Part shown: one piece after another, positions 1 to 64,000 of the stretch
Numbering within the stretch: the stretch's first letter is position 1
Layout of the letters: every line of letters begins with the position of its first letter
Origin: Fibrobacteria bacterium
GTDB lineage: Bacteria; Fibrobacterota; Chitinivibrionia; Chitinivibrionales; FEN-1185
Direction of reading: 5' to 3'
NCBI GenBank assembly: GCA_037447435.1
Contig: JBBIGR010000027.1
Coordinates: 1-64,000, forward strand
DNA: 64,000 bases
Position numbers and translations under genes: made by a program
Notes under the pieces: generated by a model
The model's database searches: none
What the model saw: the letters and a program-made list of their open reading frames with translations, nothing else
What the model was told of the DNA's origin: nothing

Positions 1-56
1 GTGTTACTTAGCACAGAGCATTAAATGGTCTCATTAATATAGTCAGAGAGGGATTA

Positions 57-1655
57 TTGCGGTTTGGTATGGCAGGGCGTGTTTTTTTCAAGATCAGTAA
101 TAAGGAGCGCATCACCTTGTTGCAGAAATCCTATTATTTGCGAAAGCGTGAGGAACTGGGAAAAAGGAAGAAGGAGCTTGAGACTTCGCTTGGAGGATTC
201 CAATTTGAAAAGCGTTTGGAACAGTCGACCGTGCTTTCAATGCAACTTCTAAAACATTGCCTTGCGAAACGATATAACAATCGACCTCGAAAAGTGTTTA
301 ATATTAACGACCTCTGGAAGAACACGGATAATTTTCTCGATGAATATCCAATTGTATTGAGTACGACATTTTCAGTTATTACATCAGTCCAAAATGGGTA
401 TTTGTTTGATTGCATAATAGTGGACGAGGCAAGTCAGGTCGATTTACTCAACGGCATCCTTGTTATGGCCTGTGCAAAGAAGCTCGTAATTGTTGGCGAT
501 CCTATGCAACTTCCTAATGTATTGACGGAGCAGGACAAAAGGTTATCGGAACAGGTCGCAGTACGATATGATTTACCGGAACATGCCAGGTTTGATCGCC
601 ATAACTTGCTTTCTGCCATAACTATCGCTTTACCGGAAATTCCAAAGACGCTGCTTCGGGAGCATTATCGGTGTCACCCTAAGATCATTCAGTTTTGCAA
701 TCAAAAGTTTTATGGAGGTGAACTGCTCATCATGACGCGTGATCGAGGCGAGCCTGATGTCCTCAAGGCCTGTGTAACAGTCGAAGGCCAACATGCGCGT
801 GGTACATTCAATCAACGGCAAATTGATGAGATCGTTCAGAATATTTTACCCGAATTTTGCTCGATTGAGCCGGTCGACATCGGCATAGTCTCGCCATACA
901 GATCACAAACCAATCATTTGCGGATGTCCGTGGGAACAAAGGAAATTGAAATCGATACGGTTCATAAATATCAAGGCAGAGAAAAACGTGTTGTAATCAT
1001 AACTACGGTATCGAACGAAGCCAATGACTTCGTCGATAATCCGAATCTCTTGAACGTGGCGATATCTCGGGCGCAAGAGAAACTACGATTGGTTATTTCC
1101 AAGGAGATTGCCGAGGGCAATAGCAACATCGCAGACCTAGTCCATTATATTCGGTACTGTAATTGTGAAGTTGTTCCCGGCAAGGTTCGTTCTATCTTTG
1201 ACCTCCTTTATAGGGACTATACGATAGCACGCTTAGAGGTATTGAAAAAGCGGAAACGCGTTTCGAAATATGATTCCGAAAATCTTGCCTACAGTGAAAT
1301 TGAAGCCGTCCTTCAAGAAAATATATTTCGAGAGTATGATGTAGTTTCTCAATTCCCTTTATCAATGCTTGTTCGGGATACAAATATTTTAACTATTGAG
1401 GAATTGGCCTATGCTACGCATCCCTGGACTAAAACCGATTTTCTAATTTATCGCAAAATTGATAAAAGATCGGTATTGGCTATCGAAATTGATGGATATG
1501 CATTCCATCATGAAGGAACGCGACAGGCCGAACGCGATTTGCTTAAGGACTCCGTGCTAAAGAAATGCAGGATGCCTATACTACACCTGTCGACGATTGA
1601 AAGCAATGAGCGTAACCGGATTCGGGAAAAGTTGAAAGAAGTTATTGCCCAATAA
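57..1655 (+). CDS. Superfamily I DNA/RNA helicase (AAA_11/AAA_12 C-terminal part) with a C-terminal DUF2726/Vsr-like nuclease-fold domain; N-terminally truncated
   Basis: Motifs IIVDEASQ (Walker B), VGDPMQLP, EHYRCHPKII, GIVSPYRSQ, DTVHKYQGRE and NVAISRA. The C-terminus has DFLIY..AIEIDGYAFH..QAERDLLKD. There is no Walker A, and the frame is closed by TAG at 9-11. Confidence 0.8.
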   Translation: MRFGMAGRVFFKISNKERITLLQKSYYLRKREELGKRKKELETSLGGFQFEKRLEQSTVLSMQLLKHCLAKRYNNRPRKVFNINDLWKNTDNFLDEYPIVLSTTFSVITSVQNGYLFDCIIVDEASQVDLLNGILVMACAKKLVIVGDPMQLPNVLTEQDKRLSEQVAVRYDLPEHARFDRHNLLSAITIALPEIPKTLLREHYRCHPKIIQFCNQKFYGGELLIMTRDRGEPDVLKACVTVEGQHARGTFNQRQIDEIVQNILPEFCSIEPVDIGIVSPYRSQTNHLRMSVGTKEIEIDTVHKYQGREKRVVIITTVSNEANDFVDNPNLLNVAISRAQEKLRLVISKEIAEGNSNIADLVHYIRYCNCEVVPGKVRSIFDLLYRDYTIARLEVLKKRKRVSKYDSENLAYSEIEAVLQENIFREYDVVSQFPLSMLVRDTNILTIEELAYATHPWTKTDFLIYRKIDKRSVLAIEIDGYAFHHEGTRQAERDLLKDSVLKKCRMPILHLSTIESNERNRIREKLKEVIAQ

Positions 1656-1801
1656 ATTAGAAACGCTATAGAATCTAAAAATAATAAGTACCGGTAATAA
1701 TTGTCGCACGGAATACTCTAGAGCACGAGTATTTTCGGGATGAACAATTAAGCAATGGGATTGAATTTATTCGCATGAAAAGAAACGAATGATATGCAGT
1801 A

Positions 1802-2281
1802 TTAAAATTCAAGCTTGGTGCTAAAATGTTCTGAGAACCATTTTAAAAGTGGAATAAAAATATGTTTAATTACCAAATCCACATCTGTATCTGACCATGA
1901 AAATTTATTATACCTGGATTGACGGCTCTTTTTATAAAGGGAATTGTAATGACCATAGATAGCAGAAAACTCAGTAGAGCCTTCAATAAGAAGATTTCTG
2001 ATAAAATGCTGACTTCTTGAATCTATTTTCAGGCCGGAAGGTTTGCCGATTCCACATTTACTTGCAAAACTTGGGAGTTGATCGGAATGTTCTATTCCAA
2101 CGATATCATAACCGCGATACGTTATTTTCTTAGACTTTGCAAGTGCGTGTTCAAAAATATGGACGGCAGTATAGAATGCTACCGTTATTGCCCAATCATT
2201 GAATTTATGTGAGGGATAAAAATTTTTTAGAAATTCAAGATTATGACTTGCATGTTCGTAATGCTCTGTTGAATCAGGCAT
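1802..2281 (-). CDS. HEPN-like domain protein (putative toxin/RNase)
   Basis: 159 aa with pattern EH..HA.HN...DWAITVAFYTAVH..E, RSQH and Y..LY.KSRQSRY, which resembles small helical HEPN proteins. AT-rich. Confidence 0.55.
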   Translation of the reverse strand: MPDSTEHYEHASHNLEFLKNFYPSHKFNDWAITVAFYTAVHIFEHALAKSKKITYRGYDIVGIEHSDQLPSFASKCGIGKPSGLKIDSRSQHFIRNLLIEGSTEFSAIYGHYNSLYKKSRQSRYNKFSWSDTDVDLVIKHIFIPLLKWFSEHFSTKLEF

Positions 2282-2282
2282 T

Positions 2283-2780
2283 CTACGCCTTCAGAATAAA
2301 TGGGTAATCTCTTTTGACAGAAGCAATATCAAGATTATTTGTTTTTCTTGCATAAAGGATTTCACAAAAAGTATTATGCTCGACCAAGAAAACTCGCTCT
2401 ATTTCTGATAGCAGAAAACCAATTTTTATGTCTGTTTCAAAGTCGATATTATCAAAAATAACAAAAAGATTCAGCTCATCAGAAAATGGAAGGAGAAATG
2501 TCCTGAAATCAAGAATGTGCGCTTCCGGATATTCTGATAAGACCTTCTCTCTAACTATCTTTGCTAATTCAAGAATGGAATCAAAATATCGACGCAAGTG
2601 GAGTTTTACTTCGTCCTCTACCTGCTCGATTAACTGATTTTTTCCCTTTTCGATTCCTCTTCTTTCGGCTTCGCGCAGAATTGCTTCGTTGAGCACTTCT
2701 TCAACTGTTTGCGGGCCAGAAATAGAAAATTCCATATCAGACCAAGAAGAAATGTTCATTTCTTGGTTTTTTTCAGTCAT
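2283..2780 (-). CDS. Acidic hypothetical protein, putative partner/antitoxin of the HEPN-like gene (possibly a degenerate nucleotidyltransferase fold)
   Basis: Stop lies 1 nt from the downstream start. AAGGAG RBS precedes ATG 2780 (MTEKNQ). The C-terminal alpha/beta region contains DELNLFVIFD. Confidence 0.5.
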   Translation of the reverse strand: MTEKNQEMNISSWSDMEFSISGPQTVEEVLNEAILREAERRGIEKGKNQLIEQVEDEVKLHLRRYFDSILELAKIVREKVLSEYPEAHILDFRTFLLPFSDELNLFVIFDNIDFETDIKIGFLLSEIERVFLVEHNTFCEILYARKTNNLDIASVKRDYPFILKA

Positions 2781-3006
2781 TTTGGCTCCTTGGATAACTA
2801 ACCCAATATACAATGCTCCCTATCATTTCTTCAAGGAGAAAAGCGCAAAGATCATACCGCCAGGAACGCGTAAAATCAGACAAAGCCCAGGTCTCATAAC
2901 CTGCATTTTTGCCGGTATATTAATCCCTCCTTTGAATTAATCCAAGATAATAAATGTCTTTTCGCAAAACACGAAATAATTTTTATATTTTTTAATGTCA
3001 ACACAC

Positions 3007-3044
3007 AAAAAAAGATGCCTCGCAGAAAAAGCTGCGAGGCATCT
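3007..3044 (-). terminator. Rho-independent terminator of the large lipoprotein gene
   Basis: 13-bp stem AGATGCCTCGCAG/CTGCGAGGCATCT followed by a U-tract on the minus strand. Confidence 0.85.
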
Positions 3045-3131
3045 ACTATTCCTATAAAAACCGATTACTCATTTATATCGGCAATCAACAAAAATTAATC
3101 AAATGATTTTCATTATCAGAATTCATCGTCT

Positions 3132-6100
3132 CTATTCCTGACATTTGAGCAAATACATTTTGCCTCCCGGACCACTTGTTGCCGCATAGCACACGCCTGA
3201 TTTGCCCACGACGATAGTACCGTTCGACATGCCGTCATACGCAATCATGACTTGGCCGTTGGCGCTTAATGCAGGAACATTTACCCACGAAGAACCCACA
3301 TATTTCTTAACGGTCATCTCACCTGCATTAGATTGGAGGTAATAGGGAATGTCCGCATCGGGCGTTGCCGAAAGTGAAATGGCGCGTAAGCCATTTCCGC
3401 CGGTGGCGGTGAAAATATTCGACCACGTGGAACCGCCGTATTGGTATATGAAAGGAGCATCACCCGACGTATTTCTGCCCGCCGATACAAATAGTTTGGT
3501 TTTTCCAACAGCCATTTGCAGTCCCCATTGTGGTGAACCGAAAAAGCCTGTAGAAGAATCTCCTGCTATGCTGACCGAGTTACCGTTAATGTCCAGCTTC
3601 GTCACCACAGCGCCGACAGGCTGAAAGTGCGCATAATACGTTTCGCCATTGGCGGCGGAAGCCAAAGAGTGCAGCGGTTTTCTTCCAAGATACGGGTAAG
3701 CTACCGGTGAAATGGATGCAAGCGTAGCCGTTCCATCCGTAACGGCGTCATAAACCTGGAACTTGCAAGTTTGATGGTCCGAGGAAGATGCGGCAACATC
3801 GATATAGTAATTGGGTGCAATATCCGAAAAATATTGTCCGTTTTGTTGCCAATTCCCGCCTGAGAGCATTTTATAGCAAAATGCGAAATATATACCGTCA
3901 CTTATCCTTGCGGCTTTTGCACCTATGAAGAAACCTTGACCGTCTGCCGAAACATCGAAACAAATATCATATATTGAATATCCGCTTACCGAAAATTGCG
4001 GGCCAAACGCTTGCAACGTATTTCCGACCAATTTGTAAACTTGCGCGTGACCGTTCGGGTACACGGTATCGACAGCGGCTACGTATAAGGTACTGTCTTT
4101 CGTCATTCGCAATTGATAATATTGGGCAGTTGCAACCGTCGTCGTATCGAGCCTTTCCCACCCAATCACTTTTACGTTTCTTGTAACGGATGTCGAATTT
4201 CCGCTCAGATCAGAAGCCGTCCAAACCGAAGTATACTTCCCATTTCGCTTAAGATCTACATTAGAGACATACGTCGTCGGCTTGGTAAGCGTCGCCCCGT
4301 CTCTATCATCTGTTAATGTATTTACCCCGGCAGCATCGACATAGGTGCCGGAAGGATTCAACAGGATAGTTGTATCGAGCGAACCATACAACGTCAAAAC
4401 CGGCGGTGTAACGTCCTTAACCGTCAACTTCACGTTGTTCGAAGTGGCAGTGCCGCCTGCATTTGCAATTACTACATAATAATTCCCCGAATCGGAATAT
4501 TGTTTGGCGGTATCCAGAAACGAACTTGTCGTCGCCAATATCGTCGTACCACCCTGCTTATACCATTTGTACGTCGGCGTCGGCGTTACGTTCGAATTTA
4601 TTGCAACGGTAAACGTACCCGAACTGCCTTTATTCAGGGAGAGCGCCGCGGGTTGCGTTGTTATCACCGGCGCAACATATACGGTAATAGTAGTATTCAT
4701 CATAGCGGTATTTCCGCATGGTCCTTCTGCGCGAACATAGTAGGTTGTCGTCGAGGTTGGCGATAAAATAGCAGGCGAACCGGTTGCAACTGCAGAACCC
4801 GTACCTGCCGCATTCGTATACCATTTCCATGAAGCGCCAGTCCCCAAAGTCCCGCCAACGACCGTGAGCGTTACCGAAGCGCCGGAGTTAATTGTCGACG
4901 AAGACGCGCTTATCGATGAAGCAGCCACAGACGGCGTATTGACCGATACGGCGAAACCCGGCGACGCTGCCGTGTTACCGCACGGGCCTTCGGCACGTAC
5001 GTAATACGTAACGGTTGCAGAAGGAGAAACGACCAACGGTGTCCCGGAATTATTACCCGAAACAGGGACCGTGCAATTCGCATCGGTATACCATTTCCAA
5101 GCGGCATTGCTCCCCAAAGAACCGCCGACCGCTTTCAAGGTATCGACACTGCCGGAACATATCGTTGCCGAAGATGCGGTCGCACCGGTTGGCGCTTGCG
5201 AAGCGGTATTCACGACGACGCTGCAACTGCACGCCAAAGCCGTATTTCCGCAGGGGCCTTCTGCCCGGACATAATAGGTCGTTGTCGTTGTCGGCGTAAC
5301 AGCCAATGGAGAGCCGGAATTCGCTGGGGCCACGGCTGTGGCAAATGTCCGGTCCGTATACCATTTCCACGATGCGCCGCTACCGAGAACGCCGCCCACG
5401 ACTTTAAGAGTGTCTGTTCCGCCGGAACAAATACTTGCGGCGGAAACCGTCGCGCTTGTCGGGCTTTGAGAAAGAGTATTAACCGTAAGCCGCACGGAAT
5501 TGCTAGATGTTCCGCCCCCGACATTCGATACGACGCACACATATGACCCGGTGTCGGTCATGGCTACGGCAGAGAATTTAAGAACCGCACTTGTTTGATT
5601 TGTAATGGGCTGCTGGTTTTTCTGCCACGCATATGTGAGCGGGGCCTGCCCCGTCGCGGTAACGAAAAAACTATCCGCAAGTCCCAGGCAAATGGAATGC
5701 GCGATCGGTTGCGTCGTAATCACGGGTTGCGGTACATTGCTTATCGTTACGGTGATTCCTTTTTTCGTGGTCAGTTTTCCATCCGTAATGGAAAACACCA
5801 CCCTGTTCGGACCCGCCTGAGTATTGACAGGAGCAAAACTGAAAATACCGGTCGTCGGGTTAAAGGTCGCATTTGCAGGCAACGTATCGGCCGAAAGGGT
5901 TACGGCGTCGCCGTCATCGTCTTTTCCAATAAGAGTAAACACAAGGGTGCTTCCCAGCGAAATGGTCGTATCGCGGGCGTTTTGAAAATAAGGCGCCCTG
6001 TTTACATTGGTTACATGCAGCTGGATCGTACCGATACTGGAAAGCATTCCATCGGTAGCCGAAATTTTTATTGGGTAAGTTCCCGAATCCGTAAAGGAAG

Positions 6101-7529
6101 GCGTATAGCTCCAAATGGTTCCGTTTAAGCTGTCTGTTGCGGGATCGCCGCTCACTAATTGCAAATAAATCTTGTCCCCATTCGGGTCTTTTACGGAATC
6201 GGAAAGATCTATTGAAAACGGCGTATTTTCCGGTATAGTGATTTTCATTGCAGCTGAAAGCCATTTAGGCGCATCGTTGATTGATGATGAAAATATCTTT
6301 GCCGAGGGTGCGGCACTGTATTTGGAATTTTTTGCAACTACATAATAATAGAACGCGGAATCTTTGATGGTATTTGAGAATGCGGAGTCGTTCATCGTTT
6401 TTATCGAAACGAACCCTGTTGCGGAATCCTTTGAACGGAAAATTTCATAATTGTCTGCATTCAGCGATGCTTTCCATTTAAATGAAAACACGCCGTTGAT
6501 ACGGGAAACCGCCGCGATTCCCTTGACAGTTTCGGGCATGCTTAACTTCGCGCGAATTTCGATGACTGTTTTAAAAGTATCGACCGCACGGGGACTGCCG
6601 TTATCTATTGCGGCGAAAACGAGTGAATCGTATCGTACGGTATCCAGACCCAAATAGCCGCTCGGCGGCGCCCAGGTAAATAGGGAGTCTTTGAATGTAT
6701 AGCCGCTCGGCGCCTTGACCAGTGTCAATGTGTCGAGTTGTCCGGCGTCGGAATCCGAAACCGTTACGGTGAGCGAACAAATGTCCGTCGATAGTATCTG
6801 TAAATGTCCATTGACCGAAATATGGGGTTTGGCATTCACTATCGGGTTATTTATATGAAGATGCGCGGGAAGCGTTCTCACGGTGTCTCCCCACTTATCG
6901 GATACAAGACACGTATATGCGCCGCTATCGCTATAGGAAACTTTTGAAAATATCAATGCCACGCCGGTTGCATTGGAGATAGGAGTTGATTCATGATACC
7001 ATGCATATGAAAACGGGCCTTCTCCATTGGTAATTTCTACGGAAAACGATGCGAGCGAATCAAGATCGGAGGAAATCGTTGCGGGTTTAATCGTCGTGAC
7101 AAAGGTTTTTGCCAGAATGATTATCTTTCCCGAAACGCTTCGTTCGCTGCCGTTATGCACGCGGGCAGACGATGAAATGAACCATGACCCCGCTTTTGCG
7201 AAAGTAAAAGAACACCACAAGGTATCCTGTACAAAATCCGCCTTATGAAAAGTAATGACGGAATCTCTGGTACCATTGTATTTCTCAATAGTAACAACGA
7301 CGGAATCGATTAAATTGGACAGCTCGATTAAGGACCCAATTTTCAAAGTGGCACCGACCGAATCCGAATATGATGTCGTCAGTTCCAGTTGCCCGGCAGG
7401 TCCTTTTATGATAAGCTTATTTTTAACATTGTTATAATCCTCAAAAGGATTGTTCGTATTGATACAAGAAGACATCAGCATAGCAAATGCCGCCAACCAT
7501 AAACCTGTCGTTACGATCTTTTTAACCAT
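3132..7529 (-). CDS. Large surface lipoprotein with multiple Ig-like, FN3-like and cadherin-like domains and a probable C-terminal beta-propeller-like region
   Basis: 1465 aa, Thr/Ser-rich, lipobox MLMSSC. Ig motifs YSDSGAYTC, TDTGSYVC and YSDSGNYYV; cadherin-like NDAP..DPNGD and NRAP..DDDGD; DVTPPVLTL..G-type domain. Confidence 0.8.
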   Translation of the reverse strand: MVKKIVTTGLWLAAFAMLMSSCINTNNPFEDYNNVKNKLIIKGPAGQLELTTSYSDSVGATLKIGSLIELSNLIDSVVVTIEKYNGTRDSVITFHKADFVQDTLWCSFTFAKAGSWFISSSARVHNGSERSVSGKIIILAKTFVTTIKPATISSDLDSLASFSVEITNGEGPFSYAWYHESTPISNATGVALIFSKVSYSDSGAYTCLVSDKWGDTVRTLPAHLHINNPIVNAKPHISVNGHLQILSTDICSLTVTVSDSDAGQLDTLTLVKAPSGYTFKDSLFTWAPPSGYLGLDTVRYDSLVFAAIDNGSPRAVDTFKTVIEIRAKLSMPETVKGIAAVSRINGVFSFKWKASLNADNYEIFRSKDSATGFVSIKTMNDSAFSNTIKDSAFYYYVVAKNSKYSAAPSAKIFSSSINDAPKWLSAAMKITIPENTPFSIDLSDSVKDPNGDKIYLQLVSGDPATDSLNGTIWSYTPSFTDSGTYPIKISATDGMLSSIGTIQLHVTNVNRAPYFQNARDTTISLGSTLVFTLIGKDDDGDAVTLSADTLPANATFNPTTGIFSFAPVNTQAGPNRVVFSITDGKLTTKKGITVTISNVPQPVITTQPIAHSICLGLADSFFVTATGQAPLTYAWQKNQQPITNQTSAVLKFSAVAMTDTGSYVCVVSNVGGGTSSNSVRLTVNTLSQSPTSATVSAASICSGGTDTLKVVGGVLGSGASWKWYTDRTFATAVAPANSGSPLAVTPTTTTTYYVRAEGPCGNTALACSCSVVVNTASQAPTGATASSATICSGSVDTLKAVGGSLGSNAAWKWYTDANCTVPVSGNNSGTPLVVSPSATVTYYVRAEGPCGNTAASPGFAVSVNTPSVAASSISASSSTINSGASVTLTVVGGTLGTGASWKWYTNAAGTGSAVATGSPAILSPTSTTTYYVRAEGPCGNTAMMNTTITVYVAPVITTQPAALSLNKGSSGTFTVAINSNVTPTPTYKWYKQGGTTILATTSSFLDTAKQYSDSGNYYVVIANAGGTATSNNVKLTVKDVTPPVLTLYGSLDTTILLNPSGTYVDAAGVNTLTDDRDGATLTKPTTYVSNVDLKRNGKYTSVWTASDLSGNSTSVTRNVKVIGWERLDTTTVATAQYYQLRMTKDSTLYVAAVDTVYPNGHAQVYKLVGNTLQAFGPQFSVSGYSIYDICFDVSADGQGFFIGAKAARISDGIYFAFCYKMLSGGNWQQNGQYFSDIAPNYYIDVAASSSDHQTCKFQVYDAVTDGTATLASISPVAYPYLGRKPLHSLASAANGETYYAHFQPVGAVVTKLDINGNSVSIAGDSSTGFFGSPQWGLQMAVGKTKLFVSAGRNTSGDAPFIYQYGGSTWSNIFTATGGNGLRAISLSATPDADIPYYLQSNAGEMTVKKYVGSSWVNVPALSANGQVMIAYDGMSNGTIVVGKSGVCYAATSGPGGKMYLLKCQE
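4684..5483 (-). repeat. Three tandem ~270-nt (90-aa) Ig-like repeats inside the lipoprotein
   Basis: Units begin VNT at 5483, 5213 and 4943. Each contains VGG.LG..A.WKWYT and T.TYYVRAEGPCGNTA. Confidence 0.9.
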
Positions 7530-7703
7530 TAAAATGCCCCCGGAAAAGAGTGAAGACCACGCAGCGAGCTATGCCGCATCTTCTATACACAAGGAAAAAG
7601 TTATTTATTGTCGTTTGCTATCCCCTTTGTGGAATAGGCAAACTTTGGGATTCAATTTTCCTGTTACAATGCTAATAAAATAACTGCCTGTAACCCTAAT
7701 CAG

Positions 7704-7719
7704 TGTGATGTCCGTCACA
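7704..7719. promoter_or_regulatory. CRP/FNR-family type palindromic operator
   Basis: TGTGA-tgtccg-TCACA is a perfect TGTGA-N6-TCACA, about 175 nt upstream of the lipoprotein start. Confidence 0.55.
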
Positions 7720-7741
7720 AAATTGGATTTTTTTTTAAAAT

Positions 7742-7776
7742 AAAAAATAAAGGGAAGGAAATTTAATTCCTTCCCT
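7742..7776 (-). terminator. Rho-independent terminator after the ThuA array
   Basis: Stem AGGGAAGGAA/TTCCTTCCCT followed by a U-rich tract on the minus strand. Confidence 0.7.
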
Positions 7777-7803
7777 GGCTTATTTCCGATTTATTGAAAT
7801 AAT

Positions 7804-8907
7804 TTAGTCGATAAAAACTTTTTTACCAATTAGTCCAACCGGTGTTGCCACTTTCAGGAAATAAATACCTTGACCGAATTTTCCGCGGTTAAGGCTTAAA
7901 CAACCATTTTTACCTGTTGCTTTTAAAACTATCCTTCCGGCCGCATCGGTAAGGGATGCATTAAAGTCTACCAATTGCGTAAGGGAAATCGAAATGTTTT
8001 GTTTATCGATCTTCACCGACGCATTGACGGGATTATTTATCGACGATACTTTACTTTCCTGTGTCGAAGTACCCGTTGCAGCTGCCCAGAAAATTGCATT
8101 ACGGACTATTGTGGTATAAGCTGTATTGGAATAACATTTTGGAGAATGTCCCATTAGCATGTACATATTTCTCGCTTTATATTTAGTACTATCATTTGTC
8201 CATATTACCGGATGGTCACCCATTTTTACCGTACTATTGCTTGGATATTTTCCAAGACTATCATATTGGTAGGAATTTTCATCTACATTTGCAAGAACAT
8301 GAATTCTCTTAGTATTTCTTGGATCAATATTCCAGGTATACCATTCGTCATCTGCAAGGGTAAATGTTTTAGAAACATTTTTCATGCAAGCATGAGTGCT
8401 ATCTTCAAGTCTTACCGTCGCACTTGCCAAACCATTTATATAATCTTTATATTCAATTCCGCCAATAAATGCCTGGTACCAAGACCAACCAGGTGTTTCA
8501 ATTAGAGAGCCATAGAGAGAAGCATGATGCATGCCGATCCATCCTCCAACTCCCTGTTCTATATACTTTTGAAAAGCGGCTTTCGATGTGGAAGTCCAAA
8601 ACTCAGTTAAAGGCGAAAAATTAACTTGAACAATAACCTTGTAATTTGCCAAAAACGCATCGGTAAATAACTTAGTGTCCCACACCCAATCGGCCACGAA
8701 ATTACTGTCTGCCGCGAGCTTGGCATACCAGGCTTTTGCAGCAAGGACCATTGGATAATGAATCGGGTTAGATGCGGAATCCTCTGAAACAAGAAGGATT
8801 TTAAACCGAGGTGCACCTGCAGCGGATGACCTTGAAAATAAACCTAATGCAAAAACAAAAATGACGGTTATTTTAAAAACATGCGCGATTAAACTTTTCT
8901 GATTCAT
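7804..8907 (-). CDS. Secreted ThuA-like domain protein with C-terminal sorting-like domain (paralogue 4)
   Basis: Signal peptide; GGWIGMHHAS, DEWYTW, VLANVDE, DHPVIWTN and MGH motifs; C-terminal DAAGRIV...GQGIYFLKV. Confidence 0.8.
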   Translation of the reverse strand: MNQKSLIAHVFKITVIFVFALGLFSRSSAAGAPRFKILLVSEDSASNPIHYPMVLAAKAWYAKLAADSNFVADWVWDTKLFTDAFLANYKVIVQVNFSPLTEFWTSTSKAAFQKYIEQGVGGWIGMHHASLYGSLIETPGWSWYQAFIGGIEYKDYINGLASATVRLEDSTHACMKNVSKTFTLADDEWYTWNIDPRNTKRIHVLANVDENSYQYDSLGKYPSNSTVKMGDHPVIWTNDSTKYKARNMYMLMGHSPKCYSNTAYTTIVRNAIFWAAATGTSTQESKVSSINNPVNASVKIDKQNISISLTQLVDFNASLTDAAGRIVLKATGKNGCLSLNRGKFGQGIYFLKVATPVGLIGKKVFID

Positions 8908-8963
8908 GGATCCCCTCTTGAAGAATGAGTTGTTTCACATAAATATAGTTTACGATTAAAAGC

Positions 8964-8995
8964 TAAAGAACCGTATCTCTTGATACGGTTCTTTA
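8964..8995. terminator. Intergenic hairpin / terminator between ThuA paralogues
   Basis: Perfect 14-bp stem TAAAGAACCGTATC/GATACGGTTCTTTA with a 4-nt loop. Confidence 0.65.
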
Positions 8996-9036
8996 ACATA
9001 TCGAAAAAACCAAGATCAACAAAGCAAAAGCGGTTT

Positions 9037-10152
9037 TTATTTCAAGCTTATTCTTCCGGTAATAACGCCGTTGGCCCCTTTTGCAGTAATGATATAAACA
9101 CCCGGCCCGATTTTACTTCTATCGATTTCGCATTGCCCGTTTATTCCGGTTTCTCTGCTCAAAACTCTACCATTCACATCCGACAATATCACGGATATTT
9201 TTCCTTCATTAGCAAGAGAAATTGAAATATTCTGAGCATCCGATTTTAGCGATAAGGTAGTTCCCGCTTTTTCTGAAACCTGTTTGATATTTTCACTTTC
9301 AGTTATTACGCCGGCAAAACTTTTAAGCGCATTAAGCAACAATTTGCAATACATGGTATCGCTAAACGTCTTTGAAATACCGACTCTGGTCGAATAATTA
9401 ACGCTATCATGTCCCATATTGCAATACATGGCGTTATAATTCTTATTTTTCCAAACCACGGGATAATACCCGCTTGTCCAAGACTGACTAGGATCTGTTC
9501 CTAAGGGAAAACTTTTCGGATTGATCGAGCAAAGAATTTTAATGTTGGGATTGTTTCTTAAATCATTTTTCCACGAGTACCATTCGTTGGTGCAACATTT
9601 AAAGGTCTTGGGAAATCCCTTGGTAATGACATTGGACGTATCTTCGACATCGAGTATTGCCGGGGTCGGGAACCAGGTATTATTATTGAAAAGGCCGCTC
9701 CCGAGCAACGTGTCATTATACCATGGCCAATGCGACAAGCAACAATTTGGATCACTTGTGACCATATTAAAAATTGCAACATGGAAACCGATCCACCCAC
9801 CCCCGTTTTTAATGTATGTCTCGAAAGCGTTTCTTTGGCCATTGTCACCAGGATAGTTGTCGAAAAACATGATTACTTTGTAATTTGCCAGTTTTGTCGC
9901 ATTCAAGTCAGAAAAGTTTTTCGTTGAATCATAAATAAAACCATTGGCAGTTGAAACTTTTCTAAACCAGTTATTCGCCTCCAAAGCAAATGCAGCGTGC
10001 GCGGCGTCTCCCATATCAGGATAATTGGTGTAAAACCCCAAGACCTTAAACGGAGACATTTGCGGTTTTGCCTGTACGGATGAATAGTGGCAAAGTAAGA
10101 CTAATACCCCCAAACAAAGCAGCTTCAAAGGTAACCCGATAGATTTACGCAT
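9037..10152 (-). CDS. Secreted ThuA-like domain protein with C-terminal sorting-like domain (paralogue 3)
   Basis: Start re-called at MRKSIG, which has a G-rich RBS. GGGWIGFHVA, NEWYSW, YPVVWKN and NMGH motifs; C-terminal DVNGRVL...PGVYII. Confidence 0.8.
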   Translation of the reverse strand: MRKSIGLPLKLLCLGVLVLLCHYSSVQAKPQMSPFKVLGFYTNYPDMGDAAHAAFALEANNWFRKVSTANGFIYDSTKNFSDLNATKLANYKVIMFFDNYPGDNGQRNAFETYIKNGGGWIGFHVAIFNMVTSDPNCCLSHWPWYNDTLLGSGLFNNNTWFPTPAILDVEDTSNVITKGFPKTFKCCTNEWYSWKNDLRNNPNIKILCSINPKSFPLGTDPSQSWTSGYYPVVWKNKNYNAMYCNMGHDSVNYSTRVGISKTFSDTMYCKLLLNALKSFAGVITESENIKQVSEKAGTTLSLKSDAQNISISLANEGKISVILSDVNGRVLSRETGINGQCEIDRSKIGPGVYIITAKGANGVITGRISLK

Positions 10153-10177
10153 GCGACCCCCCAAAAATGTGAAAAAA

Positions 10178-11299
10178 TTATTTAATCGTATTATTTTCCA
10201 AGCAAATTTTCTGCGAAATAACAGTTTTTGCATTTTTAACTCTTATAAAGTAAATACCTTGTTTCAGTTTATCGTACTCAATCCGGGCAATCCCGTTGAG
10301 TGAACGCGCTGAAGCAACCGTTATTCCAAGTGCATTGCACAATGTCGCGTTCATTTGCTCATGCGACGAAAGCGAAATTTCCAAATCATTGCCCACAGTT
10401 TTCACCAGCAATTCCTGCTTTGGAGATTCCGTAACGACGGAAATAGTTTTACCTTGCTCCACTTCGGTGGTTACACCGGCTTCCCACTTAATGGTGTTAA
10501 GAACAAATTTCGCAAAACTTGCATTAGTAAAAGACGTCGACACGCCGACATCGTCGGCGCGGTTATGGCCGATATTCGAGTACACCATTTTATATTTCGT
10601 ATTTGTCCAAATGACCGGTACATAACCCGTTCCGCTCCAGGTAAATACCCCCTGCGTACCGACAGGGTATGCGCTTTTATCTATGGAGGCGAGGACTTTC
10701 ATGTCCGGATTCTTCCGCAAATCGTTTTGCCAGCTGTAAAACTCGTTGTCAGGTGATTTGAATGACGCACCCAATCCTTTCATCGCGGGATGGGTCGTAT
10801 CTTCAACTAAAAGCAACGGTCCGGAGGGTGGCCAGGTGTTCGAAACAAATTGACCCATGGCCAAAAATGTTTTCGTATACCAGTCCCAGTTTGCCGGATC
10901 TATGGAATTATTGAATGCGCTGACATGATAACCTATGAATCCACCGCCGTTGGTCATATAATTTTGAAACGCCGTCCGTTGCCCGGCATCCCACGGAAAT
11001 GCATCCAAAAACATGATCACCTTGTAATTGGCCAGCTTGGTAGCATTGAGATCGCCCCAATTCGTCGTATTTTCATAAATAAACCCGTTGGCGGCGGCGA
11101 CAGTCGGAAACCAGGCGTTTGCCTCTTTGGCAAAGCTTCGATGGCCTCCGTCTGCCATGTTTGCAGGCGTTGTAGAAAAACCCAATACCTTAAAGGGAGA
11201 GGTCTGAGGTTTGGCGGAAGTTATAGATATAACCAGCAGCGATGTAAAAACACCGACGATTATCTTTATTGTCCATTTCCTAAAAGCCTTAACAACCAT
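10178..11299 (-). CDS. Secreted ThuA-like domain protein with C-terminal sorting-like domain (paralogue 2)
   Basis: Start re-called at MVVKAF. GGGFIGYHVSA, NEFYSW, PVIWTN and NIGH motifs; C-terminal QGIYFIRV. Confidence 0.8.
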   Translation of the reverse strand: MVVKAFRKWTIKIIVGVFTSLLVISITSAKPQTSPFKVLGFSTTPANMADGGHRSFAKEANAWFPTVAAANGFIYENTTNWGDLNATKLANYKVIMFLDAFPWDAGQRTAFQNYMTNGGGFIGYHVSAFNNSIDPANWDWYTKTFLAMGQFVSNTWPPSGPLLLVEDTTHPAMKGLGASFKSPDNEFYSWQNDLRKNPDMKVLASIDKSAYPVGTQGVFTWSGTGYVPVIWTNTKYKMVYSNIGHNRADDVGVSTSFTNASFAKFVLNTIKWEAGVTTEVEQGKTISVVTESPKQELLVKTVGNDLEISLSSHEQMNATLCNALGITVASARSLNGIARIEYDKLKQGIYFIRVKNAKTVISQKICLENNTIK

Positions 11300-11331
11300 A
11301 TTCCCCCCGGGAAATAAATACAGTCCGTTTC

Positions 11332-12417
11332 CTATTGCAAAAACATTTTCTGGGACACGGTCGCTCCCAGGTAGTTTGCAGAAAGAACATACATACCCGA
11401 CGGTATCGCATTTCTGTTTAATTTGCAAAAACCCATGCCTTGCGCCTTTTCAATCACCCTGCCGTTGACATCGGTAAGTGTTGCCGAAATGGACGTTGCC
11501 GCAGGAACGCTCAAGGTTATAAAATTCTTTCCGGTGTTCACGTCGAGCTTATATGCCATGTCCGAAAGGATTTTAAAAGGGTTTGCGGACTTGACTGAAG
11601 TGGGTTTTGTCCCCAACCACATGATCGCGTCGGTGAGGAAATTGGACATATTGGAATCGTTGCTGGTTACGGCAAGCGCTCCATGACCGATATTGCAGTA
11701 AATCATTCTTTTGAATGCGGTATTCGTCCAGATTACCGGTACATCGACACCCTTTGGAATAACATCGCTGGCATGTTGTCCGTCTCCATTGCCAAACGGT
11801 AAAGCGGTAGGATCGATGGATACCAGGACTTTTATTCCTGCCGTGAGTCGCGGGCTCGGGCACCACTGGTAATATTCGTTGACCGGACCGGTCCAATTTT
11901 TGGCAACATGTATTGTTGCCGGATGGGTCTGATCGTCGGTTATAAGCTTGACGCTTGCAGGGGGCCAATTGTTTTTACAGTAATTGCCTTGATGAATAAA
12001 GGTTTGTTCCCAGGGCCAATTTGTTGAAGCGTCGTAATAGCCGGATGCATGAAAGCCCATCCACGCGCCGCCATTTTCCATGTATTTCTGAAATTCCGTA
12101 TGTTGGGCATCGGTGTAGGTAAACAGATTAAGCCACAATACAGCGTCGTACTGGGACATAAACGCGTAGTTGCAATTGTTCTTCCAGTCTTTGGTGGAAT
12201 CGAATTGAAAATTGTTCTTTGCCGCTAGTTTTGTATAAAATTGAATCGCCGCATGCGCATAGTCTTTATGCGCCTGCTCCACCGTGTCGGAATAAAAACC
12301 GATAACCTTAAAAAGCGGTGTTGCGGCAAAGGATGTTTTTACAGAGGCGCCTAAAAAAACGAAGCATCCGGCGCAGATACAAATGAATGCAAACTTTCCC
12401 GCTGCAGTTTTTTTCAC
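11332..12417 (-). CDS. Secreted ThuA-like domain protein with C-terminal sorting-like domain (paralogue 1)
   Basis: GTG start and signal peptide. GGAWMGFHAS, NEYYQW, PVIWTN and NIGH motifs; C-terminal DVNGRVI...SGMYVL. Confidence 0.8.
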   Translation of the reverse strand: MKKTAAGKFAFICICAGCFVFLGASVKTSFAATPLFKVIGFYSDTVEQAHKDYAHAAIQFYTKLAAKNNFQFDSTKDWKNNCNYAFMSQYDAVLWLNLFTYTDAQHTEFQKYMENGGAWMGFHASGYYDASTNWPWEQTFIHQGNYCKNNWPPASVKLITDDQTHPATIHVAKNWTGPVNEYYQWCPSPRLTAGIKVLVSIDPTALPFGNGDGQHASDVIPKGVDVPVIWTNTAFKRMIYCNIGHGALAVTSNDSNMSNFLTDAIMWLGTKPTSVKSANPFKILSDMAYKLDVNTGKNFITLSVPAATSISATLTDVNGRVIEKAQGMGFCKLNRNAIPSGMYVLSANYLGATVSQKMFLQ

Positions 12418-12779
12418 AAACGCCCCCCCCTTTTGGAGAAATGGTTCATTCTTGTATACACAAGGTGCGAACTAATGAACCATGCACTGGTATTTTTTTA
12501 CCCGGCTACTATTTGATTTTCGATTTTTTTTTCTTTTCCAATGCCCACCCAAAGGCACCGAAAAACACAACTTGTATCGACAAGTTCGTTATAGGATAAA
12601 ATAAGGAATTATTGCCCAAAAAACCGATTTTTTAAAAAAAAGTGTACTCAAAACGTGTACATTATCATAGCAGAAAATTGAAGCGACAAGTTTGAGGCTG
12701 AATAATTAAGAAATTAGCAGCGGGAAAGTAAGATGTTAAGCAAAAAGGAGAAAAATTCAAAATATAAAGCGTTGTATAG

Positions 12780-12818
12780 TAAAAGATAAGGGGAAATTAC
12801 ATTTCCCCTTATCTTTTA
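12780..12818 (-). terminator. Rho-independent terminator of the DUF4912 gene
   Basis: Long perfect stem TAAAAGATAAGGGGAAAT/ATTTCCCCTTATCTTTTA. Confidence 0.8.
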
Positions 12819-12844
12819 AACCTGTCTGTTGCTCCGATTTTCCG

Positions 12845-13882
12845 TCAATATCGGGAGCTGGACGAAAAGTCGCTAAAACCGCCGGAACCCGAACTATTGG
12901 CAAGCTGATGTTCTTCGACCAGTCCTGCATGGCCGACAAAAGTTTCCGCAGCGGCAAAACGACGCTCGCTCGCCCCTAATGGCGTCTGCATAGCCTCGGA
13001 AGACATACGGATGAGTTCATCTGTTGCAACAGTGTCCCATTCCTCATCCATAAACTGGCTCACACCCTTTCTCGGTATACCGACAATATTCGAGCGTGCG
13101 GCAAAATAAAACCGTCCGTCTTTTGTGAGCAAACCGATTTCAAGAAGATAGGTATGATTGGACTCTGGTACTTGCACATACCAATTATTTGCAAATTCGT
13201 TGATTTCAATATCGGTATATCTTTGAGGATTAGAACCGTCATAGGAATTGTCGGTAACATCGATAAGCCGGAGTACCCGTTTAGCGGTACCATAGCCTTC
13301 GGCACCCATTTTTACACGTAAATCATTTCGGCATTGCTCGCTCAGTTCCCAAAAAACGAACATCCATTGAGGATCGCGCGGTATTGCGCGCAAATAGGTT
13401 TCATTATACGAATCCGGAATATCGGTTTTGAAAAAATACTTAGGCCCATCGCCGATATTTTTTTTCATTATCGATATCCGTTCTTTTCCGTTACCGTTGC
13501 CTTTGCCATTTCCATTCTTGACGCCATTACTTTTAGCAGAGGACTTTTTAGCAATCTCTTTAACCGTTTGTTTGGGAATATCTTTTTCAGCGGCCCTTTT
13601 TACCTCAGGACTTCGAATCGGTTTTGAAGCTTCCTTACGTTTGGCCTTTGAAGCCGAAGTATCGATTTCAATTTTATTACCTAATTTTTTAGCAACGGAA
13701 GCCTTTACGGTTACTTTTTTTTCCGCTACCGGTTTTGTGGGTTTTTCTTTTTTGGCAGGAGTTTTCTCAATTCGATTAGCAATTTGGGAAACTGGTTTGG
13801 CATCTTTGGGCTTTCGCGTTAAAAGATTTTTTACCATATTTGCAACACCCGAAAGCTTTTGTTTCTTATTTTCAGTAGCCAT
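12845..13882 (-). CDS. DUF4912 domain protein with Lys-rich low-complexity N-terminus
   Basis: IPDSYNETYLRAIPRDPQWMFVFWE, LRLIDVT, NNWYVQVP, EIGLLT.DG.F...ARSN and a Ser/Gly tail, all typical of DUF4912. Confidence 0.8.
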   Translation of the reverse strand: MATENKKQKLSGVANMVKNLLTRKPKDAKPVSQIANRIEKTPAKKEKPTKPVAEKKVTVKASVAKKLGNKIEIDTSASKAKRKEASKPIRSPEVKRAAEKDIPKQTVKEIAKKSSAKSNGVKNGNGKGNGNGKERISIMKKNIGDGPKYFFKTDIPDSYNETYLRAIPRDPQWMFVFWELSEQCRNDLRVKMGAEGYGTAKRVLRLIDVTDNSYDGSNPQRYTDIEINEFANNWYVQVPESNHTYLLEIGLLTKDGRFYFAARSNIVGIPRKGVSQFMDEEWDTVATDELIRMSSEAMQTPLGASERRFAAAETFVGHAGLVEEHQLANSSGSGGFSDFSSSSRY

Positions 13883-14040
13883 TCCAATCCTCCTCTAAAT
13901 TGCATTGATTCAGATTATGCAGATAAGAGCATCTTTTCCCATAATTAAGAAAGTCATCAGACTAAATTACATTTTCACTCTCAATAATAACAATGGTTAA
14001 TTATCCAATAGTTGATAACTATTTGCAATATTTATGCCAT

Positions 14041-14078
14041 AAAAAAGGGCGGCATATTTTAAAATAAATATGCCGCCC
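14041..14078 (-). terminator. Rho-independent terminator ending the fab-rnc-acyl-CoA dehydrogenase operon
   Basis: Stem GGGCGGCATATTT/AAATATGCCGCCC followed by U6 on the minus strand. Confidence 0.85.
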
Positions 14079-14103
14079 CTATACTAATCAATAATAATCT
14101 GCT

Positions 14104-15258
14104 CTATTCGGCAGCTGCGCCTTTAATGAGGGCCAAGGCTATTTCGTTTCGTTGAATTTGATTTGTTCCTTCGTAAATCTGGGTTATCTTGGCATCACGC
14201 ATACGTTTTTCCATAGGATATTCGCGCATGTAACCGTAACCGCCCATTACCTGTAACGCATCGACCGTAACTTTCATTGCAACATCGGAACAGAAAAGTT
14301 TCGTCATTGCCGATTCTTTGGCAAACTTCTTTTCTCCCGCATCAATAGTACGGGCTGTAGCATACATAAGTGCCCGTGCAGCTTCGATTTGCGTTGCCAT
14401 GTCGGCAAGCATATGCTGTACGGCCTGAAACCCGGAAATGGCCTGGCCGAATTGGACGCGTTCGCGTGAATACTTAATAGCGTCTTCAAGCGCGCCGGCT
14501 GCGATTCCGAGGGCTTGCGAGCCTACGCCGGGACGAGAATAATTGAGAGTATTGATTGCGACAATCGCGCCCATACCTTCACGGGCCAAAAGGTTTTCTT
14601 TCGGCACTTTGCAGTCCTGGAAAACAAGTTCGGTGGTACTCGACGCACGAATTCCCATTTTATCTTCGTGCTTTCCAAATGTAAATCCCGGAGTGCCCTT
14701 TTCGACGATAAAAGCGCTTATTCCGCGCGCACCTTTTGCCACATTGGTTTTGGCAAGCACGGTATAGATTTCCGCATTTTCACCGTTTGTAATCCACTGC
14801 TTGGTCCCGTTCAGAACATAATAATCGCCTTGCAACACGGCAGTCGTCTTCATTCCCAGCGCGTCGGAACCCGCATTTGCTTCCGTCAAACCGAAGGCTG
14901 CAAGTTTTTTGCCTGATGCGATATCGGGAAGGTATTTCTTTTTCTGGGCGTCGCTGGCGAAAAGCAGAATCGGAAATGTTCCGAGCGCCGTTGCCGCGAG
15001 GGCGAGGGAAATGCCGCCGTCGATTTTGGATAATTCTTCAACGCAAAGGCACAACTCCATAACGCCGCCGCCCATCCCGCCGTATTCTTCGGGAATATAG
15101 AGCCCGCACAAGTCGGCCTCGGCACATGCTTTGACGACGTCCCAGGGGAAAATGCCCTCGTGGTCATATTTTTCTCGAACGGGAAGTATCACTTTTTGTG
15201 CAATTTCCCGTGCAGTTTCGACTATCATTTGTTGTTCTTCAGTCAGGAACCAGTTCAT
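14104..15258 (-). CDS. Acyl-CoA dehydrogenase (short/branched-chain, butyryl-CoA dehydrogenase-like)
   Basis: AFGLTEANAGSDA, LNGTKQWITNG, EDKMGIRAS and RDAKITQIYEGTNQIQR motifs. Start MNWFLT overlaps the 3' end of rnc by 20 nt. Confidence 0.92.
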   Translation of the reverse strand: MNWFLTEEQQMIVETAREIAQKVILPVREKYDHEGIFPWDVVKACAEADLCGLYIPEEYGGMGGGVMELCLCVEELSKIDGGISLALAATALGTFPILLFASDAQKKKYLPDIASGKKLAAFGLTEANAGSDALGMKTTAVLQGDYYVLNGTKQWITNGENAEIYTVLAKTNVAKGARGISAFIVEKGTPGFTFGKHEDKMGIRASSTTELVFQDCKVPKENLLAREGMGAIVAINTLNYSRPGVGSQALGIAAGALEDAIKYSRERVQFGQAISGFQAVQHMLADMATQIEAARALMYATARTIDAGEKKFAKESAMTKLFCSDVAMKVTVDALQVMGGYGYMREYPMEKRMRDAKITQIYEGTNQIQRNEIALALIKGAAAE

Positions 15259-16051
15259 TATGGATGACTCCTTGTTTTTTGGTGAGTATATCTTCTTTGT
15301 TATATGTTTCCAAGGCGGATCGAGCCGCATTTTGCTCGGCTATTTTTTTGTTTGGGCCGCTGCCTTCCCCAAGCTTGACACCTGCAATTTCAATTTGCAT
15401 GGTGAACTCCTTGGCATGTTCCGGACCGCTTGAGGCGATCACCTGGTATCGCGGAATGCCGAAACCGTCGCGCTGGGATAATTCAAGTATCTTGCTTTTG
15501 TAGTTGATGTTCGACACATCCTTACAAAACGCGTCGATGGACCCGAACAAAAACCGCTGCAAAAACAGGCGCGACGAAACAAGCCCCCCGTCGAGGTATA
15601 TTGCGCCGATCACGGCCTCAAAAGCATTCGACATGATCGATGTCCGCTGCATGCCTCCGGATTTCTTCTCCGAATAGCCGAACAGCAGGAATTCACCCAT
15701 GTTAAAACCCTGCGCGATTTCGCCGAGTATTTTCCTGGATACGACAAGCGACTTGATTTTGGAAAGCTGACCTTCGGATTTTGTCGGGTACAAGGAATAC
15801 AGGTGCTCCGTTACCAAGCAATTGAGTACCGCATCGCCTAAAAACTCAAGCCGTTCGTTTGAATCGAGCCCTTTTTTGTCTTCCGGGCCAACGCTTGATT
15901 TATGCGTAAGCGCCTGCGTGAGCAATTGCGGATTGCGGAACTTGTATCCTATTGTATTTTGAAAAGTCCTGAGTGAAGAAGCGGTTTCCGGGGGCTTTGC
16001 AAATAATGAAAATATTTGCAAAAGCCCTCGTTTGCGCTTTGGACTATGCAT
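15239..16051 (-). CDS. rnc: Ribonuclease III
   Basis: NERLEFLGDAVL signature, FEAVIGAIYLDGG and a C-terminal dsRBD (GPEHAKEF, KKIAEQNAA). Confidence 0.96.
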   Translation of the reverse strand: MHSPKRKRGLLQIFSLFAKPPETASSLRTFQNTIGYKFRNPQLLTQALTHKSSVGPEDKKGLDSNERLEFLGDAVLNCLVTEHLYSLYPTKSEGQLSKIKSLVVSRKILGEIAQGFNMGEFLLFGYSEKKSGGMQRTSIMSNAFEAVIGAIYLDGGLVSSRLFLQRFLFGSIDAFCKDVSNINYKSKILELSQRDGFGIPRYQVIASSGPEHAKEFTMQIEIAGVKLGEGSGPNKKIAEQNAARSALETYNKEDILTKKQGVIHNELVPD

Positions 16052-17282
16052 ACTTCCCGACTATCAGCGACACATTATGACCGCCGAAACCGAATGAATT
16101 GCTCAACGCATACCGTACCTGGCGTTTGACGGCCGTGTTCGGCGTATAATTGAGATCGCAATCGGGATCCGGGTCTTCGTAATTGATTGTCGGATGCACA
16201 ATGTCGTTTTTAACGGACAAAACGCTCGCAACGAGTTCGATGCCGCCCGACGCACCCAAGAGATGGCCGGTAATGGACTTTGTCGAACTCACATTGATGT
16301 TTTTTGCATGCTCACCAAAAACTTTTTTGATGGCACAAGTCTCGTTTTTGTCGTTAAGGTCCGTCGAAGTGCCGTGAGCATTGATATAATCGATGTCCGA
16401 AGTCTTTAGGCCTGCCGTTGAAAGTGCCATGGCCATAGACCGGCATCCTCCTTCGGCTTCGGGAGCGGGAGCGGACAGATGATACGCATCACCGGTTGCA
16501 CCGTACCCCACCATTTCGGCATAGATTTTTGCTCCGCGGGCCAGGGCGTGGTCAAGCGTTTCGAGAACCAATATCCCGGCACCTTCACCCATGACAAATC
16601 CGTCTCGTTTTTTATCGAAGGGCGAACTTGCTTTTTGAGGATTATCGTTACGGGTCGACATTGCTTTCATTGAACAGAATCCGGCAAACGACAGCGGTGT
16701 AATAGCCGCCTCTGCGCCACCTGTGATCGCAACGTCCATCATGCCGCTTTTCAGCATCATGAAGGAATCTCCGATTGCATGACCACCAGACGCACATGCG
16801 CTCACCACGCTGTAGTTAGGTCCCTTTAGGCCGTAGCCGATGGAAACCCTGCCAGCCGCCATGTCCGGTATCATCATAGGAATAAGAAAAGGAGAAACAC
16901 GGCTCGGTCCTCGAGAGAGGAGTTTGCTATGTTCCGTTTCCAATGTCTTAAGCCCACCGATACCAGAGCCGATTATTGTTCCGATCCTGGTTAAATCTTC
17001 GGATGCAAGATTGAGTCCTGCGTCCTTGATTGCAGCATCCGCCGCAAACACCGCAAACAGGATAAAACGATCCGTCCTGTTTACTTCTTTTGTATCGACA
17101 ACACCCGAAAAATCGATATTTTGAACAATACCGGCGATTTTTGTCGGGTAATTTGTCGTATCAAAAGTTGTTATTTTATCAAGTCCGGATTTCCCGGTAA
17201 GAAGGGAATCCCAGAACGACTGCACTGTATTGCCAACAGGGCTGACAACACCTAAACCGGTTACAACGACTCTTTTGGACAT
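16044..17282 (-). CDS. fabF: 3-oxoacyl-ACP synthase II
   Basis: RVVVTGLG, SACASG (catalytic Cys), YINAHGTST, KSITGHLLGA and SNSFGFGGHN. Confidence 0.97.
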   Translation of the reverse strand: MSKRVVVTGLGVVSPVGNTVQSFWDSLLTGKSGLDKITTFDTTNYPTKIAGIVQNIDFSGVVDTKEVNRTDRFILFAVFAADAAIKDAGLNLASEDLTRIGTIIGSGIGGLKTLETEHSKLLSRGPSRVSPFLIPMMIPDMAAGRVSIGYGLKGPNYSVVSACASGGHAIGDSFMMLKSGMMDVAITGGAEAAITPLSFAGFCSMKAMSTRNDNPQKASSPFDKKRDGFVMGEGAGILVLETLDHALARGAKIYAEMVGYGATGDAYHLSAPAPEAEGGCRSMAMALSTAGLKTSDIDYINAHGTSTDLNDKNETCAIKKVFGEHAKNINVSSTKSITGHLLGASGGIELVASVLSVKNDIVHPTINYEDPDPDCDLNYTPNTAVKRQVRYALSNSFGFGGHNVSLIVGKYA

Positions 17283-17302
17283 GCTCTATCTTTCGTTATT
17301 GA

Positions 17303-17536
17303 TTAAAGCTTGCTAGAGAGATAATCAAATGCATCTTTGACGGTTTTGAGCTTTTCGGCATCTTCATCGGGAATTTCGATGTCGAATGCATCTTCGAATG
17401 CCATAATAAGTTCGACCTGGTCGAGTGAATCCGCGCCAAGATCGTCGACAAACGAAGCTGCCGGGGTTACTTTGTCTTCACTTACTCCAAGCTTCTCTGC
17501 AATAATCTGCTTAATCTTGGTATCTTTCTCGCTCAC
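17303..17536 (-). CDS. acpP: Acyl carrier protein
   Basis: 77 aa with DDLGADSLD phosphopantetheine site and [10 protein letters not shown]. Confidence 0.97.
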
Positions 17537-17652
17537 ACTGGACTCCTTTCGAGAGTGTTATTGATGCTTAAAACTAAAAGACCAATTTACTATGAAATAA
17601 CCTGTACATTACTTTAAAAATTTAAAGCCTACATAAAATGCTTGTTTGCAGC

Positions 17653-18396
17653 CTACATTACAAGTCCGCCGTCGACAGTAATGACCTGACCCGTGATATA
17701 CGACGCGAGCGGCGAAGCCAAAAACAATACGGCGTTTGCCACATCGGCGGGTAATCCCAGTTTTTGCATGGGTATATGGGCAGAAAGCTTTTCCTTATCG
17801 GCAGGTGATAATTTATCGGTCATTGCAGTTTGAATAAATCCCGGTGCAACCGCGTTAACGGTGATGTTGCGTGTTGCGAATTCCTTTGCCAAAGTTTTCG
17901 ACAAACCGATAAGGCCGGCTTTGGATGCAGAGTAATTTGCCTGTCCGGCATTCCCCATGAGCCCGACAACCGAAGCGATATTAATGATGGTTCCGGTACG
18001 CGCTTTCATCATAATACGGCTTACTTCTTTACAACATAAAAATGCACTTTTAAGATTGATATTCAGAACAAGATCCCAATCTTCTTCCTTCATTCGCATG
18101 ATGAGTCCGTCGCGGGTGATTCCGGCATTATTGACCAGAATATCCATCGTCGTAAAAGCAGCGCAAAAATCGGCTACCATTTGAGCAATATCGCCTGCTT
18201 TGGAAACATCGGCTTTTAAAGCGAGACTTTTAATTCCAAGGGAAGCAAGTTCAGCCGCAGTTGCCTGGGCCGTAGAAAGGTCTATATCGCATATTGCGAC
18301 GTTTGCTCCGGCTTTTGCAAGCGTTAAGGCAATTTCTTTTCCAATTCCTCTTCCACCACCGGTCACTAATGCGTTTTTTCCTGAAAGATTTATCAC
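17653..18396 (-). CDS. fabG: 3-oxoacyl-ACP reductase
   Basis: TGGGRGIG, NNAGITRD and GNAGQANYSASK motifs; position in the fab operon. Confidence 0.96.
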   Translation of the reverse strand: MINLSGKNALVTGGGRGIGKEIALTLAKAGANVAICDIDLSTAQATAAELASLGIKSLALKADVSKAGDIAQMVADFCAAFTTMDILVNNAGITRDGLIMRMKEEDWDLVLNINLKSAFLCCKEVSRIMMKARTGTIINIASVVGLMGNAGQANYSASKAGLIGLSKTLAKEFATRNITVNAVAPGFIQTAMTDKLSPADKEKLSAHIPMQKLGLPADVANAVLFLASPLASYITGQVITVDGGLVM

Positions 18397-18413
18397 GGCA
18401 CACTCCTCAAATT

Positions 18414-18498
18414 TCAGAGTTACTAGTCAGAAGTTAGAAGTAAGAAGTCTCACGAAACTATTCATCTTTTAACACCCAACTTCGAACTTCGAACCTGT
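18414..18498. repeat. Two arrays of degenerate 7-nt repeats in inverted orientation between fabD and fabG
   Basis: tcagagt-tactagt-cagaagt-tagaagt-aagaagt (18414-18448) and aacttcg-aacttcg-aacctgt (18478-18498). Confidence 0.6.
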
Positions 18499-18501
18499 TT
18501 T

Positions 18502-19431
18502 TCAGCTATTCGAAACCATAGAATATACGTTTTCTACAGTCCCACACGGTATAACATTTAATCGAGAATCGCACTTTCTGGCCAATCCGGAAACGACATT
18601 GCCCGGTCCTACTTCAATGCAGGAACCGTGATCGCTTGATGCAAGAAATGCCATTGAATCGATCCAGCGTACCGGAGAGGTCAATTGTTTGACAAGAAGC
18701 GCCTTAACAGTTTCGCCCGATGTTTCTGCCTGAGCGGTAACATTTGCTATGACCGGGCATTTGGGATCGTTAAAGCTATATGGCGCAATAAACGCGGCGA
18801 ATTCTTCGGCGCAAGGAGCCATAAGAGGCGAATGAAATGCACCGCTAACCGGCAACTGTATTGCGCGTTTAGCACCGACTTTTTTTAATACTTCACAAGC
18901 TTGAGAAACTGCAGGTATTTCACCGGAAATCACTATTTGGTCCGGACTATTTTCATTTGCACATACGACAATGCCGGCGACACCGCGAGTAAGGGCATCA
19001 ACGATTTGTTGTTTAGGCAGTCCGATAACTGCGGCCATTGTTCCGGGTGCTTTCTTTCCCGCATCGGCCATAAGTGAACCGCGTTTTGCGACAATGGTTA
19101 ACCCGTCTTTGAAAGAAAAAACGCCGGCGGCATATAAGGCACTGTATTCGCCAAGCGAATGCCCTGCACAAAAGCTTGGCATTACGCCTTTTTCCTTAAG
19201 ACTATCGGTAATAATGGACTCGACCACAAACAATGCCGGTTGAGTATTTTGCGTCTGAGTCAATTGGTCTTCGGGCCCGTTAAATATGAGCGATGCAAGG
19301 TCACGACCTAGTATGGAATTACATTCGTCGAACCGTTGTTTGGCAAGGTCTGAGGATTCGAAAAAATCCTTGGCCATACCAACCTTTTGTGACCCTTGAC
19401 CAGGAAACAGAAACGTGTACTTCATTATCAT
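18502..19431 (-). CDS. fabD: Malonyl-CoA:ACP transacylase
   Basis: FLFPGQGSQ, NTQPAL, AGHSLGEY and LPVSGAFHS motifs. Confidence 0.97.
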   Translation of the reverse strand: MIMKYTFLFPGQGSQKVGMAKDFFESSDLAKQRFDECNSILGRDLASLIFNGPEDQLTQTQNTQPALFVVESIITDSLKEKGVMPSFCAGHSLGEYSALYAAGVFSFKDGLTIVAKRGSLMADAGKKAPGTMAAVIGLPKQQIVDALTRGVAGIVVCANENSPDQIVISGEIPAVSQACEVLKKVGAKRAIQLPVSGAFHSPLMAPCAEEFAAFIAPYSFNDPKCPVIANVTAQAETSGETVKALLVKQLTSPVRWIDSMAFLASSDHGSCIEVGPGNVVSGLARKCDSRLNVIPCGTVENVYSMVSNS

Positions 19432-19512
19432 TCTCCGTTTGTTTATGAGAGCCTAAATTTATTCACTAAGGTCAATCGGACAATTCATATTTTTTACAAG
19501 AGAAACCCTCTA

Positions 19513-20505
19513 TTAAAATCGGACTAAAACACTTCCCCATACAAGCCCGCCGCCCAGTGCGGTGAAAGCCACCACTGTACCCGGTTTAATTTTTCCATCA
19601 CTCCAAGCATCATTCAAAGCCAGGGGTATCGATGCCGATGATGTGTTCCCGAAGCGATCTAAATTAACTATGACCTTTTCTTTTGGCAAATGCATATGCT
19701 TGGCCATGGCATCGATTATACGGATATTAGCCTGATGAGGAATGAGTAAATCAACTTCCGCAAATGTCAGACCGGCCATTTGCAGGCATTGTTCGGTTGC
19801 TTCCCCCATAAGTCGAACGGCATGTTTGAAAACATCATTGCCGTTCATCCGCATATAACGATCATCTCCCCAAGCGGGAAGATACAGAATATCGCCCAAA
19901 CTGCCGTTACTTTTTAGGAAGGTGGACAATATACCGCGATCGGTACCGTCGGTGTTTTCACAAGCCTCCAGAACGACCGCGCCTGCACCATCGCCGAATA
20001 ATATACATGTCGTACGGTCGGTCCAGTCCAAGGTGCGTGAATTCATTTCGGCCCCAATGACCAACATTTTTGTACATTGACCGGAAAGAATCATTGAATT
20101 CGCAACAGTCAGTGCGTATACGAAACCGGCGCATGCGGCAGACACGTCGAATGCCAATGCCTTTGTGTTTCCGATATAATTCTGGATTTTGCATGCGGTT
20201 GACGGAAAAAAGCAATCGGGCGAAAACGTCGCACAGATGATCCCGTCGATTTCGTCGGCGGCGTATCCTGCTTTTTCCAAAGCATTTTTTGCTGCTTTCC
20301 CGCCGAGTTCGGACGTTTGCATAGGGTTGTTTTTTTCGCAAATATGCCGTTGCTTTATACCCGTCCTTGCAGAAATCCATTCATCAGTCGTATCGAGAAA
20401 CGATTCAAAGTCCTTATTCGGCATAATATGGTCGGGAACGCTTGTTCCAACAGACACTATTCGTGTGCGACGTAGTGGTGTCAACGTGATAATAACCCTT
20501 CCCAT
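19513..20505 (-). CDS. fabH: 3-oxoacyl-ACP synthase III
   Basis: AACAGF, LFGDGAGA, IPHQANIRI and GNTSSASIP motifs. Confidence 0.96.
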   Translation of the reverse strand: MGRVIITLTPLRRTRIVSVGTSVPDHIMPNKDFESFLDTTDEWISARTGIKQRHICEKNNPMQTSELGGKAAKNALEKAGYAADEIDGIICATFSPDCFFPSTACKIQNYIGNTKALAFDVSAACAGFVYALTVANSMILSGQCTKMLVIGAEMNSRTLDWTDRTTCILFGDGAGAVVLEACENTDGTDRGILSTFLKSNGSLGDILYLPAWGDDRYMRMNGNDVFKHAVRLMGEATEQCLQMAGLTFAEVDLLIPHQANIRIIDAMAKHMHLPKEKVIVNLDRFGNTSSASIPLALNDAWSDGKIKPGTVVAFTALGGGLVWGSVLVRF

Positions 20506-21488
20506 CCCTGCGCCACGGCGAATCCGAGCGCTTTTTTCTTTACAGATGATATTGCCGCCACAATTGCATTTGCAATGGCGCGTGATGACGAACTGCCGTG
20601 CGCTTTAAGCACGATTCCCCGAATTCCGAGAAACGGAACAGCTCCATAATTTTCCGGATTCAGCACAGACATATTGTCTTTTATTGCGGCTGCAAGTTCG
20701 GGATTGTTACCCAAATAGGACTTGGCCAGCAAATGAAAGCTTTCACATGTTTTCAAAAGAACATTTCCGGCAAAGCCGTCGCAAACCACAACATTTGCCT
20801 CACCAAGAAGTACGCCGGAACCTTCAATGAACCCTGCATACCCTTTACACCGTTTTGCCAAGAATTGCGCAGCTTCCGATAATGTCTTAGTACCCTTTGT
20901 GGATTCGGTCCCCACATTGAGAAGCGCGACTTTTGGCTGTGGAATCTCGAGGTATTTATTGACATATGAATACCCCATGAGACCAAAATCAACGAGATGC
21001 TCGACACGGCAATTAAGGTTCGCGCCGACATCGAGCAAAAGAGTCGGGTGCTTTCCCGTTGTCGGCAAAAACGCGGCCAAGGCCGGCCGTTTTATGCCTT
21101 TGTGCCTGCCAAGAATGAAAATCGATGCCCCGAGCAAAATACCGGTGTCGCCGGCACTGATCGTCGCATCAACGGTACCTTGCTTTTGAAGAATTACCGA
21201 GCGGATGATCGAAGAATTCGCCCGCAAGCGCCATACTCTGGAACGAAGCTCGCCCGGTGAAACTTTATCGATGCACGGTTCTATGACCATGCAGCTTTTT
21301 CTTTCCTGCTCCGAAACCCCTAGTTCATCGAGCAAATCGCTTATACGAGAAGCGTCGCCGCATAGATACGCAACAAACGGATCCGTACAAAGACGTTTGG
21401 CTTCAAGAATTCCTGTAAGAATTACTTTCGAGCCATTGTCACCACTGGTGACATCAATGGCAAGACGGATGGGAAGCATGGTCGGCAA
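20481..21488 (-). CDS. plsX: Phosphate acyltransferase PlsX
   Basis: RLAIDVTSGD, SAGDTG, LLDVGAN, VVVCDGFAGNVLLK and KAHGSS; lies between rpmF and fabH. Confidence 0.93.
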   Translation of the reverse strand: MPTMLPIRLAIDVTSGDNGSKVILTGILEAKRLCTDPFVAYLCGDASRISDLLDELGVSEQERKSCMVIEPCIDKVSPGELRSRVWRLRANSSIIRSVILQKQGTVDATISAGDTGILLGASIFILGRHKGIKRPALAAFLPTTGKHPTLLLDVGANLNCRVEHLVDFGLMGYSYVNKYLEIPQPKVALLNVGTESTKGTKTLSEAAQFLAKRCKGYAGFIEGSGVLLGEANVVVCDGFAGNVLLKTCESFHLLAKSYLGNNPELAAAIKDNMSVLNPENYGAVPFLGIRGIVLKAHGSSSSRAIANAIVAAISSVKKKALGFAVAQGWEGLLSR

Positions 21489-21507
21489 GGTTCGAATTTA
21501 GTTACAA

Positions 21508-21687
21508 TCATTCTTCCGGCTGGATACGTTCCACGCCAGCGTAAAATCCACAATTCGGACATACACGATGAGACGCTTTCGGCTGTTTGCAATGCGAACA
21601 CAATGTCGGAGCAACCGGTTTCAGTTTAAAATGAGTTCTCCGCAAATCCCGACGTGTACTTGATATTCGCCTCTTTGGAAGGGCCAT
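21508..21687 (-). CDS. rpmF: 50S ribosomal protein L32 (Zn-ribbon type); missing from the supplied ORF track
   Basis: Translated by hand as MALPKRRISSTRRDLRRTHFKLKPVAPTLCSHCKQPKASHRVCPNCGFYAGVERIQPEE (59 aa), with an AGGAGG RBS. Confidence 0.96.
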   Translation of the reverse strand: MALPKRRISSTRRDLRRTHFKLKPVAPTLCSHCKQPKASHRVCPNCGFYAGVERIQPEE

Positions 21688-21722
21688 TGTTTCCTCCTGC
21701 TATTTATTAATAAATTACTACT

Positions 21723-22223
21723 TTACTTCTTTAACTTTTTTAGCGCATCCCATCGGGGGTCGATTGGTTCGACACCGTGTTTTTCGGGCGCCGTATCATG
21801 CTCTTCATTTACAAACCCAAACCCTTTGCAATCGTCGGAACATAACGGTTTCATAGGGATTGAAATCAGTACTTCTTCATAAACAAGCGACGTCGCATCG
21901 ATATCGTCGGTTGTGTCGTCGTACACAAAATCAATTTCATCTTCGGTAAAATCGCCGTCTTTTCCAGTTTCACCGCGATGCACGCAAACGATTCGAAAAT
22001 CGCCTTTAATTGGAAACTCAATCGGTGCCAGACACCGGGAACAATCGACGGAAACATTACCTTCATAAAAAATACGAGCATGCACTTGAGACCGTATCCG
22101 GTCAATTTCAGCATGACATGCTATCTTTTTTGTCCGAAGCCACTGTGCTTGTTCATCATTTAATTCAACGACTTGCGACAGTACGCTATGTCCTTCGGGT
22201 ATCCTTTTTATCGGAAGAATCAT
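21723..22223 (-). CDS. yceD: DUF177/YceD family protein
   Basis: CSRCL, PMKPLCSDDCKG and IDPRWDALKKL motifs; directly upstream of rpmF. Confidence 0.9.
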   Translation of the reverse strand: MILPIKRIPEGHSVLSQVVELNDEQAQWLRTKKIACHAEIDRIRSQVHARIFYEGNVSVDCSRCLAPIEFPIKGDFRIVCVHRGETGKDGDFTEDEIDFVYDDTTDDIDATSLVYEEVLISIPMKPLCSDDCKGFGFVNEEHDTAPEKHGVEPIDPRWDALKKLKK

Positions 22224-22354
22224 AATGCAAAGCTCTTAAAATAATTCGTTTATTCGAAAAGAATCAAGAAAACCGTATGTGACTGGGCATTTTCTTTTTT
22301 CCCAGACTCATTGCAGAAAAAATATCGTTTTAAAAATACATTTTCATAGCCGGT

Positions 22355-23029
22355 TTACTGACTCGTTAGCGACGAAATAAGCGTACCGGCTTTTTGCAGC
22401 GTCTCGGCTGCCATTTTCGCTTTTTGCCTCATGATACGTTCCCGTAATTCTTCCTGTGCAGAATCTTCGGCTTTAAAATAAAGGTAATAGTATTGAGCCG
22501 CTTCGGTAAGTTGCTTCAGGCCATCTTTGACAAGCGAACCGCTCTCAACAAAAAGTGTATCGGTTATCTTTGTTTTATCGAATTCGGCAAATAATTGATC
22601 ACATTTCTTTTTCGTATCGACGCTTCGGGCAATGAGGCCGTCAAGATCGGTAGACATATCGCGAAGGTCGGTGTTCATCATAAATGTTGCGAGGCTGTTC
22701 GCTGCCTGAAGCGCGGAATTAAGCCTTGTCGCCGCAGCCATATGTTCTTTGTTTTGTCGCATTGCAGCCGAGTACTCCTGTTCGCGGGACTTCATTTGAT
22801 CTTCGGCTTTTTGTTTTTCCAATTCCAAACGTTTCAGCTCCTCAATTTTCTTGGCATTTATATCCGTGTTGACATATTGAACCGTTGCCCATACGGTCCC
22901 GGCAAGAATTATTGTTGCCAAGAAATAAGAAAAAGCCAAACGCGCTGCACCATGGGAATTAATCGCAACCATGTATGCGAGAAGCGTTACCGCAGCAAGC
23001 AGAATTAAAAGGAGGATTTCTACACTCAT
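22355..23029 (-). CDS. Hypothetical membrane protein (two N-terminal TM helices plus coiled coil)
   Basis: 224-aa ORF with AAGGA RBS, hydrophobic N-terminus and helical C-terminus. Confidence 0.7.
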   Translation of the reverse strand: MSVEILLLILLAAVTLLAYMVAINSHGAARLAFSYFLATIILAGTVWATVQYVNTDINAKKIEELKRLELEKQKAEDQMKSREQEYSAAMRQNKEHMAAATRLNSALQAANSLATFMMNTDLRDMSTDLDGLIARSVDTKKKCDQLFAEFDKTKITDTLFVESGSLVKDGLKQLTEAAQYYYLYFKAEDSAQEELRERIMRQKAKMAAETLQKAGTLISSLTSQ

Positions 23030-23068
23030 TGCATTTATTCCTTTGTAATAATTCGGGGGCTGTTGTTT

Positions 23069-23527
23069 TTAAAACGGTAAATCGTCATTTGCACCGGCAG
23101 GAGATGAATCCGGCATTGGCGCGCCTTGGTCAAAGCTCTCCTCTGTTGGTACGGGAATATCGGCCGAAGGACCGGCCGCTGCACCGCCCCCCGATGGACC
23201 TCCGCCAAGGAATTGCACGGTATTAACGAGGATTTCCGTTTTGTAGCGTTTATTGCCTTCTTTATCGTCCCAAGACCTAGTCTGAATTTTCCCTTCTACG
23301 TAACAGGAACGGCCTTTTTTAAGGTATTGATTGATAAGTTCGGCAGTTTTGCCAAAAGCAACGAGATTATGCCATTCGGTGATATCCTTGCGTTGCCCGG
23401 ATTTATCGGTGCGACGTTCCGTGGTTGCCAATGAAAAGGTGGCTACAGCCTGACCGCCCGGGGTATAGCGCATTTCAGGATCTTTACCAAGATTTCCAAT
23501 TAAAATGACCTTATTGACACCTGCCAT
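23069..23527 (-). CDS. ssb: Single-stranded DNA-binding protein
   Basis: [20 protein letters not shown] and C-terminal DDLPF. Confidence 0.97.
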
Positions 23528-23640
23528 AATTCCTCCAAAATAGGATATTTATTTCAATCGTTTTTCGGTTTTCAAAAATTTCGTAAAATAAATCTACATT
23601 ATGAAACATCACTGCGCCAGACAGCCTTGGGCAAAGAGAG

Positions 23641-24231
23641 TTATTTAAACAGAGCCGGCACGTATAAAATCACCGCAACAACCGCCAATGCCGCCACAAT
23701 CGTCACGCTCCCCACGATTGCCCAGACCCTTGTTTTTCTTTGCGCGACGCGCTGTTCCTGATTTTTTTCCTTCCAAATCGTAATTCGGAGGGAATTTTTT
23801 TGGCCGAGTTTCGCGTCGCTGTTCCATAATTGGTCCCTCCGCTCACCTTTATCAACAGCCAAAAATACCTTCGTCACCTGCTTTGTAATGGACATGTCCG
23901 AATCCATTTTTTTCGTCTTAAACCCCAAAAACGGAACGCCCTTGGGCAATCGGATGGCCGGTACGATTACCTGGGCATCCAACAATTCGATATTCACCGT
24001 ACCGGAATCGTCGTCGTAATAGGAAAAAAATTTCGGCGGCTTTTCAAAAAAGTAAATGTCGAGCGTGTAGATGAGACTGTCGTTTCGGATTTTCGGCGCA
24101 TTGACGCGAACGGAATCGATGTGGAAGATATCGGCACAAGCTTCAGAGGTAAGCACCGTCGCACACAGCAACAGGCTCCAAGCAATTAAAGCGCCTAAGG
24201 CGGCCGAGGCCTTTGTCCGGAATAATACCAT
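23641..24231 (-). CDS. Hypothetical exported protein with C-terminal membrane anchor
   Basis: Signal-like N-terminus from MVLFRT, beta-rich middle and C-terminal TM helix. The start is uncertain. Confidence 0.6.
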   Translation of the reverse strand: MVLFRTKASAALGALIAWSLLLCATVLTSEACADIFHIDSVRVNAPKIRNDSLIYTLDIYFFEKPPKFFSYYDDDSGTVNIELLDAQVIVPAIRLPKGVPFLGFKTKKMDSDMSITKQVTKVFLAVDKGERRDQLWNSDAKLGQKNSLRITIWKEKNQEQRVAQRKTRVWAIVGSVTIVAALAVVAVILYVPALFK

Positions 24232-24356
24232 ACTGGAAAAACCCGATTTTTTATGTTTTAGGTTTTCGTCCCAAAAGGTATGCAATGGATTGATGTATTT
24301 TTACCTTAGTCTTTAAAAATGGCACATGCCCATGAAAACTGGGTAATAAAGGATTT

Positions 24357-25190
24357 ATGAAAGCATCTGAAAAATTTATTGAATATAAAAAAAACAAAAA
24401 AATCATCAGCATGGTCACTGCATATGATTTTCCCGCAGCTCGCATATTGAATGAATGCGGCGCAGACATCGCATTGGTCGGCGATAGCCTTGGCCCCGTT
24501 GTTCTTGGATACGAACGGACATCGCAGGTTTCGATGCAAGACATGATTCACCATGTAACGGCTGTTTGCCGGGGGGCAGGACAAACATTCGTTATGGCCG
24601 ACATGCCCTATGGCTCAATTGACACAAACGAATCCGCCTATGACAATGCCAAGGCGTTGATCGACGCCGGTGCCGATGCGGTCAAAATGGAAGGCGGGAT
24701 TTCCATAGTTCCGCAGGTTGATTTCATTGTGAAGCATAAAATCCCGGTTTGCGCTCATATTGGTTATATGCCGCAAACCGCCACGCGGCCGGCTGTCGTG
24801 GGAAAAACATTTGAGGAAGCGAAAAATCTCATCGAGGAAGCATTGGCATTGCAAAATGCCGGTGCATTCATGATCGTTTTGGAACTGATTCCGCAAAACC
24901 TTGCAAAGGAAATTTCAGCGATTCTGGCGATCCCGACAATCGGCATCGGCGCAGGCAAATTTTGCGACGGACAGGTACAGGTTTTTCACGACATGCTCGG
25001 ACTTTCGCCCCGCACATTCAGGCATGTCAAGAATTACGGGAGCGGTTTCGATGTTTTTTGCAGGGCGATTAAAGCGTATATCAGGGAAGTGCAATCGATG
25101 CAATTTCCTACCGACGCGAATGCATCCGTCATGAATGAGGATATTTTATCCCAGGTAAAAGACTGGCTCAAAAGCAATCCCGGGATATAA
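24357..25190 (+). CDS. panB: 3-methyl-2-oxobutanoate hydroxymethyltransferase
   Basis: MVTAYD, LVGDSLG, ADMPYGS, AVKMEGG and IPTIGIGAG..CDGQVQV motifs. Confidence 0.96.
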   Translation: MKASEKFIEYKKNKKIISMVTAYDFPAARILNECGADIALVGDSLGPVVLGYERTSQVSMQDMIHHVTAVCRGAGQTFVMADMPYGSIDTNESAYDNAKALIDAGADAVKMEGGISIVPQVDFIVKHKIPVCAHIGYMPQTATRPAVVGKTFEEAKNLIEEALALQNAGAFMIVLELIPQNLAKEISAILAIPTIGIGAGKFCDGQVQVFHDMLGLSPRTFRHVKNYGSGFDVFCRAIKAYIREVQSMQFPTDANASVMNEDILSQVKDWLKSNPGI

Positions 25191-25213
25191 AGACGCCGGT
25201 ATTTGTTTGAAAC

Positions 25214-25243
25214 TGTAGAGACGTACCATGCGACGTCTCTACA
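25214..25243. repeat. GTAG-family REP-like palindrome between convergent panB and glyA
   Basis: TGTAGAGACGT-accatgcg-ACGTCTCTACA, a perfect 11-bp inverted repeat containing the GTAG head. Confidence 0.65.
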
Positions 25244-25281
25244 CTATAAAAAAATGCACCTCGCCTATTGCCCGCCGCTCA

Positions 25282-26796
25282 CTACTTAAAATGCTTCTGC
25301 AACAGCGGCAAATTGATATTCGGATATAAAGGGAACTGATCGAGTAACGCATGGATGCGGTCCCGTGCCTGTTTCTTTACCGATGCATCTATTAAGTACT
25401 TTGCCTTTGAAGGCTTTCCGGCATTGTCTCCGGTTGCGGTGATTTCGGGTTTTGTATTTGCAAGGACCAATTTGATGATCGAGGCGATTTCTTTCATTTG
25501 CAAAAGGCCCATGCCAAGCGTCGTTATCGCGGGAGTACCTATGCGTAAACCGCTGGTATACCAGGGACCATTGGGATCGTACGGAAGCGAATTCCGGTTA
25601 AGCGTGATCGCGCATTCACGCAAACAGCTCTCGGCTTGGCGACCGGTAAGCCCCAGCGGGCGCACATCGATAAGCATGAGATGATTGTCAGTACCGTTCG
25701 TTGCAATTTTAAGCCCCTCGTCGCCAAGAGCCTTTGCAAGCGCCCTCGAATTTTCTACAATTTTAGCCGCATAAGTTTTATACGATTCCGTATTTGCTTC
25801 GGTAAACGCTATCGCCTTGGCGGCAATCACATGCTCAAGGGGACCGCCGATGACTAGCGGACAGCCTTTGTCGACATGTTCCGCAAATTCCTTGGTGCAC
25901 AAAACCATTCCGCCGCGAGGCCCGCGTAAGGTTTTATGCGTTGTGGTTGTCACGACCTGTGCATGAGGGATCGGATTAAAATCGCCGGTAAAAACTCCTC
26001 CCGCAACAAGGCCCGAAAAATGTGCCATATCTACCATGAGCACACTACCGACGCTGTCGGCAATTTCACGAAGGCGCTTGAAATTGATGGCACGCGGGTA
26101 TGCGCTGTATCCTGCCAAAAGGATGAGCGGTTTTATATCTTTTGCCATTTTCTCGAGTTCGTCGTAATCGAGCAGTCCGGTCTCTTTGTTGACTCCATAC
26201 GAATACGCATCGAACATTTGCGCAGAAACATTGTGCCGGTAGCCGTGGGTCAGATGCCCGCCGGAATAATAATCCATTCCCAAGAGGCGCTGATTGCCGC
26301 AGGCCGCACGCACCGCGTCCCAATCGGATTTTGACAAATGCGATGGGTTCGTTTCGGAAAGTTTTTCGAGCATCGGGGTCTCGACGCGAGCGGAAAGAAT
26401 CGCCCAAAACGCGATCAGGTTTGCATCGGCGCCCGAATGGGGTTGTACGTACGCATGATCGCATTTGAAAAGTTTTACCGCCTCGAGGCAGGCATATTCC
26501 TCGATATCGTCGACATTGTCGCACCCTGCATAAAAACGGTGACGGGCGAATCCTTCTGCATATTTATCGGTGAGCAGGTTCGCCATAGCGCTTTGAGTAG
26601 ACAAAGAACAATAATTTTCGCTGGCGATGAGTTTGAGATTGCTGCGTTGATCGGCAAGTTCGGAAACCACGGATGCGGCAACTTGAGGAGTTATTTTTGC
26701 CACTTCGGTAAGATTGGCTATATAGGCCAGAAAACCCGAATCGATTTTATCGAGCGGCGTCGACGACAAATACTCGGTGATCGCATTGGATGACAT
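25282..26796 (-). CDS. glyA: Serine hydroxymethyltransferase (long form)
   Basis: LKLIASENY, YVQPHSGADAN, GGHLTHG and TTTTHKTLRGPRGG (PLP Lys). Start re-called at MSSNAI after an AAGGA RBS. Confidence 0.96.
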   Translation of the reverse strand: MSSNAITEYLSSTPLDKIDSGFLAYIANLTEVAKITPQVAASVVSELADQRSNLKLIASENYCSLSTQSAMANLLTDKYAEGFARHRFYAGCDNVDDIEEYACLEAVKLFKCDHAYVQPHSGADANLIAFWAILSARVETPMLEKLSETNPSHLSKSDWDAVRAACGNQRLLGMDYYSGGHLTHGYRHNVSAQMFDAYSYGVNKETGLLDYDELEKMAKDIKPLILLAGYSAYPRAINFKRLREIADSVGSVLMVDMAHFSGLVAGGVFTGDFNPIPHAQVVTTTTHKTLRGPRGGMVLCTKEFAEHVDKGCPLVIGGPLEHVIAAKAIAFTEANTESYKTYAAKIVENSRALAKALGDEGLKIATNGTDNHLMLIDVRPLGLTGRQAESCLRECAITLNRNSLPYDPNGPWYTSGLRIGTPAITTLGMGLLQMKEIASIIKLVLANTKPEITATGDNAGKPSKAKYLIDASVKKQARDRIHALLDQFPLYPNINLPLLQKHFK

Positions 26797-26828
26797 AATG
26801 ATTTCCTTTGTTTTGTGGTGGCCCCGCT

Positions 26829-26898
26829 CTGCCCAGGCGCGCGACAGACAGGAGAACACTTCCCGATGGTAGGACCCATCCAAGCGCCAGTCGTTGGA
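26829..26898 (-). ncRNA. ZMP/ZTP (pfl) riboswitch upstream of glyA
   Basis: Minus strand reads AACGACUGGCG..GGAUGGGUCCUACCAUCGGGAAGUGUU..UGUCGCGCGCCUGGGCA. It has the GACUGGCG / CGCCUGGGCA pseudoknot hallmarks, and glyA is a typical target. Confidence 0.88.
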
Positions 26899-26986
26899 AA
26901 AAAGACAGAATCAAAAAATAATTAAATTGCAGGTGCGCAATGAGGAGTTCGTAAAAAACAGACCCTCATTTTAAGAAACCTTTCCC

Positions 26987-28384
26987 TTACCGGCAAACGC
27001 ATCGAAAGCCTCGTCGCGCAGTCCGGGTATCCGGTAAATTTCCGGGATCTCTTCCCGCACTGCGTATATACACCAAACCCAAATCGTTGTTATATGCTGC
27101 GCCGCGCAAAGCCCGCATAGTACCGCTGGCTGCCCCGACAGGGTCGGTTTGGCTTGACGAAGTATAAGGAGCAACCCAGTCGTGGCACCATTGCCAGATA
27201 TTTCCGCCCATATCGTATAACCCATAGGGATTCGGTTTTTTCGTTGCAACCGGATGTGTCGAATTGAGTGCATTTCCGTAATACCAGCAATATTGCCCCA
27301 CCGTTGCGTCCGACGAATCCTCCCCCCAGTAAAACGTGGTAGCGGTACCGGCGCGGCAGGCGAATTCCCATTCCGCTTCCGTAGGCAACCGGTATCCGTT
27401 TTTCGAAATAGTAAACACAAGATTCGTCAGTTTCCAGCAGCTGTCTCCCGGGGTCCCGGAAATACCGGTAAACGAATAGACAGTGTCTTTACCGTTTTGT
27501 TTGCTTCGACCATTGCAGTATAGTACCGCATCGTACCAGGTTTCATTATCTACCGGCCGATTGAGATCGCCGGTGAATGTTGACGGATTCACCCCCATCA
27601 CGGCAGCATACTGCGACTGCGTGACCAAGGTCGTATCGATAGAAAACGTCGTTACCGTCACCTGATGCACAGGTGCGGCATTGACTGTGTACGGGCTGCT
27701 GCTTCCCATGGTAAAAGTTGCTCCCGTCAAGCGCCGCATACCGGGACCGTTATATTGTAAGTTCAAAAAGTCATAGGTTCCGGTCGGATTTGTCACCACG
27801 AGTTCCATTGGTTTCAACCCGAGCTTACTGCACCTCAAGGTGTCTGAAAAAGCAACAGACACTTTCCGGCTTCCAACATTCTTATCGGCAAGTGCCGGAT
27901 TTCCAAGGACTGCAGAACCTGACCGCAGGGGATAATACGTATAGTGATATTCGGCCCCGCCAATCGTTACATGAACAATTGCAATGCCGGCAATCATTTT
28001 TTGGCCCAAAGAGACAGGGATATGGTATGACCCTATTGCAAGATTCTTGTCAAAAACAGTTCCAAGGAACGCACCCGATAACGAATACAATCCTATTGAC
28101 ACTCTTTGCATTCTGTCCAAGGAAATCGAGCAATATGGTCCGGTGAGAACCGGTAAGGCCGGAAAAGACATTTTATTTGAAAAGGTTATAGCCGTCGGAC
28201 CGACGATTTTGTACGAACCCAAGGAATCGGTTACAGCTTGTAAACCTGCTTTCTTCAGTATAAGTGCCGCATTGGCAACCGGTTTTCCGTTCGCCTGGAC
28301 AGTGCCGGTAATCGAGATATTTTGGGCAGATACGATACATGCTGCGCACATCAGGAAAACAAATGTGCAATACGTTTTTTTCAT
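26987..28384 (-). CDS. Secreted formylglycine-generating-enzyme (SUMF1/FGE-sulfatase) domain protein
   Basis: FTMGS, VTQSQY, GYRLPTEAEWEFACRAG, PNPYGLYDMGGNIWQW and RGFRCVCR motifs; signal peptide. Confidence 0.88.
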   Translation of the reverse strand: MKKTYCTFVFLMCAACIVSAQNISITGTVQANGKPVANAALILKKAGLQAVTDSLGSYKIVGPTAITFSNKMSFPALPVLTGPYCSISLDRMQRVSIGLYSLSGAFLGTVFDKNLAIGSYHIPVSLGQKMIAGIAIVHVTIGGAEYHYTYYPLRSGSAVLGNPALADKNVGSRKVSVAFSDTLRCSKLGLKPMELVVTNPTGTYDFLNLQYNGPGMRRLTGATFTMGSSSPYTVNAAPVHQVTVTTFSIDTTLVTQSQYAAVMGVNPSTFTGDLNRPVDNETWYDAVLYCNGRSKQNGKDTVYSFTGISGTPGDSCWKLTNLVFTISKNGYRLPTEAEWEFACRAGTATTFYWGEDSSDATVGQYCWYYGNALNSTHPVATKKPNPYGLYDMGGNIWQWCHDWVAPYTSSSQTDPVGAASGTMRALRGAAYNNDLGLVYIRSAGRDPGNLPDTRTARRGFRCVCR

Positions 28385-28395
28385 GGAAAAAGCCT

Positions 28396-29559
28396 CTATT
28401 TCTGTTTCTGTAAATAAACTCCCGAAGCGGCATGTTTACTTTGTACTACTTTGACCGACTTCGCTTTTAATCCCGGAACCGAAACCTGGCGACCAAGTGC
28501 ATCGACTGCGTTTCGATCGTTGGATAAAGCAGGTCTGGTTGACTCCGTTTGCGAAGCAACGGTTTGGTGATTACGGAAAGCGTGGACGTCGGTTGTGTTT
28601 TGTTCGAGCGGCGTCATAATGCCGTTCCGGTCATCGTACAAAAGAGCCGTATTGAGACTGTCGAGGACAAGAATTCCTTGCAACGAAGAAGTGATCGCGG
28701 GCTTGTTCCATTGCCAGACTATTGCCCCGGTCGGATCAAATTCGAGCAACTCGATTCCTTTTGTCGCATTGCCGGCCCCGTGCCCTTCCCAATTTGCGAC
28801 AACGCAATTTCCGTTAGTCAACAGTTGGAACATCGCATAAAAATAAGGATTTACGCCGGTCGGTTGTGGAACTGCGCCGAATTTTCTCGCAATGGTTTTC
28901 TGTGGAGTGATTTCGGCCATGAATGCGCCGTATCCAGCCGACGCAAGTATATTCCCGTTATCGAGGCGAATGGCCTTCCACATATGTTGGAAACCCGCAA
29001 CATACATGCTCCAAATAAACGTACCCGTAGTGCTTGACGTGTCGGCTTCTTTGAGCGTATCGTTGCATGCAACGAGAAATGTCCCGGTTTTGGTTTGTCG
29101 AACAAGACGGGAATACGTACCGGGATAGACTATTTTCTTTTTAATGACATTATTGGAATCGACCTTTAACAGAACAACGCCTTTGGAATTATTGAGATCG
29201 ACGCCGACTATAACCGAATAGCCGCCCGGCAATCGGCGCACCGATGAAACGCTATCGTATGTAGAGACATCGCGCTTCACCGCACCCGTAGTAATATCGT
29301 ACTCGGTAAACCCGTTGGTGTGGCCGATTAAAATCCGATTGTTACCAACAAGCTGCATATCGCGCGGGGCATTTTTATTCAGTGTTTTGATCCAATTTTT
29401 AGTCGAATCGTTTTCATTGACATAGAGTAAATTGTTAAGCCCTTCATCGATCGCGATAAAGGAATGCTTGATTGCAAAAACACCGGTTACGGAAAAAAGG
29501 ATAAAAAGCAACGTTTTGAATCGGAATAAACTCGAAAAACGATGTGCGGAAAAAGTCAT
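28396..29559 (-). CDS. Secreted putative beta-propeller protein with C-terminal sorting-like tail
   Basis: Signal peptide, repeated RL.NGN.L / GAIVWQW blade-like units and a DALGRQV tail. Confidence 0.65.
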   Translation of the reverse strand: MTFSAHRFSSLFRFKTLLFILFSVTGVFAIKHSFIAIDEGLNNLLYVNENDSTKNWIKTLNKNAPRDMQLVGNNRILIGHTNGFTEYDITTGAVKRDVSTYDSVSSVRRLPGGYSVIVGVDLNNSKGVVLLKVDSNNVIKKKIVYPGTYSRLVRQTKTGTFLVACNDTLKEADTSSTTGTFIWSMYVAGFQHMWKAIRLDNGNILASAGYGAFMAEITPQKTIARKFGAVPQPTGVNPYFYAMFQLLTNGNCVVANWEGHGAGNATKGIELLEFDPTGAIVWQWNKPAITSSLQGILVLDSLNTALLYDDRNGIMTPLEQNTTDVHAFRNHQTVASQTESTRPALSNDRNAVDALGRQVSVPGLKAKSVKVVQSKHAASGVYLQKQK

Positions 29560-29656
29560 GGTAAACCCTTTTTAGGGAAAATTGAAATTTCTTTCCCCCG
29601 CCCCCAGGTTTAAAAAAAATACATGATTAAGAAACAGGGAGTATCTTTTAAAAACC

Positions 29657-30676
29657 ATGAAAATAATGCAAATGCTTTTATGTTTGCTGCTATCCCTTTC
29701 GATTTGCAGGGCGCAGCAAATCCAAATCGAAGGCCTCATCCCCTTTGATATCGATAAATCTGCCGTCACCGCCGACTATTATCGCTATTTCAGGGCATTG
29801 GCGCCTTCTCGACAACCCGACAACAAGCTCCTTCGCATCGAATATCTTGCGTCACAAGAATCGGCCGTGCGCGATTTCGGCCTTCCCGAATGGGGCGGTG
29901 GCGGGGCAATCGGCAAGGACCTCATTGTCGTACCTACGGTGAACAAGCCTTTTTTAGACCTCAGTTATGCCCAGGTAACGAGGCATGAACTTGTCCACAT
30001 CGTATTGAACAGGGCTTTTCCCACATTTTCGATTCCTCGTTGGTTCCATGAAGGTACTGCCATGGCATTGAGCGGCGAGTTGTCTTTTGAAGAAAATATC
30101 GTCATTTCAAAGGCGATTTTCACCGGCAGCATCGTAAAACTTTCCTCCATAGACTCGGTGAATTATTTCGGCAGAAACAAAGCAGATCTCGCCTACAGCC
30201 AAAGCCATGCCGCAGTATTGTTTCTAATCGACAATTACGGTATAGAAGTTTTACCGGAACTATTGAATGCGGCCCGGAAAACCGGCAGCTTTTGGCAAGG
30301 GGTTTACAATGTATTATCGATTTCACCGGACGAATTCGAAAAACTCGTCCGGGCCTCATTAACTTCAAAATATAGCCTGCTTTTCATATTTACCGATTAT
30401 TATGCCTTTTGGATAGGAATCGTCGGTTTGTTTTTAATTGCGGTCATTGTGACGGTCGTACGGAAAAAAAAGCAGTTTCAAATCATGGAACAATCGGAAG
30501 TTGCAGATACATTACCGGGATCTTCCGAAACAAATTACGCTGCTCACCGCAATGGTCCCCATTCAATTCAAGAAGAGGCAGACGATGATCCTATTGAATT
30601 GAGCGACGAAATCGAATTGGAGGAGGAAGAGCCGAATGACGAGGGTGAATCCGCTGATTTCCATAACAATAAATAG
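29657..30676 (+). CDS. Peptidase MA-family metallopeptidase-like membrane protein
   Basis: RHELVH plus PRWFHEG and LAYSQS motifs; signal peptide, C-terminal TM helix and acidic tail. Confidence 0.8.
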   Translation: MKIMQMLLCLLLSLSICRAQQIQIEGLIPFDIDKSAVTADYYRYFRALAPSRQPDNKLLRIEYLASQESAVRDFGLPEWGGGGAIGKDLIVVPTVNKPFLDLSYAQVTRHELVHIVLNRAFPTFSIPRWFHEGTAMALSGELSFEENIVISKAIFTGSIVKLSSIDSVNYFGRNKADLAYSQSHAAVLFLIDNYGIEVLPELLNAARKTGSFWQGVYNVLSISPDEFEKLVRASLTSKYSLLFIFTDYYAFWIGIVGLFLIAVIVTVVRKKKQFQIMEQSEVADTLPGSSETNYAAHRNGPHSIQEEADDDPIELSDEIELEEEEPNDEGESADFHNNK

Positions 30677-32136
30677 CCAGCCAATGAAAACAAGAACAGG
30701 CAAACGGGCATTATCCAAAGAAAACGGATATGGAAATTTTTGGCAATCCCGCTCCACATGGTCGAAAGTCCCCTGAATTTTTCAAATTCAGTAAAGTCAA
30801 GCGAATCGCCCCGCATACGGACTTTAAAAACCTGCTCGTAATAGGCTGGCGGATTGGTTAAACCGAAATCCCCGGCACAGTATACTTCGGGTTTGTTTTG
30901 AATCTTATTATAAAACAGCTTTGACCCGGTGACCACGTCGGAATAGCGCAACGACCAATAGTTTTTTTGAAAATGGTCTATTTGCTGATACCACACTAAA
31001 GAACCGATGGCATTAACATACAATGCGGCCAAAAGTAGCGGACATATTAGGATGAGTTTCCATTTCCTGCCTCTGATTCTTGCGAGGTATTCGGGAAGAA
31101 ATATATGAAGCATGATTAATACCGGAACAATTAAGCGCGGCCCCCAGCACCAACCGCCGTGCCAATCGCGCCACTTTGCATATAGTACAATGTTCGCCGC
31201 AGCGAACCCGAGAACAATTATGGTTGTCGGTTTGAATTTTTTATAACACCACGGTATTGCCAGTATCGATACGATGATCAGCGGTGAAAAAATAAAAACC
31301 GAGCGGGAGGGAGAAAAAAGTATCCCGAAAAGTCCGGATAAAAGCGGAGTGGTGAACACTGTTTGTTCTTCGCCGTATCCGGAATTGAATAAATTTCCGA
31401 ACCGCACGTAGTTAAAAATTAAATATGATAACCCGGTAACCGAAACGATACTAAAAAAGGCCGCAACACCTTTAACCGAACGTTCCCGTTTAAAAAACAG
31501 CCACAGTATATACAGCGCAATTCCGCAACTGTATAGAAAATTCCCGACCTTAACAAGTAATAGCATCGTGGCAATCGCCGCACAATAACCGCCGTATGCA
31601 GCCGTGAGTTTGCGGTTTTGCGCAACCGACAATAAAAACAGGAGTAACAGAAGCACCGTTGGAGTTTCGGCATGGAGGATTTTTGAATACGGGAGCAGTA
31701 TCGATGCGCAGGCAATGCATGCAAGGGATACAAGCGAGACCTTCCGCGAATATCCCAGCGTCATGAAAATCAGATGCAAGACAGTCACGATTGCCGCGGC
31801 AAATATTGTATTTGTAAAGCTGTAAACGGCTTGTTCGCAATAATCCGGATTGATTTTAAATAATCTGCTGCAGCCTTTTGCAAAAGCGATTTGCGGTACA
31901 AAAAGCGCGGCGTAGCCGATGCCGAAATTGCTGTAAAAAAAGCCTCCCCGGCCTAAAACAAGGTAACTTAAATTCGGATGCGGGGGTATTGCGATCGAAC
32001 CGCGAAAAACCATCGATTGTGCGGTGAGGATGCTGTATTCGGTATCGGACGGCGTTTGCCCCATAGGAGCGAAAATTGCGAAAAAAGAAAAGGCCGAGAA
32101 AAAAAGGACGGTCCGTTCAATGCACGTGCTTTTCAT
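30568..32136 (-). CDS. Multi-pass membrane protein, GT-C (lipid-linked sugar) glycosyltransferase-like
   Basis: Many TM helices, early SDTE acidic loop, FNYVRFGN..GYG, LFSPSRSVFIFSP and WHGGWCWGPRL. Start re-called at MKSTCI. Confidence 0.7.
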   Translation of the reverse strand: MKSTCIERTVLFFSAFSFFAIFAPMGQTPSDTEYSILTAQSMVFRGSIAIPPHPNLSYLVLGRGGFFYSNFGIGYAALFVPQIAFAKGCSRLFKINPDYCEQAVYSFTNTIFAAAIVTVLHLIFMTLGYSRKVSLVSLACIACASILLPYSKILHAETPTVLLLLLFLLSVAQNRKLTAAYGGYCAAIATMLLLVKVGNFLYSCGIALYILWLFFKRERSVKGVAAFFSIVSVTGLSYLIFNYVRFGNLFNSGYGEEQTVFTTPLLSGLFGILFSPSRSVFIFSPLIIVSILAIPWCYKKFKPTTIIVLGFAAANIVLYAKWRDWHGGWCWGPRLIVPVLIMLHIFLPEYLARIRGRKWKLILICPLLLAALYVNAIGSLVWYQQIDHFQKNYWSLRYSDVVTGSKLFYNKIQNKPEVYCAGDFGLTNPPAYYEQVFKVRMRGDSLDFTEFEKFRGLSTMWSGIAKNFHIRFLWIMPVCLFLFSLAGYLLLWKSADSPSSFGSSSSNSISSLNSIGSSSASS

Positions 32137-32869
32137 GATGTTTGGGCATTTGCTCCCATAAATCGGGGTACAGCGTTCGGATGCAATCGGGACACAATGT
32201 GTGGGAAAAATCGACCTTACTTCTGTTCGTAAAATAAACCTCCACGGTGCTCCAATAACCGTGATCGTCGCGGATTTTTTTGCACGAGGCGCAAATGGGA
32301 AGCAGTCCGCGCAATGTCTCCACCTCATCAAGGGCCTTGCGCAGATCGGCGATGAGATTCGTTCGGTCGCGGTCGGCCTTGACGCGCGACGTAATGTCTT
32401 GCGATGTTATGATCGCGCCTTTTGCAAACGGCGCGATGGTGATGGAAATGACTTTGTCGTCGTACGGTAATTCGGGAAACGTACGGACTTCGCCGGTTTC
32501 CATGCATTCCATGAGCTGCGCATGCATATCGATGGAATGACGATTGGCATAATCCCGATACATGATGTCGCCGATTTTCGGCAAGCGGTCGCCGGAGTTT
32601 TTCTTTGCTTTGTTTGATTTCACGACCCTGCCGGATTCATTGACGACAACGGTCGTAACGGGAGAATATTGGAAAAGAGCGAAATTGAATTCCTCTTTTT
32701 CCCGCAGTAATTCAAATGAATCGCGATAATGCTGCTCCATTGCTTTATATTCGTCAATTTGCTGCTGGAGCTTTTGCACCTGGCCTTTTAATGACGCGAC
32801 AGTGTCCATGGCCTCATCCATTTGCTTTATCCTGATTTGTTCAATTAGCTTTTTTTTTCGTCCACGCAC
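32117..32869 (-). CDS. Coiled-coil/PAS domain protein with C-terminal Cys-rich LPICASCKKIRDD domain
   Basis: PAS-like region ending QDITSR, followed by LRGLLPICASCKKIRDDHGYW...FSHTLCPDC. Confidence 0.8.
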   Translation of the reverse strand: MRGRKKKLIEQIRIKQMDEAMDTVASLKGQVQKLQQQIDEYKAMEQHYRDSFELLREKEEFNFALFQYSPVTTVVVNESGRVVKSNKAKKNSGDRLPKIGDIMYRDYANRHSIDMHAQLMECMETGEVRTFPELPYDDKVISITIAPFAKGAIITSQDITSRVKADRDRTNLIADLRKALDEVETLRGLLPICASCKKIRDDHGYWSTVEVYFTNRSKVDFSHTLCPDCIRTLYPDLWEQMPKHHEKHVH

Positions 32870-32922
32870 AGCCGCACTTAATCTCGTACCGTGATTATAT
32901 CATATCGGGGCAAATTGTGGCA

Positions 32923-33573
32923 TCAAAAAAATTCCAAAATTTCATCGGGCTTTGCGATTATTTTTTTTGCACCGGTTGCAAGCAGTTCCTCTTTGGGGCG
33001 AAAACCCCACAAGACGCCAACGCCGAACATGCCGGAATTGACCGCTGTCTGCATGTCGATACCGGAATCGCCGACATACAGGCATTGCGCCGGGGCAACC
33101 CCAATTGTTTTCAAGGCCATATGTGCGATAAAAGGATCCGGCTTCGTCGGCCTGTCTTTTTGCTCCCCCAACACGACGGCGAACGGAATATGCGGAAAGA
33201 ATTCTGCTATCGACCTATCGGTGAGGTATTGCGGTTTATTGGTAATGACCCCGGTTTTGACCTTTTTCGCCGCCAATGTCTGCAGCAGTTCAACTACCCC
33301 GGAAAAAGGCCTTGTCTTCACAAGCAAACCTTTTCCGTATTCACGGTTAATTGCATTGAGGCAGGCAGCCGCATTTTCAGGCGTCTTTTTATCATCGGGC
33401 AATACCCGGTGCGCAAGGACATCGATGCCTTCGCCGACAAAATATTTATACGCAGATACCGGATGCTGCGCATAGCCGAGCCCGGCGAGCGCGGTATTGA
33501 CCGCGTGCGCGATGTCGGCAAGCGTATCGAGCAGCGTGCCGTCCAAATCAAATAATACGGCATTAAAACCCAT
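32923..33573 (-). CDS. HAD-family hydrolase (phosphoglycolate phosphatase-like)
   Basis: FDLDGTLLDT, ITNK, KPDP and YVGDSGID motifs. Confidence 0.92.
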   Translation of the reverse strand: MGFNAVLFDLDGTLLDTLADIAHAVNTALAGLGYAQHPVSAYKYFVGEGIDVLAHRVLPDDKKTPENAAACLNAINREYGKGLLVKTRPFSGVVELLQTLAAKKVKTGVITNKPQYLTDRSIAEFFPHIPFAVVLGEQKDRPTKPDPFIAHMALKTIGVAPAQCLYVGDSGIDMQTAVNSGMFGVGVLWGFRPKEELLATGAKKIIAKPDEILEFF

Positions 33574-33575
33574 AG

Positions 33576-34607
33576 CTATTCTTTCATAGAAAGCCGCAAT
33601 GCGGCGAGTTTTTCTTTTATATCAAAAAGGCGCTGTCCGCTTTTGGCAAACATGAGCCATCCTAAGACAACTTGCGGAATATTAACAAGAAGGAAGAAAA
33701 GGACCGAAAATCCGCTTGCGGCTGTTTTTTCGACGCCGAATGCAAGAAGTCCGACAACGCACAGGAATTGAAACGACCCGACGTTCGAAGGCGCGTTGGG
33801 AATGATAAGACCGACAAAAACAAAAAGCATGATAGCTGCGGCAACAATGAACGGTATATGAATGCCGTATGCGATGCAGATTATCCAAAAAGCAACAATA
33901 TGAAATAAAAGGTCGAGCGACGACACTGCGATTGCTGCGAAAAAATAGGGCGAACGGCCGATGGTTTGCATGCTGGAACGCATTTTTCCTATAAGGGAAA
34001 AAAACCAGACAAGCGGCTTCCAAAGCAATTGCGTGGCCTTGTCGTTCATTTTGATTTTTGGAGTGCGTACGACGAAAATGAAAAACAACGCAATGGCAAT
34101 GATAACGGCAACTCCGAGAATCCGTGCCGCATTTGCGATTTGAGGAGGTAGCGGCACGAAAAGCGCTACAGTGCCGACGCTGATCGCAAGCCAAATGCCG
34201 TCTATCAGGTATTCGGCAAGAAGCGAAGAAAAAATACTGGGAAACGGGGCGCGCGCAAATTGCGAGGCAATATAGGCTCGTGCAAATTCTCCCATTCGCA
34301 AAGGCAAAAGCAAATTGAGAAAAATTCCGGTATACAGCGATTGGAAGGTGCGAAAAAAAGAAATTTTTCCCAGCGGCCGCATTAAGAATGCCCACCGCAC
34401 GCTTTGTGAAATATATCTCCCGATGTCGACCATCACTCCGGCGAAAGCGAGGAGCCAATTGACATGTGAAACATCACGCCGAAGCGAGGAAACATTTATA
34501 TCGTGAAATACCCACACAAGCGCGGCAACGGCAACGGCATAACCGAAAATGGTGCCCCAAATCTGCTGTTTTGATGCATTGCGATTACTTTTGGTCATGG
34601 TTACCAT
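33576..34607 (-). CDS. Lysylphosphatidylglycerol synthase TM-domain (flippase-like) protein
   Basis: RW.FLM, NLLLPLRMGEFARAY and IPNAPSNVGSFQ motifs with many TM helices. Start re-called near MVTMTK. Confidence 0.85.
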   Translation of the reverse strand: MVTMTKSNRNASKQQIWGTIFGYAVAVAALVWVFHDINVSSLRRDVSHVNWLLAFAGVMVDIGRYISQSVRWAFLMRPLGKISFFRTFQSLYTGIFLNLLLPLRMGEFARAYIASQFARAPFPSIFSSLLAEYLIDGIWLAISVGTVALFVPLPPQIANAARILGVAVIIAIALFFIFVVRTPKIKMNDKATQLLWKPLVWFFSLIGKMRSSMQTIGRSPYFFAAIAVSSLDLLFHIVAFWIICIAYGIHIPFIVAAAIMLFVFVGLIIPNAPSNVGSFQFLCVVGLLAFGVEKTAASGFSVLFFLLVNIPQVVLGWLMFAKSGQRLFDIKEKLAALRLSMKE

Positions 34608-34653
34608 TCGCCTTGAGCGATACTCTACACGTGATCTATACGTCCATTGTGCA

Positions 34654-36468
34654 TTATGCGGGCGCCGTAAACGGCGACGGATCGTTGGAGGAAATAAATT
34701 TATCCAGCGCTTTTGACGACTGCAAACAGAAATTAAGGAAAATTTCCTTATCTTTCTGGGAAAAGCTTCTTGACATATATAAATCCAAGGATTTTTTGTC
34801 ATAGAGCGACAACGTTCCGATCACCCGACCGTTGCGCTCGAGATACATACATAATACCGATTTAGCGTCCACACCCGGCCACCCGTAGCTCGACTTTCCG
34901 AGGTCCTTGATAAGCACCGGCGTCTTGTTCAGGAGCACGTCACGGCTTACCATGCTGTCGAGCGCTTCCAGTTCTTTGAGATGGCCGTACGTTTTAAGCG
35001 AAAACGAATCTGCCACTTCAAGCGTTTCGGTAACCGTATTATACAATCGCAATATAGAGCTTTCGGCTTCCAATATGACGCACGCATGGGAAATAATGAG
35101 ATTGCCGCATTCCCGTCGGTTGCGAGCGGCCGCAAGATCGAATGAAACTTCGGAAATCGCCGAGAACTTGATCGATTGGACGCGAAACGATTCCATCTCC
35201 ATGTTTTTGGCCAAGTCGGCGGCAACCATGTCGCCGATTTTGAGGAGAATACCGCTTTCGTCTTTCATGTCGTCTTTGTCCGACAGAATGTGGAGGAAAA
35301 CAAGCCCTACCATTTCTTGGGCAACTTTAACCGGCTGCATCAGATACCATTTTTTGCGGCCGGCGTCGTTGTCGGGCACGGCAAGGCAAACGGTATCGTT
35401 AGCGTCAAGGACGCATTTCGAAAAATAGTCGTTGAGCTTAAGCTTTTTTCCTTTAATCAAATTCAAATTGAACGAGCTTGACGCTTTTGCCAAAAACACG
35501 CTTTTATCCGCATAAAAATCATAATAGTTGCAGATTTCTGCCCGAAACGCATTGGATATTTTAAGCAACATCAGATTGAGGCGCTCGTCGAACGGATATT
35601 TTAAGTTAAGGATATCGCGTACATTGTTAAGCAGCGACAGTAAAAAAGTGGAACTCGTCGTGCGCTCGTATTCCTTGGATGTTTTGATGATATCGGCGGT
35701 GAAATCGCCGAGCTTCTTGACATATGCAAGATCGTCTTCGGAGAAAATTCGTTCGCTGCGTTTACTGTTTATCGAAAGGACGCCGACGACTTCGTCTCCT
35801 ATGACAAGCGGCGTGCACAATGAAGAAAACAGGTCGCCGCGTTCGAATTCGGTTGCATAACGGTCTTTGTCGGCCGTGCCTTTAATAAGCAACGGTATGC
35901 CCGTTTTCGCAACCGTTCCGGCAATGCCCTTACCCACTTTTTGCGTAGTGGATTTGATTATTCCCATGTCAAGACCTTCGGCGATTTCGATTTTCAGGTT
36001 CTTTTTCAGAGCATCGAGAAGCATGATGGAGCCTGAATCCGCATTGCTGGAGCGGATCGCGACATTGAGAACGAGTTTGAGCAATTCCTCTTTGTTTTTA
36101 GACAGATAAATCGCCTCACGGATTTCGTGAAGGCTGTTCAGCAAGCGGCTTTTATCTTCGGTAAGCGAAGGGGCAAGCAACGTACGCGACCCTGTCGAAA
36201 ACAAAATCCGCGCGGAAAGCCCGCTTAAAATGTCGACATGCGGCAAATGCAGCTTCCGGAGTTTGCGGTAAACGCCGACGTCATTGGTCGTGTTTATGAT
36301 AATGTCAAGTTGCGGATACTGTTTAAGGTCATGCAGGTCTTCACATTCATGGTTGATGATTCGAATGACATTTGCACCGTCTGTTTCAAGAAGTTCAGAC
36401 AATACGGCCGCACTGTCGCGGCTGATTCCGACTATGGCGATAGTATGAGTTTTGGCTTTATGATGCAT
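34654..36468 (-). CDS. Multi-GAF domain sensory protein without recognisable output domain
   Basis: GAF signatures ADSGSIMLLD, GKGIAGTVAKTG, PLVIGDEVVGVLSINS and GRVIGTLSLYDK..FSQKDKE. The N-terminal IAIVG region is Rossmann-like. Confidence 0.8.
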   Translation of the reverse strand: MHHKAKTHTIAIVGISRDSAAVLSELLETDGANVIRIINHECEDLHDLKQYPQLDIIINTTNDVGVYRKLRKLHLPHVDILSGLSARILFSTGSRTLLAPSLTEDKSRLLNSLHEIREAIYLSKNKEELLKLVLNVAIRSSNADSGSIMLLDALKKNLKIEIAEGLDMGIIKSTTQKVGKGIAGTVAKTGIPLLIKGTADKDRYATEFERGDLFSSLCTPLVIGDEVVGVLSINSKRSERIFSEDDLAYVKKLGDFTADIIKTSKEYERTTSSTFLLSLLNNVRDILNLKYPFDERLNLMLLKISNAFRAEICNYYDFYADKSVFLAKASSSFNLNLIKGKKLKLNDYFSKCVLDANDTVCLAVPDNDAGRKKWYLMQPVKVAQEMVGLVFLHILSDKDDMKDESGILLKIGDMVAADLAKNMEMESFRVQSIKFSAISEVSFDLAAARNRRECGNLIISHACVILEAESSILRLYNTVTETLEVADSFSLKTYGHLKELEALDSMVSRDVLLNKTPVLIKDLGKSSYGWPGVDAKSVLCMYLERNGRVIGTLSLYDKKSLDLYMSRSFSQKDKEIFLNFCLQSSKALDKFISSNDPSPFTAPA

Positions 36469-36480
36469 ATGTTAAATGTA

Positions 36481-37866
36481 CTATTCAATACCAAAAAAAT
36501 TCAATAAAAGACGAACGCCGAATCCTGTCGCACCATTGGGAAGCTCCGCCTTAGCAGCTTCTTCCCGAAAAGCGGTCCCTGCAATATCGAGATGCGCCCA
36601 TGGTGTAGCGCCGGCAAACGCATGAATGAACGCAGCTCCCGTGATCGAACTCGCCCAGCCTTTTTTATGCGTCGATGTATTTCGCATATCGGCAATATCG
36701 CTCTTCAACGTCTCGCCGTATTCTTCGTAAAGCGGAAAGCGCCAAAGCCGTTCCTGCACCTTTTCTCCGGCATTCCAAAGTGAAGCCGCGAGTTTGTCGT
36801 CGTTTGCAAAAAGTCCGGCAACAACGCTTCCAAGGCTTACGATGACACCGCCGGTGAGCGTTGCCAAATCAATGATCCGGGCGGGATTATAAATGTCCTT
36901 GCAATATGCAATAGCATCCGCCAATACCAATCGGCCCTCGGCATCGGTGCTTGTTATTTCGACGGTTGTCCCATTATACGCTTTATAAACATCACCCGGG
37001 AAAAAGGCATTCTCGCCGATCGCATTATGCGCCAGGGCACAAACTCCCACAACATTGATTTTGGGCTTGAGCTCGGCCAGGGCTTTCATTGTTGCAAGAA
37101 CTGCGGCAGCACCGGCCATGTCTTCTCGCATGGTCTCTATGGATCCGGTCGGCTTTAAATTTTGGCCGCCGGAGTCGAAAGTTATTCCCTTGCCGATTAT
37201 GGCGGTTTTTTCTTTCGACGAAGGATTTCCCTTGTATTCTACAACGACAAGACGGGGCGGAAAAGGCGAGCCCTGCCCCACGGCAAAGAGTAATCCGAGC
37301 CCTTTTTTGACCAGGTCTTTTTCGGTAAGAACCGATATCGCCATTTTTCCTGCCTTGGCGATTTTTTTTGCCTGCGTTGCAAGAAATTCCGGATTTGCTA
37401 TATGGGCATTTTCATTGATGAGGTCGCGGCAAAACGTTACATTTTCGCAAATCGCGACGATTCGGCGAAGTGCATTTTTATCGATCCCTTCTCCGACAAG
37501 TTCCAGAGCATCCAGCAGCGTTGCTTTGTCTTTTTTATATTTGTCAAACGAATACGAGGCCAACAGCGCACCCTCAACGGCCGCGCCTCGAAATTCTTTT
37601 TGAGAAGGCTCAATAATGGATACTTCCGAACGCTTTAGCGTAAGAGCCTGTCGAATACCGCTGGCTGCAGCACTTCGGACCGTCGCTGAGGAGCATTCCG
37701 ATTTTTTACCCATACCGCAATAAATGACCGCCTTTTTACCTTCGTACCGGACAGTCACCGTGTTTTTTCCGGCCTCAAAATCCACGACCCTGTTTACCGT
37801 ATCGTCTTGCGATACAAACGTAACCTGCGTTTGAAAATGGGGATTTTTTGCAATTGTCAGTTTCAT
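36481..37866 (-). CDS. pepA: Leucyl aminopeptidase (M17)
   Basis: GKGITFDSGG, DMAGAA, STDAEGRL, DLATLTG and WAHLDIAG motifs. Confidence 0.93.
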   Translation of the reverse strand: MKLTIAKNPHFQTQVTFVSQDDTVNRVVDFEAGKNTVTVRYEGKKAVIYCGMGKKSECSSATVRSAAASGIRQALTLKRSEVSIIEPSQKEFRGAAVEGALLASYSFDKYKKDKATLLDALELVGEGIDKNALRRIVAICENVTFCRDLINENAHIANPEFLATQAKKIAKAGKMAISVLTEKDLVKKGLGLLFAVGQGSPFPPRLVVVEYKGNPSSKEKTAIIGKGITFDSGGQNLKPTGSIETMREDMAGAAAVLATMKALAELKPKINVVGVCALAHNAIGENAFFPGDVYKAYNGTTVEITSTDAEGRLVLADAIAYCKDIYNPARIIDLATLTGGVIVSLGSVVAGLFANDDKLAASLWNAGEKVQERLWRFPLYEEYGETLKSDIADMRNTSTHKKGWASSITGAAFIHAFAGATPWAHLDIAGTAFREEAAKAELPNGATGFGVRLLLNFFGIE

Positions 37867-38040
37867 AGCATTGCTTTCATTGAAAAATTTTTCATGTATT
37901 GCGAAGCCGAAAAGCACTTTCAGCGATTAAACCGCCACCATGCATAAGGCCCCCAACGGTCCCGGGGGCCTTTGCGCCGATCGGAGTTTCGCGCAGATAC
38001 TTTCTCTATAAGCACAAAACGTACGACCGCTGAAACTTTG

Positions 38041-39474
38041 TCAATTGATTGACGGAAAAAACACGAATTTCTTTTCATGCGGTTTCACGTCGACAACGTC
38101 CCAGGATTTTGTCGAAACGATTCCCCCGGTATTTGTTTGTGCATACGCATCAACGCGATGCGTGCCGGGCTTTACCGCAATACGGACCATCTGAAGCGTT
38201 TTCGGCGCCAGAAAACACAACCGCGTATCGGCACGCTCCAATTGGTCGGTTGCGACATCGGTACCGACGTTGACCAACAAATTTACAAGAGCGGAACTGG
38301 TTTCCATCTCCTGCTTTGCCCGTTGCGCGGCAAGCGTCCGGATAACTACCCGTACCGCGGTCCGAGCCAAGGTTATCCCTTTATTATCGTCCACATCCTG
38401 TGCCAGTAGTTTGAAATTGTCCGACAATACTATAGATTCTTCGGACTTCGCGTTATCAACAGTCAATTTGAACCGGCTTGTTTGAGAAGGATACTCCACC
38501 GGATACGGAAACGCCAATTTGACATGCAAGGTCGTACCGGCTTTTGTCTTCTCCCCTTTTTCAGCCTTCCGCTCCTCCGGTTCGGGCAACGGCGGCGCAG
38601 GAAGAACGATGGTTTCGGTTTGTCCATCGGGTTTGGTAATTGTACCGGCAAGCAATCCGCCGACGACATAGGTACCGGCAAAAGAAATTTCCGTTAGATT
38701 TGGGCCCCGTCCGGCATAACCAACGAGAATGATTTCGGCATCATCGGAATTGGCACCCCAAACCTTTTCCCGAGCCATGCTCGATGAAAGGCCGAGAGTT
38801 TTAATATCGTCGGACCTTCCCAAGTCGCTGAACACGTAAAAAGCGTTATTTTCAACTTGTGAAGGAAGCGAAACAACCCCTTTTTTAAAGGCATTGACCG
38901 ATTTGAACAATGATATCGCCGCATCATCTTTCATGCCTTGCTCTTCATAAAGAATAGACGTGCAGTACTGCACCATGCCGTCATCTTCGTACTTGGATGC
39001 GCGGCCGTCTTTTTGCTTAAAACGATCCACGATCATTTGCATTTTTCGTGATTCTACAAGCGCTTCATCGGGTTTGTTTTTACCAAGATAATCGAAAGCC
39101 ATGAGTTGATGCAGAAACACTTCTTCGTAACGCTTGCTGCGATAGGGACGCAATAAATCGTTCGTCAGAATAGAAGCGGCTTCATTGGTAATGGAATGCG
39201 CATATAAATCGTCGAGCACCCTTTCGGCGTTTTCCAAATAGTAAAGGCTCGAATCGTAGGCCGCGGCGTAATGGAACAATACTCCTTGGTCCATGAAGTA
39301 TAAAAACCTGTTGAGGTTTCCATACATTTTCGGCGACTTGCGCACGTCGGCAATAGCCTTTGCATATTCTCCTTTCGACGTCGTTTGCGACAACAGCTCG
39401 AAACGCTGTACGCTTTTTGCACAGGAGGAAAGTAAGAATACACAGACCGGTATGATTAAAATGATCTTTTTCAT
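38041..39474 (-). CDS. Lipoprotein with TPR-like helices (COG3014-like, commonly next to LpoB)
   Basis: Lipobox LLSSC; Y...YE, EALVESRK and ERADTR motifs. Confidence 0.7.
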   Translation of the reverse strand: MKKIILIIPVCVFLLSSCAKSVQRFELLSQTTSKGEYAKAIADVRKSPKMYGNLNRFLYFMDQGVLFHYAAAYDSSLYYLENAERVLDDLYAHSITNEAASILTNDLLRPYRSKRYEEVFLHQLMAFDYLGKNKPDEALVESRKMQMIVDRFKQKDGRASKYEDDGMVQYCTSILYEEQGMKDDAAISLFKSVNAFKKGVVSLPSQVENNAFYVFSDLGRSDDIKTLGLSSSMAREKVWGANSDDAEIILVGYAGRGPNLTEISFAGTYVVGGLLAGTITKPDGQTETIVLPAPPLPEPEERKAEKGEKTKAGTTLHVKLAFPYPVEYPSQTSRFKLTVDNAKSEESIVLSDNFKLLAQDVDDNKGITLARTAVRVVIRTLAAQRAKQEMETSSALVNLLVNVGTDVATDQLERADTRLCFLAPKTLQMVRIAVKPGTHRVDAYAQTNTGGIVSTKSWDVVDVKPHEKKFVFFPSIN

Positions 39475-39478
39475 AGGA

Positions 39479-40078
39479 TTACAGTTTTGTGCTGCTTCTG
39501 GTTATGTATTTCTTAATTTTCTTTGAACCGATCCAGAGCTTGACATGAGATTTCATTTCCACAAGTTGCAAGTCTGTTTGATAAAACATAACGTGTTTGT
39601 TGCCCTCCTGATCGGCAATCGTATTGATTGAACCGATGAGCATGAGGTCTGCACCGGTTTCCTGATCGGATTCTTTTTTGGTTTCAGCGGAAGCGTGCTC
39701 CGCCTGGTCCTCTTTTTCACTGCGCAATTGGCCTCGTTCGAATTTGTTCGCAACGAACTCCACTTTTCCGGAATTGATAAGTACACGCTGCATATCGTTA
39801 ATAAAGGTTTCAACATTAATATGCTCATGACTCATGTTCCGCATATCACCCACAATAATGGTGGGGATTGGGGTTTTGTTGGCATATTTGTTTGTATACC
39901 ACGGCCGTGACAAACAGTCGCCGATCATTTCTTCCGCGACAAGACGAGAATCGGTATCATTCCATTCGCCGCTCAAATCTATTGTAGAGTTTGCATCGAC
40001 CCGGGCGACCTGTTTTCCTCCGCAACTGACACAAAACACCATTAAACCGCAAAGTATGACAGACAACGCAATTCTCAT
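39479..40078 (-). CDS. lpoB: Penicillin-binding protein activator LpoB family lipoprotein
   Basis: Lipobox CVSC; DLSGEWNDTDSRLVAEEMI, N.SHEHI, ETGADLMLIGSI and FYQTDLQL motifs. Confidence 0.82.
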   Translation of the reverse strand: MRIALSVILCGLMVFCVSCGGKQVARVDANSTIDLSGEWNDTDSRLVAEEMIGDCLSRPWYTNKYANKTPIPTIIVGDMRNMSHEHINVETFINDMQRVLINSGKVEFVANKFERGQLRSEKEDQAEHASAETKKESDQETGADLMLIGSINTIADQEGNKHVMFYQTDLQLVEMKSHVKLWIGSKKIKKYITRSSTKL

Positions 40079-40210
40079 AAAAACCCCCTATACAGGATTA
40101 ATTGATTTGGTTAAAAACAATAAAACTATTTTAATATTGCGGCGCTATAGTATCCAGAATATTTTTTTTCCAGCGTATCGGGCCGATTTTCCTAAGTACT
40201 AAAGTCCTAT

Positions 40211-42274
40211 CTATTGCCCGATAACCTCTCCGGGAACTTTGGGTACCGGATTAGGTAAAATACTATCGGGTTTGGTCGCAGGAACACTCCTGCTTGCATT
40301 GGAATCCGGCGGCATGCGCATTCCACGTCTATAATATGGAGGCGGCACCGTTGTTTGACTACCCGCAATCGGCAATTGCGGAGCTGCGGGCCCCGGGGCC
40401 GGTGTACCGGGTTTTGTCGCCGCTTTCACCGCCGAAGCGGTATCGAGATCCGGGAGCACCGATTGCTGCTTGCTTTTTATAGAATCCGCAACCGTACCGG
40501 CCTCAATCTTGGTGGTTTTATTTCCATGCGAGGCATCGGATTTGGGCGGAAGTTTTTTAAGCGCTCGCCAAGCTGCAAAAGTGTCGGCAACGGTTTTTAG
40601 CCGCACGCGGGCTTCCGCACAATAAGACGACGTTGGAAAGGAATCGCAGAGCTGTTCGTAAATATTTTTTGCGGTTTTATTTTTATCAAGGACAAAATCA
40701 TTTATCCAAGCCGCTGCATATAAACTTTTTGGGGCAAATTCCGTTTTTGGGAATTGAGTTGCAACACCTAAATAAGCTTCTGCAGCAGAATCAGGTAATT
40801 TGGCGTCCCAATATAATTTTTCCGCAGTATGAAAGGCTTCCTGCGCAGAATCTCTGTTTGTCATGACCAACAACGTATCCCCTTTTGCCAATTGAGCTTT
40901 TCGTGAGAACTCATTGGTCGGGTAATGCTTCACAAGAAGGGAATACAGGCTATCGGCCTTCAGAGAATCGGAAAGCGCGTATCGTGCAATCCAGGCTGCG
41001 GCGTACAATGCCTTTGGGATCATTGCTTTATGCATAGTATCGCCAATCGCCCTACAGTAATAACGAAACGCGGAATCCGGTTGATCGAGGTCGAGCCAGA
41101 ACAATTCTCCGACTTTATATTTTGTCGTTGTTATGGAATCGCCTTTTGCAGTATCGGGAACCGAGGCTCCGTGCGATTTTAAAATAAAATCGATGGCTTT
41201 ACTGCGGAGCAAAGCAAGGTCTTTTATCGCAGGATCCTTTGCCAAGGAACCGGCTTTATCGTAACACTCCTTTGCTTTGACTAAATCGTTTTTCTTGACC
41301 TGATATAACCGTCCTTGCCCAAACCAGGCGTTGCCGACGAAATCGCTTGTTGCATAGATATCGATGATTTGTTTGTAAATAGCCATGGCACCGTCGACAT
41401 CGCCTTTTTTTTCTATTATTTCTCCTTTTATCATCAGCATTTGCGGAATATGAGAAACATATATTTTCGATGAAAGCATCTTGACAAGGATATCGAGGCT
41501 CCGGTCTAAGTTTCCCTTTGCAACAAAACATGAAACTTTTAAAAAATCGATACGATACATTTGTTGCGGGTATTCGTAGGAGCGAGGTGCCCCGTCAAGT
41601 TTAATAATCGCTTTATCGTACAATTTCATATCTTTGTAAATTTGGGCTATTTTAACGATCAATTCAAGTTTTTTGTCAACTGATTTGAGCGATGAATAGG
41701 TTTTCTCAAGAATATCGATTGCGGCCGATTTTCCTTCTCTCTTTATAGCAATATCCGCCAGAAGCAAATCGAGTTCCTGGTTTTTATTGAGCGCGGGATA
41801 TTTCACCATTGCGCTTGAAAGAATTTCTTCCGCTTTATCCAGATCTTCCTTCTTGAGATACGACTTCCCTATAAAGGACATCGCTTCAGCGCATAAGGGG
41901 CTTTCAGGGTAACGCTGGAGTACCTGTTGAAGCACATGGATAGCCTTATCATAATCGCCGTCATAACAATACGCTTTTCCCATGAGAAAAAATGTCTTGA
42001 CATGCCACTTTTTATCTTTCGGATACACTTCAAAAACCTTATTACATTTCTCGATTGTTTTTTTATATCCGTTATCGATATCCGCAGGCAGGATAATGGC
42101 GGAGTCAGGATTGGCTTTAAGCAATTTTTGATGTGCGGCATATGCGGTATTAAAATTGCTTTCAGCATTATAAAACAGGTTGAAATAAACGCAACCGCTG
42201 CCGCAAAACAATACTGAGCCCATTGCGCAAAGCGTTGCTATAAATAATATTCGGTTGTTTTTAATTTTCATCAT
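40211..42274 (-). CDS. TPR-repeat lipoprotein, SprE/PorW-like
   Basis: GCVYFNLFYNA N-terminal motif, many TPRs (YPES, QPDSA, PKALYAAAWI) and a Pro-rich tail. Confidence 0.7.
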   Translation of the reverse strand: MMKIKNNRILFIATLCAMGSVLFCGSGCVYFNLFYNAESNFNTAYAAHQKLLKANPDSAIILPADIDNGYKKTIEKCNKVFEVYPKDKKWHVKTFFLMGKAYCYDGDYDKAIHVLQQVLQRYPESPLCAEAMSFIGKSYLKKEDLDKAEEILSSAMVKYPALNKNQELDLLLADIAIKREGKSAAIDILEKTYSSLKSVDKKLELIVKIAQIYKDMKLYDKAIIKLDGAPRSYEYPQQMYRIDFLKVSCFVAKGNLDRSLDILVKMLSSKIYVSHIPQMLMIKGEIIEKKGDVDGAMAIYKQIIDIYATSDFVGNAWFGQGRLYQVKKNDLVKAKECYDKAGSLAKDPAIKDLALLRSKAIDFILKSHGASVPDTAKGDSITTTKYKVGELFWLDLDQPDSAFRYYCRAIGDTMHKAMIPKALYAAAWIARYALSDSLKADSLYSLLVKHYPTNEFSRKAQLAKGDTLLVMTNRDSAQEAFHTAEKLYWDAKLPDSAAEAYLGVATQFPKTEFAPKSLYAAAWINDFVLDKNKTAKNIYEQLCDSFPTSSYCAEARVRLKTVADTFAAWRALKKLPPKSDASHGNKTTKIEAGTVADSIKSKQQSVLPDLDTASAVKAATKPGTPAPGPAAPQLPIAGSQTTVPPPYYRRGMRMPPDSNASRSVPATKPDSILPNPVPKVPGEVIGQ

Positions 42275-42448
42275 GAATGAATGGCGGACACCTTTTTTAA
42301 AAATATATATCAGCTTCAAGACTACGTACAGAATCAAAAAAGATTGTTTGCACATATCCCGGCAATTTTCCTATGCAATTTTGTTTCAGCAGCGTGTATT
42401 TTCTAATGGCGTTTTAAAGAGGGCCGATCAAATTTTCAGAAGAATCAT

Positions 42449-44407
42449 ATGCGACCGATAAGAATTTTATGTGCAGCATGCTTGTTTTCTTGTTTCCAGG
42501 CAAATGCGATTGAAAATTTTCAACAATCGACATCGTCAAAGGATTCAATACAAAAAATCGTTCCCACGATTAAAGACACGATTGCTCGAAAAAACAATAT
42601 AAGGGACTCATTGGAACGGGTACAATCGAAACGACTTGCCGAATATACGGCATTTCCAATAGCAACGGATTCCCTTTTTGACCCCTATACGTTACATTCA
42701 TTCCGGGTAAGAAAACAGGCATTTGCAGGAATTTCGGAGGTTTTAAAAAGTTCGCCATTTTCTTTATATGTTCCGCTGGCATTATCGAGCAGCCAAAACA
42801 GGTTTTTATTGTTCGGCTTTCCAGGACTTGCCAATGGTGTAGGAATTAACGGTAACCCGTTTACGGAACAAGCCAATTCGATTCATGGATCCGACGACAT
42901 TTATTCCACCGAAGCAACCGATATATCCGTTGTTCCCGGTAGCGGAGTTATAACCAATGGTAAGGTTTTTGAAGAAATTGCTCCGCATACGGACATACTT
43001 TGGGAAAACGGCGTATTTTTGGAAAATCTCCTTGGCGTCAGATTTGTTCGACCGCTGTCAAAAACAATTGACATCGGTTTATATTCCAACTTTCGCAATC
43101 TTGCCCCGTACACCTACACTACGGCAGGTGATATTCAAACTTTTTACGACTATTTTTTTACAGACACAACCCTTGTGGCTAATGGCGGAAGAAACCCTCT
43201 TGCAAATGAAAACAGGATGACGCTTTCCCTTATTTCCCATTCGCCTTATTTACAGAATGCAAATTTTTCATATTCCTACACTGATTCAAGAACCGATATC
43301 GCAACCGAATTATTCGATTCGACGGGTCGCGATTATACTCTTGGTTGGAAAACCATTTCCCGATATGCCAATATTGCGAGACTGTTACTGCATGGAATTC
43401 CTATTTCCGGTTTGTTCTGCGATATCGACGGATGGGCAAATATCGAAACTCATAAGATGCTTTCGCCGACCATGGGATCCCCGCTTTTAGTGGAAACGGG
43501 CGGTACTCACAACGAAGGGCGTCTTGGCATTCAACCGTATCTGGCATTGGGCAACGACACCATCGCAGTACCCTTTAAATTGGACTACCTCAATCAACGG
43601 CAATATGATCGTTCCACTATTCATGCCGCAATTACCGATATTCGTTTGCAGTACCGGGCAGCCTTTGCCTTGGGAAATTCACAAACGCTTTTGTCCGTTG
43701 ACATTGGTGACGGCGCCATCGAATCGTCGCCGTACCCGTTAATTCACGACATCGTTTTTTCGGCAAAAGGGGAATTCATTCAAAATGCGCACCGCATCCA
43801 TGTCTTCGCACAAAGAAACCATACCCCGTTTTTATTACCCTACGATACCCTTCTTGCCTCGCAAACATCTTATTTCGATTTATACGATTCATATGGTGCC
43901 GATGCCTATGCATCCTTAGGCAAAATCGGTTGTGCGGTCGGGATTTTCGGAGTTTCGGGAATAAGCGATATATCGCAAAAAGCATTATGGCCGGAAAGCA
44001 GACTTCCTTTCGAGCAAAGTAATTATTCGCTCATGATTGCACCCGACATCGGGAAGGTTCTCGATTTTACCCTGAATTCCCGTTGGATGATATCGGATAA
44101 AAAACCCTATTTCAAATCCCAATCGGCACTATCGTATCAAGCGAATCCGATTTTCGGCAGCGAAATCATAACCGCCGATTTGCTTTTTGATTATTGGAGT
44201 GCACGTGATACGGTTACCTATGCCGGAAATTCTGAATGGAACAGGGAAATTTTCAACCTATCGCTCGTGACGACCGTGCAAATTCACGGCTTCAGTCTAT
44301 TTTACAAGATAGATAATATTCTCAACAGAAAACTCGCTTATATTCCGGGCTATTTCATGCCGGGAATTACGTTTCGTTGGGGATTCCAATGGCTTCTTGG
44401 CGGTTAG
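42449..44407 (+). CDS. Putative outer-membrane beta-barrel (porin/TonB-receptor-like) protein
   Basis: Signal peptide, amphipathic beta-strands and C-terminal IDNILN..YIPGYFMPGITFRWGFQW. Confidence 0.7.
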   Translation: MRPIRILCAACLFSCFQANAIENFQQSTSSKDSIQKIVPTIKDTIARKNNIRDSLERVQSKRLAEYTAFPIATDSLFDPYTLHSFRVRKQAFAGISEVLKSSPFSLYVPLALSSSQNRFLLFGFPGLANGVGINGNPFTEQANSIHGSDDIYSTEATDISVVPGSGVITNGKVFEEIAPHTDILWENGVFLENLLGVRFVRPLSKTIDIGLYSNFRNLAPYTYTTAGDIQTFYDYFFTDTTLVANGGRNPLANENRMTLSLISHSPYLQNANFSYSYTDSRTDIATELFDSTGRDYTLGWKTISRYANIARLLLHGIPISGLFCDIDGWANIETHKMLSPTMGSPLLVETGGTHNEGRLGIQPYLALGNDTIAVPFKLDYLNQRQYDRSTIHAAITDIRLQYRAAFALGNSQTLLSVDIGDGAIESSPYPLIHDIVFSAKGEFIQNAHRIHVFAQRNHTPFLLPYDTLLASQTSYFDLYDSYGADAYASLGKIGCAVGIFGVSGISDISQKALWPESRLPFEQSNYSLMIAPDIGKVLDFTLNSRWMISDKKPYFKSQSALSYQANPIFGSEIITADLLFDYWSARDTVTYAGNSEWNREIFNLSLVTTVQIHGFSLFYKIDNILNRKLAYIPGYFMPGITFRWGFQWLLGG

Positions 44408-44432
44408 TAAAGAGGAAAAAACGGAATAAATT

Positions 44433-46235
44433 CTACAACACTACAAAAAACTTTTCTTTATACGTTTTCCCCGCATATTTAATAGTGAAAAAATAAACGC
44501 CGGGTGCGATATGAGAACCCGGCGCAGGCCATTTTAGCGCCACCGGTTGATTTTCTGCAAGATATTGGGATACCGACCAAATAAGAGCGCCATCGATCGA
44601 GTAAATTACCGCGCTAAACAGTTGTGAATATTGACGCGGATTGTCGGGAGAGGATGTAAACTCGATCGTTAGTTGCGAATCATGATTTTTTATATGCAAA
44701 ATGTTTGGAAAAAGGACAAATTGCGATGCCGGTAGATTTCCCGGTAAGCAAGCGATTCGTGCGTCGGGTATTCCCCTGCCGTAGGAATTGTTTTGCTTCG
44801 TTTGCCCCGGAATAAAAGTGCATGCTGAATATAGCGACGATCGGATGAGTGCGCCGGAATAAAGAGGATGGGTTTGCGCTATTAATGCGCACACTCCTGC
44901 AACCAAAGGCGTTGAAAAAGAGGTTCCGCTACCCAGCGTGTAGGAATTCTGATCGGTCCCGCCGTACACAAGCGGAACAGCAACGTCTACTCCCATTGCA
45001 ACGCAGTCGGGCTTAATTCGTTCGTCGGAGGTTGGCCCCCGGCTCGAAAAAAAAGCGATTGAATCCAATACGTCAATAGCACCAACCGACACGACATCCG
45101 CAACATCCGCGGGTGCGCTCAGAGAACCTGCCGCAGGGCCGTCGTTTCCCATTGCATTGACAATAACGACACCTAATCGGGCAGCCACTGCCGCTGCTTT
45201 GGAAATAATCGTCGTGACGCCGTTCATGTCCCGATACGTATAATCCGTGTCTGGCGGCGTAAAGCCGTCCCGATACCCGAGCGAACTGCTGACGATGTCG
45301 ACACCGAGGCTTTCCGCCCACACAACGGCGCTTGCCCAATTATCCTCTTCCTGATGAAGTTCGATTTCTCCGGTAGGAATGGCTTTGGTATTTTCGGTAC
45401 GTGCAAGAATGAAAGAGGCATCCCACGCAACACCAATAAAACGGGTTGGATCATAGCCCGCAATCAACGAAAGAGTTTTTGTTCCGTGATCATCGTTTTG
45501 ATAATATTCAGACGATGGATTATTGGCAACAGAGTCAGGATCGCTTACCGTCGAGTCGTTATCGATGAAATCATATTGCGCTATCAATTTTCGCTCGGAA
45601 TTGAATCGTTGTAAACAACCCTGGTTGAACCTAAATCCGGAATCAAAAATACCGATTAATACTCCGGCCCCGGGATTTGTTGTTTTGGTTTTTGACAGAT
45701 ATGCCTGAACACCGGGTATCCCCATCATCGATAATTGCTGGAAGCTGCCCCCGTAAAAAGAGGTATCTCCAACAGCGCCCTGTTTTTTCAAAGTCCTGTT
45801 TTTGACCGCGGGTCCATGATTCGCTGCCGATCGCACAAACAGCACGTCTTTAACAAAAGAGCATCCGGCGACTAAGGGTAATTGTCTGGACGGGAAATTA
45901 AAACTAACGGCATTTGCCCATTTAAAGACGTGTCTCTTTTTGCCTCCGAGCGCAGTAATGCTATCGATATATTGCGTTGCAACAGATTGATCAAAATCCA
46001 TTTGGCCGGTCATTCCAGCCCGTTTTCTACGGTCTATGGAACGCGGGGATGGAATCCATGCGGGAGACATTTTATTTTTATCGGTAAATATAATCCAAAC
46101 TGGGCATAGACTATCCTTCGCAGTTAATTTAGTCAAAGACGGACGTAATTGGATTGCCGCTGTTGACGGAATACTACATAGCAGTAAAAATGTAAGGAAA
46201 CACATCCTTTTTTTTACATGCATAGCTATTTGCAT
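44433..46235 (-). CDS. S8 (subtilisin-like) serine peptidase with C-terminal sorting-like domain
   Basis: Catalytic motifs IFDSGF, DHGTKT and SGTSFSTPLVAG; C-terminal IYSIDG...APGVYFF. Confidence 0.92.
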   Translation of the reverse strand: MQIAMHVKKRMCFLTFLLLCSIPSTAAIQLRPSLTKLTAKDSLCPVWIIFTDKNKMSPAWIPSPRSIDRRKRAGMTGQMDFDQSVATQYIDSITALGGKKRHVFKWANAVSFNFPSRQLPLVAGCSFVKDVLFVRSAANHGPAVKNRTLKKQGAVGDTSFYGGSFQQLSMMGIPGVQAYLSKTKTTNPGAGVLIGIFDSGFRFNQGCLQRFNSERKLIAQYDFIDNDSTVSDPDSVANNPSSEYYQNDDHGTKTLSLIAGYDPTRFIGVAWDASFILARTENTKAIPTGEIELHQEEDNWASAVVWAESLGVDIVSSSLGYRDGFTPPDTDYTYRDMNGVTTIISKAAAVAARLGVVIVNAMGNDGPAAGSLSAPADVADVVSVGAIDVLDSIAFFSSRGPTSDERIKPDCVAMGVDVAVPLVYGGTDQNSYTLGSGTSFSTPLVAGVCALIAQTHPLYSGALIRSSLYSACTFIPGQTKQNNSYGRGIPDARIACLPGNLPASQFVLFPNILHIKNHDSQLTIEFTSSPDNPRQYSQLFSAVIYSIDGALIWSVSQYLAENQPVALKWPAPGSHIAPGVYFFTIKYAGKTYKEKFFVVL

Positions 46236-46267
46236 GGAATTAATCCAATTTGCAGACGTGATTACAA

Positions 46268-48166
46268 CTAATCGATACGCTTCATTTCAATTCGACGATT
46301 AAATGCTCTACCGTCATTTGTTGCATTGCTGGCAACCGGATCTTCCGGGCCGCGTCCGACTGCCGTTATTCTCGAGGGGTCGATTCCTTTTAAAATTAAA
46401 TATGCACGTACGGTTTCGGCCCTGCGAAGAGAATTTTTTTTATTATTTGCAATGCTTCCCACATTGTCGGTATACCCGGCAATTTCAACCTTGACTTCCG
46501 GATAAGCTTTCATTGATTCGTAAACATCGTCCAACATCGGGTACGAATCGGCAGTCAACTCAGAATTGTTTGGTTTGAATTCTACGGATCTGAGAATAAG
46601 GCGTCCTCGTTTGATTTCTTTGGCCTTTCCCTGACTCGTTTTTGGGCATCCATTATTATCCGCCGGCCCGTATTCATTGGGACATTTATCCAACGTGTCC
46701 GGTATGCCATCCAAATCATTATCAAAATCAGGGCAACCGTCGGCATCTTCAAACCCGTCTTTATCTTCGGGCAAATTCGGACATTTATCTATACCGGCAC
46801 AAATAGTAGCATATTTATTTTGCATCCCTTTTTCCGATATCCACGGATCACAAATACCATCTTGGTCATTGTCAAAATCCGGACATCCGTCGGAGTCTTC
46901 AAAGCCGTCAAAATCTTCGGGTTCATTCGGACATTTATCCAAAGAATCTGCAATTCCGTCTTTATCGTTATCAATTTCGGGGCAACCATCGGCATCTTCA
47001 AAACCGTCAAAATCTTCGGGAACGTTCGGACATTTGTCTAACGAGTCGACTAATCCGTCACCGTCGGAATCTGAATGAAGGGATTTACCAACAGTATTCC
47101 CGCCGTGCCAAGAATGGTTGACAAATCCTGCCCATCCGATCGACACCCCGATTCTCCATGGCGGCTGCAATTCCGAAGAAAGTACCGCCCCATTTGCAAG
47201 GTACGATATCGGGCTATTTGCCGCAACATTAAATTCAGCATTTACATTAAGGAATAACCCGCCGGCGGGAGTCAAACAGAGCCCCGGCGAAACGGTGAGA
47301 ATATCATGCCGCAAGTTACCCTTCAAAAAATTATCGAGTCTGGTTTCGGAATTGACTTCTGAATATAGGCAAAGCCATTGAACCGGTCGATATTCAAATC
47401 CCCCGACAATTAAAGTCGCTTGATCAAATCCTCGTCCGGTCAGAAGGCGAAGTCCGAGATTCAAATGACACAGAAGAGTTGTATACTCGTTTTTTTCCCA
47501 TCCATTTATCGTAACGAGCATTTTTATATCATATTCGGCAATTCCCGAAGAAAAAAGCCCGCTTGTTGCAGGCAATTCACTCCCGTTGGATAACCGTATG
47601 GTAGAATCCCGCAATAAGTAATAGGAATGCCTAAGAAAATATCCGGCACTTTTATCTCCCGACGGCAGAATCGCTCCGAGAGAAAAAGCAAGGTCGGCTA
47701 ACCGAGGTGAATTATGCGGAGGAACTGCCAGCTTTAATCGTAATTCACAATCACCTAAGCCGGATTGTATTCCACCGAAGGTTTTCTTTACCCTCAGAGA
47801 ATCATACTCATACGTGGGAATTTTATCAAAATAAATCGGGAGCATTGCCGAAAAATCCAGCACTTTGGCCAACCCAAAACCAATGAAAGGTGCGAAGTTA
47901 TATTCTGAAGATCCCGGATTACTTAATTGTAACGAATCCAATGATGCTTGCGAACAAAACCCGTCGCCTAAGCTCATATCGCCACGCGCCCCCAAAACAA
48001 GACGGCAAAAACCAAGTGATCGAGCGGATTCCGAATGTAAAATTCCTGTTTGCCCGGAAGAATTAATGAGTGGCGCAGATTCAAATTGTGCATTCACTAA
48101 ATGAGGCAATAAAAGCGAGGAAATGAAAAACAAATATTTTCCTACCCGCCTAAAGTCAAAAGTCAT
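46268..48166 (-). CDS. OmpA family protein with N-terminal barrel and thrombospondin type 3 repeats
   Basis: DKCPN.PED.DGFED.DGCP repeats and an OmpA C-domain (EIAGYTDNVG, SLRRAETV, NRRIE). GGAGG RBS precedes ATG 48166. Confidence 0.92.
   Translation of the reverse strand: MTFDFRRVGKYLFFISSLLLPHLVNAQFESAPLINSSGQTGILHSESARSLGFCRLVLGARGDMSLGDGFCSQASLDSLQLSNPGSSEYNFAPFIGFGLAKVLDFSAMLPIYFDKIPTYEYDSLRVKKTFGGIQSGLGDCELRLKLAVPPHNSPRLADLAFSLGAILPSGDKSAGYFLRHSYYLLRDSTIRLSNGSELPATSGLFSSGIAEYDIKMLVTINGWEKNEYTTLLCHLNLGLRLLTGRGFDQATLIVGGFEYRPVQWLCLYSEVNSETRLDNFLKGNLRHDILTVSPGLCLTPAGGLFLNVNAEFNVAANSPISYLANGAVLSSELQPPWRIGVSIGWAGFVNHSWHGGNTVGKSLHSDSDGDGLVDSLDKCPNVPEDFDGFEDADGCPEIDNDKDGIADSLDKCPNEPEDFDGFEDSDGCPDFDNDQDGICDPWISEKGMQNKYATICAGIDKCPNLPEDKDGFEDADGCPDFDNDLDGIPDTLDKCPNEYGPADNNGCPKTSQGKAKEIKRGRLILRSVEFKPNNSELTADSYPMLDDVYESMKAYPEVKVEIAGYTDNVGSIANNKKNSLRRAETVRAYLILKGIDPSRITAVGRGPEDPVASNATNDGRAFNRRIEMKRID
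46660..47070 (-). repeat. Asp-rich TSP3 Ca-binding tandem repeats within the OmpA gene
   Basis: Three to four copies of D.D.DG..D..DKCPN.PED.DGFED.DGCP. Confidence 0.85.
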
Positions 48167-48369
48167 TATCCATCCTCCCCATTCCCAAGCTGCCTTATAT
48201 TTCATTCTTAAACAAGAAATATTCAAAAAAAATAGTTTTAGCGTTGCAACATTAATAGCATAATTATAAGGAAACAATAATTTAAAAATTTCAATATTTA
48301 AGAGTACAATTCAAAAAAAACGTGTAAATCAATTTCCGTAAACATACAATTGAATATAAGGAATTGTGC

Positions 48370-49248
48370 ATGAGCCAAATTAAGCAAATCAAAAATAAAA
48401 TTGAACACATCACAAATTTGCCGACATTGCCCGGCATAGTAACGCGTGTCATGAGAATCGTTAGCGATCCATCGAGCTCATCCGGCGATGTCGCATTTGT
48501 GGTCGGACAAGACCTTGCTCTCTCTGCAAAAATCCTCCGCCTTGCCAATAGCGCTTTTTACGGAGTTCCCCATACGATTACGAGCATTCATAATGCGGTG
48601 GTTATTTTGGGTCTTAAAGTAATTAACACGATAGTGTTAAGCCTTACGGTGTTCGACCTATTTCCCGATGAAAAAAAATCTCCATTATTCGACAGAACTG
48701 CTTTTTGGCGTCATTCAACAAGCTGCGGACTCATATCCAGATTTCTATGCGAACGTCTCAAGACATTCGTCCTCTTTGATGCGGAGGAGGCATTTTGTGC
48801 CGGACTTTTGCATGATATCGGCAAAGTAGTCATGGAACAATACCTGCATGATGATTTCCATAAAGCACTTAAGCATGCAAAGCATAAACGGCTTTCTCTT
48901 TACGAAGCGGAAAAGGAAGCCCTCGGCTACACACATACCGATGTTGCGCAATGGCTCACTTCTTCATGGCAGCTGCCGCCGGTTTTGCAGGCACCGCTCA
49001 TGTTTCATCATGATCCCCAGGCAACTACCGACCAAGCAGATATCGTCGCGCTTTGTCATTATGCGGACTACCTGTGCTACGAGCTAAAGCTTACCATAGA
49101 CGAAACGTATGCCCCGCCGCTCCTTGCCGAATCGGTAATTGAAAAATTGGAAATATCGCAAAGCGATATAGAAGCGCTCAAATTAAGCCTTGCTGACGAA
49201 CTTGAAAAAGTAAATGCCTTTTGCGATATAGCCGCTGGCGCGGCATAA
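48370..49248 (+). CDS. Stand-alone HDOD domain protein
   Basis: LPTLP, QDLALSAKILRLANSAFYG, FWRHS, AGLLHDIGK and WQLP..L.....HH motifs. Confidence 0.92.
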   Translation: MSQIKQIKNKIEHITNLPTLPGIVTRVMRIVSDPSSSSGDVAFVVGQDLALSAKILRLANSAFYGVPHTITSIHNAVVILGLKVINTIVLSLTVFDLFPDEKKSPLFDRTAFWRHSTSCGLISRFLCERLKTFVLFDAEEAFCAGLLHDIGKVVMEQYLHDDFHKALKHAKHKRLSLYEAEKEALGYTHTDVAQWLTSSWQLPPVLQAPLMFHHDPQATTDQADIVALCHYADYLCYELKLTIDETYAPPLLAESVIEKLEISQSDIEALKLSLADELEKVNAFCDIAAGAA

Positions 49249-49278
49249 AAAAAAAGCGTTTGTAAAAACGCTTTTTTA
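49247..49278. terminator. Bidirectional terminator between HDOD and the carboxylase cluster
   Basis: AAAAAAGCGTTT-gtaa-AAACGCTTTTTT stem with A/T tracts on both sides. Confidence 0.75.
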
Positions 49279-49332
49279 ATCGGCGTAGGGCAAAAATAGT
49301 TTTTTACCCTACTTTCTTTTTCTAATCCGGAA

Positions 49333-51330
49333 TTATTTAATTTCCTCGATCGAAAGAAGCGGCTGGCCTTTTTCCACAAGCTTGCCGTCTTCCGCCAGTA
49401 TGGCTAAGATTTTGCATTTTACCGGAGTAACGATTTCATTGAATAGTTTCATAGCTTCCACAATGCAGACCTTTCCACCGGCTTCGACGATATCTCCTAC
49501 ATTGACAAATTTGGGTTTGCCCGGACCGCTTGTCGAATAAAAGGTCCCAACCAGCGGCGCTTTAATGGACATACCGGCGCTGGCAGGCGGCGTCACAGGT
49601 TTTTCAACCTTCGGCGCAACAGGTGCACTTGCGGGTTCGGATTTTTTTACTTCTGCCGGTTTGGGGGTTGCCTGGGTAATTGCAGGCGCAAAGGATTCGC
49701 CCGCCTTTGAAGAATCCGACCTCACCGACAACGAAAAATCGCCTTTCTTAAACGTCAACTCTTCCAATCGCATGGCGCCCGCCTGGGCCAACAAATCGCT
49801 GATGCCCTTATAATCTTCGGGATGCAAAATTTGGTCAAGCGTTTCCTCGGGAGTTTTTTCCGCGTTTTTTTGCGGAGCAGGCTCTGTTTTTTCCGATTGC
49901 GCCTTCAGTTTCTTGAACGCCGCATCAGCCGGGATTTCCGGTTTCTGATCCGCGGGAAATTCACGCCACTTGAAATATTCAAGCGCAGGTTCCGGAAGCA
50001 GACAATAGGATATTATATCTTCCTCGGTCTTGATATATTTCGGATCGATATTTTCGGTTGCCTTGGGCAACATCGGCGGGATCGTGTCCCCGGGGCGCGT
50101 CGTAATCGGCTTTTCGTCACCGAGGATTTTTTTCGCGAGCTCTTGATTGACGGGAACCGGAGTCCGACCATACAAACCGCGAAAATAATCTTTCACCTCG
50201 TTACTGACGACTTTGTAGCGCTCGCCGGTAATGACATTGATCGCTGCCTGAGCGCCAACGATCTGGCTGGTCGGCGTGACAAGCGGACACCAACCGAGCT
50301 CCTCGCGCACCTTCGATACTTCGTCGAGCACCTCGGGTAACTTTTCGAGCATATTCTGCTGCGTCAACTGCGAACGGAAATTCGATATCATTCCGCCCGG
50401 TATCTGATAAATCAAAATCTGCGGATCGATGCAGAATTGCTGCATAGTTTCGGTATTGCGATGAGGATACAAATCCGCAAAAAACTTGTGCACCTGCAAC
50501 ATCGCGTCTTTGTCAAGGTCCGCGTGATAGGCGGTTTCAGAGAAAATGGCGACCATAGTCTCTACCGGCGGCTGACTGCTCGTGCCTGCCATTGCCGCAA
50601 TCGCACAGTCGATGGCACCTGCGCCTGCACGCACGCCCTCAACATAAGTCGGCGCGGCCATACCGCTTGATGCATGGCAATGCAGTTGTATGGGCACCTC
50701 GACTTCGCGTATGAGCGCCGAAACGAGCCGTTCCGCGGAAATCGGCGACAAAATGCCGGCCATGTCTTTGATACACAGGGAATCGATGCCGATGGCGACC
50801 TGTTCTTTGGCATATTTAATATAGGTATCGATAGTATGAACGGGGCTAATGGTATAACATAACGTACCCTGCGCGTGCCCGCCGTGTTTTTTGACTGCCC
50901 GTACCGCGGCCTCGATGTTGCGGGTATCGTTGAGTGCATCGAAAACGCGGAAAATATCCATTCCGTTTTCGCAAGCAAGCGACACGAATCGATCGACCAC
51001 ATCGTCGGAATAATTACGGTACCCGACGAGGTTCTGGCCGCGCAAAAGCATTTGCAGCGGTGTTTTTTTAGCTTTGGACTTGATCAAACGAAGACGTTCC
51101 CAGGGATTTTCGCGTAAAAACCTAAGGCACACGTCGAACGTCGCGCCGCCCCAGCATTCCAGCGAATAGTATCCCACATTGTCAATCACGTCGATGATCT
51201 TCATGATGTCTTCGGTACGCATCCGCGTTGCCCACAACGATTGATGTCCGTCGCGAAGCGTGGTATCGGTTATACGTAACGGAATCTTATGCAATTGATT
51301 TTCCAAATCTTCTTTTTTTAATTTAGCCAT
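49333..51330 (-). CDS. Pyruvate/oxaloacetate carboxyltransferase (PycB/OadA/transcarboxylase 5S-like) fused to an AccB-type biotin carboxyl carrier
   Basis: N-terminal TDTTLRDGHQSL, WGGATFD, LLRGQNLVGY, IKDMAG, HCH and VTPTSQIVG motifs. C-terminal APLVGTFY...IVEAMKLFNEI. Confidence 0.9.
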   Translation of the reverse strand: MAKLKKEDLENQLHKIPLRITDTTLRDGHQSLWATRMRTEDIMKIIDVIDNVGYYSLECWGGATFDVCLRFLRENPWERLRLIKSKAKKTPLQMLLRGQNLVGYRNYSDDVVDRFVSLACENGMDIFRVFDALNDTRNIEAAVRAVKKHGGHAQGTLCYTISPVHTIDTYIKYAKEQVAIGIDSLCIKDMAGILSPISAERLVSALIREVEVPIQLHCHASSGMAAPTYVEGVRAGAGAIDCAIAAMAGTSSQPPVETMVAIFSETAYHADLDKDAMLQVHKFFADLYPHRNTETMQQFCIDPQILIYQIPGGMISNFRSQLTQQNMLEKLPEVLDEVSKVREELGWCPLVTPTSQIVGAQAAINVITGERYKVVSNEVKDYFRGLYGRTPVPVNQELAKKILGDEKPITTRPGDTIPPMLPKATENIDPKYIKTEEDIISYCLLPEPALEYFKWREFPADQKPEIPADAAFKKLKAQSEKTEPAPQKNAEKTPEETLDQILHPEDYKGISDLLAQAGAMRLEELTFKKGDFSLSVRSDSSKAGESFAPAITQATPKPAEVKKSEPASAPVAPKVEKPVTPPASAGMSIKAPLVGTFYSTSGPGKPKFVNVGDIVEAGGKVCIVEAMKLFNEIVTPVKCKILAILAEDGKLVEKGQPLLSIEEIK

Positions 51331-51345
51331 TGGTATTTCCTTTTT

Positions 51346-52296
51346 TTACTTTGCAAACTTTCCCATTGCCGAATACTTCTCGAACCTGTTTTTGATAAGA
51401 CGGGAACTCGAAGTCGATGTCAATTTCGCAAGGTGCGCTAGCACGACTCGCTTGATTTCCTGAGCGGTTTGCTCATGATTCCGGTGTGCGCCGCCAAGCG
51501 GCTCCGGCACGATTTCATCCGCAACGCCCAGTTCAATTAGCGACGGGGCCGTTATTTTCAACGCTTCCGCCGCTTTATTCGAAAACGATGCATCGCGGTA
51601 TAATATCGAAGCGCAACCTTCGGGTGAAATCACGGAATAAATTGCATGCTCAAGCATGAGTATCACATCTCCTACGCCGATTCCAAGCGCGCCGCCGCTG
51701 CCGCCTTCTCCGGTAACAATGGTCACGATCGGCACGGTAAGGCTTGCCATTTCCGTAAGGTTCCTGGCAATGGCCTCGGCATTGCCGCGCTCTTCGGCGT
51801 CGATGCCCGGATACGCTCCTTGCGTGTCGATAAAGCAAACAACCGGCAAATTATACTTCTCGGCCAAATGCATGAGTCTCATTGCTTTTCTGTAGCCTTC
51901 GGGTTTCGACTGGCCGAAATTCCGAATTATATTTTCGTCAATGTTCTTGCCCTTATTATGACCGATGAGCATGACTTTTTGTTTGCCCAATGTGGCAAAC
52001 CCGCCAATGAGCCCCTGATCGTCCCCGAAGCATCGGTCGCCGTGCAATTCGATGAAATTCGTGAAGATCAAATTGATATAATCGCGCAATACCGGACGTT
52101 TGGGATGGCGTGCGAACTGCACCTTTTGCCAGGGCGTCAAGTTCGAATAAATTTCCTTTTTCTGCGCAATGCATTTCTTTTCCAAATCGGCAATCTCGTC
52201 GCCGAAATGATTCTTTTCAGGAGCGATCGATTTCAGCTTCTCGATCATTTTCTCCATTTCGGCAATCGGCTTTTCAAAATCAAAATAGTCGCTCAT
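51346..52296 (-). CDS. accA: Acetyl-CoA carboxylase carboxyltransferase alpha
   Basis: FDFEKPI, ARHPKRP, ELHGDR, PEGYRKA, GEGGSGGALG and YSVISPEGCASIL motifs. Confidence 0.96.
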   Translation of the reverse strand: MSDYFDFEKPIAEMEKMIEKLKSIAPEKNHFGDEIADLEKKCIAQKKEIYSNLTPWQKVQFARHPKRPVLRDYINLIFTNFIELHGDRCFGDDQGLIGGFATLGKQKVMLIGHNKGKNIDENIIRNFGQSKPEGYRKAMRLMHLAEKYNLPVVCFIDTQGAYPGIDAEERGNAEAIARNLTEMASLTVPIVTIVTGEGGSGGALGIGVGDVILMLEHAIYSVISPEGCASILYRDASFSNKAAEALKITAPSLIELGVADEIVPEPLGGAHRNHEQTAQEIKRVVLAHLAKLTSTSSSRLIKNRFEKYSAMGKFAK

Positions 52297-52363
52297 AGTT
52301 TCAACCTTATATGTTATTATGAATTATCAAGCTTCCCCGCAGAACACCGCAGGGTTATAACCA

Positions 52364-53203
52364 TTACTGGTTATTGTACGACAGGACGTTTTTAAGCGCC
52401 TCTTTAAGGAGCTTGCGTTCAACAATCATATCGATAAAACCATGTTCCTGGTAATATTCCGATGTCTGGAAATTTTCCGGAAGTTTCTGCTTAATGGTCT
52501 GTTCGATAACGCGTCGGCCGGCAAACCCGATGAGTGCGCCCGGTTCGGCGATATTGACATCGCCTACCATTGCATAGCTCGCGCTCACGCCGCCTGTCGT
52601 CGGATCGGTTAGTACCGAAATATACGGGATTTTCTTCTCACGCAAACGCGCAATCCCGGCGCAGGTTTTTGCCATTTGCATAAGCGATAAAATTCCCTCA
52701 TGCATTCGCGCACCGCCCGATGACGAAAAAATGATATACGGTATTTTATGATCATAGGCATAATTTGCAGCGAGCAAAATTTTTTCTCCGGTAGCGCTAC
52801 CCAAACTGCCGCCGAAAAATCGGAAATCCATAACTGCTATGGAAACCGGAATTGTAAAAATTTCACCCGTACCGCACACCACGGATTCATTGAGCCCGGT
52901 CTTTTGCCGCGCTTCGACGATTTTGTCTTTGTAGGTGCCTTTAGAATATGAAAAAGCCAGCGGATCATTCGGGGTTATTGTTTCGAACATTTCCTTGAAT
53001 GTGTCGACATCAAGAATTTGCCCGATCCGTTCATATGCGGTTAGTTTTCCATGATATCCGCATTTTGGACAAACGCTCATGGAATTATACCAGTCTTCCT
53101 TAAAAACATGGGCTTTACATGACTCACATTTTACCCAGATATCTTCCTTAGCAGGTTTTTTCTTCTGGGCTTCAGCAGATTTAGATTTTGAAAACCAAGG
53201 CAC
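52364..53203 (-). CDS. accD: Acetyl-CoA carboxylase carboxyltransferase beta
   Basis: WVKCESC..CPKC zinc finger, SGGARMHEG, DPTTGGVSAS and AEPGALIGFAGRRVIEQT motifs. Confidence 0.96.
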   Translation of the reverse strand: MPWFSKSKSAEAQKKKPAKEDIWVKCESCKAHVFKEDWYNSMSVCPKCGYHGKLTAYERIGQILDVDTFKEMFETITPNDPLAFSYSKGTYKDKIVEARQKTGLNESVVCGTGEIFTIPVSIAVMDFRFFGGSLGSATGEKILLAANYAYDHKIPYIIFSSSGGARMHEGILSLMQMAKTCAGIARLREKKIPYISVLTDPTTGGVSASYAMVGDVNIAEPGALIGFAGRRVIEQTIKQKLPENFQTSEYYQEHGFIDMIVERKLLKEALKNVLSYNNQ

Positions 53204-53313
53204 GGTTACATCCTTTGTTTGCGGGACTTAATGATTGGTTCAGCCGATTCAATTTGATGAAGCATGGCCTGGACAGCAATAAAATATAACAAATCCAGGC
53301 CATTGCAACAAAA

Positions 53314-55110
53314 TTAGCCGAGCCGTTTTTCAAGTGCAGCGAGTTCGTCGGCAAGTGCTTGGGGCAATTTGGACCCGAATTTTTTATAATGGTCCTTAAT
53401 GCTTTCGACTTCTTTTTTCCAATCGGAAGCATTTACCTTAAGCAGTTCTTCCATGTCCGATTTCGAAACCGACAAACCGGAAAGGTCGATTGCATCGGGT
53501 GTCGGCATATAACCGATAGGAGTTTCAACCGCTTTGGCATTCCCATCGGTACGATCGAAAATCCATTTCAAAACGCGGCTGTTGTCGCCGTATCCGGGCC
53601 ATAACCATTTTCCATCATCGTTCTTGCGGAACCAGTTGACATAAAACACCTTGGGAAGTTTGTCGGCAGCTGTTTTCTTGCCGATGTTTACCCAATGAGC
53701 AAGGTAATCGCCCATATTATATCCGCAGAAAGGAAGCATTGCAAACGGATCGCGGCGAACAACGCCGACCGCGCCGATGTTTGCGCTTGTTGTTTCGGAG
53801 CCGACCATCGAACCCATGAACACGCCATGGTTCCAATTAAATGCTTCATGAACAAGAGGTATTGTCGTCGGACGACGACCGCCAACCAAAAACGCGCTGA
53901 TTGGCACGCCTTTGGGATCTTCCCATGCCGGATCGATGACGGGACATTGTTGTGCCGGCGCTGTAAAACGGGCATTGGGATGCGCACCGTTTTTGCCGCT
54001 TTCAACAGTCCATTCATTTCCCTGCCAATCGATTTTCTTGCCTTCCGGAGCATCGTAGCCGATTCCTTCCCACCAAACATCTTTATCTTCGGTCATCACG
54101 ACATTGGTGAAAATGGAATTTTTCTTAATGGTTAACATTGCATTGGGATTCGATTGCATCGATGTTCCCGGCGCAACGCCGAAAAAGCCCGATTCGGGAT
54201 TGATCGCATATAGTCTGCCGTCGGGGCCGAATTTCATCCAGGCGATATCGTCGCCAACCGTTTCGACTTTCCATCCGGGAAGGCTTGGTATCATCATTGC
54301 CAAATTCGTTTTTCCGCACGCGGAGGGAAAAGCAGCGGCGACATATTTTTTCTTGCCTTGAGGATTTGTGATTCCAAGAATAAGCATATGTTCGGCAAGC
54401 CAACCTTCATCACGCGCCTGTACCGAGGCAATGCGAAGGGCAAAACATTTTTTCCCTAAAAGCGCATTCCCGCCATAACCGGAGCCATACGACATAATCG
54501 TGCGGTCTTCAGGAAAATGGCATATGTATTTATTTGCAATATCCGGCGTGCATGGCCACGACGAATCTTTTTGACCGGGAGTAAGCGGTGCGCCAACCGA
54601 ATGTAAACAAGGAACGAATTCGCCATCTCCAAGGGTATCGAGAACCTTTTTACCCATGCGGGTCATGAGGCGCATATTGATCACGACATACGGCGAATCG
54701 GAAATTTCAATGCCGATTTTAGAAATAGGCGAACCGATCGGTCCCATTGAAAAGGGGATTACATACATTGTCCGCCCCTTCATACAACCGGTATACAGGC
54801 TTTTCATCTTCGCCTTCAGTTCAACGGGATCCATCCAATTATTTGTAGGGCCCGCATCTTCTTTGGATTTTGAAGAAATGTAGGTTCTATCTTCAACGCG
54901 TGCAACGTCCGACGGATGCGAACGGAACAAAAAGCTTCCGGGCCGTTTTTCAGGATTAAGAGGCGTCGCCATTCCGGCATCCACCATTTGCCTGCAAAGC
55001 TTGTCGTATTCTTCCTGTGAACCATCGCACCAGTAAATGCTGTCCGGCTGGCACATGGCGGCAACTTCTTTGACCCACAGGTCCAATTTCTTATTAGTCG
55101 TCATTGTCAT
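53314..55110 (-). CDS. pckG: Phosphoenolpyruvate carboxykinase (GTP)
   Basis: [44 protein letters not shown] and [13 protein letters not shown] motifs. Confidence 0.97.
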
Positions 55111-55237
55111 CCTCTCCTTTTCACCTTGAATATTTTTTCCCAGAAGCCTATAAGGACATTACAGCAGGAAAAATAAGGTGATGTTACACAGTTTTTTTAC
55201 TTCTCGACATTGTCAACGTACATTTGCGTATCCGGAC

Positions 55238-55282
55238 AAAAAAAAAGACCAGAGAATTGCCGAAATCGGCATTTCTTTAGTC
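55238..55282 (-). terminator. Rho-independent terminator about 130 nt upstream of pckG
   Basis: Minus strand GACUAAAGAAAUGCCGA-UU-UCGGCAAUUCUCUGGUC followed by U9. Confidence 0.8.
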
Positions 55283-55449
55283 CTCACCTCTCGGCCGCAT
55301 CTTTTTCAAGAGTCAGCCGGACTTGATTTCCAGATCTGCAATACACGCATATATAATATAGAAACAGGACTTTTGTTTTTCTTCGCCCCCCGCCCTACCC
55401 TCGCCCGAGGGCGCCTGTAAAACGGCTGTCGAATCAAACTATCGTAAAA

Positions 55450-55477
55450 ATTATAACATACACAGGAAAAGTGGCAA
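55450..55477 (-). promoter_or_regulatory. Sigma70-type promoter pointing toward pckG
   Basis: Minus strand TTGCCA-N16-TATAAT with an extended -10 (TGtTATAAT). Confidence 0.65.
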
Positions 55478-55579
55478 GTTAATTTTGGGGGTGGAAAAAT
55501 GTCTGTGATTTTTTCCACAGGCTAGTTATGGAGATAATTATTGATGTTGGAACCACAGAATAAGGATTGTTTGGTAGTT

Positions 55580-56587
55580 TTATTCGAACAATCCAGCCTC
55601 TTTAATTTTCTCTGCCATTTTTTGCGTCACCAGCCGCATGCTTCTTCGGTCGCAATGGATGCTGTCGCTATAGCTCAATTCTGTTGAAAACGGCTTTCTG
55701 CCAAAATCCCAGGTTAAAATCCCAAGCGAGTCGCAAAGAGATTCAAAAGACTTTCTGTTTTTTTCATAAACCGGATTTCCTTGTAAAACACCGTCCATTG
55801 GCGGCATGGGCGGCCAAAAGAAAACCAGCGTAACATTGTTTCGTTTCGCAAGGTCGACAATGTCCCAGAAATATCCGTCTCTATTCACCGGACCATTCCC
55901 GCTGCTTTGCATTCGTGAGTGCAGCTTCAAATCATTCATCGCCCACAAACGCATCGTATTCATTGCATCGCTGCGCATCCCATAGGAATGAGCTACGCTT
56001 GTATCGGTTGATGCAATATCCCGGCTATGAGTAAACAACATTTTTTCAAGGATTTTCCTTTGTATATTGAGGCGATGATGATACAAAAACCAATGTTTGT
56101 GAAGAAAAAATGTGACGCTTTGCAAAATTCCGGGAAACCTTCCCGATACTCGCAAATAATCATCGTACTTCATTAATTCCGACAGCGTCAAATCCGATGC
56201 TGTCCCCCGCCCTAAAAGCCGGAAGTCTTTCTTTGTTTCCGTGAAAGGGAAACCGCGTATTTCAACGGCAATGGCCTTTGGCTTTCCCTTAGCAAGGATG
56301 CGGTTTTTCATGATAAGATAAAAGTAGGCATCCCCCGACATATCGGCAAAGGCGCAGTTATAACTTTTCATAGTGATGCGATCGCCATTCAAAATGGAAT
56401 CCAGATAGTCCGTACTAATCGCCGCGTCGGTAAGCGAGCTTCCGAGAAACACGATATGCGGGGTCCGGTCGGGCACATAACGGTCGAGTATTTGTCTGGG
56501 CAATGTCGTTCGAATCGTATGCACGGCAAACCACGATACGAGCGTAAACGAAACGAGCAGGCTGATAAAAAAATATCGTGTTTTCAT
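55580..56587 (-). CDS. SGNH-like periplasmic partner of the MBOAT (AlgJ/PatB/DltD-like)
   Basis: N-terminal TM, VFLGSSL block I and C-terminal DSIH (DxxH); lies 8 nt downstream of the MBOAT gene. Confidence 0.7.
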   Translation of the reverse strand: MKTRYFFISLLVSFTLVSWFAVHTIRTTLPRQILDRYVPDRTPHIVFLGSSLTDAAISTDYLDSILNGDRITMKSYNCAFADMSGDAYFYLIMKNRILAKGKPKAIAVEIRGFPFTETKKDFRLLGRGTASDLTLSELMKYDDYLRVSGRFPGILQSVTFFLHKHWFLYHHRLNIQRKILEKMLFTHSRDIASTDTSVAHSYGMRSDAMNTMRLWAMNDLKLHSRMQSSGNGPVNRDGYFWDIVDLAKRNNVTLVFFWPPMPPMDGVLQGNPVYEKNRKSFESLCDSLGILTWDFGRKPFSTELSYSDSIHCDRRSMRLVTQKMAEKIKEAGLFE

Positions 56588-56595
56588 AGGTAGGG

Positions 56596-57981
56596 TTAAA
56601 ATTGAAAATACAGAAACGGCGCGCTGGTCGTCGAGTAAATAAACGCCAATGCAACCGCGGCACCGCTCAAAACGCTTTTTATCTTCACAAATACCTCGTT
56701 GTCACCGTGCCGGTCCGAATTTGCTAAAGCCGAAACGATTTCCCATACCATGAAAATCATCACCGAGGCAAGTAGAAATAATTGACCATACGCTAAACTC
56801 CATTGCCCGGAAAGAATCGAGACAAACATATTTTTCGCAACAGTCAAATTCGGGCATCGGAACAATATCCATCCGATGCAAACACAATGAAAAACAATAA
56901 GCCGTCGCAATACAAGAACGAGCCGATTCGCTGTAACCGCAGATTTCACGAGCATGGTCATGCCGTGTTCGACTATCAAAAGCATGCCGTGAAAAATCCC
57001 CCACACGACAAAATGCCATTGCGCGCCATGCCATAACCCGCCTAAAGCCATGGTTATGAAAACATTTCGCAAGGTCTTTATAGCGCCTCTGCGGTTTCCG
57101 CCGAGCCCAATGTAAAGGTAATCGCGCAACCAGGAGGAAAGGGATATATGCCACCGTTTCCAGAATTCTCCGAAACTCGCACTGAGATACGGGAGGTTAA
57201 AATTGATTGGCAAATCATACCCTAATGTCTTGGCAACCCCTCGCGCCATGTCCGTATATCCCGAAAAGTCCCAGAAAATCTGGAACGCGAATCCGTATAC
57301 CGCAAGCAGACAGGCACCCGACGAATACGAAAGAGGATTCGCGAATATCGGATCGATCGCACGGGCAAGGATGTCGGCAAAAAGCACTTTTTTGACAAAC
57401 CCGTGGAGAAACAAAACAATACCTTTATGTAAATTTTCAAAATCGATTTTTTTACCCTCGCGTTCCTGGGGCAAAAACTGGTCTGCGCGAACGATAGGCC
57501 CTGCAACAAGCTGGGGAAAAAACGATACGAACAGGAAATAATCCAATGCGGATGCGGGCTTGACTTTAGACCGGTAAACATCGATAGTATAGCTCATGCT
57601 TTGAAACGTATAAAACGAAACGCCTACCGGTAGAATAATCGACAACCCCAATGAATCGTGGAGGCTGAAAAGGCTGCAAAACGAAGCGGTGAAAAAATTG
57701 AAATATTTGAAAAAGCCCAATACCAAAAGATTGGCACTCAGGCTCACTATCAGATAAAGTTTCTTCTTTTGCAACGTGGATGCGATGTGTATTTTGCGTG
57801 CGCAGAAAAAATCGACGCTCGTGGTCCCTATTAAAAGCGCGACAAAGCGGATGTCCCATGCCCCATAGAAATAATAGCTTGCAAAAAGCAAAAGCGGTTT
57901 TTTCCATTTCGCAGGAAATGCCCAATACAGGCAAAGCACCACAAAAAAGAAAAGCGTAAAATGCAAGGAATTAAAAAGCAT
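56596..57981 (-). CDS. MBOAT family O-acyltransferase (AlgI/PatA-like)
   Basis: MLFNS, LPVGVSFYTFQ, FFPQLVAGPI, DFSGYTDMA, FWKRWHISLSSWLRDYLY, GLWHGA and FLYFQF motifs. Confidence 0.95.
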   Translation of the reverse strand: MLFNSLHFTLFFFVVLCLYWAFPAKWKKPLLLFASYYFYGAWDIRFVALLIGTTSVDFFCARKIHIASTLQKKKLYLIVSLSANLLVLGFFKYFNFFTASFCSLFSLHDSLGLSIILPVGVSFYTFQSMSYTIDVYRSKVKPASALDYFLFVSFFPQLVAGPIVRADQFLPQEREGKKIDFENLHKGIVLFLHGFVKKVLFADILARAIDPIFANPLSYSSGACLLAVYGFAFQIFWDFSGYTDMARGVAKTLGYDLPINFNLPYLSASFGEFWKRWHISLSSWLRDYLYIGLGGNRRGAIKTLRNVFITMALGGLWHGAQWHFVVWGIFHGMLLIVEHGMTMLVKSAVTANRLVLVLRRLIVFHCVCIGWILFRCPNLTVAKNMFVSILSGQWSLAYGQLFLLASVMIFMVWEIVSALANSDRHGDNEVFVKIKSVLSGAAVALAFIYSTTSAPFLYFQF

Positions 57982-58181
57982 GATACTTCATTCACACCCG
58001 TACTATATTTGATAACCCGCGCTCATCCTATCCTTTCAATAGTACATATCGGGCGATTTCCAATGCCACGAATTCTTTGTTTTTCACAAAACGAATGCCG
58101 CGATATCTTTTTCGCGCAATTCAAATGTCGACCGAGTATTTTATTTTAACGATAATGAAAATCTATTTTAAAGGATAAACC

Positions 58182-59240
58182 ATGAATATTATTTCCCGTC
58201 GCCGTTTCGTCGGCGCGGCCGCCTCGGCAGCCGCGCTACTTGCTCTTCGCAATCAATCGTTTGCGAAGGAGGAACCTGTCCAAGGATGGGAATCCCGGCG
58301 TGGGGTTAATCCGCTTATCGATAATATGCGCGTCGTCTGCGGCGTCAATGCAGGCATGATCACTAAAACGCCAACGTCATGGGAAATGGAAAACCAAAAC
58401 GAAGTGATATCAATCGAGCAGGTCGACCGGACCCTCGATGCAATGGCGGTTTCGCTCACGCAAAAAACCGAACCAAACGACGCCTGGCAGGCAATTTTCC
58501 AAAAACCAAAAGAAAAGTCATGGAAAGAAGTAAAAGTAGCCGTCAAGGTGAATTGCAATTCAAAAAACAACGGGCGCCTGGCGGTCATCGGCAAAATCTG
58601 CCGCAGTCTCAACACAATCGGCGTACCGATGCAAAACATCATCATTTACGACGGCCGGAGCGATGCTTGGGGCAATTATGCCCGTTTTGTCAACAAAGGC
58701 CTTCCCGACGGCGTTATCGTGAGCAAGGGAAACAAATCGCTGGGCGGCCAGACGAAAATCGCCTTGCCCTGGAATAAAAAAGACAAATACGATTGCACCG
58801 CGGATATCGCAAACGGCGTTATCGACATCATTGTCAATATCGCGAACAACAAAGGGTGCGACGCGACTTTCGGCAAAACTACATTGACGTTAAAGAACCA
58901 TGCGGGAACGTTCAATCCGCTGCCCCTGCATTTCGGCGGCGGCATGGATTATCTGCTCGCCTTCAATAAAAGCCACGCTATCATGGGCGCTGCAACACCG
59001 CGACAGCAGCTGTGCATCGTGGATTCTTTGTGGGGAATGGTCAAAGGGCCTTTCGGCGTTCCCGAGAAGCAACTTGACCGTCTCGTCATGGGCACTTTCG
59101 CCCCGAGTGTCGATTATCTGACGGCGACAAAAATCCGCGAACCCATGCTTGGCGCTTCGCACAACCAGATTTCGAGGTTTCTCACCGATTTCGGATACGC
59201 CGAAAACGAAGCAACCGATCTCGTGCCGGTGAAATTATAA
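58182..59240 (+). CDS. Tat-exported DUF362-like protein
   Basis: SRRRFV twin-arginine signal; KVAVKVNC, TLTLKNHAG and LCIVDSL motifs. Confidence 0.7.
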   Translation: MNIISRRRFVGAAASAAALLALRNQSFAKEEPVQGWESRRGVNPLIDNMRVVCGVNAGMITKTPTSWEMENQNEVISIEQVDRTLDAMAVSLTQKTEPNDAWQAIFQKPKEKSWKEVKVAVKVNCNSKNNGRLAVIGKICRSLNTIGVPMQNIIIYDGRSDAWGNYARFVNKGLPDGVIVSKGNKSLGGQTKIALPWNKKDKYDCTADIANGVIDIIVNIANNKGCDATFGKTTLTLKNHAGTFNPLPLHFGGGMDYLLAFNKSHAIMGAATPRQQLCIVDSLWGMVKGPFGVPEKQLDRLVMGTFAPSVDYLTATKIREPMLGASHNQISRFLTDFGYAENEATDLVPVKL

Positions 59241-59264
59241 AAAAAATTACACGAAAGGTCCATC

Positions 59265-59798
59265 ATGGTTACTCTCGTTTTGCAACGATTCATTTTTCCA
59301 CTGCTCTGCTCGTTGCTGCTATTTTCCACCGCACAAGCGAAAACATCGGTTGTTTCGCTTCGCGTTAAAAAAAGCGTCGCGCAATGGCAGGAGCAAAAGG
59401 ATTCCTATCAATATTTTTCAACACAAAAGTTATTTGAGCTCATTAACGGCGGCGCTCCGCAATATATCTCCCAGGGTCTTATCGACGGCATTCATCAGCA
59501 ATTGACAAGCGATTCGGGAAAAGTCTTGGAAATCTTTGCCGAAGATTTCGGAACGCCGCAGCATGCATTGGCCATGGCTGGGATTAAAAAAGACGACCTC
59601 GGTGCAGCTTCCTCCGTGCTTCCCCTCGATTCCGGCACCACTTCCTTCGCCGTGCCGGCAATCGGGGCGACAACGGTCGTCTGCGTCGCAAACCGGTATT
59701 ACGTGGAATTGGTTTTCAGCGGATTTACGAATCAAGATAAACTGATCGCCGAAGCGCGGAAATTCATCGCCTTTTACACAACCACAGGAAGCAAGTGA
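59265..59798 (+). CDS. Exported protein, DUF6599-like
   Basis: Signal peptide; LFELINGGAPQY, EDFGTPQHA and RYYVEL motifs. Confidence 0.6.
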   Translation: MVTLVLQRFIFPLLCSLLLFSTAQAKTSVVSLRVKKSVAQWQEQKDSYQYFSTQKLFELINGGAPQYISQGLIDGIHQQLTSDSGKVLEIFAEDFGTPQHALAMAGIKKDDLGAASSVLPLDSGTTSFAVPAIGATTVVCVANRYYVELVFSGFTNQDKLIAEARKFIAFYTTTGSK

Positions 59799-59805
59799 CA
59801 TTGTC

Positions 59806-60936
59806 ATGGAAAACAACCCAATCGCCATCCATATTCGAAAAGCTACCTGCCATATTCTCTATGCCTACGATATCGGCATTTCGACAAATCTATCCAAATG
59901 CATCGAACGAATCGGCACATTGGGCGGTAATGCGACATTGTCGAATCAGAACAGGCGCGCGCCGAAATATTTCGGTTACGATCCGCAGCCGCAAACAATT
60001 ATGCTGGAAGCTACCATACCGAAAATCGGTATTCATTCGGTAGCCTCATCGATCTCGCTGACATTTTACGATTTCGGCGCAGTGTCCATTTCCTACGAAA
60101 TTCCAATCTCCGGTTCGCTGAGCGATCTTCGGGACCTCAGCATCGAACTCAGCCGTAACGGCACGCTTTTGTCCGACTCGCGCAATCGTGCTCGGGACAT
60201 TGTGGCCGCGTTGGGCAATGCCGTCGACCATCCGCTTGTTGCCGCACCGGTCGAAGATTACTTGATTTTCGAAATCAACGATTGCGACATGGGGTTCCCC
60301 GCAAACGAAATACTGCAGCATGCGGGCCCGACGCTTTCCCAAATATTGCGGGCCGAAAACCGCGAACTTTCCAAACAAGAAACAGAAGACGCGCTTTCCT
60401 GCCACATTTCCTATACGCCAAACGACATCACGCTTATCGACTGGAACGCGGCGATGATTTTCGATATAGATACCGACGATGTCCGGGCGGTGCTCGAATT
60501 CGCCAACACCGAACTTCTCGAGCTTCGTTTTCTTGATTATCAATTAGATTCGTCGCTCGACCGTTCCTATGAGCTCACGCGGAAACCGCACAGCATCCTG
60601 CAGCTTTTGCCCGGAACGACAAAGCGGAACATCGCGCTCATTTCACAAATGCAACTCGAAGGCGCCATCCTGTTCGAACGCGTCAGCAATGCGCCAAAAC
60701 TGTTGGGCGATCAGTACCTTGCGCGCGTCTACCGGCTGGCTGCGCAGCGTTTTCACGTTGGGGAATGGAATTCCAGCATTCTAAGGAAACTGGACACCAT
60801 AGAGGATTTCCATAAGCAAACCAACGACAACGCCGCCAGCGACCGGCTCGAATTACTGGAATGGATCGTCATTATCCTCATTGCGCTCGAAATAATACTT
60901 CCGTTGTCGTCAAAGTTTGTCCCGGGCCTGCATTAA
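59806..60936 (+). CDS. Conserved hypothetical protein (RMD1/DUF155-like, C-terminal TM)
   Basis: YAYDIG, DWNAA, EFAN.ELLELR..D..LD, GDQYLARVY and LEWIVIILIALE motifs. Confidence 0.7.
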   Translation: MENNPIAIHIRKATCHILYAYDIGISTNLSKCIERIGTLGGNATLSNQNRRAPKYFGYDPQPQTIMLEATIPKIGIHSVASSISLTFYDFGAVSISYEIPISGSLSDLRDLSIELSRNGTLLSDSRNRARDIVAALGNAVDHPLVAAPVEDYLIFEINDCDMGFPANEILQHAGPTLSQILRAENRELSKQETEDALSCHISYTPNDITLIDWNAAMIFDIDTDDVRAVLEFANTELLELRFLDYQLDSSLDRSYELTRKPHSILQLLPGTTKRNIALISQMQLEGAILFERVSNAPKLLGDQYLARVYRLAAQRFHVGEWNSSILRKLDTIEDFHKQTNDNAASDRLELLEWIVIILIALEIILPLSSKFVPGLH

Positions 60937-60968
60937 AATTCGATACCCGGGAGAACAAGACATTTTCC

Positions 60969-62015
60969 ATGAAGCAACATTTTGAAATTTTGGACGGCTT
61001 GCGCGGTACTGCGGCCATTCTCGTTGTCGTATTTCATATCGTACAATGGATATTCCCCAATTATCTTGTCAATCCTCTTCGACATTGCCATTTGGCCGTG
61101 GATTTCTTCTTCTTGCTTTCTGGTTTCGTCGTGGGCTATGCCTATGACGATCGATGGCAAAAAATTAGAATTCGGGATTTCGTCCGGATCCGTCTTGTCC
61201 GATTGCACCCGCTTGTGCCCCTGGCCGTAACTCTTAGCGCTTTGGCTTATATTTTCGATCCGTTTGTCGGCAATGCGCAGCATGTGCGTTGGTCGATTCT
61301 CGCTTCGAATATTGCGCTCGGCGCATTATTGCTGCCGTCGCCTCCGCTTCCCAACCGCATCGATATGACGCATTCGCTTAACGGCCCGCATTGGTCGCTT
61401 TTGCAGGAATATGTCGCTAATTTTGTTTACGCCATTGTCGGTCATAAACTTTCTGTAAAGCATCTCGGGGTACTCGTATCTTTTTTTGCCGGGCTTACCG
61501 TGTATACGGCGCTTCATCACACAAACCTGCAAGGCGGCTGGACCTATGAAACATTCCGGATGGCACCGATACGCGTGGCATTTCCTTTTTTCACCGGCCT
61601 GCTCATTTACCGGCTCGATTTTCGGGTCTCTCTCAAATTCGCGTATCCTATTTTATCAATTATTCTTCTCGCTATTTTTGCAGCACCGCCCTTTCATACG
61701 CCGGGGATTTTCGAGGCATGCTGCATCATTATCGTTTTCCCGCTTATCGTAGCTGCCGGGGCCGGAAGCAAGGTCGGCGATCGATTGTCAAAAATATGCA
61801 AATTTTCCGGTGAGCTTTCCTACCCTATTTACATTCTTCACCATCCGTTTACCATGTTGTTCAGCCATTGGCTTGCGGTAAAAAGCCCATCGTATCCAAT
61901 TATCCTTCTCGTGTCGATTTCTCTTTTTATTTTTTGCATTCTCCTTGCATGGGCCGCATTCAAATTCTACGACGTACCGATAAGGGCCCGGCTTACGGCC
62001 AAGTTCAAGAAATAA
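60969..62015 (+). CDS. Acyltransferase family 3 (OafA-like) membrane protein
   Basis: LDGLRG.A, AVDFFFLLSGFV, WSL..E and GELSYPIYILH motifs. Confidence 0.92.
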   Translation: MKQHFEILDGLRGTAAILVVVFHIVQWIFPNYLVNPLRHCHLAVDFFFLLSGFVVGYAYDDRWQKIRIRDFVRIRLVRLHPLVPLAVTLSALAYIFDPFVGNAQHVRWSILASNIALGALLLPSPPLPNRIDMTHSLNGPHWSLLQEYVANFVYAIVGHKLSVKHLGVLVSFFAGLTVYTALHHTNLQGGWTYETFRMAPIRVAFPFFTGLLIYRLDFRVSLKFAYPILSIILLAIFAAPPFHTPGIFEACCIIIVFPLIVAAGAGSKVGDRLSKICKFSGELSYPIYILHHPFTMLFSHWLAVKSPSYPIILLVSISLFIFCILLAWAAFKFYDVPIRARLTAKFKK

Positions 62016-62148
62016 TCAAAATTTTCTTCTGTCTAAAATTTCCATTCTCGCAATTCTAAAACAAACGGATTGCCCCACGCAGTTCTTGCATAATAATGAT
62101 CATTATTCTATATTGATAACATGCTTTATCATTTTCAAAGGAGTCTTT

Positions 62149-63264
62149 TTGTTTTTACGTACATTGAATCTTTTTTTTATTTTAGGAATCTGCTTTTCAA
62201 TCCTATTTTCATGCAATACCGTCAAGCCAACCGTTTTTGAAACCTTTTCAATTAAAGGAACTATACTGGGTCAAGATAGCATGCCCGTGCCATTTGCTTC
62301 CATTTCGGTTTTAGGAAGAAACATCAGCGCACTATCGGATTCTTCCGGAACGTTTTCTCTTGACAATATAGACAGCGGTAATTACGACATATTGATTCAA
62401 TATTATAATTCGTATTATTCGTTTAGAACCATTATTAAAACGTCTATTACTGACAGTTCAGTTAACATTGGCAAAGTTATCCTTCGGACATTTTCTCCCT
62501 CAAATAGCGACTATGTTTCTGTTTCAATGCAAACAACAAAAACACAGGAATACATTTCTTTTCCTTCCACACAAGATTTTGCAACGAGTGTTGACACGAC
62601 TTTGCTTTATTCCGACAGTCTATATTTATATTTAAGAATATATTCCGGCTCTTTGATTAAAGATGCTCCCTATAAAATTTTTTGCGATTCTACGATTACA
62701 GGTTCAGTATTTACAATCAAACAAAAAGCAACGGCAAAAATATTTTGTCCGCCAGGAATACATTTATTTGAAATCAGGGATAGTTCTAATTACACTACGA
62801 ATAAAATTTATATAAATAATGTTTACAAAACAATGAATTGCCTTATGGTTTCATTAAGACAAGACATGGATCGATATGTGGATTTTGATCTTCATTTTAT
62901 TGACAATAAAGGGGATACTTGTAATTACCGAAACAGCAACCCCGATTGGGGCACAAAAGGAAACAATTCCGATGATCCCTTGCTGAAATTTGAAAACAAT
63001 GATCCAACAAGCAGCAACGAAACATTACTTTATAAAAACATTCCAAATGGTAAATATACTATAATGATACACAATTTTGTCGACACATCTGCTGTAGATT
63101 CGGGCACTTATGGGTTTTATGCATGCGATATAACCGTAAACGATTCTCTTTATCATTTTTATGGCAAGTTATTGCAAAATCAAATGTCCATTATCGGCAC
63201 TCTTACTGTACCCGAAATGGGTTTCGTAAAAGCGGATTCCACTTTTTTTATAATTAACCCATGA
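62149..63264 (+). CDS. AT-rich lipoprotein with carboxypeptidase-regulatory-like N-domain and YfaP-like C-domain
   Basis: AAGGAG before TTG 62149 and lipobox ILFSC. Motifs IKGTIL..PVPFASI..SDSSGTF and DFDLH..C.Y.N.NPDWG. Confidence 0.65.
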   Translation: MFLRTLNLFFILGICFSILFSCNTVKPTVFETFSIKGTILGQDSMPVPFASISVLGRNISALSDSSGTFSLDNIDSGNYDILIQYYNSYYSFRTIIKTSITDSSVNIGKVILRTFSPSNSDYVSVSMQTTKTQEYISFPSTQDFATSVDTTLLYSDSLYLYLRIYSGSLIKDAPYKIFCDSTITGSVFTIKQKATAKIFCPPGIHLFEIRDSSNYTTNKIYINNVYKTMNCLMVSLRQDMDRYVDFDLHFIDNKGDTCNYRNSNPDWGTKGNNSDDPLLKFENNDPTSSNETLLYKNIPNGKYTIMIHNFVDTSAVDSGTYGFYACDITVNDSLYHFYGKLLQNQMSIIGTLTVPEMGFVKADSTFFIINP

Positions 63265-63299
63265 GATTATTTTAAGAGTCATTAAGACAATTCATTTTC

Positions 63300-64000
63300 C
63301 TATTTTTTCAACAGGCCAAGCCGGATAAGGCTTTCTGCAGTGGCAACGACGGCTTCTTCGTTAGGCCGTGGAGCCCAACCGAGCACGCGACGGGCTTTCT
63401 CATTTGTGGCTTGTTTTACTTTCCCCAATTCCGGCACGATTTGCGCGACCGCAGGATCAAATAAGGCGACTATCCGCACCAACCAATCCGGAAGCACTTT
63501 GGCAGGAACGCGCTTCGCCGCTTCACCCATGCGCCGCCGGAGCACATCGGCAATTTCCTTCATCGACATGCTGTCGCCGGCAACTGCCAAAAACCGTTGC
63601 CCCTTTGCAGCGGGAGAGGTCATGGCGCGCAAGTGCAAATCGGCCACGTCGCGTACATCGACAAAACCGAATGTCAGGCGCGGACAACCCGGAACCATGC
63701 CGTCCAGCAACCGTTGCACAATAAGAATCGACGTAGAATAATCCTTACCCAGCACAGGTCCAAGAACGCCGACGGGATTAATCACCGCGAGTTCCAATGC
63801 GCCGCCTTCTCGGTCAATAAAGTCCCATGCGGCCCGCTCGGCCACAGTTTTCGATTTCACGTAAGCGCCTATTTTGCCTGCATTCGGATCGGTCCAGTTT
63901 TCCTCCGAAAATGGCTTGTTTGAAATTGCCTGACCATACCCTATTGCCGCAAATGAGGAGGTCATAACGACGCGTTTGACCTTAGCGTCACGCGCGGCCC
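63300..64000 (-). CDS. NAD-dependent epimerase/dehydratase (dihydroflavonol-4-reductase/aldehyde reductase-like extended SDR), 5' part outside the window
   Basis: TSSFAAI, AYVKSKTVAERAAW (YxxxK) and VDVRDVADLH. The frame stays open to the window end. Confidence 0.9.
   Translation of the reverse strand, partial: AARDAKVKRVVMTSSFAAIGYGQAISNKPFSEENWTDPNAGKIGAYVKSKTVAERAAWDFIDREGGALELAVINPVGVLGPVLGKDYSTSILIVQRLLDGMVPGCPRLTFGFVDVRDVADLHLRAMTSPAAKGQRFLAVAGDSMSMKEIADVLRRRMGEAAKRVPAKVLPDWLVRIVALFDPAVAQIVPELGKVKQATNEKARRVLGWAPRPNEEAVVATAESLIRLGLLKK

Follow-up and report, generated by a model that had tools for sequence, protein, structure and literature searches.

A candidate biotin carboxylase-free route to malonyl-CoA built from acetyl-CoA carboxylase parts in Chitinivibrionales

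Textbook accounts present acetyl-CoA carboxylase (ACC) as the step that commits bacteria to fatty-acid synthesis at the cost of ATP; its biotin carboxylase (BC), AccC, is a drug target. A second kind of reaction is known from the Propionibacterium 12S/5S/1.3S transcarboxylase (EC 2.1.3.1), in which a keto-acid carboxyltransferase (CT), an acyl-CoA CT, and a biotin carrier operate without BC, with a known side reaction yielding malonyl-CoA. According to the parts of two reports available to us, a protist transcarboxylase uses acetyl-CoA plus oxaloacetate to make malonyl-CoA where the conventional enzymes are missing (PMC8136499, PMC7985675), and the accessible portion of a metabolic model of C. 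thermocellum, which is without a standard ACC, attributes the organism's malonyl-CoA to a transcarboxylase (PMC5414155).

The window analysed here, a stretch of 64,000 nucleotides from a Fibrobacteria bacterium, holds a row of four co-oriented genes, pckG-accD-accA-fusion, with the minus-strand ORFs and the gaps of 110, 67, and 15 nt reported in the first-pass annotation reproduced in our analysis. The features are:

53314..55110, minus strand: pckG, GTP-dependent PEP carboxykinase (GTP-PEPCK), 598 aa; NF003253, 993 bits; PF17297 and PF00821
52364..53203, minus strand: accD, ACC carboxyltransferase beta, 279 aa; TIGR00515 above cut-off
51346..52296, minus strand: accA, ACC carboxyltransferase alpha, 316 aa; NF004344/TIGR00513 above cut-off
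49333..51330, minus strand: fusion, 665 aa; pyruvate/oxaloacetate carboxyltransferase and whole AccB
49891..51279, minus strand: keto-acid CT part of the fusion, aa ~18–480, HMGL-like and PYC_OADA
49345..49818, minus strand: AccB-type carrier part of the fusion, aa ~505–662; TIGR00531 profile positions 4–155
49447..49449, minus strand: Lys628, biotin attachment site of the fusion (motif position)
49249..49277, no strand: A/T-flanked inverted repeat, terminator-like by eye, bounds approximate, between the fusion and a convergent HDOD gene
16044..21488, minus strand: plsX-fabH-fabD-fabG-acpP-fabF (FAS II operon), from Pfam; 28 kb off, outside the cluster
17303..17536, minus strand: acpP, named by eye from sequence

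The four genes of the row are probably co-transcribed. The terminator scan did not list the inverted repeat at 49249..49277, and the promoter/terminator scan performed no better than chance (11 vs 9.2 ± 2.7 and 15 vs 10.9 ± 3.0).

The identities first proposed for the four products, a GTP-PEPCK, AccD, AccA, and a CT with a biotinyl domain, are borne out by NCBIfam scores above cut-off, with the pckG product exceeding a cut-off of 504 bits, and AccD and AccA scoring 375 and 471 bits against equivalog cut-offs of 317 and 357. AccA is 50% identical to E. coli AccA, with Gly201-Gly202 invariant, as are the Zn-finger residues Cys26/29/45/48 and Gly204-Gly205 of AccD. The fusion scores 750 bits against a cut-off of 402 with the PycB model NF006761 at the domain level, and 116.5 against 115.2 with the AccB model TIGR00531, falling under the cut-offs of the OadA equivalog TIGR01108 (682 vs 756.5) and the 5S model (489 vs 827). 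Its best PDB matches are 2NX9 and 5KS8, its CT part is homologous to 5S (E = 4e-120 to 1RQB), and alignment to these three structures places Arg26, Asp27, Gln30, Lys188, His217, His219, and Thr352 in the CT part, residues whose catalytic roles we assume from work on pyruvate carboxylase (PC) and 5S. The carrier tail is made up of the AccB N-terminal segment, a Pro/Ala linker, and a biotinyl domain, and aligns over 169 aa with a Saprospirales AccB (42% identity) and over 162 aa with that of E. coli (35% identity), with matches to the carriers of OadA and 12S systems spanning only ~47–76 aa. By sequence, the tail is of the AccB type and not of the OadA type. Lys628 is kept in 81 of the 81 rows covering that site (84 rows aligned).

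The absence of accC, pycA, and oadB, previously noted for the window, extends to the whole assembly, a draft of 96 contigs that is 99.57% complete. Profile searches of the assembly with PF02785 and PF00289, both of which give matches in 13 of 14 controls, found no BC, and neither did tblastn of the source genome with E. coli AccC and three orphan AccCs from relatives, nor a custom BC profile run over its six-frame translation; its PF02786 matches are CarB and PurD. No PycA biotin carboxylase subunit was found with PF02785, PF00289, or the custom profile, and no OadB by profile search of the whole assembly. The PF00364 search returned a single biotinyl domain, that of the fusion, and no free biotin carrier, the other two matches being a SucB-like E2 and a lipoyl-FabH, such that the genome-wide check suggested earlier finds BC, stand-alone AccB, and OadB all missing. 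AccA/AccD are the only CoA-carboxyltransferases in the source genome (PF01039), and its biotin ligase scores above cut-off.

It is likely, on this sequence evidence, that AccA/AccD and the fusion of the source genome constitute an oxaloacetate:acetyl-CoA transcarboxylase of ACC-derived parts, converting oxaloacetate and acetyl-CoA to pyruvate and malonyl-CoA. Gene content, domains, intact active-site residues, the absence of BC, OadB, and a second carrier, and conservation are observed; the reaction probably runs in the direction given. PckG would convert PEP, CO2, and GDP to oxaloacetate and GTP, the keto-acid CT domain of the fusion would pass the carboxyl group of oxaloacetate to biotin on Lys628 with release of pyruvate, and the tethered AccB domain would swing over to AccA/AccD, which would carboxylate acetyl-CoA, giving malonyl-CoA for FAS II; AccA/AccD and the fusion are predicted to bind each other. 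The net conversion would be PEP + CO2 + GDP + acetyl-CoA to pyruvate + GTP + malonyl-CoA, by arithmetic a yield one NTP above that of pyruvate kinase plus ACC.

Of the 81 Chitinivibrionales-type genomes that make up the order set, 79 encode the fusion, and the accD-accA-fusion core is contiguous in 70 of the 78 with examined loci, which argues against a chance grouping. G009 falls outside the 70 as its three core genes are unlinked, and genus g5, where the fusion is not adjacent to accDA, counts against the proposal. Two named loci are protein-identical to order genomes already counted and are not independent. Kiritimatiellae/Lentisphaerae matches (L109-L116, 563–568 aa) do not lie beside accDA in the fetched loci, and were not counted as the same operon. 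The hybrid, ATP-free transcarboxylase put forward in the first-pass annotation is supported by the search for AccC or PycA as its refutation, with BC absent from the source genome, from all 7 other genomes of its family (5 of which are 94–98% complete), and from 59 of the 79 fusion-bearing order genomes (44 of 61 among those ≥90% complete); 35 of the 79 have neither BC nor OadB. Lys188 and Thr352 are kept in 64 of 65 fusion rows from AccC-less genomes. Counting against the proposal, AccC-less G155 (86% complete) has lost both residues in its accA-linked copy, its second copy being intact.

The position of pckG is weaker. It is the sole GTP-PEPCK copy in the source genome, and across the order is accessory to the core, being linked to it in 37 of 79 fusion genomes (36 of 60 AccC-less, 1 of 19 AccC-bearing). 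When kinship is taken into account, the exclusion between pckG and AccC is not significant (6 independent pairs, ~3 in the same direction and 0 opposite, median p 0.25). Furthermore, searches for BC, GTP-PEPCK, ATP-PEPCK, and PEP carboxylase found none of these enzymes in 15 of the 79 fusion genomes (9 of the 61 that are ≥90% complete), which counts against the proposal. ATP-PEPCK is above cut-off in 0 of 81 order genomes and PEP carboxylase in 8 of 81, and these enzymes therefore leave the gap in oxaloacetate sources unfilled. Large genes (535–1183 aa) upstream of accD in pckG-less relatives were considered as oxaloacetate-forming enzymes and rejected, comprising three hybrid histidine kinases, two TPR proteins, and one product without a Pfam match. 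That PckG supplies oxaloacetate to the transcarboxylase nevertheless appears fairly probable.

These gaps bear on the rival that survives best, in which the parts run in reverse or on another acyl-CoA, forming oxaloacetate from pyruvate and malonyl- or methylmalonyl-CoA, with PckG gluconeogenic and malonyl-CoA or fatty acids obtained elsewhere. Transcarboxylation is near equilibrium, PEPCK is reversible, and the source genome, without PC or PEP carboxylase, has few anaplerotic routes, all of which favour this reading, as do the 15 genomes with no oxaloacetate source found. However, AccA/AccD pass their equivalog cut-offs and fall far below the scores needed for a methylmalonyl-CoA-type carboxyltransferase, the source genome encodes a complete FAS II, FabZ included, and no alternative malonyl-CoA source is above cut-off there, the MatB and MdcA models scoring under theirs. 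We consider this reading improbable.

Less probable again is that a non-homologous enzyme carboxylates biotin, to which homology searches are blind, or that the fusion works chiefly as a soluble oxaloacetate decarboxylase, with accDA as relics. The latter accords with the database names of the fusion, 'oxaloacetate decarboxylase alpha' or 'pyruvate carboxylase subunit B', but AccA and AccD are intact, with 66–68% conservation by column, the tail is AccB-type, and the source genome has no OadB. Across the order, the OadB sites listed are found either next to a second OadA of ~600 aa or on different contigs, outside the accDA-fusion operon.

BC does occur in 20 of 81 order genomes, and the gene architecture by itself thus does not imply ATP-independence. 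A BC tree (a quick version, the fusion tree being built with FastTree) places 19 of them in one group with weak support (SH-aLRT 84). These 19 relatives hold an orphan ~450-aa AccC with no accB alongside (4 of 4 tested pass TIGR00514) and the fusion as only AccB; the fused AccB is the sole AccB-type carrier in all order genomes except G115. AccC is evidently able to load the fused AccB, since AccC-bearing G029 has the most decayed CT domain (5 checked residues changed). No clean sequence signature divides fusions with and without AccC, the best column difference being 0.63. The order's ancestor may have had all of AccAD, the fusion, and AccC, served by a single common carrier, with AccC later lost several times. 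The shared carrier with AccC elsewhere, offered earlier as the alternative, is therefore seen in these relatives but not in the source genome or its family, and that an ordinary AccC was missed by the assembly, one biotin serving ATP-dependent ACC and two-subunit PC, is the least probable reading and most unlikely.

The arrangement recurs in a Bacteroidales family, where 15 of 41 genomes contain the full accD-accA-fusion, none of them with a ~450-aa AccC, and 14 of 41 pair a free AccB with an AccC-type BC encoded next to it. Counting against the proposal, 11 of the 15 have a ~500–547-aa BC, and 6 of 11 contexts checked are pccB-BC-carrier operons; cross-loading of the fusion by this BC may occur there.

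The suggestion that the route suits an energy-limited anaerobe is unsupported, with heme-copper oxidase subunit I encoded by the source genome as well as in 7 of 7 members of its family, and found in 16 of 60 AccC-less compared with 1 of 19 AccC-bearing order genomes, the reverse of the anaerobe expectation. With some reserve, we lean towards a widespread natural AccC-free bacterial route to malonyl-CoA, in which AccA/AccD are loaded by an AccB-fused oxaloacetate carboxyltransferase and, where the operon includes GTP-PEPCK, CO2 is fixed and GTP gained. AccC would have been replaced repeatedly in Chitinivibrionales and the Bacteroidales family, including lineages with respiratory oxidases, and the AccC-bearing relatives would represent a living intermediate, with one biotin arm for ACC, PC, and transcarboxylase. 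If true, this would explain FAS II without BC in dozens of genomes, correct the labels of the fusion family, and give engineers a small module that makes malonyl-CoA while sparing ATP, an AccC-free set of three soluble proteins made of standard ACC parts.

The reaction itself is already known, at least from the accessible parts of the sources, as the Propionibacterium side activity, the Entamoeba enzyme, and the C. thermocellum model; the bacterial form based on AccA/AccD/AccB was not found in the literature searched. Reportedly, Shin and Lee in 2017 engineered an E. coli bypass of acetyl-CoA carboxylation in which, as proposed here, PEP is carboxylated first and malonyl-CoA then arises by transcarboxylation; this synthetic route is said to use PEP carboxylase and to recover no NTP. 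Heteromeric ACC (E. coli AccABCD) shares canonical AccA, AccD, and whole AccB with the source genome, where AccC is absent and AccB is fused to a keto-acid CT. PycAB and the Na+-pump OadA have the same CT-biotinyl domain order as the fusion, but the source genome lacks PycA and OadB, and its fusion has an AccB-type tail and is encoded with accDA. The Propionibacterium enzyme shares the BC-free combination of two CTs and a carrier, but uses a 12S-type ~520-aa CT and a free 1.3S in place of AccA plus AccD and a fused AccB, and Clo1313_1523-1526 of C. thermocellum presumably comprises 12S-type parts. This putative transcarboxylase is likewise bacterial and, in the accessible text, a model assumption and not a measurement. 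No single-chain AccDA-CT-carrier fusion or protist-type protein appears among the 120 listed of 3008 matches, which are crowded by PCs and give weak evidence. As far as the available parts of its description extend, the single-chain (methyl)malonyl-CoA:pyruvate transcarboxylase of protists (Entamoeba histolytica, Giardia, Mastigamoeba, and retortamonads) matches the system proposed here in reaction and purpose; in that enzyme (ACCT/PycB) all domains form one eukaryotic polypeptide for fatty-acid elongation, whereas here three separate bacterial ORFs encode canonical AccA, AccD, and AccB and would serve de novo FAS II.

The pckG-accD-accA-fusion cluster is real and conserved, and we consider it likely, from sequence, that its product is an AccC-free transcarboxylase forming malonyl-CoA. 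Re-reading of the window agreed with the first-pass annotation on all four ORFs, on how long they are, and on the intergenic gaps (110, 67, and 15 nt). The features concerned are:

49333-55110, minus strand: pckG, accD, accA, and a gene for a 665-aa keto-acid carboxyltransferase (CT) fused to a whole AccB
16044-21488: FAS II operon, with FabZ encoded elsewhere in the genome
14104-16051: acyl-CoA dehydrogenase gene after rnc, where the fab operon ends, with an overlap by ORF call
7804-12417: four ThuA-like genes in tandem, three with a weak T9SS-type C-terminal tail

The PckG, AccD, and AccA products each exceed the equivalog cut-offs of the NCBIfam GTP-PEPCK, AccD, and AccA models, and the fusion is a PycB-type protein with a tail passing the AccB model, the OadA and 5S models falling below cut-off. 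Over its whole length this tail aligns with free AccBs, one from Saprospirales (42% identity over 169 aa) and that of E. coli (35% over 162 aa), whereas matches to carriers of OadA or 12S systems are confined to 47-76 aa, which makes the fusion a keto-acid CT joined to a complete AccB. Its nearest homologues carry Chitinivibrionales or Chitinispirillaceae names and the database labels 'pyruvate carboxylase subunit B' or 'oxaloacetate decarboxylase alpha', and cultured Chitinispirillum alkaliphilum encodes a full-length homologue of 63% identity (P0229).

The whole-genome HMM check proposed in the first-pass annotation was borne out, with ATP-dependent biotin carboxylase (BC), a second (stand-alone) carrier, and the membrane subunit OadB all absent from the host genome (5.05 Mb, 96 contigs, 99.57% complete). 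Searches of this genome with PF02785 and PF00289 at E <= 1 found no BC, with 13 of 14 controls positive; the exception, Thermotoga maritima, gave matches to PYC_OADA and Carboxyl_trans but none to the BC domains. PF02786 matched a 1096-aa CarB-type frame and PurD (identified by size and sequence), a profile from 40 BC sequences recovered only these two frames at E < 0.1, and of four AccC queries in tblastn (that of E. coli and three orphans) three gave CarB-level matches only and the other none. The genome encodes one biotinyl domain, the remaining two PF00364 matches being a SucB-like E2 and a lipoyl-FabH protein. The PF01039 proteins are AccA and AccD only, the biotin ligase passes TIGR00121, and the MatB and MdcA models fall below cut-off. 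At locus L006 (421-1743 and 1740-3209; G000:C2) a lipoyl domain is fused to a FabH-like protein, its gene following one for a fused 2-oxoacid dehydrogenase E1 alpha/beta-like protein (named by eye). Pyruvate kinase, PPDK, malic enzyme, an LDH/MDH-family protein, and PFOR are encoded, with ATP-PEPCK and PEP carboxylase not found in this genome. The earlier suggestion of an energy-limited anaerobe is not supported, since the host carries a heme-copper oxidase operon and does not look like a clear-cut strict anaerobe.

BC and OadB being absent and the carrier single, the fusion's CT and AccA/AccD are left as each other's sole possible partner among known families. In the proposed route, every chemical step of which we infer from the genes, the CT would convert oxaloacetate to carboxybiotin and pyruvate, AccA/AccD would form malonyl-CoA from carboxybiotin, and PckG would supply oxaloacetate with a gain of GTP. 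Condensation in FAS II is decarboxylative and would pull on the route, which should depend on the CO2 level. Transcarboxylation is described as near equilibrium, and the Propionibacterium transcarboxylase as turning acetyl-CoA plus oxaloacetate into malonyl-CoA as a side activity, in the available part of PMC8085960; PEPCK uses CO2 as substrate and runs in the oxaloacetate-forming direction in C. thermocellum and capnophiles, according to the accessible text of PMC8100219.

The fusion occurs in 79 of the 81 genomes of the order (own included), the two without it being 86% and 88% complete and also missing AccA. Synteny proved to be conserved for the accD-accA-fusion core, found together in 70 of the 78 order genomes with loci examined (genome G157 left out); of the other eight, three (genus g5) have the fusion apart from accDA and five are cut by contig ends. 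A ParB-N gene sits between accD and accA in genome G003 (L088:4285-4734), and in genome G069 accA is separated from the fusion by a DNA methylase gene (L210:6126-8369). BC was found in 20/81 genomes (own family 0/7, families f2 0/8, f3 7/46, f4 3/4, f5 6/7, f6 4/4, and f7-f9 0/4), and was not found in 59/79 fusion-bearing genomes, or in 44/61 at least 90% complete, contamination being unfiltered. The sole free AccB of the order, behind fabG-fabF on a 3.5-kb contig of genome G115, is probably foreign. OadB is over cut-off in 27 cases, accompanied by a second, ~600-aa OadA in the places listed (one context read). In the rest of the phylum the five BC contexts read are all canonical, with free accB near accC; phylum-wide tallies count one unpublished genome (G194), and order-level counts are made without it.

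The alternative of one carrier shared between pyruvate and acetyl-CoA carboxylation, with an AccC encoded elsewhere, holds among the 20 BC-bearing relatives, whose BCs (~450 aa) are unlinked, with no accB alongside in the 19 loci mapped, but not the BC-less host genome. In these relatives AccC, AccA/AccD, and the keto-acid CT can all make use of a single biotin arm. All four relatives' BCs tested pass the accC equivalog; that of genome G127 fails. In a quick IQ-TREE, 19 BCs form one group tracking family lines (SH-aLRT 84, weak), with that of G127, from a 1.6-kb contig, outside it. A FastTree built from AccD+AccA+fusion, with 71 rows after removal of those that were split or shorter, shows seven changes of AccC status, and on the simplest reading AccC would have been inherited vertically and lost repeatedly. 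In the operon tree, loci L082 (G031) and L224 (G123), of different families, cluster together (SH-like 99), which hints that the four-gene unit may have been transferred.

The fusion alignment comprises 84 rows, 19 from AccC-bearing genomes and 65 others, the latter including two second copies and five loci that the phylum-wide and genome-wide searches contributed. The residues Lys188 and Thr352, which along with further CT residues placed by alignment we take to be catalytic, are retained in 64/65 other rows and 18/19 rows from AccC-bearing genomes, and each of the 81 rows that extend to the biotin lysine keeps it. AccC-bearing G029 has lost Lys188, Thr352, His29, Ser355, and Gln356, and AccC-bearing G027 has a stop codon within the fusion, which may be an assembly error; as a counter-example, of the two copies in AccC-less G155 one is decayed and the other intact.

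GTP-PEPCK is encoded in 46/81 order genomes. The four-gene unit claimed earlier is present in the host genome but is not general, pckG lying directly upstream of accD in only 37 of 79 genomes (a list hand-compiled from coordinates). Such linkage occurs in 36/60 AccC-less vs 1/19 AccC-bearing genomes (35/59 vs 2/20 counting G127 as BC-bearing), and by genus in 12/20 vs 1/13, with kinship-independent pairs (n = 6) giving a mean of 3.2 in the same direction and 0 opposite (median p 0.25). The tendency of pckG linkage and AccC to exclude each other is suggestive only, because kin are not independent. At loci L235 and L237 (G067, G073) a divergent ~700-aa GTP-PEPCK, 30% identical to that of the window, occupies the same site upstream of accD, evidently because the operon separately recruited PEPCK a second time. 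The main gap in our reading is the genomes with neither BC nor an identified oxaloacetate-forming enzyme: BC and every such enzyme searched for are missing in 15/79, and C. alkaliphilum is likewise reported, in the accessible part of PMC4814513, to be without pyruvate carboxylase or PEPCK.

The same three genes, accD-accA-fusion, occur in a Bacteroidales MAG (L122), in whose family (n = 41 genomes) the whole arrangement with intact motifs is found in 15 (14 verified together, plus L122), a free AccB next to an AccC-type BC in 14 (13 whole, one cut; four contexts read), and neither in 10, while a further two are cut by contig ends. No ~450-aa AccC was found among the 15 fusion genomes, of no stated completeness; four are BC-less and 11 have a 501-547-aa BC, all six contexts read being pccB-BC-carrier operons. 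Four additional genomes, identified by way of their loci and again of no stated completeness, yielded no BC. A PPDK gene is convergent with the fusion gene in six Bacteroidales genomes (L122, L307-L311).

In family f10 (L195, L207; apparently Fibrobacteraceae-like) the AccA-type gene is missing in most of 78 genomes and BC was not found in 51 of them, most of the 27 matches being ~1205-aa frames (urea-carboxylase size). These genomes have an operon of a 12S/MmdA-type CT, free carrier, and OadB, and encode apart from it a keto-acid CT of ~520 aa; this set may provide a second route to malonyl-CoA, through a 12S-type transcarboxylase. The ~610-aa AccA-containing proteins of L196 and L198 (G172, G166), from family f20 genomes in which BC was not found, are probably AccD-AccA fusions. 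Deltaproteobacterial CT-biotinyl fusions of ~675 aa (L118-L120) lie beside methylmalonyl-CoA mutase, MeaB, a 12S-type CT, and succinyl-CoA ligase, recognisably the classical methylmalonyl-CoA transcarboxylase context.

The reaction type is already known, with the E. histolytica transcarboxylase (PMC8136499) and Giardia fusion (PMC7985675) described as cases in the available parts of these sources, its inclusion in a C. thermocellum metabolic model in that of PMC5414155, and an engineered bypass appearing by title in the reference list of PMC12710033. A biotin-carboxylase phylogeny leaves transcarboxylases aside in the accessible text (PMC3199775), and no description of a bacterial AccA/AccD and CT::AccB enzyme was found in the literature searched, most subscription journals lying outside its coverage. 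The window adds the linked PEPCK and its suggestive near-exclusion with AccC, an intermediate state that still has AccC, and a host not plainly a strict anaerobe. Compared with known systems, the cluster falls outside ACC, PycAB, and the Na+-pumping oxaloacetate decarboxylase, each on a defining part, and likewise outside EC 2.1.3.1, although it is proposed to work in the same way.
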